A DNA stretch of 64,000 nt from Macrostomum lignano (GCA_002269645.1 NIVC01000019.1:868001-932000); one strand, 5' to 3'. Shown: positions 1 through 64,000, counted from the stretch's first letter. Numbers and translations: made by a program. The notes: generated by a model not told the origin, from the letters alone.

Positions 1-652
1 TAGGTATAGTTTCATCGAAATGCAAATTTGTAGCTACATGTACTCCTATACCGGCTGTCATATTGATAATAGTGCAGACAAAAATGTTTAGCAATATCAT
101 TTGACTTTTTTCATGTTGTTGATCTTAGTCTTTAGAAAGCTATATCAATTTTTAAGCCAACAAGCTTTAGCTTAAGACTATATAAGATCGAGTACCTACA
201 TACATTCCAAAATTTTATTACAATTAATATAATATACATGTACTTGATTAAAAAAAGAACAAGAAAATGCCACATTCGTGCAGTACATGTAAAACTAGTT
301 ATACAAGCGTACATCTCCTTAAATTAAGGCGGAAGAAAATTCAGTACGCGTAAGAAGAGCGTCAACATTTAAAATACAATTTGTTGCGTTATCTAAACGG
401 AGTTTACAAACGTTCTTATAATAGGGGTTTTACCATAGACAAATGCGATCGAAAAAAGTGGTCCACAAGAAAACACTCAAGAGATGGGGACAGCTGAAAG
501 TTGCTGTGTGCCACCAGTGCTGCGGTAAAGTCTGACTCACGGTGGGCAGCTATACTGCAATGTACAGATTGTGTACACAGCACACTATACTCTACATGCA
601 TATGTGTAAAGCGCGCGAGAACCCAACAGGTGCAGCGCTGCAGTGTTCAGCC

Positions 653-659
653 TATAAAA
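653..659 (+). promoter_or_regulatory. Possible TATA box for the phnZ-like gene
   Basis: TATAAAA ~75 bp upstream of ATG 732; motif match only. Confidence 0.25.
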
Positions 660-731
660 TATGGGACGGAATTGCTAGCGTTATATATTCCTAGCTTATA
701 AATTGACAAAACACAATCAAACTGCCTCATC

Positions 732-1391
732 ATGCAAGCAACCTCGACAATAGACAAGCTGGGCTACCAGCTGCCGCCTCGACCGATTCCAGCTGCTCAG
801 ATGAGTCTTCAAGCCCGCGTTGACGAGGTGTTCGACCTGCTGGAGAGGCACGGCAGCGAGAACTACCTCGGCGAGGACATCTCCAAGTGCCAGCACGCAG
901 TGCAGTGCGCCCTCATTGCCGAAGGTCTCAACCAGCCGAGCCACATCGTCCTTGGCGCCCTGCTGCACGACATCGGGCATCACCTGAGCGGCTTGGATCC
1001 CCAGGTGCCACGCATGGTTACCGACGGCGTTGACTATGGCACGGTGGATCACGACATTGTGGGAGCTCGCTACCTGGAGTTGCTGCAGTTCCCGCCGGAA
1101 ATTACCGCCTTCGTGCTGAATCATGTTCAGGCGAAGCGTTACCTGGTTGCTAAGCGGCCCGGATATCGGGAGCAGCTGTCGGAGGCGAGCAAGGCCACAC
1201 TGGAGCACCAAGGAGGCGCCATGAGCAGCGCGGAGGCCGACCAGTTCGAGAGCCTTCCAGATCACGGCGCCTATCTGGAGATGCGCACCTGGGATGAGGC
1301 TGGCAAGGACCCGAGCGTGGACTACACAGTCGAGCTAGGACGGCTCAAACAGCTCTGCATGGATTACCTGGCTTCCAAGTCTCCAGCTTGA
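732..1391 (+). CDS. phnZ: HD-domain diiron phosphonate dioxygenase, PhnZ/TmpB-like (2-amino-1-hydroxyethylphosphonate dioxygenase-like), 219 aa, intronless
   Basis: Single ORF with the family motifs YLGEDISKCQHAVQCA, ALLHDIGH, H..GA..L, HVQAKRYL, LSEASKATLEHQGG and RTWDEAGK. AATAAA lies ~60 bp after the stop. Confidence 0.88.
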   Translation: MQATSTIDKLGYQLPPRPIPAAQMSLQARVDEVFDLLERHGSENYLGEDISKCQHAVQCALIAEGLNQPSHIVLGALLHDIGHHLSGLDPQVPRMVTDGVDYGTVDHDIVGARYLELLQFPPEITAFVLNHVQAKRYLVAKRPGYREQLSEASKATLEHQGGAMSSAEADQFESLPDHGAYLEMRTWDEAGKDPSVDYTVELGRLKQLCMDYLASKSPA

Positions 1392-1451
1392 TAGGGAAAT
1401 ATGGAGGCACCGCGTTGGTTTAACTTGTTTTTTGTGCAACGTGTTCGAGTC

Positions 1452-1457
1452 AATAAA
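1452..1457 (+). terminator. Polyadenylation signal of the phnZ-like gene
   Basis: AATAAA 61 bp downstream of the TGA stop, in AT-rich sequence. Confidence 0.5.
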
Positions 1458-3001
1458 TATATAATATAGCTTACTCTAACAGCTAGAGTTTCGGTATTCA
1501 AACTGTATGAAGAGTTTATTGGGTGGTGATCAGTCACTCCCACTTCTAGACACTGGGGAACAAGTGCCTAGGTATATTGTATATTGAGGAATGGCAATAG
1601 AATGTTTCAATAGATGGAATGGCAGCGAAGATTCTGCACTGCGTTGCGCGTGTATTTATATGATTATAACAAACAGTGCGAGATTGAGGGGCCAAGGGAG
1701 GTGCGAAAAGGTGGCGTGGCGTGATTGGCTACGCCAACCCCCCGGCTTAGCAAGCCGGCTAGCTTGGCGCGCACCCACCCCACCTCAGCTAGACAGAGGC
1801 GGGGGGGGGGGGTTTCCAGTACGGCTGCACTGGTGCTGCCGGTCGCGTAGTCTGGCCGCCACAATATACAAGTCGAATAACTTACTGCGGCGGATCCTCT
1901 AGTGGTTTGTAGACGTCTGGTTCTTGTAGTGTGCAGCGCTGTCTGGCTTGGCTGAGCTGGGTTTCTTGGAGTCCTTAACTTTATCTGTGGGTCGACCAAA
2001 ACGAGAGCGAATCAGAATTCTTGACGGTCCTCGAGCTCGGAATAAACAATAGAACGTGCACGTGCGCCCTTATGAACAATTGAATTCTCTAACTTTCTGT
2101 AATAGGTCCTCCCCCTGAAGGGCGTCTTCTTCGTTACGTCCGAAATGTAACGGATAACTCAATTCAAATCCTCTAGGAATGTATCCTAGGAAACAAGGAG
2201 GCCTTTCTCAAATGTGTCGACAATAAGTGGCTCTCGTAAACTCAATTAATCAACTTATTAGCGCTAGTAACAATTAACTAAATCGGGTAAACGCTTACCA
2301 ATCTATCCGGATTTCTTCTCTCAGAGATGAGTCTTCTTTGGTTAACGTATTCCAAAGTCTTCCTTGAGACCGCTCCGAGTCTGAATTTTTGACTCGGATT
2401 TTCACTTATATTTATAGTAAAATGTTGGTGAAAAACTGGTTCAAAATCGGTTATTTACTTAGGTCACGTATGTTTGATTAGGAGGTCATGAATGTTTGAT
2501 CATTACCATATATGGAATTAAGCAAATAAAATTCCCGAGAACCGATTTCTTGATCAAATAAACGTCGGTCCTACGTAGGGCTCAGAGTCACTTCTGTTTG
2601 CACATGACTCATTCTAAAAACAAAATTTCTAAAAATTAGATATGACTTATCATGACTCATTCTAAAAATAGTTTGCGAGTTTAAATTGATTTTATTAGAG
2701 TATTACTTTAAGTAGTGCGTTCTGATATCTTTTACAGTTCTCTACATGTAACTCTCAATCGTTTGCTACTAGTGCCTATAGTACTAGTAGTACGTGTGGT
2801 ACGTAGAAACTCAGGTACACAAAATTCAAGAACAAAGACTAACTTTTTGTTTCACACTTTCTCAAATAAGAGTCAATTGTCAACAGTCCTCATCAACACG
2901 TCGACCACATGTGTCTGCATCAACTCTGACTTCGTTGGTCACTGGCCTTCACCCAGGCGGAGCTTCTGAACCTTCAACAGGTATGACACCATGTGACTAT
3001 G

Positions 3002-3392
<391 letters not shown>

Positions 3393-4053
3393 ACTTTGGA
3401 ATCTACTTGTCGTAAATAGAAATAATAAAAATTAAATGTATTTATCCGTAAATATCACCTGATATTTATCCGTTAAACGTTTTTTCTGCAGGTAGATAGC
3501 ACTGAACGGAAAAGGTCAAATCAAGTTTAAATATGTGATAATTTCCTCTGAATTTTATTTCAACTTAAAGAAAAAAGGCTGTTTTCCAAGAAGCGTCTAA
3601 TAATTTTAATAATTTAAAAGATGTAGCTCAGGTTCTAATTAGGTATATATTTAAACATTTCTAAAAAATTACAAGCAAAAAAGAAAAAATGACCTAATAG
3701 TACAAAAAGTTGTTGAAAAGTACAAAAAGCTGCTCAAAATTTTTGGAGTCCAGAAGGCCAGCTGGAAATATACTCGTATTTTTTAGACTAAAAAAATACA
3801 ACAGGTTGCTACTGATGCAATCCAGGCCAAGTGAAATAAACAAATAGAAAAGTGAAATTCTAAGAAAAAATGAGATAGACATAGAGAAACAGGACTGCTC
3901 GACGGAAGGAAAAAAGAAAAAAATCTAGAATGTTAGAATATAAGAAACGCGTGTTAATACGCTTCTAATTGCGATAATAAAACTGGCATCCGAAATTTAT
4001 GAGCTCATAATATTTGTTTAAATGAACATGAACATCCAACCGAAAGGCAAGTA

Positions 4054-6716
4054 TTAAACTAGGTACTTTCTCTTCAGGTATGTCAGGTAGGAGAAGTCAC
4101 TCTCGCCGGCTGTGACTCCAGGCGACTCCGACAATCGAGTTGTTGATTTGACTCGACTCGAGATCAGATTGCGTCTGGCGGTGTCCTCTGAGTTCAGGGA
4201 TTTATGGGCGGCGGGTTAGGATTGGAGCGCAGGTGAGAATTTGAGCTGAGTTTTGGGGTGTCGGTCTTATCGGGTAGACGGCCTGTTGAAGTTTTGGGGT
4301 GTCGGTCTTATCGGGTAGGCGGCCTGTTGAAGTTTGGGGTGTCGGTCTTATCGGGTAGGCGGCCTATTTGAAGTTTTGGGGTGTCGGTCTTATCGGGTAG
4401 GCGGCCTATTTGAAGTTTTGGGGTGTCGGTTTAAGGGGTAGGCGGCCTGTTGAAGTTTTGGGGTGTCGGTTTTAAAGGGTAGGCGGCCTATTTGAAGTTT
4501 TGGGGGTGTCGGTTTTAAGGGGTAGGCGGCCTGTTTAAAGATTTGGGGTGTCGGTTTTAAGGGGCCTGTTTAAAGATTTGGGGTGTCGGTTTTAAGGGGT
4601 AAGCGGCCTGTTTGAAGTTTTGGGGTGTCGATTTTAAGGGGTAGGCGGCCTGGTAGAAGTTTTGGGGTGTCGGTTTTAAGGGGTAGGCGGCCTGTTTGAA
4701 GTTTTGGGGTGTCGATTTTAAGGGGTAGGCGGCCTGTTTGAAGTTTTGGGGTGTCGGTTTTAAGGGGTAGGCGGCCTGGTAGAAGTTTTGGGGTGTCGGT
4801 TTTAAGGGGTAGGCGGCCTGTTTGAAGTTTTGGGGTGTCGGTTTTAAGGGGTAGGCGGCCTGGTAGAAGTTTTGGGGTGTCGGTTTTAAGGGTAGGCGGC
4901 CTGGTAGAAGTTTTGGGGTGTCGGTTTTAAGGGGTAGGCGGCCTGGTAGAAGTTTTGGGGTGTCGGTTTTAAGGGGTAGGCGGCCTGTTTGAAGTTTTGG
5001 GGTGTCGATTTTAAGGGGTAGGCGGCCTGTTTGAAGTTTTGGGGTGTCGGTTTTAAGGGGTAGGCGGCCTGTTTGAAGTTTTGGGGTGTCGGTTTTAAGG
5101 GGTAGGCGGCCTGTTTAAAGATTTGGGGTGTCGGTTTTAAGGGGCCTGTTTAAAGATTTGGGGTGTCGGTTTTATGAGGTAGGCGGCCTGTTTGAAGTTC
5201 CACAGAAGATGAAATGACAAATTGTTATGACTCACCTGACTCAAGATGTTTAGAGATGCTGCGATTTAATTCGGCGCGCAGTTTCTCAAGAAGGAACGCG
5301 TCCAGCTGCTGTTGCTGCTGCTGATGAGGCAACTGGGGCTGCTGCGGAGGCGGCGGCGGCGGCGAAGACGGCTGCGGCAGTCTGGACTGCCCGCCACCGA
5401 TGTACCCCGTCAGCTGGGCGTCAGTCAAGAAGGCTCGAGACGAGGCGACAGCTCTGGCGCGCTCCTTTTCCAGACTGAGCGCTGCCGCGGTGTGCGCCTC
5501 CGCGTTGCTGACCCGCTGCAGCTCCTCGGTGAGCTTGCGGCGCAGCCGGCGCTCCTGATCGTGGCTCTGCTTGAGGTGCTCGCAGGTCGAGCTGAGCTGC
5601 AAGCAGGCCTGCCGAAGCTGCTCGGCGTCCATCTGGGGAGGCGGAAACAATGTTTTTCAGGGGCGTCGCCATGACTTTTATGTTGGGGGGGGGGCAAAAA
5701 GCCAAGATTCTACATGTACATGTACAGTATTTTCAGAATTGGTGTTGTCAGCGCTCATTTTAGCGCCGCAGGCACTCATTTTAGCGCCGCAGGAACTCAT
5801 TTTAGCGCCGCAGGAACTCATTTTAGCGCCGCCGGAACTTATTTTAGCGCCGCAGGAACTCAGGCTAGCGCCGCAGGCATTCATTTTCGATCCACAGGCA
5901 CTCATTTTCGATCCGCAGGCACTCATTTTCGATCCGCAGGCACTCATTTTCGATCCGCAGGCACTCATTTTCGATCCGCAGGCACTCATTTTCGATCCGC
6001 AGGCACTCATTTTCGATCCGCAGGCACTCATTTTCGATCCGCAGGCACTCATTTTCGATCCGCAGGCACTCATTTTGGATCCGCAGGCACTCATTTTCGA
6101 TCTGCAGGCACTCATTTTGGATCTGCAGGCACTCATTTTCGATCTGCAGGCACTCATTTTGGATCTGCAGGCACTCATTTTCGATCCGCAGGCACTCATT
6201 TTCGATCCGCAGGCGCTATTTTTTGTCGCCCTGAAGTGAAATTATTGATTTCCTTAACGAGTCACAAGGTTAGGTGGGGGGGGCATGTCCCCTCCCATAG
6301 CTTTTAGCTGAGTGGGGCTTCGGTGTAGCTGAGTGGGGCTTCGGTGTAGCTGAGTGGGGCTTCGGTGTAGCTGAGTGGGGCTTCGGTGTAGCTGAGTGGG
6401 GCTTCCGTGTAGCTGAGTGGGGCTTCGGTGTAGCTGAGTGGGGCTTCGGTGTAGCTAGCTGAGTGGGGCTTCGGTGTAGCTGAGTGGGGCTTCGGTGTAG
6501 CTGAGCGATAAATTTCCATGCAGCTGAGAAAGGAGTCCACATCTGGCAATTCTCACCATTCTAACCGACTCGAACGTGACAGCCTCAGGTCCATCGGCGC
6601 TGTCGAACCCGTTGCTTCTAAACTCGAGCGTCAGGCCGGTGCGCTCAGAGGCTGCGGCTGGAGCGGGCGCCGAGTTCTGACTGGTCGAGACCAGAACTTC
6701 GACTGGGGAAGAGCGG

Positions 6717-6770
<54 letters not shown>

Positions 6771-9700
6771 CTCGAGGCTTCTTGGATATCAAAATCTACA
6801 TCGGGCTAAAATTTATTGAAAGTTAACTTTACCTCTTGTATAAAAATTCCAGTATCTGTATCTCAGTCAGCCTCATCATCAATCCCAGCATCTTTTGCAA
6901 GCCCCATCAATCCCAGCATCTTCAACAAGCCCCATCAATCCCAGCATCTTCAACAAGCCCCATCAATCCCAGCATCTTCAACAAGCCCCATCAATCCCAG
7001 CATCTTTAACAAGCCTCATCAATCCCAGCATCTTTAACAAGCCCCATCAATCCCAGCATCTTCAACAAGCCCCATCAATCCCAGCATCTTCAACAAGCCC
7101 CATCAATCATAGCATCTTTAACAAGCCTCATCAATCCCAGCATCTTTAACAAGCCCCATCAATCCCAGCATCTTTAACAAGCCCCATCAATCCCAGCATC
7201 TTCAACAAGCCCCATCAATCATAGCATCTTTAACAAGCCTCATCAATCCCAGCATCTTTAACAAGCCTCATCAATCCCAGCATCTTCAACAAGCCCCATC
7301 AATCCCAGCATCTTCAACAAGCCCCATCAATCCCAGCATCTTTAACAAGCCTCATCAATCCCAGCATCTTTAACAAGCCCCATCAATCCCAGCATCTTTA
7401 ACAAGCCCCATCAATCCCAGCATCTTCAACAAGCCCCATCAATCCCAGCATCTTCAACAAGCCCCATCAATCCCAGCATCTTCAACAAGCCCCATCAATC
7501 CCAGCATCTTTAACAAGCCTCATCAATCCCAGCATCTTTAACAAGCCCCATCAATCCCAGCATCTTTAACAAGCCCCATCAATCCCAGCATCTTTAACAA
7601 GCCCCATCAATCCCAGCATCTTCAACAAGCCCCACCAATCCCAGCATCTTAAACAAGCCCCATCAACCCCAGCATTTCAGCCAGCCTGTCAGCCTCACCA
7701 GCCCCAGAAGTTTTCGAATTCGAATTCTTAGCGCCGGCGCCGACTCTCCAACCTCCGCGCTCTCCGCCAGCGCCTCCGTCAACTGCGCCGCAATGCGCCG
7801 CGCCGATTCGGCGCGCCCGGCTCGCTCCCCGTTGGCGCGGGCCGCTCCGGTGGCCGCCTCAGCGGCCGCCGACGTTTCAGCTTGGGCGGCTCGCGCGGTC
7901 GCCAACTCGGCGCGGGTCTCCGCCAGGCGCTCGCGCAGGTCCGCCAGCGCCTCGGATGCCGCCGCGGCCGAAGCCGGCGACGCCGCATCGCCGTTGGCTT
8001 CAGCGACGGCAGCGGCTCTGATTGACATCTCGGCTTTGATTCTGCAAAGTTTGCGAAATTCCATTGTGCTATTTGAACTTCTTAGGTCTACAAGGCTCCG
8101 AGAGGACTTCAGGATAGCTTCAGGGTGACTTCAGGAGAGCTTCAGGGTGACTTCAGGAGAGCTTCAGGGTGACTTCAGGAGAGCTTCAGGGTGACTTCAG
8201 GAGAGCTTCAGGGTGACTTCAGGAGAGCTTCAGGGTGACTTCAGGAGAGCTTCAGGGTGACTTCAGGAGAGCTTCAGGGTGACTTCAGGAGAGCTTCAGG
8301 GTGACTTCAGGAGAGCTTCAGGGAGACTTCAGGAGAGCTTCAGGGTGACTTCAGGAGAGCTTCAGGGTGACTTCAGGAGAGCTTCAGGGTGACTTCAGGA
8401 ACTTCAGGGTGACTTCAGGAGAGCTTCAGGGTGACTTCAGGAGAGCTTCAGGGTGACTTCAGGAGAGCTTCAGGGTGACTTCAGGAAAGCTTCAGGGTGA
8501 CTTCAGGAGAGCTTCAGGGTGACTCGGGAGAGTTTCAGGGTGACTTCAGGAGAGCTTCAGGCTAGCTCGTACTCGTTGAAAGTTCAATCAGCCAATCGGC
8601 GCTCACCGCTCGCCCTCCTCTCGCTCCAGCTCCAGTTTGCGCTTCAGCTCAGCCACCTCAGCCCGCGCCGCCTCAAGCGCCAGCGACGCTTCCGCGCTGA
8701 CCTCGCGCTCTCGGCGAAGGTCGACTCGCGCCAATTCTTCGGCGCTGGCCGCATCGGCGCGCAGGCGCTCGGCAAGGCGCGCGGACTCGGCCTGCTCGGC
8801 TTCGAGACGCCTCCGAGCCGTCGCCAGCTCGGCCGCCGCGTCCGCCTGGAGCCGTCGAGCCTCCGACAGCTTGTTGGTCGCGAGTTCGAGCTCCTCAGAC
8901 AGGCGGGCCGACTCGGCGCGACTCTCGGCGAGGTTGTCGACTGCAGTGGCCAGCTCCGCCTGCAGGCGGGCGAGCGCCTCTGGGTCTTCCCTGATTGGGC
9001 TGGGGCAGGCGGAAGTTGCGACCGCGACTGATGACGTCATCGGCTTCGGCGACGGTGCTCTAGGGCTGCTTGGCTTTCTGCTTCTGGAAGAGATTGCGGT
9101 GAAGGAGAGTAGCGTCAGGAATTTTTGTTGCTAAGAGAAACTTTGGGGTGATTTTGTGGCTAGTTAAGGGGGGAGTTTCCGGGTGGCTTTATAAATAACA
9201 TCAGGGTGACTTCATGGAGAGTTTCGGGCTGATTTCATTCATAACTTCAGGGTGACTTCATGGAGAGTTTCAGATAGTCGATGAAGATCTCACAGCGTCC
9301 CAGTCGCTGATGCAGCAGCAGCTGGGATCTCTTCAATGGACCGTTTGGGAGATTCCTCATCATCAGCATTGAGTTTTTCGCCAGCTTCTTGAGGTGAAGC
9401 TGATGTCCTATAAATTAAAAATTTAACAGTTTTGCGGCGTGATTTCCCTGTTTGAAGTAACGCTCGTACAGATGGGCGACTATGCGATTTCATAAAAACC
9501 AGAATGCACAACTCAGGAAGCTGAACCCACCCGATTTCCTGCACTCCATCATCTTCGTGCGCTTCGTTCCTGCCAGCGAATTTGATCTGAAGTTTTCAAT
9601 TTGGATAAGTGTGCATGCATGGTTCAGAATATCAGATAGCAATGCGAACTGCGTTCACCCGTGTTAAACCGTCAATTTTGAAAGAATTAATCTTGTTTAA

Positions 9701-12700
9701 TGTTGTTACCATGGCTACAGACTTTTTTGAACCTAAAGGGCCATTTTCAAGTCTATTTCTAAAACTAAGATTGAAATACTACATAGTAATAATACTACTT
9801 AGAATTAGTAGCTCGCTATGTCGAATCATCAAGCATGTGCACTCTCTGTGTCTTGGGGATTCGCCCTCGCCTTTCATGAATGTGTGAGTTGCACGAAAAC
9901 CCATGCACAAGCTAGAGCACTCCTCACAACACTTCTCGTACTGAGACCACTACAACCTGCATACAGAAGCCTTTACCCAGCTGCACTCACAGTGACGTTG
10001 CCCCCGCCATCCCGCGCGAAGTCGATGTCCTCGTCGGTGTCCGTGTCCCCCTGAGCCTGCGTTTCCAACTTGTCCTTGGCCGCTGCTGCAGGCGGCTTCT
10101 CGACGCCGCTGGCCGCTGACGGCTCCGACCGGTTTGACGGCGGCCCATCAGACGCCGCTAGCGAGGCCTCCGAGTCCCAGAATTCCAGACCGTCCGCTTT
10201 TTTAGCGACATCGACGGAAACGGCTGCTGCCGGAGGCTGGTTCTGGTCAGGTTTTCAAAGTTTAAACGGACCGTTAGTTAACTTATTAGAAATGCGCTCA
10301 GGTTTTTTTGCGGCAATTAAAAATAGTTGGCACTCTAACCAGATCAGCAGCGATTGCGGCGGCCACCACTGCTGCCTCCTCCGCAATGGGCTGCAGGCTT
10401 CCCTGGTTGCGTGCTGAGTCGGGCGGCTGCTCCTGCTGATGCTTTCTTGGAGAGGGGGCTTCCGTGGCCGCGCTGCTGGGCACGTCCTCGGTTGCTGAGT
10501 CCCATTCGCTGATCTGCAAGGACAATCACAGATTTATTGGAACAAGCTTATAACTTTCGATAGCATTTGATAACTTCGATTGGATATAAAAGTCAAGCAT
10601 GTTTCTGAAAGATCAGCAATGTTCCGAGTAAACAAACTACCATCTGACAGTTGTTAAATTTGTTCTAAAATGTCCTTCAAAAGGTCAAGCTACCTTCCAA
10701 AAGGTCAAGCTATCTTCCAAAAGGTCAAGCTATCTTCCAAAAGGTCAAGCTACCTTCCAAAAGGTCAAGCTATCTTCCAAAAGGTCAAGCTACCTTCCAA
10801 AAGGTCAAGCTACCTTCCAAAAGGACAAGCTACCTTCTAAAAATTCAAGATATGTTCTGAAAGGTCGAGCTACTTTCTAAAAGGTAGAGCTACCTTCCAA
10901 AATGTCAAACTACCTTCTAAAAGGTCAAGCTACCTTTTAAACGGTTAAGCTACCTTCTAAAAGATCAAGCTACCTTCCAAAAAACCCAACTACCTTCCAA
11001 AAGGTCAAGCTATCTTCCAAAAGGTCAAGCTACTTTCCAAAAGGCCCAACTACCTTCCAAAAGGTCAAGCTACGTTCAGAAAATAAAACTACGTTTCCAA
11101 AAGCTAATCTAAATTTCTGAAAGTACAGCTGATTTCCAAAAGTACAGAAACGTACAGAAATCGGAGTTACGCTACAAAATTTTCGCTTTAAATCAATAAA
11201 ATAAACTTTACGTACAGACAAACGTAGAAAAGCTTACCTCATCCCTAGCAACGGAGTTCGCCGACTCTCCAAGATTGACAGTGGCAGGCAGTGGCTTGGA
11301 GTTTGACGGCTGCGGCACTGCGGCGGCAGCTGCACTGCTCGGCGCCTCCGTCACTGAGTTGTCCCAGTCGGATTCGTCTTCCGGTGCCGCTGACAGCTTT
11401 GCAGACGCTAATTGAGCCTGGGAAAAATGGAAGATACATGGAAGCTTGATGCTGCTGACAGAGGTTGTACGGTATGGCTTTCTCTTACTCTACCTTGACT
11501 TCGTCAGGGCCTTTTGCTGCGGCCGACACAGCGACAGACTCGTCCCAGTCTGACTCCTCATCGTCTGCTTTTGCAGCGGTGACTTGCTCTGTGGACTCCT
11601 GGTTTGATAAGTTAGACAAGTGAAGCATTAGCTTGTTTTGGAACTCTGTAAATAGTTGGCAAGGATGGCTATTCGCATACCCTCTTTAGCTTTGGCTGCG
11701 GTGGCGGCGCCTCTGAAATTTCCGAGGCCTCCCAGTCCGAATCTTGCCGCTGAAACTGGAGTTTATGTTTAGGTTAAAATAAATTCTATTTATAGGAATT
11801 TAAACAGCATTCTACGTTCGGAACCCACCTCACTCGCTGCCCCTAGGCACGCTGCCATTTCTAACCCACCCACCTCACTCCCTGCCCCTAGACACGCACC
11901 CATTTCTAACCCACCCACCTCACTCCCTACTCCTAGACACGCACCCATTTCTAACCCACCCACCTCACTCCCTACTCCTAGACACGCACCCATTTCTAAC
12001 CCACCCACCTCACTCCCTTCCTGCCCATAGACACGCACCCATTTCTAACCCACCCACCTCCCTTCCTGCCCCTAGACACGCACCCATTTCTAATCCACCC
12101 ACCTCCCTCCCTGCCCATAGACACGCACCCATTTCAACCCCCCCACCTGACTCCCTGCCCACAGGGTCTAAGCGTCCTTATTATTCGATACTTTCGTTAA
12201 AAGCATACCCAGGCAACTCAAACCACTCACCCCGTCCCTGGGAGTGGCCGCATTGCCAACTGATCTCGGTGTCGGCGCCGTTGTCGGCGGGAATTCCGAC
12301 GCCACCGTATTGTCATCGTCGTCGTCCTCGGCGTCGCCAATTTCAACGATATCCTCGACGTCGTCGGCTATATTGTTCTTAGCCGATCCGACTGAGCCGG
12401 CCGCGGCCTCTGTGCCAGCCATTCGCTTCTCCAGCTCGAGTTTGAGATTGATCTTGGCGCCTAGCGACTTGCCGCCGCCAGTCTCGGGGGCCGCTGCCGA
12501 CGCGCTCTGCGAGTTGCTCCAGTCCGAGTCCGACTCGTTGCCACCGCCGCCTCCGACACTCGCTGCTGCGGCCGGCTGCGAAGGCGCCGGTGGCGTCATT
12601 GCGGCGGACTTCTTTGTCGACGCAGTAGCAGCTTCAGGTACGGCGGCGAGAGATTTCCTTATCGGCGGTGCCTCGGCTCTCTGTGACGGTAGGGGTGAAT

Positions 12701-15700
12701 AAAACAAAAAATAAAATAATCGTAGTGTTAAGTATAATGCAAAGCTCTTATCTTTAGGTGATAATTGCACTAAAATTTTATTGGCTGATGCCGGTCACGT
12801 GAATAAAGCGGGCAGACGATATTCGATGGGGGTCGTCCTTCGGCGTTTCTAAAAATAGAAACAGTTTCAACCCGACCGGCCAATCAGATTTGTTAACCGA
12901 TTTTTAGTAAATTTAGGCTTCAAATGGTTCTACAAGTGCCAAAATGTACATTTAATTCGAGTATATATTTTACTCTTTTTTACCTCCTAATTTGTTACTA
13001 AGACTATAAAATTCTCTGCATCATTTTTGTGCATCAAAATTAATTGGAGTGAGCTCACGGCTATTTGTTATCGATCGATATGAATGAAAATTGTGAAATT
13101 CACACGGAAAAAGTGAGAAAAGTTAGCTGGGCACATCTTGCAAGTCATTTACCAGTTAGTTTGCACGCACGTCACTCTTGCTGTTAAGTCTTCTGTATGA
13201 TTAGAGATTTTGGAAATCGATAAATTAGGAAAGTAATATGGTTAGCGCCTCAAACTCAGAAGAGATGATTAGTTTAAAGCTTTAAGGAAACTGTGCGCCT
13301 AAGAATAATGCTGCAGTAGTATTGCTTTCACAAACTCAGTGGTTTAGTTTTCTTATCAATATCGCTGCCTACAGAGAGCTGCTTAGCTTACTAAATATGG
13401 GGAAAATTAGCTGTAGATAAATGCGGGATTAACCTAATGCTGTCAGCTGTTATCAGGTCAGGTGTATTAAATTTGTCGCATGGCGCAGCCAAGGTGAAAA
13501 GATGATGGATGAGCAGCGAGTTGAAAAAGCAGCAGCAACAGCGGCAGCGAAAGCAGTACCACGGAAGATTTATTGGCTTCCCCGGCGACACTGGCAGCTG
13601 CCAGACGAGCAGCTTCATCATCGCTGCCCAGACTCTCAATTGAGGCGGTCAGCGAGACCGCTGGCGACTGTGAGCGGGAGCGCTTCCGCTTGTCCCGCAC
13701 AACTGGCACCTTCAGGGAGCGGCTCTTCTCGGTCTCTGGAGATCCATGTGGAAGTTGGGCACCTGTCAGTCTCTCACTGTCTCTGCACCTATCAGTCTCT
13801 CACTGTCTCTGCACCTGTCAGTCTCTCACTGTCTCTGCACCTGTCAGTCTCTCACTGTCTCTGCATCTGTCAGTCTCTCACTGTCTCTGCACCTATCAGT
13901 CTCTCACTGTCTCTGCGCCTGTCAGTCTCTCACTGTCTCTGCACCTGTCAGTCTCTCACTGTCTCTGCACCTGTCAGTCTCTCACTGTCTCTGCACCTGT
14001 CAGTCTCTCACTGTCTCTGCATCTGTCAGTCTCTCACTGTCTCTGCACCTATCAGTCTCTCACTGTCTCTGCGCCTGTCAGTCTCTCACTGTCCCTGCAC
14101 CTGTCAGTCTCTCACTGTCTCTGCATCTGTCAGTCTCTCACTGTCTCTGCACCTATCAGTCTCTCACTGTCTCTGCACCTGTCAGTCTCTCACTGTCTCT
14201 GCACCTGTCAGTCTCTCACTGTCTCTGCACCTGTCAGTCTCTCACTGTCTCTGCATCTGTCAGTCTCTCACTGTCTCTGCACCTGTCAGTCTCTCACTGT
14301 CTCTGCACCTGTCAGTCTCTCACTGTCTCTGCACCTGTCAGTCTCTCACTGTCTCTGCACCTGTCAGTCTCTCACTGTCTCTGCACCTGTCAGTCTCTCA
14401 CTGTCTCTGCACCTGTCAGTCTCACTGTCTCTGCGCCTGTCAATCTCTCACTGTCTCTGCACCCCTCTCTGCACCTGTCAATCTCGCTGACTTTTTCCCC
14501 GTTGATTGACTTCCTTCAGCACACTATTTTGTACGCCTGCCAATTACCTAATCTCTGTACCCGTCTGAAGTTACGTCCGAAACCACTTCCTGCTAGCCCT
14601 TTCCCTCACACCAAAGTCGGGATCAAACCTGTTGAACGGCTTACCCGGATCAAAGACCTGCACCGAGGATTCGCCAGGCGGCAGCTCATTCAGACTGATC
14701 GCCCTGCGACCGCCCACCAGGGCTACAACGGGCGACCTGCTGCGGCCAGCCACTCTAGTATTCTGTATTATTACGTAATTTTTTGTATGCACTCTTTTAA
14801 TCTACTGTTAGTAGAAATGCATGCAAATTGAAGCAATTTTCGTATGCGTGACTATAAAAAATTGAAAAGTGGAATATAAAAGCCATCAAAACGACAGGGA
14901 AATAAATTCTGTGGGGATGCAAGGATGCAAGGAAATCGTCACACAAAGCATCTCCGCGTGGAAAAGAGTAGCAGAAACTCAAAGAAACTCAATTGCTGCA
15001 ACCGATAAACGACCTGATTTGACGAATACTCGGGCTCTGCAGCCGCTTTCGACTTTCGCTGCTTTTCCTGTCCTGCCATCTGCTATTTCGAGTAGTGCGT
15101 AAAGAAAGATATGCTGAAAACTGCACTCTTAAACAATATGGGTCTGTCTGTGTTTTGTAAGTAATTTTAGTATATTGAAGTAACTAAGCGAGTTAAGACA
15201 CCCGAACTCACCACTGGAATGTCGAAATCTGTCGATTTTGATTCGTCTTCTTCAAAATCGCTGCTCGTACGATTTCCTCCTGCAATGGTGAGAGAAGCTT
15301 GGCTTTTCACTGACGCATTTGTGACAAATAGATAGGCACGAAAATGATTGTAGAAGATCTTGAAGAATTATTAAGAACCAAGAAAAGAAGGGGGTTGCAA
15401 AGTTGGGATACTTTAAAAAAACGAACATAAATTTTGTAGAAGAATATACTGAAGGCCGAAGTTAATAAATAATAAAAGAAAATACAAAAATACAAAAGGG
15501 AATCCAAAAGCGGGGCACATCCTTTAATTAGGAGGGAAATCCCAACCTTAGAGGGAATTCCCTTAACTTGAGGGAAATCCCAACCTTAGAGGGAATTCCC
15601 TAAATTTGAGGTAAATCCCAACCTAAGAGAGAATTCCCTAAATTTGAGGGATATCCCAATCTTAGAGGGAATTTCCTTAATTTGGGAGAAACCCCAACCT

Positions 15701-18700
15701 TAGAGGGAAATGCCAGGCTTGGGGTGGAAAATTCCAAACTTGGAGGGAAATCTCAAACTTTAGGGAAATCTCAAATTTGGGGAGAAATCCCAAACTTTAG
15801 GGAAATCTCAAACTTGGAGGGAAATCCCAACTTTGAAGGGAAATCCATAAATTAGAGGGAAATACTAAATCTGGAGGTAAATCCCAAACTTGGAGGTAAA
15901 TCCCTAAACCCTAGAGCGGAGGAAGATCCCAAGACGAAGGTCAATCTACTTTGGACAGAGGACAGCTCTCCAACGCAGCGGCAAGGAGAAGGGATTCCCA
16001 GCGGCTCTCACTTGGCGTATTCGGATTGCTGACGCTCGGTCGGCCGCTCCGGCGCGATTCGATGATTTTCAGGCAGTCCGGGTGCGGCTTGGCGTAGTCC
16101 GAGCAGCTGCGCCCTGCGTGAACGGTTGGGGTCGCACAGGCGGTGTACTTTTGAGCATGCGTGGCTTACCCGTATTCATTTTTGTTTGGCAAATGGAAAA
16201 ACTTGAGCAGTTTTAAATTTGTGTGCGGATTTTATCCGTCTCTGATGGTCATTTTTTCTGTTCACTCTTCACCTGTCAATATCGCAGATTCTTTTCACCC
16301 GCCAATCTCACTGACTCTTCACCTGTCAATCTTACTGACTCTTCACCTGTCAATCTCACTGACTCTTCACCTGTCAATCTTACTGACTCTTCACCTGTCA
16401 ATCTTACTGATTCTTCACCTGTCAATCTTACTGACTCTTCACCTGTCAATCTTACTGATTCTTCACCTGTCAATCTTACTGACTCTTCACCTGTCAATCT
16501 CACTGACTCTTCACCTGTCAATCTTACTTTTCACTTGTCAATCTTACTGACTTTTCACTTGTCAATCTTACTGACTCTTCACCTGTCAATCTTACTGACT
16601 CTTCACCTGTCAATCTTACTGACTTTTCACTTGTCAATCTTACTGACTCTTCACCTGTCAATCTTACTGCTTATTTACCTGCCAATCTCACTGACTTTTC
16701 ACCTGTCAATCTTACTGATTCTTCACCTGTCAATCTCACTGACTGTTCACCTGTCAATCTTACTGATTCTTCACCTGTAAATCTCACTGACTTTTCACCT
16801 GTCAATCCCCACCACCATTTTAGTGGTTGCTTTCGGATAATTCCCTCTATAATTTATATCTATACCTTAATCTGTATATCCATTGACAAAATAATGTATA
16901 TCTGTCTGCGCTGGAATGCTCAGGGCCTAGCGTCAGACACTTTTGACTATTTAAACAGCCACTCTGGGAGTCTAGAAAACACCCTAGCTGCTGGAGCGAT
17001 GCAGAGGGGAACCATCTTGCAAATGCGATTTCTGTGTTTCTGTCAACAGACCCGCAGCATCCGTAGCCGTGAGGCTGGCTCCTTTGTCCAACAGCGCCGC
17101 CACCATGCTTGTCCGGCCGGACTCGCAGGCCAGCATGAGAGCCGTCCGGCCGTTTGAGTCCGTGGTGTCCACAGCGTCGGACATTGAAGACAGCAGCGCG
17201 GCCAGCGATTCTGAGCTGCCGTTTTGCACCGCCATGTGCAGCAGCGAGATCGACTGCATGAAGGAAGGAACACGGCGCTTTGATGGTGGCCTCTGGACAT
17301 GAGAAACGAATTTGGTGCGTGCTGGGGCTGGTAGAGGGAACAGGGTGCTGGGGCTGGTAGAGGGAACAGGGTGCTGGGGCTGATAGAGGGAACAGGGTGC
17401 TGGGGCTGGTTGAGGGAACAGGGTGCGGGGGCTGGTTGGGGGAACAGGGTGCTGGGGCTGGTAGAGGGAACAGGGTGCTGGGGCTGATAGAGGGAACAGG
17501 GTGCTGGGGCTGGTAGAGGGAACAGGGTGCTGGGGCTGATAGAGGGAACAGGGTGCTGGGGCTGGTAGAGGGAACAGGGTGCTGGGGCTGGTTGAGGGAA
17601 CAGGGTGCTGGGGCTGGTAGAGGGAACAGGGTGCTGGGGCTGGTAGAGGGAACAGGGTGCTGGGGCTGGTTGAGGGAACAGGGTGCTGGGGCTGGTAGAG
17701 GGAACAGGGTGCTGGGGCTGATAGAGGGAACAGGGTGCTGGGGCTGGAAGAGGGAACAGGGTGCTGGGGCTGGTAGAGGGAACAGGGTGCTGGGGCTGGT
17801 TGAGGGAACAGGGTGCTGGGGCTGGTTGAGGGAACAGGGTGCTGGGGCTGATAGAGGGAACAGGGTGCTGGGGCTGGTAGAGGGAACAGGGTGCTGGGGC
17901 TGGTAGAGGGAACAGGGTGCTGGGGCTGGTTGAGGGAACAGGGTGCTGGGGCTGGTAGAGGGAACAGGGTGCTGGGGCTGGTTGAGGGAACAGGGTGCTG
18001 GGGCTGGTAGAGGGAACAGGGTGCTGGGGCTGGTTGAGGGAACAGGTGCTGTACATTAACGACATACCGACTCATCCTTAGCCAAATTTGGGACTTTCTT
18101 TAAAAGCACTCTGATGCAGAGGGCTCGGTTGGTTTGTACAGCTCGATAAAGAGGCGTTCGATTCTCTTTGTCAACTACGGTGGCATCGGCACCCATAGAC
18201 AACAGAACATCCAATGCTCGTTCTTGTCCGTTTGCACAAGCAAGATGCAAAGCCGTGCTACAATGATGATTTACAATGACATGGTACGCGATATTACATT
18301 CTTTTAATGCTTGTTAGTTACATGAATTGATCTAGCTGCTATTCAATGGGTGGACTACTTTATTATTCCTAGACTCGAATTCGCTCCCTGATAATTTCTA
18401 TGATGACTGTGACTGTACCAATTAGGTTTCAGTAAGACCTTATGTAATATAAAAATTAATGATATAAATGATTAACTTGGTTTCTTTTGGTTCAAATTTG
18501 TGCAAATCTGAAGTTTTGCTTCCGCATTAAACTCATTTGAAAAGAATTAAACGTGCCAGGATTTTAAATAACTCATCAAAGTAATAAAATTTTATTACTG
18601 TTGACCTAGTTTCTTAAACCTAGCTTATACCTAGGTCAAGGCCAATATGAATGGCATAAGTGAAAAACGCTGACTTACCGTTTTTCCGAGTCCGGAACAT

Positions 18701-18878
18701 TGACATCGTTTTTAAAGGTATTGAGTTTTTTTATGTCTCCATTCCATGCTGCTCGATAAATTTTGTCAAGAGATTTTTCCTTGATGTTATAGCGACCATT
18801 TGATTCCTTGCTGGAACTGGAAGCTGGAGCTGTACCCGTGGCATCTTTCGACTTGTTCTTTGAAAAAAGCTTCATCAT
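4054..18878 (-). CDS. ANKRD26: ANKRD26-like ankyrin-repeat/coiled-coil protein, ~21 exons, ~1370 aa
   Basis: Exons (minus strand): 18878-18679, 18257-18068, 17253-17052, 16113-16012, 15309-15212, ~15082-15014 (uncertain), ~14722-14645 (uncertain), 13762 or 13735-13560, 12680-12231, 11749-11681, 11598-11494, 11417-11238, 10513-10340, 10242-9991, 9586-9531, 9407-9294, 9083-8607, 8041-7699, 6795-6557, 5632-5236, 4187-4054. Phases are consistent except exons 5-7. N-terminus MKLFSK...LDKIYRAAWNGD...RTALHLACANG...NRTPLYRAVQ is ANKRD26/POTE-type ankyrin. There is a coiled coil, a C-terminal KLRAELNRSISKHLES segment and a YLTYLKRKYLV* end that resembles the ANKRD26 C-terminus as I recall it. Confidence 0.8.
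4252..5200. repeat. Intronic minisatellite, ~42-bp unit GAAGTTTTGGGGTGTCGGTTTTAAGGGGTAGGCGGCCTGTTT
   Basis: ~22 copies in the last intron of the ANKRD26-like gene. Confidence 0.95.
5750..6212. repeat. Intronic minisatellite, 21-bp unit CGCAGGCACTCATTTT(AGCGC/CGATC)
   Basis: ~22 copies; two unit variants occupy separate blocks. Confidence 0.95.
6304..6506. repeat. Intronic minisatellite, 21-bp unit GCTGAGTGGGGCTTCGGTGTA
   Basis: ~9 copies, same intron as the previous array but an unrelated unit. Confidence 0.95.
6866..7672. repeat. Intronic minisatellite, 28-bp unit CAAGCCCCATCAATCCCAGCATCTTCAA
   Basis: ~28 copies. Confidence 0.95.
8108..8560. repeat. Intronic minisatellite, 22-bp unit CTTCAGGGTGACTTCAGGAGAG
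   Basis: ~20 copies. Confidence 0.95.
10678..11075. repeat. Intronic minisatellite, 20-bp unit AAAAGGTCAAGCTACCTTCC
   Basis: ~20 moderately diverged copies. Confidence 0.92.
11815..12160. repeat. Intronic minisatellite, ~45-bp unit TAGACACGCACCCATTTCTAACCCACCCACCTCACTCCCTACTCC
   Basis: ~8 copies. Confidence 0.92.
13760..14485. repeat. Intronic minisatellite, 26-bp unit CACCTGTCAGTCTCTCACTGTCTCTG
   Basis: ~27 copies abutting exon 8 of the ANKRD26-like gene. Confidence 0.96.
15530..15912. repeat. Degenerate intronic minisatellite, ~20-bp unit GGGAAATCCCAAACTTAGAG
   Basis: Heavily diverged tandem copies. Confidence 0.8.
16266..16806. repeat. Intronic minisatellite, 24-bp unit CTTCACCTGTCAATCTTACTGACT
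   Basis: ~22 copies. Confidence 0.95.
17328..18048. repeat. Intronic minisatellite, 26-bp unit GCTGGGGCTGGTAGAGGGAACAGGGT
   Basis: ~28 copies. Confidence 0.96.
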
Positions 18879-19445
18879 TTTTAGGCTGTGATTTGAAGTG
18901 TTTAGATTATTCAGACAAAACAAATGCGTTGAATGATGAATTTTGTTTTAAACTTTACATCATTTTTCACAATAGTCAAAAGATATGGATGGCAGGAAGG
19001 ACGGTATGGTGAATCAATTTTGGTGAAATAATAGAGAATTCGATTGATGTTAAAAAGTAGCTAACATACAAATTTTATGTCAAAATTTTAGCAATAATTT
19101 CAATATTATAAACGTAAAAAAATAAAAAATGAATAATGTAATGTTTTATTTGCATGTATTTTCTTTAACAGATGTTTAAAATCAATTAGCGTGGTTTTAC
19201 TGGGTACTTATTTTTAACTTATAAAGAGCACACCGCTCGAGTCACTTGCTTCGCTGAATCGCTCGCTCGCTCGAAGCCTGGCATCGTCGTGTATTAATTT
19301 TATATTTAGTTAACAGGCCTATATGGACAAGTTCTCGTCTTGACCAGCATATATTTCAGCGTAGGGTCTCTAGGCTAGTTTTGGGTTGGCTGGATTTAAA
19401 ATAAATAGGCCTAATATATATACTTTTTAATCCTGTAAAATTTTA

Positions 19446-19946
19446 GGCATAGTTCTAGTTTACTTTGCGATATTATTTTGCCTTTCGCTAAATTATTCCA
19501 CCCTGTTTTTGTCACTTTCCAGGTTCGGCTCAAGTGTCACAAGTCAGAAAAACAGTCAGTTGAAGTTGCCGAGTCACTGTCTTAAACAGGGTAATACACG
19601 GAAGCCCAGTAAAGCACGGCGCCGAATGCATTGTTCGGGTACAGGCGGCGCCAGATTACTCTTCGAGATGACTCTCGAAGAGTGCATCGCTTGTACCGTG
19701 CATTGCGCCCAGGCGCCTCTTGGCAAGGGCCCAGGTGCGACCAGGTCCACCCAGCTCTATTGGGTGGTCAATGTCGGGGCAGCTGGGTGGCTGGCCATTG
19801 TGCAGATTAAGCTGAAAGGGTTGTGGTTTGGGTACAGATGCAGAATATGCTATGTAAATCACATAAATGCAAAAAAACACAAAAATAATATCGCAAAGTA
19901 AACTAGAACTATGAAATAATATTGCGAAGTAAAGTAGAACTATGCC
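19446..19946 (-). mobile_element. Non-autonomous Merlin (IS1595/ISXO2-like) DNA transposon, family A, 501 bp
   Basis: Left TIR GGCATAGTTCTAGTTTACTTTGCGATATTATT at 19446. The inverted copy ends at 19946 and is tandemly duplicated at ~19884-19946. 8-bp TSD AAATTTTA/AAATTTTG. Frameshifted transposase C-terminus TWALAKRRLGAMHGTSDALFESHLEE / IWRRLYPNNAFGAVLYW on the minus strand. Confidence 0.8.
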
Positions 19947-20125
19947 AAATTTTGTATATGCATACGCAGTAATATAATGGTAATGCCTTCCTAGGGCATA
20001 GCTTTTTGACTTGGTGGACTGGAAAAACAAGACAAGTGGAGATGATAAGCTAAACTAGCTAGGCCCCTAAGAGCCAAAAGGCTAGATAGAGCAGAAATCT
20101 AAAAGCCTAGGTTTTAACTGTTTTG

Positions 20126-20556
20126 GGCAATCTTCTAGTTTCGCATGTTTAATTCAAACTGTTTTTAAAACAACAGTTAACGACAATTTTGTTTTATGTT
20201 TTATGCCTCAGATGCATAATAGTGCGCCACACAGAAAAGGATGTTCCCAAAGGTGTTGCGCAGGTGGCAGCGATGCCAGATAAATTTGTCCAAGTGGGTA
20301 TTGAACAGGGCCTTGGACGTGCCATGCATGGCCCTGAAATGGGCCTCAGCGTGGGCCCATGTGCCCTCCACTGTGTTCCTGTGGACTTCTGGGTGGTTAG
20401 GATCCACAAAGTGCAGCCAGTGGTTCACCATCAAATGATTGGGCAGTTTGGTTGTATGTCTGCCACTGGTCGATGATAATGTGAGTACCTGCTTTGCTGA
20501 AAATAAATAATTAAAAATGCTTTAAAAAATTAAATGTGCGAAACTAGAAGATTGCC
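20126..20556 (-). mobile_element. Non-autonomous Merlin (IS1595/ISXO2-like) DNA transposon, family B, 431 bp
   Basis: ~29-bp TIR GGCAATCTTCTAGTTTCGCA(T/C)(G/A)TTTAATT and a perfect 8-bp TSD CTGTTTTG (20118-20125 and 20557-20564). ORF 20201-20434 VNHWLHFVDP...NTVEGTW...HLDKFIW matches the DDE_Tnp_IS1595 C-terminal motif. Confidence 0.9.
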
Positions 20557-22249
20557 CTGTTTTGATTTTATTGTCAAGGAATCTGTAGTAGTAGGCCTAA
20601 TCGCGAAAGTTCGATGACGATACTATTTCAGTATTTCTAGAAATAAATAGGGGCCTAATTCATACTATAAGACTTGTACTTTTTCAAAGGTCACTACAAA
20701 TCAATTAGGGCCTAAGCCTAGGTTATTAAAAAATAAAGTCATGCCTTTTTAGCATATACCCAATGAAGCAATAATGGCTATTGTTTGGCTATGGCTATAG
20801 GGGGCCTATTATGTAGGGCTGGGACCTAAATGCTTAGTGAGTCATAGTGACTTAGACCCATGTCCTATGTTGATAATACTATCTTATGTCATATGATCTA
20901 TGATTATATATATGCACAACCCCCTTGAATTTACACTGGCTATGCAACTTACTTTTGTCCAAAAATGCAATTTGATTGTGAAAAAAACCATTGAGCAAAA
21001 ATTAACACAATTTTGGGTAGGGCCTAAATGGCAGGAGTAACTATAACTATCTTAGTAAGGCTAAATGTAGGCCTACTACTATCTATATTTTGGATGGGTA
21101 GTTTTGCAACTTACCTTTGGTTTACCACAATTTATGGTAGGGACCTAGCTAGATTGGCCAAGTTAGCTAGCAGTTAGCTAGTTAGCTAGCTAGCATATAT
21201 GTATGACTAGGCCCTATGGTTAGACTATGGGTATGGCTAGAAGTGTAGGACAGTAGGACCTATATAGGCTAGGGTAGAGCATCATTAACTAAACATAAAA
21301 GTGTCACTTTTCGACCTTTTGTCTCGCATAGAAAAAATGTTTCATATGTAGAGAAATAAAACATTTAATAGATGACAGCCTAGATATGTCTTGACACAAA
21401 ATGAGTTTTTAGAGCTAGGGTTAATTTCATAAAGCTACGAGTGTCAAGCATCAACAAATTTGGTTTTATAAACATTGTGCATTTCTAATATAGAAAATAA
21501 CTCATTTTTTATGTCTATAGTTGAACTATATGAAATTGATCTACTCTTTAGACCATAGATCAAGTTTTAAGATTTATCTTTCTTTGCTTTGATAGATTTG
21601 GTTGATAGCCTCTATGTTCTATGTCTAGGCCCTATCCATAATACTTTATTTACTGCAATGAAAGACAAAGAAAAAGCAACTTAGATTTTTTGGATTGCAC
21701 CTAGACCAAAAGGGATGTTTTGTTTGGAAGGTTCATTAGCACATTGATAAAAAAGGACAAGCAGAAAGTGACAGAAAATTTTAGAGGTATGCTCAGCAAT
21801 AGGCCATAGCTTTATGCCTAAATCAGCTAAATCACCATAGAAATATTTATGTTTGGAAAAATAAAGGCCCTGGGATTGAAAATTGATTCATTCTTTAAAG
21901 CTCTGCGCTGGTCCTATAGCCACTAGAAGCTCTGATTCTTCACCTTTGCTATTAGACAAGAAAAAATAAAAAAATATATAAGAAAACAATGTGATAAAAG
22001 CTACAAGTGTCATAGCAACTTGTCAAAAACATAGGACAAAAAGAAGTATTTTCACACAGAAACATCTAGCTTAATGCATTTCTATGGATAAAACCCCTAC
22101 AAAGTGCTTGTAATTTGCAAATTTTGCTTGTCACTTATAACTTTTCAATTTATAAAGTTGTAATATAGCTATTTTTATAAAATACATTATTTTACAGAAT
22201 TATTACTCATCACTTGTAATTTGTCTAACAAATGCTTTATGAAATAGGC

Positions 22250-22990
22250 CCCTAATAAAAGGGCTAGGAAACAATGCCTTTTGATTGCCTGCAGACAGTG
22301 CAGTTTGCCCAAGTTGAACAATGCTAAGTCCTAATCTATGCTTTAATATGCAAATTGATAATAGTGCCAGGAATCAGAATGAAAGGTTTAGTCCTAAGAG
22401 AAGAGCTAGAGGTGCTAACCTTTTGCAAGGACATCAGCTAGCTCATTCCCTTGTATCTCCACATGCCCCAGAACCTACTTAAGAGTAATTTTTGTTGGTA
22501 AAACCTAATATGTTAAGGAGTTTCATATAGTTATGGACTATAGCAGAGTTTACCCTATAATCACTGATAGCATGCAAGGCAGCTTGGCTATCTGAATAAA
22601 AAGTGATGTTTTTACCTTGTATACTAGTGGCAAAAAAGCTCTGCAATGCAAGAGCTGATGGCAAGAACTTTACCTTGGAAGACATTGGAGTTGACCCCAA
22701 TATATTGAGCATAGGTTGCAATCCAATGACCCATCTGTTCAAGAAGATTCTAACACCAAAGCTGGTGTTGACTGACTGCTTAAAACCATCAGTATAGCAG
22801 TAGAGCTCACTAGGGTTCCAGTGGTCATTGATGATATTGCACAGGTCAATAGCTAGAGTAGCATTGTCTCTAGTTGAGCATTGAGACAATGCCATTGGTA
22901 AAGATGCAATTGGTAAAGAGGCTTGACACTGGTTGAGAATATTGAGGCATAGGTTTACTATGCAGGACAAGGTTTTGTTTACTTTAGTTG
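22250..22990 (-). mobile_element. Decayed non-LTR retrotransposon fragment (RNase H domain)
   Basis: Broken frames give YCYTDG, ITFYSDSQAAL and *VLGHVEIQGNELADVLAK, matching the WVPGH-G--GNE-AD-LAK RNase HI motif of LINEs. Frameshifts and stops are present. Confidence 0.8.
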
Positions 22991-23024
22991 TGGCTTAGCT
23001 TTCATCTAGTTCATAAGGCTCCCC

Positions 23025-23805
23025 TTTCTAGCCTACCTTCTTCCTCCCTAGTCTACCCCCTCTCCTAGTGTACCCCCTCCTCTCCTGTCTATCCTTCTAG
23101 TGTACCCCCTCCTAGCCTATCCCCTCCTCTCCTAGTCTACCCCTCCTCTCTTAGTCTACCCCCTCCTCTCCTAGTCTACCCCTCCTCTCCTAGTCTACCC
23201 CCTCCTCTCCTAGTCTACCCCCTCCTCTCCTAGTCTACCCCCTCCCTAGTCTACCCCTCCTCTCCTAGTCTATCCCCTCCTCTTCTAGTCTACCCCTCTC
23301 CTAGTCTACCCCTCCTCTCCTAGTCTCCCCCCTTCTCTCCTAGTCTCCCCCCTCCTCTCCTAGTCTATTCCCTCCTCTCCTAGTCTATCCCCTCCTCTCC
23401 TAGTCTACCCCCTCCTCTTCTGGTGTACCCCCTCTTCTAGTCTACCCCCTCCTCTCCTAGTCTATCCCCTCTCTTAGTCTACCCCCTCTCTTAGTCTACC
23501 CCCTCCTCTTCCTAGTCTATCCCCTCCTCTCCTAGTCTATCCCCTTCTCTCCTAGTCTACCCCCTCTCTTAGTCTACCCCCTCTCTTAGTCTACCCCCTC
23601 CTCTTCCTAGTCGATCCCCTCCTCTCCTGGTCTACCCCCTCTTCTAGTCTATCCCCTCTCCTAATGTACCCCTCCTCTCCAACTCTATCCCCTCTCCTAG
23701 TCTACCCTCTTCTGTCCTAGTCTACCCCCTCTCCTAGTGTACCCCCTCCTCACCTAGTCTACCCCCTCCCAGACTACTTCTCTCCCAGCCTACCCCACCC
23801 TCTCC
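23025..23805. repeat. Intergenic pyrimidine-rich minisatellite, ~20-bp unit TAGTCTACCCCCTCCTCTCC
   Basis: ~40 variable copies. Confidence 0.93.
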
Positions 23806-24007
23806 AATTTCTATTCCTGACAGTCTATTCACCGATGCATATGCAATTTATGTACTGACGCAGTACTGACTACTGCCGACCAGTGCACCTTACGCATTGA
23901 TCCAATGCTGCTGCTGTTAATGCATTGACAGTGCCTGTATTGCTACTTGGCTAGTAAGCAAGTAAGCAACTCGTATTCCCTACGTAACTTTTTTTTCAAA
24001 AATATGC

Positions 24008-25828
24008 ATGCAACTCGCCGCTATCACTGCCGCGCAATGCCGCTGCGGCCATCGCAGGCTGCTTCCGCCAAGATCATTAGCTAAATTCTTGTATTCTCGT
24101 GGATGCAGCAGCGAGTCCCCATCTCAGCAGCAGCAGCAATCCGGCCTGCCTATCATTCGTCTGTCGCCTAATCCGTTAATCCGCTCTCCTGGCGGCCTAT
24201 TTCGCAATATCGGCAACCGGATTAAACTGGCTCTACTGAGCACGGCTAGTCGCGATCGGGAATTGACGCCTCGTAGCTTTGCGGACGCTTGCCGCGACCT
24301 CCTGCCAGTCATTGTTGACGGCTTGGCCGCCGCTGACCGGGGAGACGATTCGTTGAGCGGACTGCTCAGCCCCGAGTGCCTGAGTATGGCCAAGGATTAT
24401 TACAGCAGGATGAATGATGAGCAGCGGGAACAGCTGGCTAGAATGGCCAGTAACATCATTGTGGCCAATATTGAGGTTTGTGGGGCTGCTTGTTTTAGAG
24501 GGGCATTGTGCCTCTCCTGTTGTTTTAGTTGGTAATATTGGTCATAGCAGTTTCAGTTGGTCATATTTGTTTCAATTGGTCATAGCAGTTTCAAATGGTC
24601 ATAGCAGTTTCAACTGGTCATAGTAGTTTCAGTTGGTCATAGTAGTTTCAAATGGTCATAGCAGTTTCAGTTGGTCATAGTAGTTTCAAATGGTCATAGC
24701 AGTTTCAATTGGTCGTAGTAGTTTCAGCTGGTCATGGTAGTTTCATTTGGTCATAGTAGTTTCAACTGGTCATAGTAGTTTCAGTTGGTCATAGTAGTTT
24801 CAACTGGTCATAGCAGTTTCAGTTGGTCATATTAGTTTCAGTTGGTCATAGCAGTTTCAATTGGTCATAGTAGTTTCAATTGGTCATAGCAGTTTCAACT
24901 GGTCATAGTAGTTTTAGTTGGTCATAGTAGTTTCAACTGGTCATAGTAGTTTCAGTTGGTCATAGTAGTTTCAAATGGTCATAGTAGTTTCAGTTGGTCA
25001 TAGTAGTTTCAACTGGTCATAGTAGTTTCAGTTGGTCATAGTAGTTTCAATTGGTCATAGTAGTTTCAGTTGGTCATAGTAGTTTCATTTGGTCATAGCA
25101 GTTTCAGTTGGTCATAGTAGTTTCAGTTGGTCATAGCAGTTTCAATTGGTCATAGTAGTTTCAATTGGTCATAGCAGTTTCAACTGGTCATAGTAGTTTT
25201 AGTTGGTCATAGTAGTTTCAACTGGTCATAGTAGTTTCAGTTGGTCATAGTAGTTTCAAATGGTCATAGTAGTTTCAGTTGGTCATAGTAGTTTCAACTG
25301 GTCATAGTAGTTTCAGTTGGTCATAGTAGTTTCAATTGGTCATAGTAGTTTCAGTTGGTCATAGTAGTTTCATTTGGTCATAGTAGTTTCAATTGGTCAT
25401 GGCAGTTTCAATTGGTCATGGCAGTTTCACAGCCGACCCGCCACCCCCCCCCCCCCCCGCTGCAGTCCCTGGGCGGCCTGCCGCAGCATTTTTCCAAGCT
25501 AAGCGGCAACTTCAATGGCGAGGGGCAGCCAGCAACCGGCGTGATGGTTGTCGATGCTAGAATGACTCTGCTTGGCAGCTTGAAGAGGCCTGCTGCCGAC
25601 CAGCTGATGATGATGGTGCTGCAGCTCATGAGCTCAACGCCAAAGGACCCGGACACTTTAGAGCACGGATTCGTGTGGAGTCTGGGCCTGCAGAGAACCT
25701 TCATCTTTCCGCCCGGCTCAGATAGTGTCCGCTCGCCAAGCGGGCAAGAATATTCGGACAATGGCTGGCTGGTTGACAATGTCAATGTCATGATGTTAAA
25801 AGATTGGGTGCAACTAGTGCAAAACTAA
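24008..25828 (+). CDS. Probable mitochondrial MAIP1 (C2orf47)/Tim44-like protein, 2 exons (24008-24475, 25466-25828), ~276 aa
   Basis: Phase-0 GT-AG intron. The N-terminus is Arg-rich, like a targeting peptide. The PNPL..IKL..L...D.E...SF...C...LSGLLS.ECL and final LQRTF...WLVDNVN patterns resemble MAIP1 from memory; no search was run. Confidence 0.55.
24535..25425. repeat. Intronic minisatellite, 19-bp unit TGGTCATAGTAGTTTCA(A/G)T
   Basis: ~46 copies fill the single intron. Confidence 0.96.
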
Positions 25829-26109
25829 TTCTGCTTTGCTTAACCTTAGTAACCGCAGTAGTTGTAAATTATAATATTTCATTGCCTGATAATTTTTATG
25901 TAATCCTTTATCACTTAAATGAAGTACAAATGAAGTTTTCAACATCAATAAATATAGCAGACCCCAGTCTACATGGCTTTCTTGTTCCAGCAGTTTCTGA
26001 GAGTCTGCTTTTATTCTTGTCAATTTACACTTATTAATCTGGATGCGGGCTATTTGCGACGTGACCACCTAGTGTTCGAGCGTATAGGCAAGGCTGTTCG
26101 GTAACCTAA

Positions 26110-27245
26110 AGAAGAGGAGCGGAGGGGAGGAGAGGAGAGGAACAGAGGAGGGGAGGAGAGGAACATAGGAGCGGAGGGGAGGACAGGAACAGAGTAGCGG
26201 AGGGGGGGAGAGGAACATAGGAGCGGAGGGGAGGAACATAGGAGCGGAGGGGAGGAACAGAGGAGCGGAGGGGAGGAACATAGGAGCGGAGGGGAGGAAC
26301 AGAGTAGCGGAGGGGAGGAGAGGAACATAGGAGCGAAGGGGAGGGGAGGAACATAGGAGCGGAGGGGAGGACAGGAACAGAGTAGCGGAGGGGAGGAGAG
26401 GAACATAGGAGCGGAGGGGAGGAACAGAGGAGCGGAGGGGAGGAACAGAGGAGCGGAGGGGAGGAGAGGAACACAGGAGCGGAGGGGAGGAACATAGGAG
26501 CGGAGGTGGGGGAACAGAGGAGCGGAGGGGAGGAACATAGGAGCGGAGGGGAGGATCAGAGGAGCGGAGGGGAGGATCAGAGGAGCGGAGGGGAGGAACA
26601 TAGGAGCGGAGGGGAGGAACAGAGGAGCGGAGGGGAGGATCAGAGGAGCGGAGGGGAGGAACATAGGAGCGGAGGTGGGGGAACAGAGGAGCGGAGGGGA
26701 GGAACATAGGAGCGGAGGGGAGGAACATAGGAGCGGAGGGGAGGAACAGAGGAGCGGAGGGGAGGAACATCGGAGGGGAGGAACAGAGGAGCAGAGGGGA
26801 GGAACATAGGAGCGGAGGGGAGGAACAGAGGAGCGGAGGGGAGGAACAGAGGAGCAGAGGGGAGGAACATAGGAGCGGAGGGGAGGAACATAGGAGCGGA
26901 GGGGAGGATCAGAGGAGCAGAGGGGAGGAACATAGGAGCGGAGGGGAGGAACATAGGAGCGGAGGGGAGGAACATAGGAGCGGAGGGGAGGAACAGAGGA
27001 GCGGAGGGGAGGAACATCGGAGGGGAGGAACAGGGGAGCAGAGGGGAGGAACATAGGAGCGGAGGGGAGGAACAGAGGAGCGGAGGGGAGGAACAGAGGA
27101 GCAGAGGGGAGGAACATAGGAGCGGAGGGGAGGAACATAGGAGCGGAGGGGAGGAACATAGGAGCGGAGGGGAGGAACATAGGAGCGGAGGGGAGGATCA
27201 GAGGAGCGGAGGGGAGGAACAGAGGAGCGGAGGGGGAGGAACATA
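26110..27245. repeat. Intergenic purine-rich minisatellite, 21-bp unit GAGGGGAGGAACATAGGAGCG with longer variants
   Basis: ~50 copies. Confidence 0.95.
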
Positions 27246-28215
27246 GCATTTCATGTCTCATTAATTGTCTTAAAAATGAATTTTGCCAGTTTTTTATTGC
27301 AGTTTTCGCAATTCACTTCTACTAAGCCAATCCAGCCCTTGCCAGAAGCATCAGATGCAGACTTATCTGCTTCTATCTAGTCGTAGCGTATTTACTGCAA
27401 ACTACTCTTTCTCTTGAAGGTTATGGAGAGGTCCTAGGACGAGAGCAGTTCAATGGCTTGTCATATGAAGTAAATTTTTCAACTTTTTATTTAATACAAT
27501 AATGCTCTTCTAGCCCCGTGGATTTTGTATTGTTATGCTTGGTAATGCAGTGCAGTATCAATGTTTATTAGGCTCTGGGTGGTAGACCTAGAAGGGTAAA
27601 GAATGTACAAGCCCAATTGCGCGTACATTACAGCTTCAATAGGTTAGCTTAGATGATGAAAAGAAGCTAAAATAATCTTAACTGTGAGAGTCTGGAGTGG
27701 TTGGTTGCTAGTAGAGGTATGAATAAATATGTGCATAACTATTGCCTTAAACTAGTATGTACATGCAAGTACAGGGCCGTTGGATAGAGAAGGCTAAGCA
27801 CAGTCTATGCTCGCCCATTGGTTCTGCCTCTCGAGCTTGTCATTCCTGTCATGGACTTCTGGATCTCAACGTATTGGACTGGAAACTATCAGTATATAAA
27901 CACACTAGTATAATTTCGCTGTGATTTAATCCCATAAGTTTTGTTAGATAGAAAAATTAGCATCAGTTTATTTTCTAAATTCTTTCTCTGTCTTCGTTTG
28001 TAAAAGAAATTAATTTAAGGCACGATAATTAGTTTGACAACAAGTTTCCAATCCAGATTCTATGATACGCTTAGTTGTCCATGATCACAGCCTCATCTAT
28101 ATTAGCTGCTATTTTTTATTTGCTTCTTACATCTGCCTCGTAATATAATTTTCAGCGCTAGGCTAATTTGAACAGTTTGATGCGATTGCGTTTACCATAA
28201 GGCCTGTCTGTTGAA

Positions 28216-30322
28216 ATGCTTCAACAATCGTTGTCGCAGCAGCTGCTGTTGCTGCTCCTGCTGCTTGTCTGCTCCGCCGAGCTGGTCGCCTCGGCCACAG
28301 GGGAGTCCACGACTCCCGCCAGCTCCCGTAACAGCACTGGGGGCGGTGCTCACTCCAACGAGTCCCACCAGTGCGTGCTCGGCTCCCTGATCTGTGTTCA
28401 CGACGACTTGAAGCCGTTTCTAGTCACGGCTCTGTGGCTTTTGTTCCTTGTTGTGCTGCTGCTGGTATTTGAACGGACCGAGCACGCCCAGCATCATGTG
28501 CAGCATCCGCATCCGGCTGTCAGCATTGATGACGCGGCTAGCGAGGTGTCCGCCACCTTGCGGAGTCGCCTGTATAAGGTTGGTTAGTTGTGCGATTCTT
28601 TGTGTGCCATTCTCATTATAGAATTCGTGTTATTCTATGGTATGAGTGCCATTTCTATGGTATGAGTGCCATTTCTATGGTATGAGTGCCATTTCTATGG
28701 TATGAGTGCCATTTCTATGGTATGAGTGCCATTTCTATGGTATGAGTGCCATTTCTATGGTATGAGTGTCATTTCTATGGTATGAGTGCCATTTCTATGG
28801 TATGAGTGCCATTTCTATTATATGAGTGCCATTTCTATGGTATGAGTGCCATTTCTATGGTATGAGTGCCATTTCTATGGTATGAGTGCAATTTCTATGG
28901 TATGAGTGCCATTTCTATGGTATGAGTGTCATTTCTATGGTATGAGTGCCATTTCTATGGTATGAGTGTCATTTCTATGGTATGAGTGCCATTTCTATGG
29001 TATGAGTGCCATTTCTATGGTATGAGTGTCATTTCTATGGTATGAGTGCCATTTCTATGGTATGAGTGCCATTTCTATGGTATGAGTGCCATTTCTATGG
29101 TATGAGTGCCATTTCTATGGTATGAGTGCCATTTCTATGGTATGACTGCAATTTCTATGGTATGAGTGCCATTTCTATGGTATGAGTGCAATTTCTATGG
29201 TATGAGTGCCATTTCTATGGTATGAGTGCCATTTCTATGGTATGAGTGCCATTTCTATGGTATGAGTGCCATTTCTATGGTATGAGTGCCATTTCTATAT
29301 TGAGTGCCATTTTCATTGGCATTCATTTAGAGTGGCATATTCTTGGTACAAGCGCTATTTCCAGTGCATCGGTGCCAGTCCGATAGTATTTATACAGGTG
29401 CATTATACAGTGACGTTCAACTTCTTTATACAGGTGCGCAGATTCTGCAACAAAGTGCTGCTGCACGGCATCAAGGAATACCTGCCCACCAGCTGTCTGC
29501 AGATCCTGCTGGGCTTGGCTTTCGCTGGCGCATTTCAACTATCCGGCTACCACATCGACCACCTGGAGAATCTGAACCCAGGCCTGTTCTTTCACTTCCT
29601 GCTGCCAATCATCATTATTAATGCCGGCTTTGGCGTTGAGAAGCGGCATTTTTATTTCAATCTGCCGGCTATTCTATCCTTCGCTGTTATTGGTGAGTCT
29701 TTGTGCTGCCTGCTGTCTTTGTTGTCTGTGCTAGATGAGTCTTTGTTGTCTGCGCTAGATGTGTCTGTTGTCTGTGCTAGATGAGTCTTTGTTGTCTGTG
29801 CTAGACGAGTCTTTGTTGTCTGTGCTAGATGTGTATTTGTTGTCTGTGCTAGATGTGTATTTGTTATCTGTACTAGACAAGTCTTTGTTGTCTTGTGCTG
29901 TAAGTTGGTGCTGATCAGCTTGACCGCAGATTTCTCATATATTTTTCAGGCACCATCATTGTGGCCCTGGTGATTGGCTACTGCATCTACGCCATGTCCA
30001 TCATAGACCCCAGCCCGTTCAGCTTGCTGAAGAATGTCACCAAAATCGAGGCGCTCACCTTTGGCGCCCTGATTTCGGCAGTGGACCCGGTAGCCGTGCT
30101 GGCCCTGTTTGAGCGAATGCACCTGAATAAACCTCTGTACATGACACTGTTTGGCGAGTCCGTGCTCAACGATGCCGTGTCTGTGGTGAGCTGGCTGACT
30201 GACTGATAGGCAGATGGCAGACAGACAGACAGACAGACAGACAGACACACAGACAGACAGACACTAAGACACACAGACAGACACACAGACAGACAGACAC
30301 ACAGACAGACAGACAGACACTA

Positions 30323-30355
<33 letters not shown>

Positions 30356-30356
30356 C

Positions 30357-30411
<55 letters not shown>

Positions 30412-30412
30412 C

Positions 30413-30451
<39 letters not shown>

Positions 30452-30454
30452 CTA

Positions 30455-30535
<81 letters not shown>

Positions 30536-30556
30536 CACAGACAGACAGACAGACAC

Positions 30557-30595
<39 letters not shown>

Positions 30596-30794
30596 CTAAG
30601 ACAGACAGACAGACACACAGACAGACACACAGACAGACAGACACTAAGACAGACACTAAGATAGACAGACAGACAGACAGACACTAAGACAGACAGACAG
30701 ACAGACACACAGACAGACAGACAGACACACAGACAGACAGACACACAGACACACACACAGACAGACAGACAGACAGAGAGACAGACAGACAGAC

Positions 30795-30855
<61 letters not shown>

Positions 30856-33800
30856 CACTCTCAGATTCACCCGCACCGAATCTGCAATCTCCCCGCCCCG
30901 CAGGTGCTGTACAACATGTTCACCCAGGCCAAAGCAGCCATGGTCAGCCACGGCGTGGAAGAGTGGCACCCGACCTCCATAGAGATAGCCGGCACCGCTG
31001 TGTACAGCATTCACGTTGCCGTCACCGGCTTAATCATTGGCATCGCTTGCGGCGTCCTGGCGTCCGGCCTGATGCGCATCCTGCCCAATGCCGGCAATCA
31101 GAACCTGGCCGTGCTCATTGTGGTCATCTCCGGCTACCTCAGCTTCTACTTAGCTGAGCTCATTGCCGCATCTGGCATTCTATCGTGAGTTCTAGATCTA
31201 GATTAATCAACTCATGATATGCCCCGCTCATATATGCTTTGCCTGAAAAATCAAATTTTCAGCACATTCGTCTGCTCAATTGTGATGTCAATCTACCTGG
31301 CCAACCTGACTCCAATCTCTCAGAGCTTTCTTCGTCAGAGTACTAAAAGCTACGCTGAAATCTCCGAAGGCTTTATTTACCTGGTTATGGGCGTGTCGGC
31401 TCTGCAATTATTCTTTGGCACAAGCACTCCGAGCAATGTTATTGATGTGCCGTTCATATTTATCACTCTGTTTCTGTGCATTGTGCTCCGGTTTGCTTGT
31501 GAGTACTTTTTCTTTATTATGTCTATTGTTTTTAAATTTGTTTCCCTATTGACTCACGTCACGACTGAGTGTGAGTCACCTTTGACTCGTGTCACAGCTG
31601 AGTGTGATTCACATTTGACTCGTTTCACAGCTGAGTGTGAGTCACCTTTGACTCGTGTCACAGCTGAGTGTGAGTCACCTTTGAATCGTGTCACAGCTGA
31701 GTGTGAGTCACATTTTACTCATGTCACAGCTAAGGGTGGGTCACATTTGACTCGTGTCACAGCTGATGGTGGGTCACTAATAACTCATGTCACAGATGAG
31801 GGTGAGTCACATTTGACTCGTGTCACAGCTGAGTGAGTCACATTTGACTCATGTCACAGCTAAGGGTGAGTCACATTTGACTCATGTCACAGCTGAGTGT
31901 GAGTCACATTTGACTCATGTCACAGCTAAGGGTGGGTCACATTTGACTCATGTCACAGCTGAGTGTGAGTCACCTTTGACTCGTGTCACAGCTGAGTGTG
32001 AGTCACATTTGACTCATGTCACAGCTAAGGGTGGGTCACATTTGACTCGTGTCACAGCTGATGGTGGGTCACTAATAACTCATGTCACAGATGAGGGTGA
32101 GTCACATTTGACTCGTGTCACAGCTGAGTGAGTCACATTTGACTCATGTCACAGCTAAGGGTGAGTCACATTTGACTCATGTCACAGCTAAGGGTGAGTC
32201 ACATTTGACTCATGTCACAGCTAAGGGTGGGTCACATTTGACTCATGTCACAGCTGAGTGTGAGTCACATTTGACTCATGTCACAGCTAAGGGTGGGTCA
32301 CATTTGACTCATGTCACAGCTGAGTGTGAGTCACCTTTGACTCGTGTCACAGCTGAGTGTGAGTCACATTTGACTCATGTCACAGCTAAGGGTGGGTCAC
32401 ATTTGACTCGTGTCACAGCTGAGTGAGTCACATTTGACTCGTGTCACAGCTGAGTGTGAGTCACATTTGACTCATGTCACAGCTAAGGATGGGTCACTGA
32501 TGACTTATGTCACAGCTGATGGTGGGTCACTAATGACTCATGTCACAGCTGAGAGTGGGTCGCTGATTACTACTGATACCACAGCTGAGATCTAAGCTGA
32601 GGGTTGGTCACTGATGACTCATACCACAGCTAGTAAATTTGTTAAACGTTGATCCAACAAGCCTATTACTAAATCATTTGAACTGCAGGTGTCTACGGCA
32701 TTGGCTACTTGCTCAAGCTCGGCTCTTTAACCGAACTTCGAGCTTCTGATTTCTTTATTCTTTCCTACGGCGGCCTTCGGGGCGCGATCGCGCTGGCGCT
32801 CAGTCTAATGCTGGATCGGGGGCACTATAAATTTGCGAATCACTTTTTTGCTTGCACCATGATGATGGTGCTGCTGACCTGCTTCATCAATGTGAGAGGA
32901 CTGCTGGCTGCTGTTTGACCTTGAGCTTGATCACCTCAGACTCCAGTGTAGGGTGGAACACATTTGATTATAGGATGGAACAAAGACTCCAGTATAGGGT
33001 GGAACAAAGACTTCAGTACAGGATAAAAGAAAGACTCCATTCTAAGATGGAATAAAGACTCTAATGTAGACTGAAATACAGACTATTATAGGAAGGAACA
33101 AAGACTCCAGTGTAGGATGAAACAAAGACTCCATTGTAAGATGGAATAAAGACTCTAGTATAAAATTGAACAAAGACTGCAGTATAGGATTAAACAAAGA
33201 CTCGCGTTCAGGCTTGCTTCTTTGTCTTTATTCTAGGATAAAAAAAGTCGTTCATTTTCGTCACTGATTTTTAGGGCATATCGCTGAAGCCGCTCATCAT
33301 GCTGGCCAAAATTGAAATTGACGAAAGCGTGGAGGACAGCCTCTGGGACCAGATTATGAATAGGGTGAGTGTATTGTATTTGTGGCGAATTTTGCATTTC
33401 ATTTACTCTCGTCGCTTCTTTCTCTGCTATTAACTCCTCTGCTTAAAACAAATTTATTCATTTGATTTAACTCAGACATGCGACTACGTGGGCTTCTTCA
33501 TGGGCTCGCTAACAGGCTATCAGCCTCTGATGAAGCGCATCTACCTAGGGTGAGTTGCTTTTGTGATCCGTCTGCTTCTTATGGATAATGTAGCTAGGCG
33601 AATCTCCTCCCAGATCCTCAGTTGCTGGGCCAGCCTCCCAGATCCTCAGCTGCTGGGCCAGCCTCCCAGATCCTCAGCTGCTGGGCCAGCCTCCCAGATC
33701 CCCAGTTGCTGGGCCAGCCTCCCAGATCCTCAGCTGCTGGGCCAGCCTCCCAGATCCTCAGCTGCTGGGCCAGCCTCCCAGATCCTCAGCTGCTGGGCCA

Positions 33801-36800
33801 GCCTCCCAGATCCCCAGTTGCTGGGCCAGCCTCCCAGATCCTCAGCTGCTGGGCCAGCCTCCCAGATCCTCAGCTGCTGGGCCAGCCTCCCAGATCCTCA
33901 GCTGCTGGGCCAGCCTCCCAGATCCTCAGCTGCTGGGCCAGCCTCCCAGATCCTCAGCTGCTGGGCCAGCCTCCCAGATCCTCAGCTGCTGGGCCAGCCT
34001 CCCAGATCCTCAGTTGCTGGGCCAGCCTCCCAGATCCTCAGTTGCTGGGCCAGCCTCTCAGATCCTCAGTTGCTGGGCCAGCCTCCCAGATCCTCAGTTG
34101 CTGGGCCAGCCTCCCAGATCCTCAGTTGCTGGGCCAGCCTCTCAGATCCTCAGTTGCTGGGCCAGCCTTCCAGATATCCAGGTGCTTGGCCAGCCTCCCA
34201 GATCCTCAGTTGCTGGGCCAGCCTCCCAGATCCTCAGTTGCTGGGCCAGCCTCCCAGATCCTCAGTTGCTGGGCCAGCCTCTCAGATCCTCAGTTGCTGG
34301 GCCAGCCTTCCAGATATCCAGGTGCTTGGCCAGCCTCCCAGATCCTCAGTTGCTGGGCCAGCCTCCCAGATCCTCAGTTGCTGGGCCAGCCTCCCAGATC
34401 CTCAGTTGCTGGGCCAGCCTCCCAGATCCTCAGTTGCTGGGCCAGCCTCCCAGATCCTCAGTTGCTGGGCCAGCCTCTCAGATTCTCAGTTGCTGGGCCA
34501 GCCTCCCAGATCCTCAGTTGCTGGGCCAGCCTCCCAGATCCTCAGTTGCTGGGCCAGCCTCTCAGATCCTCAGTTGCTGGGCCAGCCTTCCAGATATCCA
34601 GGTGCTTGGCCAGCCTCCCAGATCCTCAGTTGCTGGGCCAGCCTCCCAGATCCTCAGTTGCTGGGCCAGCCTCCCAGATCCTCAGCTGATGGGTTTGAAA
34701 AGTAAAACTTGCATTAACGGCAAGCTACCAGTGCATACATTTGCTCTCTCTCACTCGCTGCCTCATTCAGTTGGAACCGGTTCAACGACAAGTATCTTCG
34801 GCGCGCCCTGCTGAAATCGAAGGTATACAACGAAGCTCAAGACGAGGGCATCTACGAGCTGCACCGCAAAATTGTAGCCGACGAATTTCTAAAATTTGCT
34901 ACTCAAAGCAAGTCGCTCATCGATTTGAATGCCCTGCGCTCAGACTCCATGGTGTATGCCATTCGCAGAGTCAGCTCTATGGGGTGAGTGAGGCGCGGTT
35001 TCCGGAGCGCCTGGGTGCACACTAATGGGTCACAGTGGGTCACATATTGAGCCACAAAGCGGGGTTGCATGAGAGATCACATATGGGGCAGGTGCAAAGT
35101 GGGTCACAGTTGTTCGCATGTAGGGTACAAGTACATAGAGCGTAACAGTGGATCACATGTGGAGCGCATAGTGGGTCGCATGTGGGTCGCAAAGTGGGTC
35201 ACTTGGGTGTCGCATATTGCGTCAAATTGGGTCACATGTAAGTTGCATAGTGGGTCACAGTGGTTTACATGTAGGGCACAAAGGCGTCATGGTGGGTCAA
35301 ATTTAGGTCGCATAGTGAGTCACATGTGTAAATCGCAAAGTGGGTCACATGTTAGGGCATATAGTGTGTCACATATGGGGCACATATTAGGTCACATGGG
35401 AGTCGCACATTGCGTCAAAGTGGGTCACATGTGGAGCGCAGAGTGGGTCAGTTGGTCACACAGTGCTTCACAGGACGACCAGCCATATAGGGTGAATAGT
35501 GCTTCACAGTGGGTCACAATGGGTCACATGTGGAGTGCATAGTGGATCACAGGAACCATTCTGTCAGCAAGACTATCGCTAACGAGCCCGCAACGCGCAC
35601 CCCTCCCCCCCCCAGCAACACCGGCATGGTGCACTCCGCCTCATCGCATCGCAGTCTCAACCTGCCGCCAATAGTCCGCCAGGCGTTGTCAGTCGGCGAA
35701 ACCCTTGACCAGCTGGATACCGACACCTACCAGCAGGAGCACAACAATCCCGTGCTGGATATGGAGGCCCTTAGCAACAACCTGGCTAAATCCGAGCGCG
35801 ACCAGGACGACCAGCAGAATCACCACCGGCATTTCATGCGCGACAATCGCATCATCAATCCGCGCTCATGGCAGGACAAAAACCACAAGCCGACCGGGTC
35901 CTCCTCTGCCAACAATCTGGAGGCTCTGGCCAAGCAGCAGCAGCAGTCTGGGGATCAGCTGCACCCGCCTCACCTGTCCGCCAATCCCCGGGTCAAATTC
36001 TCCATCAACGCCGATCTGGACGATGACGAAGCCGACGACGACAATGCCGACGCTAAGAGCGCCAGCTCCGGCACGATTCAATTCCTCACTACTGGCGATG
36101 AGAAGCCGGAGAAGTCGGAGAAGCAGCAGCAACAGGATGAGGCACATCCAGCTGCTGCAGAAGACTCCGAGAGCACTCTGCCCTATGCGTCTCGCTACTA
36201 TGCGCATCATCCGCACATTATCCAGCTGCCGAGGCACAGTCGCAATAATCTAGAGATGTCAACCATTGTTCGCAAAGGCAGCGACGCGGCCCTGTTGGAT
36301 CCGGCTGCTGCCGCCGCCGTAACTTCAGCGGCCTCGGCTACTGGCAGCGGAAACGGCCGGCTGGGCAAGAAAAAGTCGGTCAGCTTTGCGATGCTGTCCC
36401 CGGATCAGGGTGAGTTCATTCTGTACTCTGAAGATTTCTGTGGCATTTGGTTTCTGCTATTTTGTGTAGTATGAGTAATTAGCTTTCGTAATAGGCTCTA
36501 AAGCGCTTCGATGTACACCTTGTCTATCCGTCAATGTGCAGTGGATGGCCTCTATCTTCAGTGTAGCCTGTCTATGGCCTCTATCTCCATTCTAGCCTGT
36601 CTATGGCCTCTATCTCCATTCTAGCCTGTCTATGGCCTCTATCTTCAGTGTAGCCTGTCTATGGCCTCTATCTCCATTCTAGCCTGTCTATGGCTTCTAT
36701 CTTCAGTGTAGCCTGTCTATGGCCTCTATCTTCAGTGTAGCCTGTCTATGGCCTCTATCTCCATTCTAGCCTGTCTATGGCCTCTATCTCCATTCTAGCC

Positions 36801-39800
36801 TGTCTATGGCCTCTATCTCCATTCTAGCCTGTCTATGGCCTCTATCTTCAGTGTAGCCTGTCTATGGCCTCTATCTCCATTCTAGCCTGTCTATGGCTTC
36901 TATCTTCAGTGTAGCCTGTCTATGGCTTCTATTATGGCTTCTATTTTCAGTGTAGCCTGTCTATGGCTTCTATCTCCATCCTAGCCTGTCTATGGCCTCT
37001 ATCTTCAGTGTAGCTGTCTGTGGCCTCTATCTTCAGTGTAGCCTGTCTATGGCCTCTATCTCCATTCTAGCCTGTCTATGGCTTCTATCTTCAGTGTAGC
37101 CTGTCTATGGCTTCTATTATGGCTTCTATTTTCAGTGTAGCCTGTCTATGGCTTCTATCTCCATCCTAGCCTGTCTATGGCCTCTATCTTCAGTGTAGCT
37201 GTCTGTGGCTTCTATCTTCAGTGTAGCCTGTCTATGGCTTCTTTCTTCAGTGTAGCCTGTCTATGGCTTTTTTCTTCAGTGTAGCCTGTCTATGGCTTCT
37301 TTCTTCAGTGTAGCCTGTCTATGGCTTCTTTCTTCAGTGTAGCCTGTCTATGGCTTCTTTCTTCAGTGTAGCCTGTCTATGGCTTCTTTCTTCAGTGTAG
37401 CCTGTCTATGGCTTCTTTCTTCAGTGTAGCCTGTCTATGGCTTCTATTATGGCTTCTATTTTCAGTGTACAGTACGCAGTCTATGGCCTCTATCCCCAAT
37501 GTCCCCACTGTCTATTACGTCTTACCTCAATGTGCACACAGTCTATGGCCTCTATTCCCCAGTGTACACACAGTCATGGCATCTATGGCCCAGTGTGCAC
37601 ACAGTCTATGTGTAAAAAGCACATTGTCTTGGACATTGTTTCAGGTTAGAAATTTTCTCTTCAACTCTTTTAACCTTCTATCGTTCAGGACAATTTTTAT
37701 CTCCATATCACATGTCTATTTGCTATTATAACCTATGAGCTGAGCTGAGCCAGTTAGTATTGGCCGTTTTGCTTGAACGTTATGTTTGTTATTGTACTCT
37801 TATATATTCAAGCCAATGCTATGGAGACCTCCGCTCAGTTTTGTTTACCGACTGTATATTCACTGTTTGCCTGCCCGCCAGATCTGTCAGATAGCTGTCA
37901 AATCTACTCATTGATTGTCTTTATATTTACTAATATAACAAAAGTATAGGACCTTCTAAGAGTTATAAATCTCTCGTGTTTGCTTATTTAGTCTGTCTCA
38001 TTAGTCCTCACAAACCTCACAAAATGTAAAAGTTACATTTTACACCCAGCTCATGTCCGCAATGAACTTAAAAGACCAGCCAATATGTCCCCAATGCACA
38101 TAAAACACTCCAGCCCATATGTGCCCAATGCACATAAAACACCCAGCTCATATGTCCCCAATGCACATAAAACACCCCAGCCCATATGTCCCCAATGCAC
38201 ATAAAACACCCCAGCCCATATGTCCCCAATGCACATAAAACACCCCAGCCCATATGTCCCCAATGCACATAAAACACCCCAGCCCATATGTCCCCAATGC
38301 ACATAAAACACCCCAGCCCATATGTCCCCAATGCACATAAAACACCCCAGCCCATATGTCCTCAATGCACATAAAACACCCCAGCCCATATATCCTCAAT
38401 GCACATAAAACACCCCAGCCCATATGTCCCCAATGCACATAAAACACCCCAGCCCATATGTCCCCAGTGCACATAAAACACCCCAGCCCATATGTCCCCA
38501 ATGCACATAAAACACCCCAGCCCATATGTCCCCAATGCACATAAAACACCCCAGCCCATATGTGCCCAATGCACATAAAACACCCCAGATGAAACACCCC
38601 AGCCCATATATCCTCAATGCACATAAAACACCCCACATAAAACACCCCAGCCCATATATCCTCAATGCACATAAAACACCCCAGCCCATATGTCCCCAAT
38701 GCACATAAAACACCCCAGCCCATATGTCCTCAATGCACATAAAACACCCCAGCCCATATATCCCCAATGCACATAAAACACCCCAGCCCATATGTCCCCA
38801 GTGCACATAAAACACCCCAGCCCATATATCCTCAATGCACATAAAACACCCCAGCCCATATATCCTCAATGCACATAAAACACCCCAGCCCATATGTCCT
38901 CAATGCACATAAAACACCCCAGCCCATATATCCTCAATGCACATAAAACACCCCAGCCCATATGTGCCCAATGCACATAAAACACCCCAGCCCATATGTC
39001 CCCAATGCACATAAAACACCCCAGCCCATATGTGCCCAATGCACATAAAACACCCCAGATGAAACACCCCAGCCCATATATCCTCAATGCACATAAAACA
39101 CCCCACATAAAACACCCCAGCCCATATATCCTCAATGCACATAAAACACCCCAGCCCATATGTCCCCAATGCACATAAAACACCAAATGTACCCAGCAAC
39201 CTCATGTCCATGGAAGAAGGAAGCAGTACGCGAAGAAAAGAATATTCTTTGACTTATTCTTCGCAGTAATTACAGTTTCTATAAGGCTTTGCGAGCTGAA
39301 ATTATCATCTCTGAGCTGTAGCCACCTGTAGTGCTCATACGCAGTTCCTTTTCATCTTTTCACCTTGAAAAAGCTCCTCAAGATCTAAATGTACTTTTGT
39401 TGCTCATCCTGGCTATCCATCCAAATATGATGATGCGTTGCAGGTTACGAAATGGAGCGAAGTTCCTCCCTGTCGCATTTCGGTATCTGTATAATATAAT
39501 ATTATTGTTTAATTAATAGTAGTTTATTAAAATCTTCGATATATATGTACATTTTGTTGAAATGCTATCTCTTTCCTGAGAATGCCACACGAAACTACTT
39601 TCTTTCTTTGATAAGTAGTAGCAAGAACATTTTTGCCTCTCAATTTATGCTTGAGTTTTTTTCTACGAGAATCTTTACCCCATGCGCGCGTTTTTTTGGG
39701 AATGTGCAGAATGTTTTTGCTTTTATTGTGCATGCGCTTCAGCCACGTTTTTAAATCGAATTTAATCCAATTCGTTCATTCTTATTGGAATTGTCGATTC

Positions 39801-41518
39801 CGCAGGCACGCTGGATCCCCGGACGCAGCAAATGAAATCCCTGCCGGAGCCAGCCAGTGACGCCGGTGCCGCCTCCTGTAGCGATTGCCACATGCACGGT
39901 CGGTTCCAGGTGCGCGTCTGTAACGAGGATCTGCACCATTCGGAGCATTTCCTGCCGACTTCGGTGCCCTACATTCGCGTGGATGGTAAGGCTATTTAGA
40001 GTTGATTGGCTAAAGTGGGTGATTCTAACCTGATTGGTTAGAGTTTTTGAGGTGGGGTGGTTTGCTGGCCTGCGATTGGATAGGGTTTTGAAGGTAGGGT
40101 GGGTTGCTGGCCTGTGATTGGATAGGGTTTTGAAGGCGGAATGGGTTGCTGGCCTGTGATTGGATAGGGTTTTGAAGGCGGAATGGGTTGCTGGCCTGTG
40201 ATTGGATAGGGTTTTGAAGGCGGAATGGGTTGCTGGCCTGTGATTGGATAGGGTTTTGAAGGCGGAATGGGTTGCTGGCCTGTGATTGGATAGGGTTTTG
40301 AAAGCGGAATGGGTTGCTGGCCTGTGATTGGTTAGGCTTTTGAAGGCGGAATGAATGGGTTGCTGGCCTGTGATTGGTTAGGGTTTTAGAGCTAGTGTGG
40401 GTTGCTGGTCTGTAATTGGTTAGGGTTTTGTAGGTAGGGTGGGTCGCTGGCCTGTGATTGGTTAGAGTTTTGGAGGTGGAGTAGGTCGCTGGCCGGTGAT
40501 TGGTTTGAGTTTTAGAGCTAGTGTGGGTTGCTGGTCTGTAATTGGTTAGAGTTTTGGAGATGGGGTGGGCTGCTCGCCTGTGATTGGTTAGGCTGTTAAA
40601 GTTTTAAAGGTGGGGATGTGTCGTCCAAGTGATTGCATAATTACCGTCGCTTTTTCTGTTCCCGATTTGCGCGCAGACAACGAAACGGCCGAGCCATCTC
40701 AAGAGTTCAAATTCGAGGTGAACATCTTGGACTCGCTGCCGTGGAATCGGGGCAACGATTCCGATCGGAATAATGGTAAGTGCTGTTTTTTGCAGAAAAA
40801 GTTACGTTCAAGTACAGGTACTACATGTGTCTGGCAATGACTGACTAGACTGGCTTTTCTAAGCAGTCGTAACATCTTTGAATATTTTTGTTAAAATTGT
40901 CTTTACGTGTCTTTTAATATTAACTCTGAATAACCTTTGCAAATGAATTTTAAATCGCCCCTTCCGAGGACGCCTGTAGAATTGCCCTATGAATTGCCTT
41001 AAGAATCGCCCCGTAAATCGCCTTTAGAATCGCCCCGTGAATCGCCTTTAGAATCGCCCCGTGAATCGCCTTTAGAATCGCACCGTGAATTGCCTTTAGA
41101 ATCGCCTCGTCAATCGCCTCGTAAATCGGCCCGTGAATTGCCCTAAAAAATCGCCCCGTGAATTGCCTTTAGAATCGCCCCGTGAATCGCCTTTAGAATC
41201 GCCCCGTGAATTGCCTTTAGAATCGCCACGTGAATCGCTCTTAAAATCGCCCCATGAATCGCCCCGTGAATCGCCCCGTGAATCGCTCTTAGAATCGCCC
41301 CGTGAATCGCTCTTAGAATCGCCCCGTGAATCGCCCCGTGAATCGCCCCGTGAATCGCCCCGTGAATCGCCCCGTAAATCGCTCTTTTAATCGCTTCACC
41401 CGCACGCACCTCGCGGCCCGCAGAGGACGCATTCGATCGCTATCGTCGCGGCGCCGATCCCCAAGGCGGAGCCTCCAATCAAGGGTTCAGAAACGACGCT
41501 AGCGAGTCCATAGCCTGA
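28216..41518 (+). CDS. SLC9A: Na+/H+ exchanger (SLC9A/NHE, CPA1 family), 13 exons, ~1061 aa
   Basis: Exons 28216-28578, 29434-29692, 29950-30185, 30904-31184, 31263-31498, 32689-32891, 33275-33364, 33476-33549, 34771-34983, 35553-36409, 39806-39985, 40677-40775, 41424-41518. All junctions are GT-AG and in phase (3186 nt). Motifs [35 protein letters not shown] and [10 protein letters not shown] are present, with a signal peptide and a long cytosolic tail. Paralog not assignable. Confidence 0.92.
28632..29312. repeat. Intronic minisatellite, 20-bp unit TATGAGTGCCATTTCTATGG
   Basis: ~33 nearly identical copies (NHE intron 1). Confidence 0.97.
29695..29895. repeat. Intronic minisatellite, 24-bp unit CTTTGTTGTCTGTGCTAGATGAGT
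   Basis: ~7 copies (NHE intron 2). Confidence 0.85.
30215..30858. repeat. (GACA)n microsatellite with CACA and CTAA interruptions
   Basis: NHE intron 3. Confidence 0.97.
31548..32625. repeat. Intronic minisatellite, 33-bp unit TGAGTCACATTTGACTCATGTCACAGCTGAGTG, with ~295-bp higher-order periodicity
   Basis: ~32 copies (NHE intron 5). Confidence 0.95.
32935..33205. repeat. Degenerate intronic minisatellite, ~29-bp unit with core GGAACAAAGACTCCAGTATAG
   Basis: ~9 diverged copies (NHE intron 6). Confidence 0.75.
33605..34690. repeat. Intronic minisatellite, 28-bp unit CTGGGCCAGCCTCCCAGATCCTCAG(C/T)TG
   Basis: ~38 copies (NHE intron 8). Confidence 0.97.
35025..35552. repeat. Highly degenerate intronic repeat with core GTGGGTCACAT
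   Basis: Recurring core at irregular spacing (NHE intron 9). Confidence 0.65.
36545..37610. repeat. Intronic minisatellite, 29-bp unit TAGCCTGTCTATGGCCTCTATCTTCAGTG
   Basis: ~35 copies that decay at the 3' end (NHE intron 10). Confidence 0.94.
38035..39190. repeat. Intronic minisatellite, 34-bp unit ATGCACATAAAACACCCCAGCCCATATGTCCCCA
   Basis: ~33 copies (NHE intron 10). Confidence 0.96.
40030..40595. repeat. Intronic minisatellite, 42-bp unit ATGGGTTGCTGGCCTGTGATTGGATAGGGTTTTGAAGGCGGA
   Basis: ~13 copies (NHE intron 11). Confidence 0.92.
40975..41390. repeat. Intronic minisatellite, 12/24-bp unit GAATCGCCCCGT / GAATCGCCTTTA
   Basis: NHE intron 12. Confidence 0.9.
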
Positions 41519-41749
41519 CTGATTGATTGATTTGATAGGACGGGCTTGGGCTTGTCGATTGCGCGTTGACGTTGGTTGAGACTGGCGCTGTACTTAACAG
41601 TTTTTATTATTCTGTGAAATATTGTGCTTTTTTATAATTCGAGAGTATCATTAATAATTACATTTGGTCTAAGCTGCCTTATCAAAGCTCATATACTTAT
41701 TTTTATGACTTTTAACAAAAGCTTTGTCACCATGGTCACCTTGGATTGG

Positions 41750-42215
41750 GTCATAGACATTGTAGCCGTTGGTGAGTTGTTAGGGCCATACACATTGTAG
41801 CCGTTGGTAGGGTGTTATAACCATAGACATTGTAGCCGTTGGTAGGCTGTTAGGACCATAGACATTGTAGCCGTTGGTGAGTTGTTAGGGCCATAGACAT
41901 TGTAGCCGTTGGTGAGTTGTTAGGGCCATAGACATTGTAGCCGTTGGTGAGCTGTTAGGGCCATAGACATTGTAGCCGTTGGTAGGGTGTTAGGACCATA
42001 GACATTGTAGCCGTTGGTAGGCTGTTATAACCATAGACATTGTAGCCGTTGGTAGGCTGTTATGACCATAGACATTGTAGCCGTTGGTAGGCTGTTATAA
42101 CCATAGACATTGTAGCCGTTGGTAGGCTGTTATGACCATAGACATTGTAGCCGTTGGTAGGCTGTTAGGACCATAGACATTGTAGCCGTTTGGTAGCTTA
42201 TTAGGGTCATAGACA
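41750..42215. repeat. Intergenic minisatellite, 35-bp unit CCATAGACATTGTAGCCGTTGGTAGGCTGTTATGA
   Basis: ~13 copies downstream of the NHE stop. Confidence 0.94.
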
Positions 42216-43191
42216 TCGTTATCGGTTTAGCGCGGTTAAGATTAAGCGATTCTTGGCATAGCAACCTCAGACCATATATTTTTTTGTTATTACCGGCTAA
42301 ACAGTTTCCATTATAGACCCTTGTTTTATGCAGGGTGTTGGACTTGTAATTGATTTTCAAAAATATTAATTAACAATTTTGCTCAACCTACTCAATTGCT
42401 GACAAAGATTTGCTGATAAAATCAATACAAAGAGAGAAATTTGACTCGTGTCTGCATTGCGCGCATTTCATTCAGAATTTGAATGCCTCTTTTTCTGCCC
42501 GTCTACTCTTGTGTCTCTCTCTGTCTCTCTACGCTCCTTCCGAGAATCTCAAGCCGCAACCGAACTCTGTGCATCCAAGAGTATGCATGACGTTTTCGTA
42601 AAGTCACACGTCAGTACACGTGCCAACGGCCATTATGTTTTATGATTGCAAGAATTTTATAAATTGTAGCTATTGAATATTTTTTCTTACAAAATGTCTA
42701 TCAGGCTACTACTTATACTATAATCAGTAGTGTAATGTGTGTGAATCGACTATTTTCATAATATTACTTAACGAAGTTCAGACGCTAAACGGCACCTGTA
42801 GATTGATTAGTTTAAGATAAGCCCAATGCTTATTATAAATTATGGCCTGTTGTGTGGTCAGAAGCTCTTTCCTCTTGTTCCTGTTGGTTTGGGCTGTGGT
42901 TTCAATTCTAGACTTTTATAGCCGCTTCGGTAGAAATATCCTTCGTACTAGCCCATTGTGCTTGTTAGGGTGCATTTTGCTTTTATTGTGAATCTTTTAA
43001 TCTTCCTCCACCGAAACCAGCTGTTATTTTGTAAGCTTTGGAATGGCTGCTTTTGTATGTGGCTTCAATATTAAATACACTACTCAAAGTACAGTGGGTA
43101 CTTCTGCCGACTGCCAACCTCAGTCTGTTTTGATTAAAAACATTTTAAATCAGGTTTTGTGTTCTTTTTATAATAATAAGGCGAAATTATT

Positions 43192-44422
43192 TGAGTCTGT
43201 GCTCACTCATTGGAGAGTCTGTGCTCACTCATTGGAGAGTCTGCTCACTCATTGGAGTCTGTGCTCACTCATTGGAGAGTCTGTGCTCACTCATTGGAGA
43301 GTCTGTGCTCACTCATTGGAGAGTCTGTGCTCACTCATTGGAGGGTCTGTGCTGACTCATTGGAGAGTCTGTGCTCACTCATTGGAGAGTCTGTGCTCAC
43401 TCATTGGAGGGTCTGTGCTCACTCATTGGAGAGTCTGTGCTCACTCATTGGAGGGTCTGTGCTCACTCATTGGAGGGTCTGTGCTCACTCATTGGAGAGT
43501 CTGTGCTCACTCATTGGAGAGTCTGTGCTCACTCATTGGAGGATCTGTGCTCACTCATTGGAGAGTCTGTGCTCACTCATTGGAGGGTCTGTGCTCACTC
43601 ATTGGAGGGTCTGTGCTCACTCATTGGAGGGTCTGTGCTCACTCATTGGAGAGTCTGTGCTCACTCATTGGAGAGTCTGTGCTCACTCATTGGAGAGTCT
43701 GTGCTCACTCATTGGAGGGTCTGTGCTCACTCATTGGAGAGTCTGTGCTCACTCATTGGAGGGTCTGTGCTCACTCATTGGAGAGTCTGTGCTCACTCAT
43801 TGGAGAGTCTGTGCTCACTCATTGGAGGATCTGTGCTCACTCATTGGAGAGTCTGTGCTCACTCATTGGAGGGTCTGTGCTCACTCATTGGAGAGTCTGT
43901 GCTCACTCATTGGAGGGTCTGTGCTCACTCATGGGGAGTCTGTGCTCACTCATTGGAGGGTCTGTGCTCACTCATTGGAGAGTCTGTGCTCACTCATTGG
44001 AGGGTCTGTGCTCACTCATTGGAGTCTGTGCTCACTCATTGGAGAGTCTGCTGATCACTCATTGGAGGGTCTGTGCTCACTCATTGGAGAGTCTGCTGAT
44101 CACTCATTGGAGGGTCTGTGCTCACTCATTGGAGTCTGTGCTCACTCATTGGAGAGTCTGCTGATCACTCATTGGAGTCTGTGCTCACTCATTGGAGGGT
44201 CTGTGCTCACTCATTGGAGAGTCTGTGCTCACTCATTGGAGAGTCTGTGCTCACTCATTGGAGGGTCTGTGCTCACTCATTGGAGGGTCTGTGCTCACTC
44301 ATTGGAGAGTCTGCTGATCACTCATTGGAGTCTGTGCTCACTCATTGGAGGGTCTGTGCTCACTCATTGGAGAGTCTGCTGATCACTCATTGGAGAGTCT
44401 GCTGATCACTCATTGGAGAGAT
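43192..44422. repeat. Intergenic or 3'-UTR minisatellite, 22-bp unit GAGAGTCTGTGCTCACTCATTG
   Basis: ~55 copies, ending ~220 bp from the NRF-6-like stop. Confidence 0.96.
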
Positions 44423-44644
44423 TGTATGCTTGCTAATGACTGCGTGTTCTTTCATTGAGTCTGTGCTCAATCAAAATATTCTGTGTTCTCACTCATCTGA
44501 GAGTTTTCATCGTAATATATTCATATTTGTTACGTACTTATAGCAAATAGTTAATAAAGTACACTAATCTGCACTTTCATACACTATATTGAAGCCATGC
44601 AGTAACTGAATCATCCCGGAGTTGATTTCGTCAACCGGTTTCTC

Positions 44645-47600
44645 TCATCCATAATAAACCGATCGCATCTCGAATCGATTCGAACTTGGCCCGCTCTCGT
44701 AGCCGCCATTCGAATAATAGTTATCATTGGCCTTCCCGGGCTGCGGCGCCGGCGTCCGGTTGGTGCCGCCGTCCGCCTGCCGGGAGGAGCCGCCGGCCCG
44801 CAGAGCTTTCTCGAGGCCGAGCAGCGGAGCTTCCACCAGCATGGAGAGGACCAGACTGACCAGGAAGGTGAGCATGATGCTGGCCAGGTAGATCATGATC
44901 TGCAGTGGATTTGGGGAACACCGAATTTTTTTAGACTTACTTGTATGACGATTAGTATCGCGAAATTAGTAATGCAGAACCTAGCAGTCTGCACTTCCAA
45001 TGATCATTTCAAGCCTGCAGTTGCCATTCGTTGAGGTGTATGACCGATTTCATTTCCCAATGACCGATTTCAGCTCCTAATGATCAATTTCAGCTCCCAA
45101 TGACCGATTTCAGCTCCCAATGACCGATTTTAGCTCCCAATGACCGATTTCAGCTCCAAATGACCGATTTCAGCTCTTAATGACCGATTTCAGCTCTTAA
45201 TGACCGATTTCAGCTCCCAATGACTGATTTCAGCTCCCAATGACCGATTTCACCTCCAAATGACTGATTTCACCTCCCAATGACCGATCTCAGCTCCCAA
45301 TGACCGATTTCACCTCCCAATAACCGATCTCAGCTCCCAATGACCGATTTCAGCTCCCAATGACAGATTTCAGCCTCAATGACCGATTTCAGCTCTTAAT
45401 GACCGATTTCAGCTCCCAATGACTGATTTCAGCTCCTAATGACCGATTTCAGCTCCCAATGACTGATTTCAGCTCCTAATGACCGATTTCACCTCCAAAT
45501 GACTGATTTCACCTCCCAATGACCGATCTCAGCTCCCAATGACCGATTTCACCTGCCAATAACTGATCTCAGCTCCCAATGACCGATCTCAGCTCCCAAT
45601 GATCGATTTCAGCTCCCATGACAGATTTCAGCCTCAATGACCGATTTCAGCTCCCAATGGCCGATTTCAGCTCCCAATGACAGATTTCAGCCTCAATGAC
45701 CGATTTCAGCTCCCAATGGCCGATTTCAGCTCCCAATGACAGATTTCAGCCTCAATGACCGATTTCAGCTCCCAATGACCGATTTCAGCTGACAGATTTG
45801 ATCCTTATGACAGATTTTCAGCATCTCAGACTGATATTGCTTGTTATTGATCATTAAAGATCACTCACCAGCATTGAGTCAGACAGGTGGAATTTGGAGT
45901 CGTAGGTGTAAAAGAAGGCGAACATCACGCTGGCGTGCACGATGTAGGCGCAGTAGCTGAGCCGGGCCAGTGGGGTGAACCAGGACCAGGACAGCAGCTC
46001 GTTCACGGGGCCTGTGGGCGGCAGGAGAGGACAAGTGGAATTCTGGTATAGGTGGTTCATCTGTAGTCATGAGACACTAAAATTAGCTGCCGAAAAATAC
46101 GGCGATTTTCTACCATCGATAATGGGCAGATGTGCAACCGACAGCTCAGCCGCAGCTATCGCGCGGCGCATCTGAAGGCTGCGTACGGCTGTTCAGTCCA
46201 AGGACTGGGGGGTCGCCACACACACTCTCAACTACGTCAGCTAATGCTGGTACCCATTTCACAGCTGGGTGAACTGAAGCAATGCGGAGTTAAGTGCCTT
46301 CCTCAAGGACACAAATTGTTCCGAGTGAGTCGAGAATCGAACCCCCGACCTTTCAGTCCCTTGATAATTATAATTAGAGTTTTTCATATACTCTACTCAC
46401 AGTAAAATGGACAGAATATTGCTTGTATTAAATTAATAATATTTGAGCTTCTTAACTACTCTGCTGAAAGTAAAAATAGAAGAAAAATACGTAAAAGAAT
46501 ATTAATCAATACCGTGCCCTCATACATTACCTCCATAGCCGTAGACGCAGGCGAACACAACCCAGGCAACGCAGAGGGCGAATCCCGGACGCAGGAAGGA
46601 CCAGTAAACCGTCACCTGTTGCAGCGTCAGCGGCGGTCCCGTATCGGCAATCTGGCCCTGCACCAGGTACAGCAGGGCCAGGCCTCCCGCTGCCGCGATC
46701 GCCCAGCACAGCAGCGCCACCAGCTGAAGAGAAAGTTGCAGCAATTGGGTGGCATTGCTATGTACAGCGCGACAATTTTGTTACATTGTTGGCACCGCAA
46801 ACTATACTGTGACATTCTTGACATCACACAATACTGCTGTGACCCAGTCAGCGTCAGACTAAAAGGATCACCAACATTTCTGCGCCGCATACAAAATCCT
46901 GCAGGTAACGGTAACTGAGGATCACCTTGGGCATCCTGATGGTCTTCCTAGTGGCCAGGACGTAGCCAAGCAAAATTCCAATCGCGTAGGCGCCCATGCG
47001 GCAGTAGGGCTTGATGTAGATCGTCTCGTAGTACCTGCAATTGTCAGATAGAAATTTCTGTTTCATATAAACCAATTATCGACCTGCCTTTACAATAGAT
47101 CATCGGCAAAAAGACTCCGTTGATAAGATTCTCGCGAGTTCCACGAATAACAAAAACTGCTCACGTCTTCTCCGGATCGTAACCGTCTGTCTCTCCGGGC
47201 ACAAAGTTCAAGTGGCCGCGCCGGAAGCCGTACTGATAGTTGAGCACGCCCGTGCACACCATGCTGCCAGCCACAACAATGACCGAGGCCACTGATCCGA
47301 ATATTAGGCCGCCACTGCAAGCATTGGTTAAAGTTGGGCGAAACTTAATTGATCAACAGATGTGACTTTCCTTGATTTGAATTTTAGGTGGTTAATTTAA
47401 CACTAGAAAATCAGTTCTTTGACTCGCGGAATTATTTTTCTGTAATTTGGAATGTCTCCAATTGGTGCCGTCCTAGAGATTTCAAGGTCACGCTAAAAAA
47501 TCACATCTCTCATGGACGAAGCTCCCTTTAATTTGGATCGTCTCTGATTGGCTACGGTACAAGACATTTCAAGGTCACGCTAAAATCACGCCACTTATGG

Positions 47601-50600
47601 AAGAAGCTCCTTTAATTTGGATCGCCTCTGATTGGCTACGGTAAGAGATTTCAAGGTCAGGCTAAAAATCACGCCACTCATGGAAGAAGCTCCTTTAATT
47701 TGGATCGCCTCTGATTGGCTACGGTAAGAGATTTCAAGGTCAGGCTAAAAATCACGCCACTCATGGAAGACGCTCCCTTTAATTTGAATCGTCTCTGATT
47801 GGCAACGGTATGAGATTTCAAGGTCACGCAAAAAATCACACCTCCGAACCGTGCATGCATAGTGGAAGTATAAAAACTCACAATACAAATGGCAGCAGTA
47901 GAAGCGGCGATAGCAGGTACATCTGCATATCATTGGCCAAGTACCAGGTGTGACCGAGGCACTGCAGAATGGAAAATAGAGATTACTTTGGTCTAGGAAG
48001 AAGCCTTCACATTCTAATTGAAATACAGTTACAATCTATGCCATTGCTTGCCAGTGATGTGATAAATTATGGCTTCAGAGCAGTTACGCCACTGTGCCAT
48101 CCTGCTTGTCAGAGACAAATGTTTTTTATTAGAGAGAAAATTATTTTGGTTTTTCAACGATTTGCTAAAATAAACAAGCGGGAACAGAATAAAGACTTGA
48201 TCGGCGCAAAAACCGTCTGACACGCGCACAATTTAATTTCGTGTCGTCAATATTTCCCAACACTTCTTTGCGCAAAATAATCAAAGCATCGAACTGAAAT
48301 TTTTTAATTCATCATCTCAGCTCCGCCGCTCCCTCCGCAGCCAGGCGATGAAATCCTCTGTCTTGAAGATCGTGGAGCCCGGCCCGACCTTCTGTTGGTA
48401 TTTCTTCAGGTCCTGCTTGCGAATACCCAGAGCGATGCGCTGACCAAACGTAGTTGTAAAGTACTTGTCGACCTCGCGAAACTCCAACTGGCCCGTCTCC
48501 TCTTCGTCGATGTTCTCGAATATCAGCTGCCAGGTCTCCTCTTCGCGGGCCTCCTCCGGGTAGATGCCGAGCAGCAGCTTGTACTCGCGCAGCGTGATCT
48601 TGCCGTCCCGGTTCGCGTCCAGCACTTCGAACATCTCCAGAGCCGACGACTCAGTCAGGCCGTCCTTCTTGCATACCGCCTTCAAGCCTTCGAATGTGAT
48701 GAAGCCGCGTTTCTCGGTGTCCACGTCGTTGAACCACTTCATCAGCAGCTGCTTGTCCGGCTTCTGCCGGGCCGCCGCCCCTGCCGCAGGCTGCTGCTGC
48801 GGCTGCTGACGCGACGAAAACTTCTGCGATTTGCCGCTGCGCTGCTGACTCCGCCGCGGTGAATTCTGACGGCCGTCCATGACTGTTCGGTGGTGCCGCT
48901 TGACGACTTCGTCGGTTTCACTACGCAAAACTGATTGACAGGCTTTGCAATCAAAACCAAGCGGGGGGGCCGTCGCATAGCACAGGGGGGATTGAGCGGT
49001 CGCTGCATTCTTTAGTATTAATCAGCTTTTGTTCCCGCCAACTGGGATGCTGGGTTCCGGCCATAGACAATTCTGCTGCCAGACTGATGCTTTTATGACT
49101 GATGTCTAAGCTGGGACTTTAGATCTGGTGGCTCTTACGAGGTTAGTGTATGAGGTGTTGTTATCAGCATTAGGAGTATAGGGGATTTGCACTGGCATCA
49201 CTCACATGTGGCAGTGAGGGATCGGGATTACCAGTTTGTGGTGGAGATTGGGGATCCGACATCTTCTGAGTAGGAATTATAGGGATCAGAATTTTGAGTA
49301 GGGATTTTTGAGATCAGAGATTTGGGATTCGACTTTGGAGTAGGGATTATTAAGATCAGGGGTTTGGGATCCGAATTTGGAGCAGGGATTATTGAGATCA
49401 GGGATTCGGGATCCGACTTTTGAGCAGGGATTATCGGGATCAGGGATTTGGAATCCGAATTTTCAGTAGGGATTATTGAGATCAGGGATTTAGTATCCGA
49501 CTTCTGAGTAGGGATTTGGGATCCGACTTTCGAGTAGGGATTATTGACATCAGGGATTTGGGATCCGACTTCTGAGTAGGGATTTGGGATCCGACTTTCG
49601 AGTAGGGATTATTGTGATCAGGGATTTTGGATCCAAATTTTGAGCAGGGATTATTGGGATCAGGGATTATTGGGATCAGGGATTTGGGATCCAAATTTTG
49701 AACAGGGATTATTGGGATCAGGGATTTGGGATCCGAACTTTGAGCAGGGATTATCGAGATTAGGTAGTGTTGATCCGACTTTTGAGTGGGGATTATTGAG
49801 ATCAGGGATTTGGGATTCGACTTTTGAGTAGGGAATATTGAGATCCGGGATTTGGCATCAGAATTTTGAGTGAGGATTATTGAGATCAGCGATTTGGGAT
49901 TAGAGTTTTAAGTAGGGATTATTGAGATCAGGGATTTGGGATCCGAATTTTGAGCAGGGATTATTGAGATAAGGGATTTGGGATCACAATTTTGAGTAGG
50001 GATTATTGGGATCAGGGAGCGGATATACGAGAATCCGAGTTCCTTTCTCCTCACTCACAGCAATGGAGTCGCCCACATTGGCAAAGTTCTGCGCATAGAA
50101 CATGAGCGCCCACCAAGACTTCGGACAGCCGGCCACATCCACTGGAGTCCGATCCGGCGATAGGAACGGCCCATTGCCGAAGTAGCCGGTCAGAGACCAG
50201 TGCCAGAACAGGAAGAACATCAACACGGGCGTCAGCCTCCAATAGCGATGGAAATAGAAGAGCGCCCAGAATTTCCAACTTCTCAAAGTACTCCGGCATT
50301 TCTCTTTGTCGGCGATGCCCACCTGGCGGCAGAACACGTAGGCTACCAGGGCGCCGCTGAGCATGAAGAATGAGTCCACTGAGGTGGTGGCGTTGATGAT
50401 GATTACGGCCTGCCAGCGCTTGCGAAAGTCGTTCAGGAGTTGCAGCGGGTTGTCTGGTGGGTGAGATTGGATGAGAATAGATTAAGATAAGATAGGGCTA
50501 TATCAAGATAGGGTTACACTAGCTCTAGATCTGATGAGACTATAGATCTCTGATAAGACTAGATCACTCTGATGAGACTAGATCACTCTGATGAGACTAG

Positions 50601-53600
50601 ATCACTCTGATGAGACTAGATCACTCTGATGAGACTAGATCACTCTGATGAGACTAGATCACTCTGATGAGAATAAATCTAGATTTAACGAGACTAGATA
50701 TATATTTGATGAGATTCTATATTTGATGAGACTAGATCTCTCTCATGAGACTAAATCACTCGTATGAAACTAGATCACTCTGATGAGACTAGATTACTCT
50801 GATGAAACTAGATCACTCTGATGAGACTAGATCACTAGTATCAGGATGATACGATCGTTTTCTAGGGTCGGTGAGGTTAGAAATTTCTAGAATCTGGGTG
50901 GGACTAGATCTCTAAAGAACAGAGATCCCTCATAAATCGGGGTGCGAATAGATCACTGAGGTTAGATTTCTCTGAGATTGGTGATGAGACTAGATCTCTT
51001 TGCAATCGGGTGAGATTAGATCAGCATGCGGTGCAGGCCCTCACCCAAAAGCGGGGCGATAAACAGTAGCGTGTGACCCAGAATGACCCAGAAGATGCTG
51101 AGCACTCGAATCCCATTGATGCAGCCAAGCGATCCGCCGGAAGCCGGAGCGAACAGCTTGTTGAGGTTGCTGCGCAGGCAGAAAGCTCGGCAGATGTCTC
51201 TGTAAACGTCTCCTGCAATGTGCGAACGCCTTGCTAGCATTAAAATGACCAAATGTACTTTTCAATTTGTCTAAAGTTCTACAGTGGATTCCGGTGACTC
51301 ACTCTGCGCCTCGGGATATCGCGAGTCAACGAAGGCGGTCACAGCCGTGGCCAGAAGTATGAGAAACACGAGCAGTCCTGTGAGACAGCTGCAGTTGAGG
51401 ATTGGCTGGATTGCTCTATGACCAGACACTCTGACCAACTACAATACTGTATGACCAACTAGAATACTCTATGACCAACTACAATACTCTATGACCCACT
51501 AGGATACTTTATGACCAACTATGATACTCTATGACCAGCTAGGATACTCTATGACCAACTAGGATACTCTATGACCAACTATTATACTCTATGACCAACT
51601 ACAATACTCTATGACCAACTGGGATACTCTATGACCAACTAGGATACTCTATGACCAACTATTATACTCTATGACCAACTACAATACTCTATGACCAACT
51701 AGGATACTCTATGACCAACTAGGATACTCTATGACCAACTATTATACTCTATGACCAACTAAAATACTCTATGACCAACTACAATACTCTATGACCAACT
51801 AGGATACTTCATGATCAACTAGGATACTCTATGACCAACTAGGATACTCTATGATCAACTGCAACATATACATGTGAGACACTGTATAATAAATTAAAAC
51901 ACTCTTATGACTAATTAAGACACCCCATAGCCAACCAAGATATTATATGACCAAACAAGACAACTTATGACCAATAGGACACTGTATGAACAATAATACA
52001 CACCGTGACTCACTAAGGCAACCCCCATGGAGAACTGAAACATTCTATGACGCATAATAAACTTTATGACCCACTAAGGCACCATATAGCTAACTAAGAC
52101 GCACACCTAGCAACTAGCATCCCAGAGCCCGCAGCACCCTCTCCCCGTCGCGCACATCACTGCGAGGGCGCCGCTGCTAAGTGGGTTGCTGGCCTCCACA
52201 TTCGTCTGCGCGCAGCCCTTCACCACCAGCTTGTAGGACTTGATGGTGTCCACTATGCCTCCGATGCCCGGCACTCCCTGCAGGATGGGGCCCAGCAGGT
52301 TGAGGACGATCTCCACCACTGGAATGTCGAAGATGATGCTGTTTTTTATTCAAGCTGAAGTCAGAATGATGGCCATTTAGATTTAGTGACAGAATTACAG
52401 CTAATGACAGAATTACAGTTAATGACAGAATTACAGCTAATGACAGAATTACAGCTAATTGTGATAGTCAGCCTGTGATAGTCAATTACAGCCAATGACC
52501 TCCTGTAACAGTTAATAACAGCTATATGACAGCCTGTGACAGTCAATTACAGCTTTATGACAGCCTGCGACAGTCAATTACAGCTAATGACAGCCTGCGA
52601 CAGTTAATTACAGCTGTATGACAGCCTGCGACAGTCAATTACAGCTAATGACAGCCTGTGACAGTTAATAACAGCTATATGACAGCCTGTGACAGTTAAT
52701 TACAGCTAATGACAGCCTGTGCCAGTCAATTACAGCTAATGACAGCCTGTGTGACAGTCAATTATAGCTAATGACAGCCTGTGACAGTCAATTACAGCTA
52801 ATGACAGTCTGTGACAGTCAATTACAGCTAATGACAGCCTGTGACAGCCAGTGACGCATACACGCATGTAAAAATTGAATGCCAGACTAGTACAGCGATT
52901 TACAGTCAAATAAATCCGAAATACAGCCAAATACAGCCAAATACAGCCATGAAAGACCCAACGCCGCAAGCCGGCAGATCCTCACCGAAATTGACAGCAA
53001 TCTCAGCGTCGATCCCTTTGCACGGATTCGGCAGGCACAGCGCCAGCTCCAGGCTGGTCTGCAGGCTGTCGCCACCGCTGAACGCCCGGCCTCCACTGTC
53101 AGTCGTTGAGTTGCCGCGGCTCTTCACGCCGAACATGCAATACCGACCGTTGGTATGTAACATCAGCGTACTCGTGTTGGTGCTGTCCTGGTACACCGGC
53201 AGCCGGATGCTTTCGCACTCCTCCCGGGACCCGATCCATCGGACATTGCCCAGCAGGATGCCCGCCTCCGGCTTGAAGATCGAATCCAGCCCTGGTAATG
53301 GGGGAGGGGGGCTGGTCATTGCCTGTCTCTCTGCCTGAGTCTCTGCCTTCTCCCTGCCTCTCTCCCTGCCTCTCTCCCTGCCTCTCTCCCTGCCTCTCTC
53401 CCTGCCTCTCTCCCTGCCTCTCTCCCTGCCTCTCTCCCTGCCTCTCTCCCTGCCTCTCTCCCTGCCTCTCTCCCTGCCTCTCTCCCTGCCTCTCTCCCTG
53501 CCTCTCTCCCTGCCTCTCTCCCTGCCTCTCTCCCTGTCTCTCTCCCTGCCTCTCTCCCTGCCTCTCTCCCTGCCTCTCTCCCTGCCTCTCTCCCTGCCCC

Positions 53601-54210
53601 TCTCCCTGCCTCTCTCCCTGCCTCTCTCCCTGCCTCTCTCCCTGCCTCTCTCCCTGCCTCTCTCTCTGCCTCTCTCCCTGCCTCTCTCCTGTCTCTCTCC
53701 TGTCTCTCGCCTGCCTCCGTCCCTTCCTCTCTCCCTTCTTCTCTCTCTGCCTCTCTCTCTCTCTTCTCTCTCTGCCTCCCTCCCTTCCTCTCTCCCTTCT
53801 CTCCCTGCCTGCCCCCTGCCGGTTAAACCCGCAGTCTCACATCGAAGAAACTGGTCCGACTCGGGCAAGTCGTTGCCGCCAACCAGGCCCAGGATGCTGC
53901 TCAGCAGGCTGCTGAACACGGTGCCGCACTCGGGCGACAGCTCCTGGAAGGCGTCGCCGCCTCGACGAGCCCGAAGCTCCACTGCCGAGGCCCGCAGCTT
54001 CTTGGCCGCCAGAGCCGGGTCGCGAGCCACCTCGCCAGCCGCGATGGCCAGAGCTCGCGCCAGCAGCTGCGGATTCACCTCCTCCTGCTGCTGCTGATGG
54101 TCTCTCCAAGAAGAAAAAGACGACGAAGAAGCAACGCAGACTCCTCCTAGAAGAAACAGCGCAAGCAAAGCCACCGGGGGGCTCCCATTTCTGCTACAAC
54201 TGAGCAGCAT
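44645..54210 (-). CDS. nrf-6: NRF-6 (nose resistant to fluoxetine 6)/O-acyltransferase-like protein: N-terminal NRF domain plus acyltransferase-3 domain, ~12 exons
   Basis: Exons (minus strand): 54210-53841, 53291-52986, ~52340-52140 (ends uncertain; a micro-exon may be missing), 51377-51303, 51212-51045, 50453-50059, 47961-47882, 47314-47165, 47034-46926, 46723-46531, 46011-45869, 44899-44645. Motifs WLDSIFKPEAGILLGN, GIRVLSIFWVILGH, VDSFFMLSG, HRYWRLTP, WYLANDMQ, YIKPYCR, LARLSYCAYIVH and VEAP. The symbol denotes the family, not orthology. Confidence 0.9.
45040..45795. repeat. Intronic minisatellite, 20-bp unit AATGACCGATTTCAGCTCCC
   Basis: ~37 copies. Confidence 0.95.
47475..47842. repeat. 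Intronic tandem repeat, ~84-bp unit (GAGATTTCAAGGTCA...CTGATTGGCTACGGTAA)
   Basis: ~4.4 copies. Confidence 0.9.
48317..48880 (-). CDS. Intronless calmodulin-like EF-hand protein, ~187 aa, nested in intron 6 of the NRF-6-like gene
   Basis: GC-rich ORF from ATG 48880. Loops DTEKRGFITFEG (non-canonical), DANRDGKITLRE (canonical) and DEEETGQLEFRE, plus a basic/Gln-rich N-terminus. The host exons on either side (50453-50059 and 47961-47882) splice in phase across it. Confidence 0.85.
   Translation of the reverse strand: MDGRQNSPRRSQQRSGKSQKFSSRQQPQQQPAAGAAARQKPDKQLLMKWFNDVDTEKRGFITFEGLKAVCKKDGLTESSALEMFEVLDANRDGKITLREYKLLLGIYPEEAREEETWQLIFENIDEEETGQLEFREVDKYFTTTFGQRIALGIRKQDLKKYQQKVGPGSTIFKTEDFIAWLRRERRS
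49255..50015. repeat. Intronic minisatellite, ~42-bp unit GAGTAGGGATTATTGAGATCAGGGATTTGGGATCCGACTTTT
   Basis: ~18 variable copies. Confidence 0.9.
50545..50835. repeat. Intronic minisatellite, 19-bp unit GATGAGACTAGATCACTCT
   Basis: ~14 copies. Confidence 0.88.
51415..51862. repeat. Intronic minisatellite, 20-bp unit CTCTATGACCAACTAGGATA
   Basis: ~22 copies, with a degenerate continuation to ~52100. Confidence 0.94.
52385..52850. repeat. Intronic minisatellite, 18-30-bp unit ACAGCTAATGACAGCCTGTGACAGTCAATT
   Basis: ~16 copies. Confidence 0.9.
53335..53815. repeat. Intronic 12-bp repeat CTGCCTCTCTCC followed by a CT-rich tract
   Basis: ~30 copies in NRF-6-like intron 1; source of the RERG and SPCL ORFs. 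Confidence 0.95.
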
Positions 54211-54789
54211 TGAGGCAAGCGGTAGAGAGCTGGAAAGGCAGACAAGAGAACTTCTGCAACCCAGAACCGTCTGGGCGCTGTGCTCTTTCTTGGCCGCGAT
54301 TTTAAATAAGCATCGCAAGGCGCAACCTGCTGAGGTTTTTTATCTAATCTGCCCTGGCTGAATAATGAAAGAGGCGTGCCGAGTCAGCCCCGGCCTCTAA
54401 AGCGCCCAGGTGGGACCACCACTTCATTCGTCCGATTATTTTCTCCGTTCTAAAGGCTACCGCTGGGGGCTGATCTTGCATAAAACAAGTAGCAAAAAGA
54501 ACTTCGGCTGCCTACGAGTGCAAACATTTGGAAACGAAATTCTTTAGTCAACAAATTTGGCGACATGTCCCGCCTCACAGCGTTGATGCAGAGCTGCCAA
54601 TTCCGCTGAATCCTGAGAACACGCATGTAAAAGTGCCGCCAATACATATACTGCATGCACGCAGGCCGCGCTGCACTCATAACACACGCTCACAACGGGG
54701 TGTATAGCGGTCCAGACTTTCTATTCGTCTCACTCAGGCATGTACACTCTCTGTGACTTGAGGCTTGGCTCTCATTGGTGTGAATCGCT

Positions 54790-56010
54790 GGGTTGCTGGG
54801 TTGTCTAGAAGGTTGCCTGGAAGGTTGCTGGGTTGTCTAGAAGGTTGCCTGGAAGGTTGCTGGGTTGTCTAGAAGGCTGCTGGATTGTCTAGAAGGTTGC
54901 TGGGTTGTCTAGAAGGCTGCCTGGAAGGTTTCTGGGTTGTCTAGAAGGCTGCCTGGAAGGTTTCTGGGTTGTCTAGAAGGTTGCTGGGTTGTCTAGAAGG
55001 TTGCTGGGTTGTCTAGAAGGTTGCCTGGAAGGTTTCTGGGTTGTCTAGAAGGTTGCTGGGTTGTCTAGAAGGTTGCCTGGAAGGTTGCTGGGTTGTCTAG
55101 AAGGCTGCTGGGTTGTCTGGAAGGTTGCTGGGTTGTCTGGAAGGTTGCTGGGTTGTCTAGAAGGTTGCCTGGAAGGTTTCTGGGTTGTCTAGAAGGTTGC
55201 TGGGTTGTCTAGAAGGTTGCCTGGAAGGTTGCTGGGTTGTCTAGAAGGTTGCCTGGAAGGTTTCTGGGTTGTCTAGAAGGTTGCTGGGTTGTCTAGAAGG
55301 TTGCCTGGAAGGTTGCTGGGTTGTCTAGAAGGCTGCTGGGTTGTCTGGAAGGTTGCTGGGTTGTCTGGAAGGTTGCTGGGTTGTCTAGAAGGTTGCCTGG
55401 AAGGTTGCTGGGTTGTCTAGAAGGTTGCCTGGAAGGTTTCTGGGTTGTCTAGAAGGTTGCTGGGTTGTCTAGAAGGTTGCCTGGAAGGTTGCTGGGTTGT
55501 CTAGAAGGCTGCTGGGTTGTCTGGAAGGTTGCTGGGTTGTCTGGAAGGTTGCTGGGTTGTCTAGAAGGCTGCTGGGTTGTCTAGAAGGCTGCTGGGTTGT
55601 CTAGAAGGTTGCTGGGTTGTCTAGAAGGTTGCTGGGTTGTCTAGAAGGTTGCCTGGAAGGTTTCTGGGTTGTCTAGAAGGTTGCCTGGAAGGTTGCTGGG
55701 TTGTCTAGAAGGCTGCTGGGTTGTCTAGAAGGTTGCTGGGTTGTCTAGAAGGTTGCTGGGTTGTCTAGAAGGTTGCTGGGTTGTCTAGAAGGTTGCTGGG
55801 TTGTCTAGAAGGTTGTTGGGTTGTCTAGAAGGTTGCTGGGTTGTCTAGAAGGTTGTTGGGTTGTCTAGAAGGTTGCTGGGTTGTCGAGAAGGTTGCTGGC
55901 TTGTCTAGAATAATGCTGGGCTGCCTAGAAGGTTGTTAGTTGTCTAGAAGGTTTCTGGCTTGTCTAGAAGGTTGCTGGGTTGTCTAGAAGGTTTCTGGCT
56001 TGTCTAGAAG
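54790..56010. repeat. Intergenic minisatellite, 20-bp unit GGTTGCTGGGTTGTCTAGAA with 12-bp GGTTGCCTGGAA inserts
   Basis: ~55 copies. Confidence 0.96.
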
Positions 56011-56627
56011 GGTATCAGTGCAGTAAGACCAGCTAATATCAAACAAGGGCAGTAGTCACTTGTGAAAATTTTGTTAAACACAGTAGGGGTTTAACGTACT
56101 GGCAGAAGATATTTGATATTTGATAAAGTCATTTAAGCAATTTGAGCACTTTTTGGAGCATGATTAACCTCTCGACAGAGAGCGCAGTCGCATTTTTTGT
56201 AAATCGAGCTGATAAAACTCAAACAAAAATGTTTCTGAAGCCCTAGAATAGACTGGATTTGCGGATAGATAAAACTAGTGAGCTTCTAAAGTAGCCCGAG
56301 CTTTACAAATCAACCCATATTTCGACATAAAAACTCCGGTTTGGCAATAAAAGAGCTAAGCTGGGTTGGCTATCTCACTTGATTTTTGTATCATTTCTGC
56401 TGTACCGACTTTATTTAATTATAATCATTTTGTTATATCGAGATAAAGAGCATTTTTATAACAAATAAAATAGTTCGTATAACCAAATAGGTACAAACTT
56501 TCTCCAAGGACTACTTGACTTTGTCGTCAAAGTCGTCCCTGACTTTTTCAAGCTTGACTTACTGACTGCATTTGAGACAATTCTGTCCATTTCGCTGACT
56601 CCTGAGTGCACGCAAGCGTGCCAATAC

Positions 56628-57346
56628 CAGCAACTGAGGCGCAGGCACCAAAGCCTGACAGCGCAACTAGCTCATTTTGGGCACTGGTAAAAGTACATGG
56701 CGCCCCTGGGTGCGTGCGGCCCTGGGTGCTGGCGCCCCTGGGTGCTGGCGCCCCTGGGTGCTGGCGCCCCTGGGTGCTGGCGCCCCTGGGTGCTGGCGCC
56801 CCTGGGTGCTGGCGCCCCTGGGTGCTGGCGCCCCTGGGTGCTGGCGCCCCTGGGTGCTGGCGCCCCTAGGTGCTGGCGCCCCTGGGTGCTGGCGCCCCTG
56901 GGTGCTGGCGTCCCTGAGTGCTGGCGCCCCTGGGTGCTGGCGCCCCTGGTTGCTGGCGCCCCTGGGTGCTGGCGCCCTGGGTGCTGGCGCCCCTGGGTGC
57001 TGGCGCCCTGGGTGCTGGCGCCCCTGGGTGCTAAACCCCTGGGTGCTGAACCCCTGGGTGCTAAACCCCTGGGTGCTGAACCCCTGGGTGCTAAACCCCT
57101 GGGTGCTAAACCCCCTGTTGCTAAAGCCCCTGGTGCTAAAGCCCCTGTTGCTAAAGCCCCTGGTGCTAAAGCCCCTGTTGCTAAAGCCCCTGGTGCTAAA
57201 GCCCCTGTTGCTAAAGCCCTGGTGCTAAAGCCCCTGTTGCTAAAGCCCCTGTTGCTAAAGCCCCTGGTGCTAAAGCCCCTGTTGCTAAAGCCCCTGTTGC
57301 TAAAGCCCCTGGTGCTAAAGCCCCTGGTGCTAAAGCCGACTCCGGA
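56628..57346 (+). mobile_element. Putative short interspersed element, copy 1: conserved ~75-bp head plus a 16/15-bp minisatellite tail, flanked by a 31-bp direct repeat
   Basis: The head TGAGGC(G/A)CAGGCACCAAAG(C/T)CTGACAGCGCAA(C/T)TAGCTCATTTTGGGCACTGGTAAAAGTACATGGCGCCCCTGG is shared with 59345. Flanks GACTCCTGAGT(G/A)CACGCAAGCGTGCCAATAC at 56597-56627 and 57347-57377. Confidence 0.6.
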
Positions 57347-57532
57347 GACTCCTGAGTACACGCAAGCGTGCCAATACTGTACGCATGCACGCACTCATGC
57401 ACAGCTCACAAAGGGTGTACATCGGCCTTGGCTTTCTAATCGTCAAGTAGGTACAATCTGTTTCTTGGAGGTTGGACTGTTTCGGGTTATTAATTTTTGA
57501 GTTGAATTGGTTCGTCACTGTTCATTCCACTG

Positions 57533-60500
57533 TCACATCTTCCTGGAGGCGGTGGCGCCAACTCTGCGTTTCAATGGTGGCGTCACGTTTTCGTAGCCAT
57601 CTGGCGAGCTGCTCAGCACCGCCGCCGCCTCCGCCTCCTCCGATGCAGCTGCCGCCGCCTCCGCTGCCGCTGCGGCCGCTGCCACAATCAGCTCGGCTGA
57701 TGCGTCATCCGCTTCGCTGTCTGCGACCTTGGAGGGGGAATTAAATATACAGACAGTTAACATGATAAGCATAATCATTAAATACGACATAGTTGCAGAC
57801 AGTTGCCGACAATATGCTCGCACAGACGGCCTTCCATTTCTGCTTTTCATAAGGCACACCGGCAGACAAATATTGCACAGAACAGTTGCTACTGGCAGCA
57901 ACAGTCAATATAGTTATATAAGAAATATGCGTAGACAGACTACTTCAAGTAGCAAACGCAGCATAATTTTAACGGGTCGCCATTATAAACCCGAAATATC
58001 AGAATTCTGAAAAGCACCTTCTATCATTGTCTCGAAAAATCATGAACACGAAATTTCAAAAACCCGAAATATCACAAACCTGAAATATCACAAACCTGAA
58101 ATATCACAAACCCGAAATGTTACAAACCCGAAATATCACGAACCCAAAATATCACAAACCTGAAATATCACAAGCCCGAAATATCACAAACACAAATATC
58201 ACAAACCCGAAATATCACAAACCCGAAATAGCACAAGCCCAAAATATCACAAACCCGAAATATCACAAACCCGAAATATCACAAACCCGAAATATCACAA
58301 ACCCGAAATATCACAAACCCGAAATATCACAAACCCGAAATATCACAAGCCAGAAATATCACAAACCCGAAATATCACAAACCCGAAATATCACAAGCCA
58401 GAAATATCATAAGAGAGTTCAGTAACTCGCACTGCCCGACGAACTTGAAGTGCGCTACGCCAACGCAAATCCCAATAGTTGGAATTGCAAGCCCGGATCC
58501 CTATAGATCAGTATTTATCCCCAAAATAATTGCTCAGCCACTCTAGAGCAGTTGATGATCCCAGAGCTCTACTGGATTATTGCTTTTGCAGCTTCCGTTT
58601 CTGCTTCAAGCAATAGAAGATAATTGCCGTCTAAAAAAGTCAAAACGCTGTTGGTGCTGCGGTATCTGCCTGTTTTGGCGGTGGCGGGTTCGGTATGGGG
58701 AAGACAACCATGGATGGACCCTTCGAGATGAAGCTTTGAGGGAGGCTGGGTGATGGAACAGATCGATACAAGCAATTGTAGTGAGCTTGTGCCTTGTTAG
58801 CCCCAGTTTGTGCGCGCAATAGAGCGAAAGAGAGTGGAGGCTGAGCTGCAATGATGTAGCAGCTCGAGATGCAGAGGATTCTGCATGGATTGATATGAAG
58901 CAAGAACACACTGCTTCTGTTGCCAACTTCTGTTGCTTCTGTTGCTTCTGTTGCTTCTGTTGCTTCTGTTGCTTCTGTTGCTTCTGTTGCTTCTGTTGCT
59001 TCTGTTGCTTCTGTTGCTTCTGTTGCTTCTGTTGCTTCTGTTGCTTCTGTTGCTTCTGTTGCTTCTGTTGCTTCTGTTGCTTCTGTTGCTTCTGTTGCTT
59101 CTGTTGCTTCTGTTGCTTCTGTTGCTTCTGTTGCTTCTGTTGCTTCTGTTGTATTATTCTGCTTGTCCGAAAATCGGTGCAAAACTTTTTTCTGAACTCC
59201 ATAAAAACGATGCTCCGAATGAAGTGAAACAGTGGGAGCTCTCACTTCAGGAGCATTGGTGGCGGGGCGCCAGCATTGTGCGAATCATGTTGCAATCCAT
59301 TTTTTCTTATTAAATATCAGCACAGAACTTTATAGTCTCAATTTGAGGCACAGGCACCAAAGTCTGACAGCGCAATTAGCTCATTTTGGGCACTGGTAAA
59401 AGTACATGGCGCCCCTGGTGCTGGCGCCCCTAGGGCTAAAGCCCCTGTTGCTAAAGCCCCTGTTGCTAAAGCCCCTGTTGCTAAAGCCCCTGTTGCTAAA
59501 GCCCCTGTTGCTAAAGCCCCTGTTGCTAAAGCCCATGGTGCTAAAGCCCCTGGTGCTAAAGCCCCGGTTGCTAAAGCCCCTGGTGCTAAAGCCCCTGGTG
59601 CTAAAGCCCCTGTTGCTAAAGCCCCTGGTGCTAAAGCCCCTGTTGCTAAAGCCCATGGTGCTAAAGCCCCTGTTGCTAAAGCCCCTGTTGCTAAAGCCCC
59701 TGGTGCTAAAGCCCCTGGTGCTAAAGCCCCTGTTGCTAAAGCCCCTGGTGCTAAAGCCCCTGTTGCTAAAGCCCATGGTGCTAAAGCCCCTGGTGCTAAA
59801 GCCCCTGGTGCTAAAGCCCATGGTGCTAAAGCCCCTGTTGCTAAAGCCCCTGGTGCTAAAGCCCCTGTTGCTAAAGCCCCTGGTGCTAAAGCCCCTGGTG
59901 CTAAAGCCTCTGGTGCTAAAGCCCCTGGTGCTAAAGCCCCTGGTGCTAAAGCCCATGGTGCTGGCGCCCCTGGTGCTAAAGCCTCTGGTGCTAAAGCCCC
60001 TGGTGCTAAAGCCCCTGTTGCTAAAGCCCCTGTTGCTAAAGCCCCTGTTGCTAAAGCCCCTGTTGCTAAAGCCCCTGGTGCTAAAGCCCCTGTTGCTAAA
60101 GCCCCTGGTGCTAAAGCCCCTGTTGCTAAAGCCCATGGTGCTAAAGCCCCTGGTGCTAAAGCCCCTGTTGCTAAAGCCCCTGGTGCTAAAGCCCCTGTTG
60201 CTAAAGCCCATGGTGCTAAAGCCCCTGTTGCTAAAGCCCCTGTTGCTAAAGCCCCTGGTGCTAAAGCCCCTGGTGCTAAAGCCCCTGTTGCTAAAGCCCC
60301 TGGTGCTAAAGCCCCTGTTGCTAAAGCCCATGGTGCTAAAGCCCCTGTTGCTAAAGCCCCTGTTGCTAAAGCCCATGGTGCTAAAGCCCCTGTTGCTAAA
60401 GCCCCTGTTGCTAAAGCCCCTGGTGCTAAAGCCCCTGTTGCTAAAGCCCCTGGTGCTAAAGCCCCTGGTGCTAAAGCCCCTGTTGCATTCATTCAGCAAA

Positions 60501-63500
60501 AAAGTTTTTGATGGAAATTGAACTTTTTTGAGGCTATGGATAATACTTTGTAATTTAATAAAGCCTGCCGATATGTAGCGAGGAAAACTTTATAAAGCTA
60601 CAATACGGCACGAGCGAAAGAAGAGGACAGAGGCTGGTGGCTTTAATCCGATTTGCCAACCTCAATGTGGTGAATGGCGGTGAGCAGCAGGTGCCCGAAC
60701 TCGTTCGCCACCACCGACTTCCAGGCGTCGCGAAATGCGCTCAAGCAGGCCATGGCGACGCGCGATTCCGGGGCTAGAAGGTCGTGAGCTCGAGCCGCGA
60801 CTAGCAGCATGCTGCCCAGTGCCTGTAAGTGGTCGGGAATCAAATTGTGATGATGGGAGGAGGCAGAAAATGAATGAGCAGTTTAAAACTCAGATTAGGA
60901 ATTCAAAAGGATGAATATTTGGGATGGGATATTTGAGATATTTGAGATGGGATATTTGAGATGGGATATTTGAGATGGGATATTTGAGATGGGATATTTG
61001 AGATGGGATATTTGAGATGGAATATTTGAGATGGGATATTTTGAGATGGGATATTTAAGATGGGATATTTGAGATGAAATATTTGAGATGGGATATTTGA
61101 GATGGGATATTTGAGATGGGATATTTGAGATGGGATATTTGGGATGGGATATTTGAGATGGGATATTTGGGATGGGATATTTGAGATGGGATATTTGAGA
61201 TGGGATATTTGAGATAGGATATTTGAGATGGGATATTTGAGATGGGATATTTGAGATGAGATATGTTAGGATCAGACTGTAGAGGAGAGCCGTGACGGGC
61301 CAGCACCTGCAGGTGGTACTCCAGCCAGTCAGCGCCCGCAGTCCAGCAATCGTCTCCGGTCGGCAGTCGAGCCGCGACGCCGCTCGCCGCTACGCAGGCG
61401 CGCCAGGCGCTTTCCAGCCGGCGCCATCGATAATTGGCGCCAGTCGGCGGCGCGTCAGCAGCTTCAACAGCCTCGGCGATGAGGCCCGCCTGGCCGGCCA
61501 GCCGGAGACGCTCCTCAGCGCTCGGCGGCAGCTGCTGTCGGCGGAGTCGGCGCAGGCGGGACAGCACGCAGTCGGGCTGGGCGGCAGCGGACAGGCCGTC
61601 CAGGCAGTGTCGGGTGTGCGCGAAGGCCTCCTCGCGTAGGCGCTGGGCGCAGCGGCTCTCCGGATGCCGCAGGTGCAGCTTGCTGGCCGCCAGCAGCAGC
61701 GGCAGCGCCTTCTCCAGGCTGGACCGGGTGAGCGCCAGACGACAGCGGGCCGGCTCCGACCTCAGGTCGGCCTGGCGCTCACCGGACAGGCGGCCGAGCT
61801 GCACCAGGTGCTCGCCAAGGCTGGCAAAGGCCGGCATGAAGTCGGCGAATCTGATGGTATGCAACGTGGCGCAGTGATTAGATTTTGGTTGCAATGGTGT
61901 CCACAGCAGAACTTGTCTTAGGGGGGTGGGGTACCCGAGTGGTCCAGCGGTGCACTCTGATGTGCCAGCGGTCCAGGCTCGATTCCAAGTGCAGTCACTT
62001 TAATTTGAGGCTAAATTGGAAGCTCGGCTTGGCTCTGCTCGTACAATTGAAGTGTACATGCCTACCTAACGATAAAATAAAGTCAGGGCCGCTGTGCATT
62101 CCTGTGTGAGTGTGTGCCTGTGCGTATGACTGCGTACGTATCCGCGCGCTTGTGTGCCTGCTCAGGGGAGTCGGCGGAATGGGCAGTAATGTGACAATGT
62201 CGCTTAAATTAATAGAATCATAATAGAATCAGCTGACGTTCTATAGAGCAGGATGCTCAGAGATGAGCCGGTTCTCTAAAATCTCAAGTGCTCCAGAGAG
62301 CCTCCCTCCCCTGTACCTGGTGCAGTCCTCCAGGCACTCCAGGCAGCCCGTCGCTCGCTCCCCGCAGGCCAGCAGCTGCTGCAGGTTCAAACGGTCCGCA
62401 AGCGCCATCGTCCGCGTCATCGCCTCCACCAGACGACGCGCGGCGAGTCGAACCGCGTCGCCGTCCGTAGCGAACTTGGGCGACAGCACGGTGGTTGTCA
62501 TTGTCAGACGGGCCACGGCTCGACCGGCGGCGGCGGCGTCGCTACACGCAGCGTCGATGGCCTCGGCTAGTCGAGGAGGCGACTCGACGGCAACGCGCCG
62601 GCCGGCCGTGGCGAACTGGTCAGCGGCGCGGGCCACCCAGGCGCCGGTGTCGGCCAACAGCTGCGCTGTGGATTCGGCTGGCGGCGCCGAGGAAGAGCGC
62701 AGGCTGATCTCATCGTCACCGCCTGAGCGGCGCCTCCGGAACTTGAACAGGTTCTGCAGCTGCGGGTAGGTGAGTGTTGCTGTTGGTTGGTGTTGGTATT
62801 GGTGCCGAGGTTGCTAGTGCCGCGGGTGTTGGTGCACGGGGTGTTGGTGCATCGGGTGTTGGTGTATGGGGCTTTGTGTATGGGGTGTTGGTGTATGGGG
62901 TGTTGGTGTATGGGGTGTTGGTGTATGGGGTGTTGGTGTATGGGGTGTTGGTGTATGGGGTGTTGGTGTATGGGGTGTTGGTGTATGGGGTGTTGTTGCA
63001 TCGGGTGTTGATGTATGGGGTGTTGGTGTATGGGGTGTTGGTGTATGGGGTGTTGGTGTATGGGGCTTTGTGCATGGAGTGTTGGTGCACGGGGTGTTGG
63101 TGTATTGGGTGTTGGTGTATGGGGTGTTGGTGTATGGGGTGTTGTTGCATCGGGTGTTGATGTATGGGGTGTTGGTGTATGGGGTGTTGGTGTATGGGGC
63201 GTTGGTGTATGGGTGTTGGTGCACGGGGTGTTGGTGTATTGGGTGTTGGTGTATGGGTGTTGGTGCACGGGGTGTTGGTGTATTGGGTGTTGGTGTATGG
63301 GGTGTTGGTGTATGGGGTGTTGGTGTATGGGGTGTTGTTGCATCGGGTGTTGATGTATGGGGTGTTGGTGTATGGGGTGTTGGTGTATGGGGCGTTGGTG
63401 TATGGGTGTTGGTGCACGGGGTGTTGGTGTATGGGGTGTTGGTGTATGGGGTGTTGCTGCATCGGGTGTTGATGTATGGGGTGTTGGTGCCGGGGCTGTT

Positions 63501-63836
63501 GTTGTATGGGGTGTTGGTGAATGGGTGTTGATTCATGGCGTGTTGGTGCCGGGTGTGCGGGGTGTTGGTGCCCACATTTAATTATATCACAACTATTTTG
63601 TTTCAATAAAACTTAAACTTAAAACTGTTTCAATGAACCGGAATTTCTCTCACATGCTTGACCAAGGGAAGCAACGCATTTTCTACCGATTTAGTCTCTG
63701 TGGTGGCCAGCAGATAAGAGATTTCATCAAGGCTGGCAGTGCTGCCAGTCGAACTTTCGGCCGGAAACTCGGATTGAATTTCTATTTTAGTTTGTATAGA
63801 TCTACTAGGCGCTCTATTTGGAGAGTAATAGCTCAT
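57533..63836 (-). CDS. CTNNAL1: Alpha-catulin/alpha-catenin (vinculin family)-like protein; 5' exons well supported, 3' part uncertain
   Basis: Exons 63836-63654 (ETKSVENALLPLVKH), 62759-62317, 61850-61307 (FADFMPAFASLGEHLVQLGRLSGERQADL...LEKALPLLLAASKLHLRHP) and 60822-60661. Exon(s) within 58400-59330 are unresolved. Probable last exon 57727-57533. The N-terminal motifs match the alpha-catulin N-domain as I recall it. Confidence 0.7.
58062..58410. repeat. Minisatellite, 16-bp unit ACAAACCCGAAATATC
   Basis: ~21 copies. Confidence 0.93.
58915..59150. repeat. 9-bp repeat (TTCTGTTGC)n
   Basis: ~26 near-perfect copies. Confidence 0.96.
59345..60486 (+). mobile_element. Putative short interspersed element, copy 2: same head plus a ~1.05-kb tail of the 15-bp unit GCTAAAGCCCCTG(G/T)T
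   Basis: Head nearly identical to copy 1 (~3 substitutions). It lies in a catulin-like intron; no flanking duplication is visible. Confidence 0.6.
60915..61262. repeat. Intronic minisatellite, 14-bp unit GAGATGGGATATTT
   Basis: ~24 copies. Confidence 0.95.
62815..63570. repeat. Intronic minisatellite, 15-bp unit GGTGTATGGGGTGTT
   Basis: ~50 copies in catulin-like intron 1. Confidence 0.95.
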
Positions 63837-64000
63837 TGCGCTTCTCCTAGGCGATTTAAAATGCAGGTTCAAAGCAGAACAGAGACTATATCTTTGCATC
63901 CGATATTTTCCGGATTTCGATTTCACGCTTTTTGACTTTTAAACTAGTGCTAAAAATCGACTAGAAGTAAAACAAAATAAAAAAACGACTGTTTGTATTT

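What the first reader, a model, noticed from the sequence alone, without database searches (positions are those of the whole stretch)
56597..60486. Candidate satellite-seeding mobile element: shared head, minisatellite tail and 31-bp flanking duplication
Seen: two loci 2.7 kb apart share a ~75-bp head that ends in ATGGCGCCCCTGG, and each runs directly into a tandem array built from that last motif. Copy 1 progresses from GTGCTGGCGCCCCTGG (16 bp) to GTGCTAAACCCCTGG to GCTAAAGCCCCTG(G/T)T (15 bp). Copy 2 is almost entirely the last type. Copy 1 is bracketed by a 31-bp direct repeat with one mismatch, as expected for a target-site duplication. The head contains TAGCTCATTTTGG, weakly like a Pol III A-box; no B-box was seen. 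Known: SINE/LINE tails and Helentron-derived HINE/DINE-1 or pearl-type elements carry expandable tandem repeats. Inference: this could be a vehicle that delivers and grows minisatellites, giving a mechanism for the intron-filling pattern.
Basis: partly seen in the sequence, partly recalled or inferred. Interest (0 to 1): 0.7.

Follow-up and report, generated by a model that had tools for sequence, protein, structure and literature searches.

The report
Local copy of a neighbouring minisatellite
In the flatworm Macrostomum lignano, a minisatellite and 75 bp of its upstream flank were copied once into a site about 2 kb upstream, duplicating 31-40 bp of the target; this looks like a one-off local rearrangement rather than a transposon that seeds satellites, but the genome-wide count of the head that would settle this could not be run.

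Summary
A 75-bp head occurs at 56635-56709 and 59344-59418, 95% identical. Each head runs into a related 15/16-bp array. A 31-bp direct repeat with one mismatch brackets copy 1.

The window is Macrostomum lignano Mlig_3_7, NIVC01000019.1:868001-932000.

The repeat is a true target duplication. It lies in an old ~135-190-bp dispersed repeat ("R115"). Two other R115 copies in the window (54571-54760; 62050-62197, minus strand) carry that sequence once and uninterrupted.

The mobile-element reading is not supported:
- Two homeologous contigs carry the same repeat-array-repeat insertion without the head.
- Head 2 is ordinary unique flank, colinear in the homeolog, with no duplication at copy 2.
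- No tRNA, Rfam, A/B-box or inverted-repeat signal was found.
- None of the other 40 arrays has flanking repeats or a shared head.
- Three young arrays arose in place from one or two local units.

Best reading: a single local copying event, by template switch or by duplication then deletion, from the array about 2 kb downstream. It predates the homeolog split.

The genome-wide copy number of the head could not be tested here, so a dispersed family is not excluded (about 0.13).

The parts
56561..56627 (+). Left part of the interrupted R115 dispersed repeat. Its last 31 bp (56597-56627) are the left copy of the target duplication.
   Evidence: nhmmer with the R115 profile, E=7.6e-16. Exact repeat search.
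56628..56634 (+). 7-nt junction filler CAGCAAC. It is found neither in the target nor upstream of head 2.
   Evidence: Sequence. The 13-mer CCAGCAACTGAGG spanning this junction matches the minus strand of the 28-mer array at 33606-34693 exactly.
56635..56709 (+). Head copy 1 (75 bp). It is absent at this position in the homeologous contigs L004 and L005.
56710..57337 (+). Array 1: 16-mers, then 15-mers. It is present in all three genomic copies, with 43, 36 and about 58 units.
57347..57470 (+). Right part of the interrupted R115 repeat. Its first 31 bp (57347-57377) are the right copy of the target duplication.
   Evidence: nhmmer E=2.2e-33..
59344..59418 (+). Head copy 2, the presumed donor flank. 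Its last 13 nt (ATGGCGCCCCTGG) are the proto-unit of the array.
   Evidence: (colinear with homeolog L004, 98% identical).
59419..60486 (+). Array 2, the presumed donor array: about 72 copies of the 15-mer GCTAAAGCCCCTG(G/T)T. It has no flanking duplication.
54571..54760 (+). R115 paralog P3. It is an uninterrupted copy of the target and serves as a paralogous empty site.
   Evidence: Smith-Waterman score 62 against a null maximum of 26, across the joined flanks. nhmmer E=1.6e-58.
62050..62197 (-). R115 paralog c4, a second uninterrupted copy of the target.
   Evidence: nhmmer E=2.2e-13. Alignment.

Best explanation
This is a single local duplicative insertion, not a transposon family.

**Steps.**
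1. Array 2 grew in place at 59.4 kb from its own flank. The last 13 nt of the head are the first proto-unit, and the units grade from TGGCGCCCCTGG to GCTGGCGCCCCTGG to GCTAAAGCCCCTGG.
2. Around the time of, or shortly before, the split of the M. lignano homeologs, the 75-bp flank plus the start of this array were copied in the same orientation. The copy went into an R115 repeat about 2 kb upstream.
3. The copying was most likely a replication template switch of the FoSTeS/MMBIR type. The nascent strand left the template after ...CCAATAC, copied head plus array from the downstream locus, and resumed 31-40 bp behind its departure point. That created the 'target duplication'. A 7-nt filler remains at the left junction.
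4. Afterwards array 1 evolved a 16-mer variant and changed length by unequal exchange.
5. The head was then either lost by deletion in the L004/L005 lineage, or added later in the window lineage by repair copied from array 2. This is unresolved.

**Shown:** the insertion, the target duplication, the donor-like locus, the age, and the absence of the head in the homeologs.

**Inferred:** the direction (locus 2 to locus 1) and the template-switch mechanism.
For: - **The duplication is real.** P3 and c4 carry the 31-bp sequence once, with both flanks contiguous.
- **The only related sequence is nearby.** It lies 2.7 kb away in cis, in the same orientation.
- **Head 2 is ordinary flank.** It is colinear with its left flank in homeolog L004, with no boundary at the head's 5' end. 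There is no duplication at copy 2: its score of 18 is close to the null mean of 14.8.
- **The head is separable from the insertion.** L004 and L005 have left repeat, TGG, array, right repeat, without the head. There the duplication extends to about 40 bp (ATTYCGCTG plus the 31 bp).
- **The event is close in age to the homeolog split.** All differences between the repeat copies are lineage-private, so the two copies were identical at the split. Head 1 and head 2 are 95% identical, against about 93% for non-coding homeolog identity.
- **The left junction fits serial template switching.** The 13-mer at the left junction matches another array exactly. This would give a 5-nt TGAGG microhomology.
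- **Template switching is a described process.** Template-switch insertions are described in PMC8421209 and PMC5120786.
- **No transposon hallmarks were found**.
Against: - The genome-wide copy number of the head is unknown. Only about 73 kb of this haplotype plus two 20.7-kb homeologous stretches could be examined.
- A 31-40-bp clean duplication flanking an insert is also what target-primed reverse transcription can give.
- The filler CAGCAAC is not from locus 2, so a third, unseen source copy is possible.
- The 13-mer junction match was noticed post hoc.
- Whether the head was present in the original insertion cannot be polarised without an outgroup.
Confidence: 0.6

Rival explanations
1. 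This is a non-autonomous mobile element. Head plus expandable 15/16-bp tail would belong to a dispersed family. It would be mobilised in trans, for example by a LINE or Penelope-like reverse transcriptase, giving long variable target duplications. Copy 1 would be a bona fide transposition, and copy 2 would be an older or master copy.
For: - The target duplication of 31-40 bp is real, with paralogous empty sites.
- The two copies share a sharp 5' boundary at TGAGGC.
- The filler CAGCAAC is not derived from locus 2, so another source is possible.
Against: - There is no Pol III, tRNA or Rfam signal.
- There is no poly(A) or LINE-like tail, and no inverted repeats.
- Copy 2 has no duplication, and its head is colinear with flank DNA in the homeolog.
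- The same insertion lacks the head in L004 and L005.
- The only two copies seen are 2.7 kb apart.
- The other 40 arrays have no head and no duplication.
- The head peptide has no match among 1.84 billion representative proteins. This is weak evidence.
Confidence: 0.13
2. Two-step origin. First, a 2.7-kb tandem segmental duplication ran from the start of the repeat to within array 2. Then about 2 kb of the interior of the first unit was deleted, from the end of the repeat to the start of the head. On this reading the '31-bp duplication' is simply the retained start of the duplicated segment.
For: - The spacings agree: left repeat to right repeat plus the spacer equals head 1 to head 2, about 2.7 kb.
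- The order repeat, head, array, repeat, spacer, head, array is what this model predicts.
- A further deletion would explain the headless state of L004 and L005.
Against: - It needs two or three events where one template-switch event suffices.
- No remnant of the 2-kb interior is left at locus 1.
- The left breakpoint falls exactly at the end of the repeat in both lineages.
Confidence: 0.17
3. Assembly artefact. The head at copy 1 would be a chimeric consensus of long reads from the two similar arrays.
For: - The head at locus 1 is seen only in this one contig.
- The assembly is redundant and repeat-rich (PMC5730564).
Against: - Head 1 has three private substitutions and a unique 7-nt junction.
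- Repeat, array, repeat is reproduced in three independent contigs.
Confidence: 0.03

Closest known systems
Templated insertions by replication template switching (FoSTeS/MMBIR) and complex chromosomal insertions (PMC8421209, PMC5120786)
   Same: - The donor is nearby in cis and in the same orientation.
- The sequence at the insertion point is duplicated.
- There is a short filler and possible microhomology at the junction.
- It is a single event, not a family.
   Different: - The copied segment here is a minisatellite with 75 bp of flank.
- The event is an old, fixed germ-line event shared by homeologs.
- The mechanism is inferred from structure only.
Helentron-derived non-autonomous elements carrying tandem repeats (HINE, DINE-1, pearl, Cg_HINE; PMC4067079, PMC7492417)
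   Same: A unique flank is joined to a tandem array, and the array is found at more than one place.
   Different: - HINEs have left and right modules with subterminal inverted repeats and a 3' palindrome.
- They insert at TT and make no target duplication.
- Here there is no right module, no inverted repeat, a non-TT target and a 31-40-bp duplication.
SINEs and LINE-mobilised retrocopies
   Same: The insertion is flanked by a target duplication of variable length, which can be long.
   Different: - There is no Pol III promoter, and no head derived from tRNA, 5S or 7SL.
- There is no poly(A) or LINE-derived tail.
- The tail is a 15/16-bp minisatellite.
- Only two linked copies are seen.
Ordinary minisatellite birth and turnover (slippage and unequal exchange)
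   Same: - Array 2 grades out of its own flank.
- Arrays change unit type and copy number between homeologs.
- Three young arrays in these loci arose from one or two local units.
   Different: Array 1 did not arise in place. It is a copy inserted into an unrelated repeat.

Membership tests
SINE (Pol III non-autonomous retroelement) | Head derived from tRNA, 5S or 7SL, with internal A and B boxes | tested here: not met
   ARAGORN found 0 genes. Rfam found nothing in the head at E<=1 and nothing in the whole window at gathering score. No A-box or B-box within 2 mismatches in the head.
SINE (Pol III non-autonomous retroelement) | 3' tail of poly(A), a short simple repeat or a LINE-derived end | tested here: not met
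   The insert ends in 15-mer units (...GCTAAAGCC) 9 nt before the right repeat. There is no A-rich tail.
SINE (Pol III non-autonomous retroelement) | Target-site duplication | tested here: met
   A duplication of 31 bp (about 40 bp in the homeologs), with two paralogous empty sites. This is longer than usual for SINEs.
SINE (Pol III non-autonomous retroelement) | Many dispersed copies | not testable with these tools
   There are only two copies, 2.7 kb apart, in all DNA held. No tool searches the M. lignano genome by DNA.
HINE / Helentron-derived (DINE-1, pearl) | Left and right modules with subterminal inverted repeats and a 3' palindrome | tested here: not met
   There is no right module: the array abuts the right repeat. 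The inverted-repeat score of the ends is 14, at chance level. The head fold z-scores range from +0.5 to -0.95.
HINE / Helentron-derived (DINE-1, pearl) | Insertion at TT or a T-rich site without target duplication (PMC4067079, PMC7492417) | tested here: not met
   The target is ...CCAATAC|TGTACGC, and 31-40 bp are duplicated.
HINE / Helentron-derived (DINE-1, pearl) | Central tandem repeats | tested here: met
   15/16-bp arrays are present.
Template-switch (FoSTeS/MMBIR-type) templated insertion | Template located nearby in cis, with the insert copying it | tested here: met
   Head plus array of copy 1 matches the locus 2.7 kb downstream in the same orientation: 95% in the head and 82% over 712 bp.
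Template-switch (FoSTeS/MMBIR-type) templated insertion | Microhomology or templated filler at the junctions | tested here: inconclusive
   The 7-nt filler plus flanking bases (13-mer CCAGCAACTGAGG) match another array exactly, implying TGAGG microhomology. This was found post hoc. The right junction shows 1-2 nt at most.
Template-switch (FoSTeS/MMBIR-type) templated insertion | Unique event rather than a repeated family | not testable with these tools
   This needs a whole-genome search for the head.

The most novel reading that the evidence does not exclude
Head plus array could be one member of a genome-wide family of non-autonomous elements in Macrostomum. Such elements would insert with unusually long (31-40 bp) target duplications and carry an expandable 15/16-bp array, so that they seed minisatellites at new sites. 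The two linked copies would simply be the ones visible in this window.
Probability: 0.12. Interest if true: 0.7.

Novelty: new member of a known kind. Interest (0 to 1): 0.3.

Why it matters
About 42% of this 64-kb window is minisatellite DNA, in 41 arrays that are almost all of different unit types. A transposon that delivers arrays would have been an attractive explanation.

The homeolog comparison points elsewhere:
- Arrays are long-lived residents at fixed positions.
- New arrays arise in place from local 9-29-bp segments. In one case this happened inside a probable ~77-bp intron.
- Occasionally an existing array is copied to a nearby site by a rearrangement.

This gives a concrete, testable picture of how flatworm introns and intergenic DNA fill with tandem repeats. 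It also supplies a clean example of a minisatellite copied with a long target duplication.

Tried and rejected
1. **Protein search with a vinculin-family exon (61265-61999, minus strand)** to reach homeologs. It gave no hit, so the gene is not annotated in the collection.
2. **Metagenome scan with the head core.** 0 matches.
3. **Last protein search, with a chimeric query** (NRF exon 1 plus head peptides). 8000 candidates were collected and none scored. The search was probably swamped by low-complexity words, so it was wasted.
4. **Head peptide against 1.84 billion representative proteins.** 0 hits. This is uninformative for non-genic DNA.
5. **Exact look-up of the ORFs that run through the arrays.** They are not in the collection.
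6. **Extended homology** between the head and the right flank, and between the flanks of copy 1 and copy 2. Not significant.
7. **Pol III, tRNA, Rfam, inverted-repeat and RNA-fold tests of the head.** All negative.
8. **Coding reading of the arrays** (AKAPV or LKPLL frames). Rejected: the 16-mer in copy 1 breaks the frame, and there is no annotated gene between 54276 and 58880.
9. **Replitrons** were looked at because of their variable target duplications. They occur in plants, algae and protists and have different ends, so they are not relevant.

Full report
**Source.** A single-exon HD-domain gene (732-1388) and a single-exon EF-hand gene (48317-48880, minus strand) of the window are recorded on NCBI GCA_002269645.1, contig NIVC01000019.1. 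This places the window at 868001-932000. That assembly is Macrostomum lignano Mlig_3_7 (PMC5730564; PMC10733133). The paper reports 15% simple and tandem repeats and a redundant assembly caused by recent polyploidy. In this window 42% of the bases lie in about 41 tandem arrays of different unit types.

**Observation.**
- The head is at 56635-56709 and 59344-59418. It is 75 bp long with 3 substitutions.
- Array 1 (56710-57337) runs from 16-mers to 15-mers. Array 2 (59419-60486) holds about 72 copies of the 15-mer.
- The 31-bp direct repeat is at 56597-56627 and 57347-57377, with one mismatch and 0 expected by chance.
- Among 41 arrays, this is the only one with a flanking repeat. It scores 57 against a null maximum of 27. 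Copy 2 scores 18.
- The proposed A-box does not come within 2 mismatches of the consensus, and no B-box exists.
- ARAGORN and Rfam find nothing. The head does not fold better than shuffled sequence.

**The repeat is a true target duplication.**
- The sequence around it belongs to an old dispersed repeat of about 135-190 bp, which I call R115.
- A profile built from it finds three places in the window:
  - 54571-54760 (plus strand, E=1.6e-58)
  - the two halves at 56561-56628 and 57335-57470
  - 62050-62197 (minus strand, E=2.2e-13)
- In both uninterrupted copies the 31-bp sequence occurs once, with the left and right flanks contiguous. Joining the two flanks of copy 1 in a script aligns across the junction with score 62, against a null maximum of 26.
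- So head plus array sits in R115 as an insert, and 31 bp of the target are duplicated.

**Homeologous copies.**
- The EF-hand protein's 90% cluster led to two more contigs of the same assembly: L004 (NIVC01000856.1) and L005 (NIVC01004475.1).
- They are about 93% identical to the window in unique non-coding DNA and about 98% in coding DNA. They are about 99% identical to each other. That makes two lineages.
- Both carry the left repeat, then TGG, then the array directly, then the right repeat. There is no head.
- In them the duplication extends to about 40 bp (ATTYCGCTG plus the 31 bp).
- All differences among the four repeat copies are private to one copy. The two copies were therefore identical when the lineages split, and the insertion is only a little older than the split.
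- Head 2 is present in L004, 98% identical. It is colinear with its left flank, with no discontinuity at the head's 5' end.
- Head 2 is therefore ordinary unique flank. Its last 13 nt are the proto-unit from which array 2 grades out.

**What cannot be resolved.** The head at locus 1 was either part of the original insert and later deleted in the L004/L005 lineage, or added later in the window lineage by repair copied from array 2.
- Head 1 shares four states with window head 2 against L004, and has three private changes.
- With three sequences this cannot be rooted.

**Mechanism.**
- The only related sequence in about 73 kb of this haplotype and 2 x 20.7 kb of homeologs lies 2.7 kb downstream in the same orientation.
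- The donor-like locus has no duplication.
- The insert has no tail, no inverted repeats and no right module.
- The left junction has a 7-nt filler, CAGCAAC. Together with its neighbours it forms a 13-mer, CCAGCAACTGAGG. This 13-mer matches the minus strand of the 28-mer array at 33606-34693 exactly. That would give a TGAGG microhomology with the start of the head. It fits serial template switching, but I found it post hoc.
- I therefore favour one replication template-switch event, or equivalently a 2.7-kb tandem duplication followed by an internal deletion. I place a mobile element at about 0.13.
- HINE/Helentron membership fails on three defining features. These are no target duplication, a TT target, and subterminal inverted repeats with a 3' palindrome (PMC4067079, PMC7492417).
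- SINE membership fails on head and tail.

**The general 'intron-filling' idea.**
- All 16 arrays between 38.3 and 58.9 kb sit at the same positions and in the same order in L004 and L005. Their copy numbers differ widely, for example 16, 58 and 79 copies of one 19-mer.
- Flanks of different arrays share no common head.
- Three young arrays show birth in place:
  - The perfect 25-copy 9-mer at 58927-59151 is about 2 copies in L004.
  - L005 alone has a 29-mer (x7.8) and a 28-mer (x6.6). L004 and the window (46779-46845) have the unit once. That site is a ~77-bp gap between two ORF blocks of the NRF-domain gene and is probably a small intron.
- Arrays here therefore arise mainly by local amplification, not by delivery.

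**Limits.**
- No tool could search the M. lignano genome by DNA.
- The protein-based detours failed or were uninformative.
- The decisive genome-wide count of the head remains to be done.

Noticed in passing
window 1-64000: 42% of the window is tandem arrays: 41 arrays of almost all different unit types (9-167 bp), each about 0.2-1.2 kb long. They lie between GC-rich exons of several genes: HD-domain, ankyrin, EF-hand, NRF/acyltransferase-3 and vinculin-family.
   Followed up: partly
window 58927-59151; L004 (reverse complement) about 20286-20310: A perfect 25-copy 9-mer array (CTTCTGTTG) in the window is only about 2 copies in the homeolog. It was born in place after the homeolog split.
   Followed up: yes
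L005 (reverse complement) 8296-8698; window 46779-46845: L005 alone has two young arrays: a 29-mer (x7.8) and a 28-mer (x6.6). Its 99%-identical partner L004 and the window carry the unit once. The site is a probable ~77-bp intron of the NRF-domain gene, so this is intron filling by local amplification.
   Followed up: yes
window 54571-54760 (+), 56561-56627 with 57347-57470 (+), 62050-62197 (-): An old dispersed repeat of about 135-190 bp ('R115') is present three times, about 70% identical, in both orientations. It has no Rfam match. Its class is unknown; it could be a SINE or a MITE.
   Followed up: partly
window 13759-14463 vs 16264-16807; 24537-25429 vs 51432-52000: Two more pairs of related arrays, 76-77% identical. 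One pair is 2.5 kb apart in direct orientation and the other is 27 kb apart and inverted. They share no flank. Local copying of arrays may be recurrent.
   Followed up: no
window 56627-56639 vs 33606-34693 (minus strand): The 13-mer spanning the junction of left repeat, filler and head (CCAGCAACTGAGG) is identical to part of the 28-mer unit of another array 22 kb away. It may be a templated filler or it may be chance.
   Followed up: partly
window 60646-62813 (-), perhaps also 57533-57722 (-): ORFs with a Vinculin-family Pfam match (E=6.4e-7) have no counterpart in the protein collection. This is an unannotated gene or a pseudogene. If it is real, copy 2 lies in its last intron and copy 1 just past its stop codon.
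   Followed up: partly
window 57631-57679; L004 (reverse complement) 18705-18878: A GC-rich 21/30-bp repeat (CCGCCGCCTCC...) in a possible exon has 2.3 copies in the window and 5.8 copies of a 30-mer in L004.
   Followed up: no
window 56508-56552: The window has about 44 bp (CTCCAAGGACTACTTGACTTTGTCGTCAAAGTCGTCCCTGACTTT) that are absent from L004 and L005. The stretch is bounded by ACTTT microhomology.
   Followed up: no
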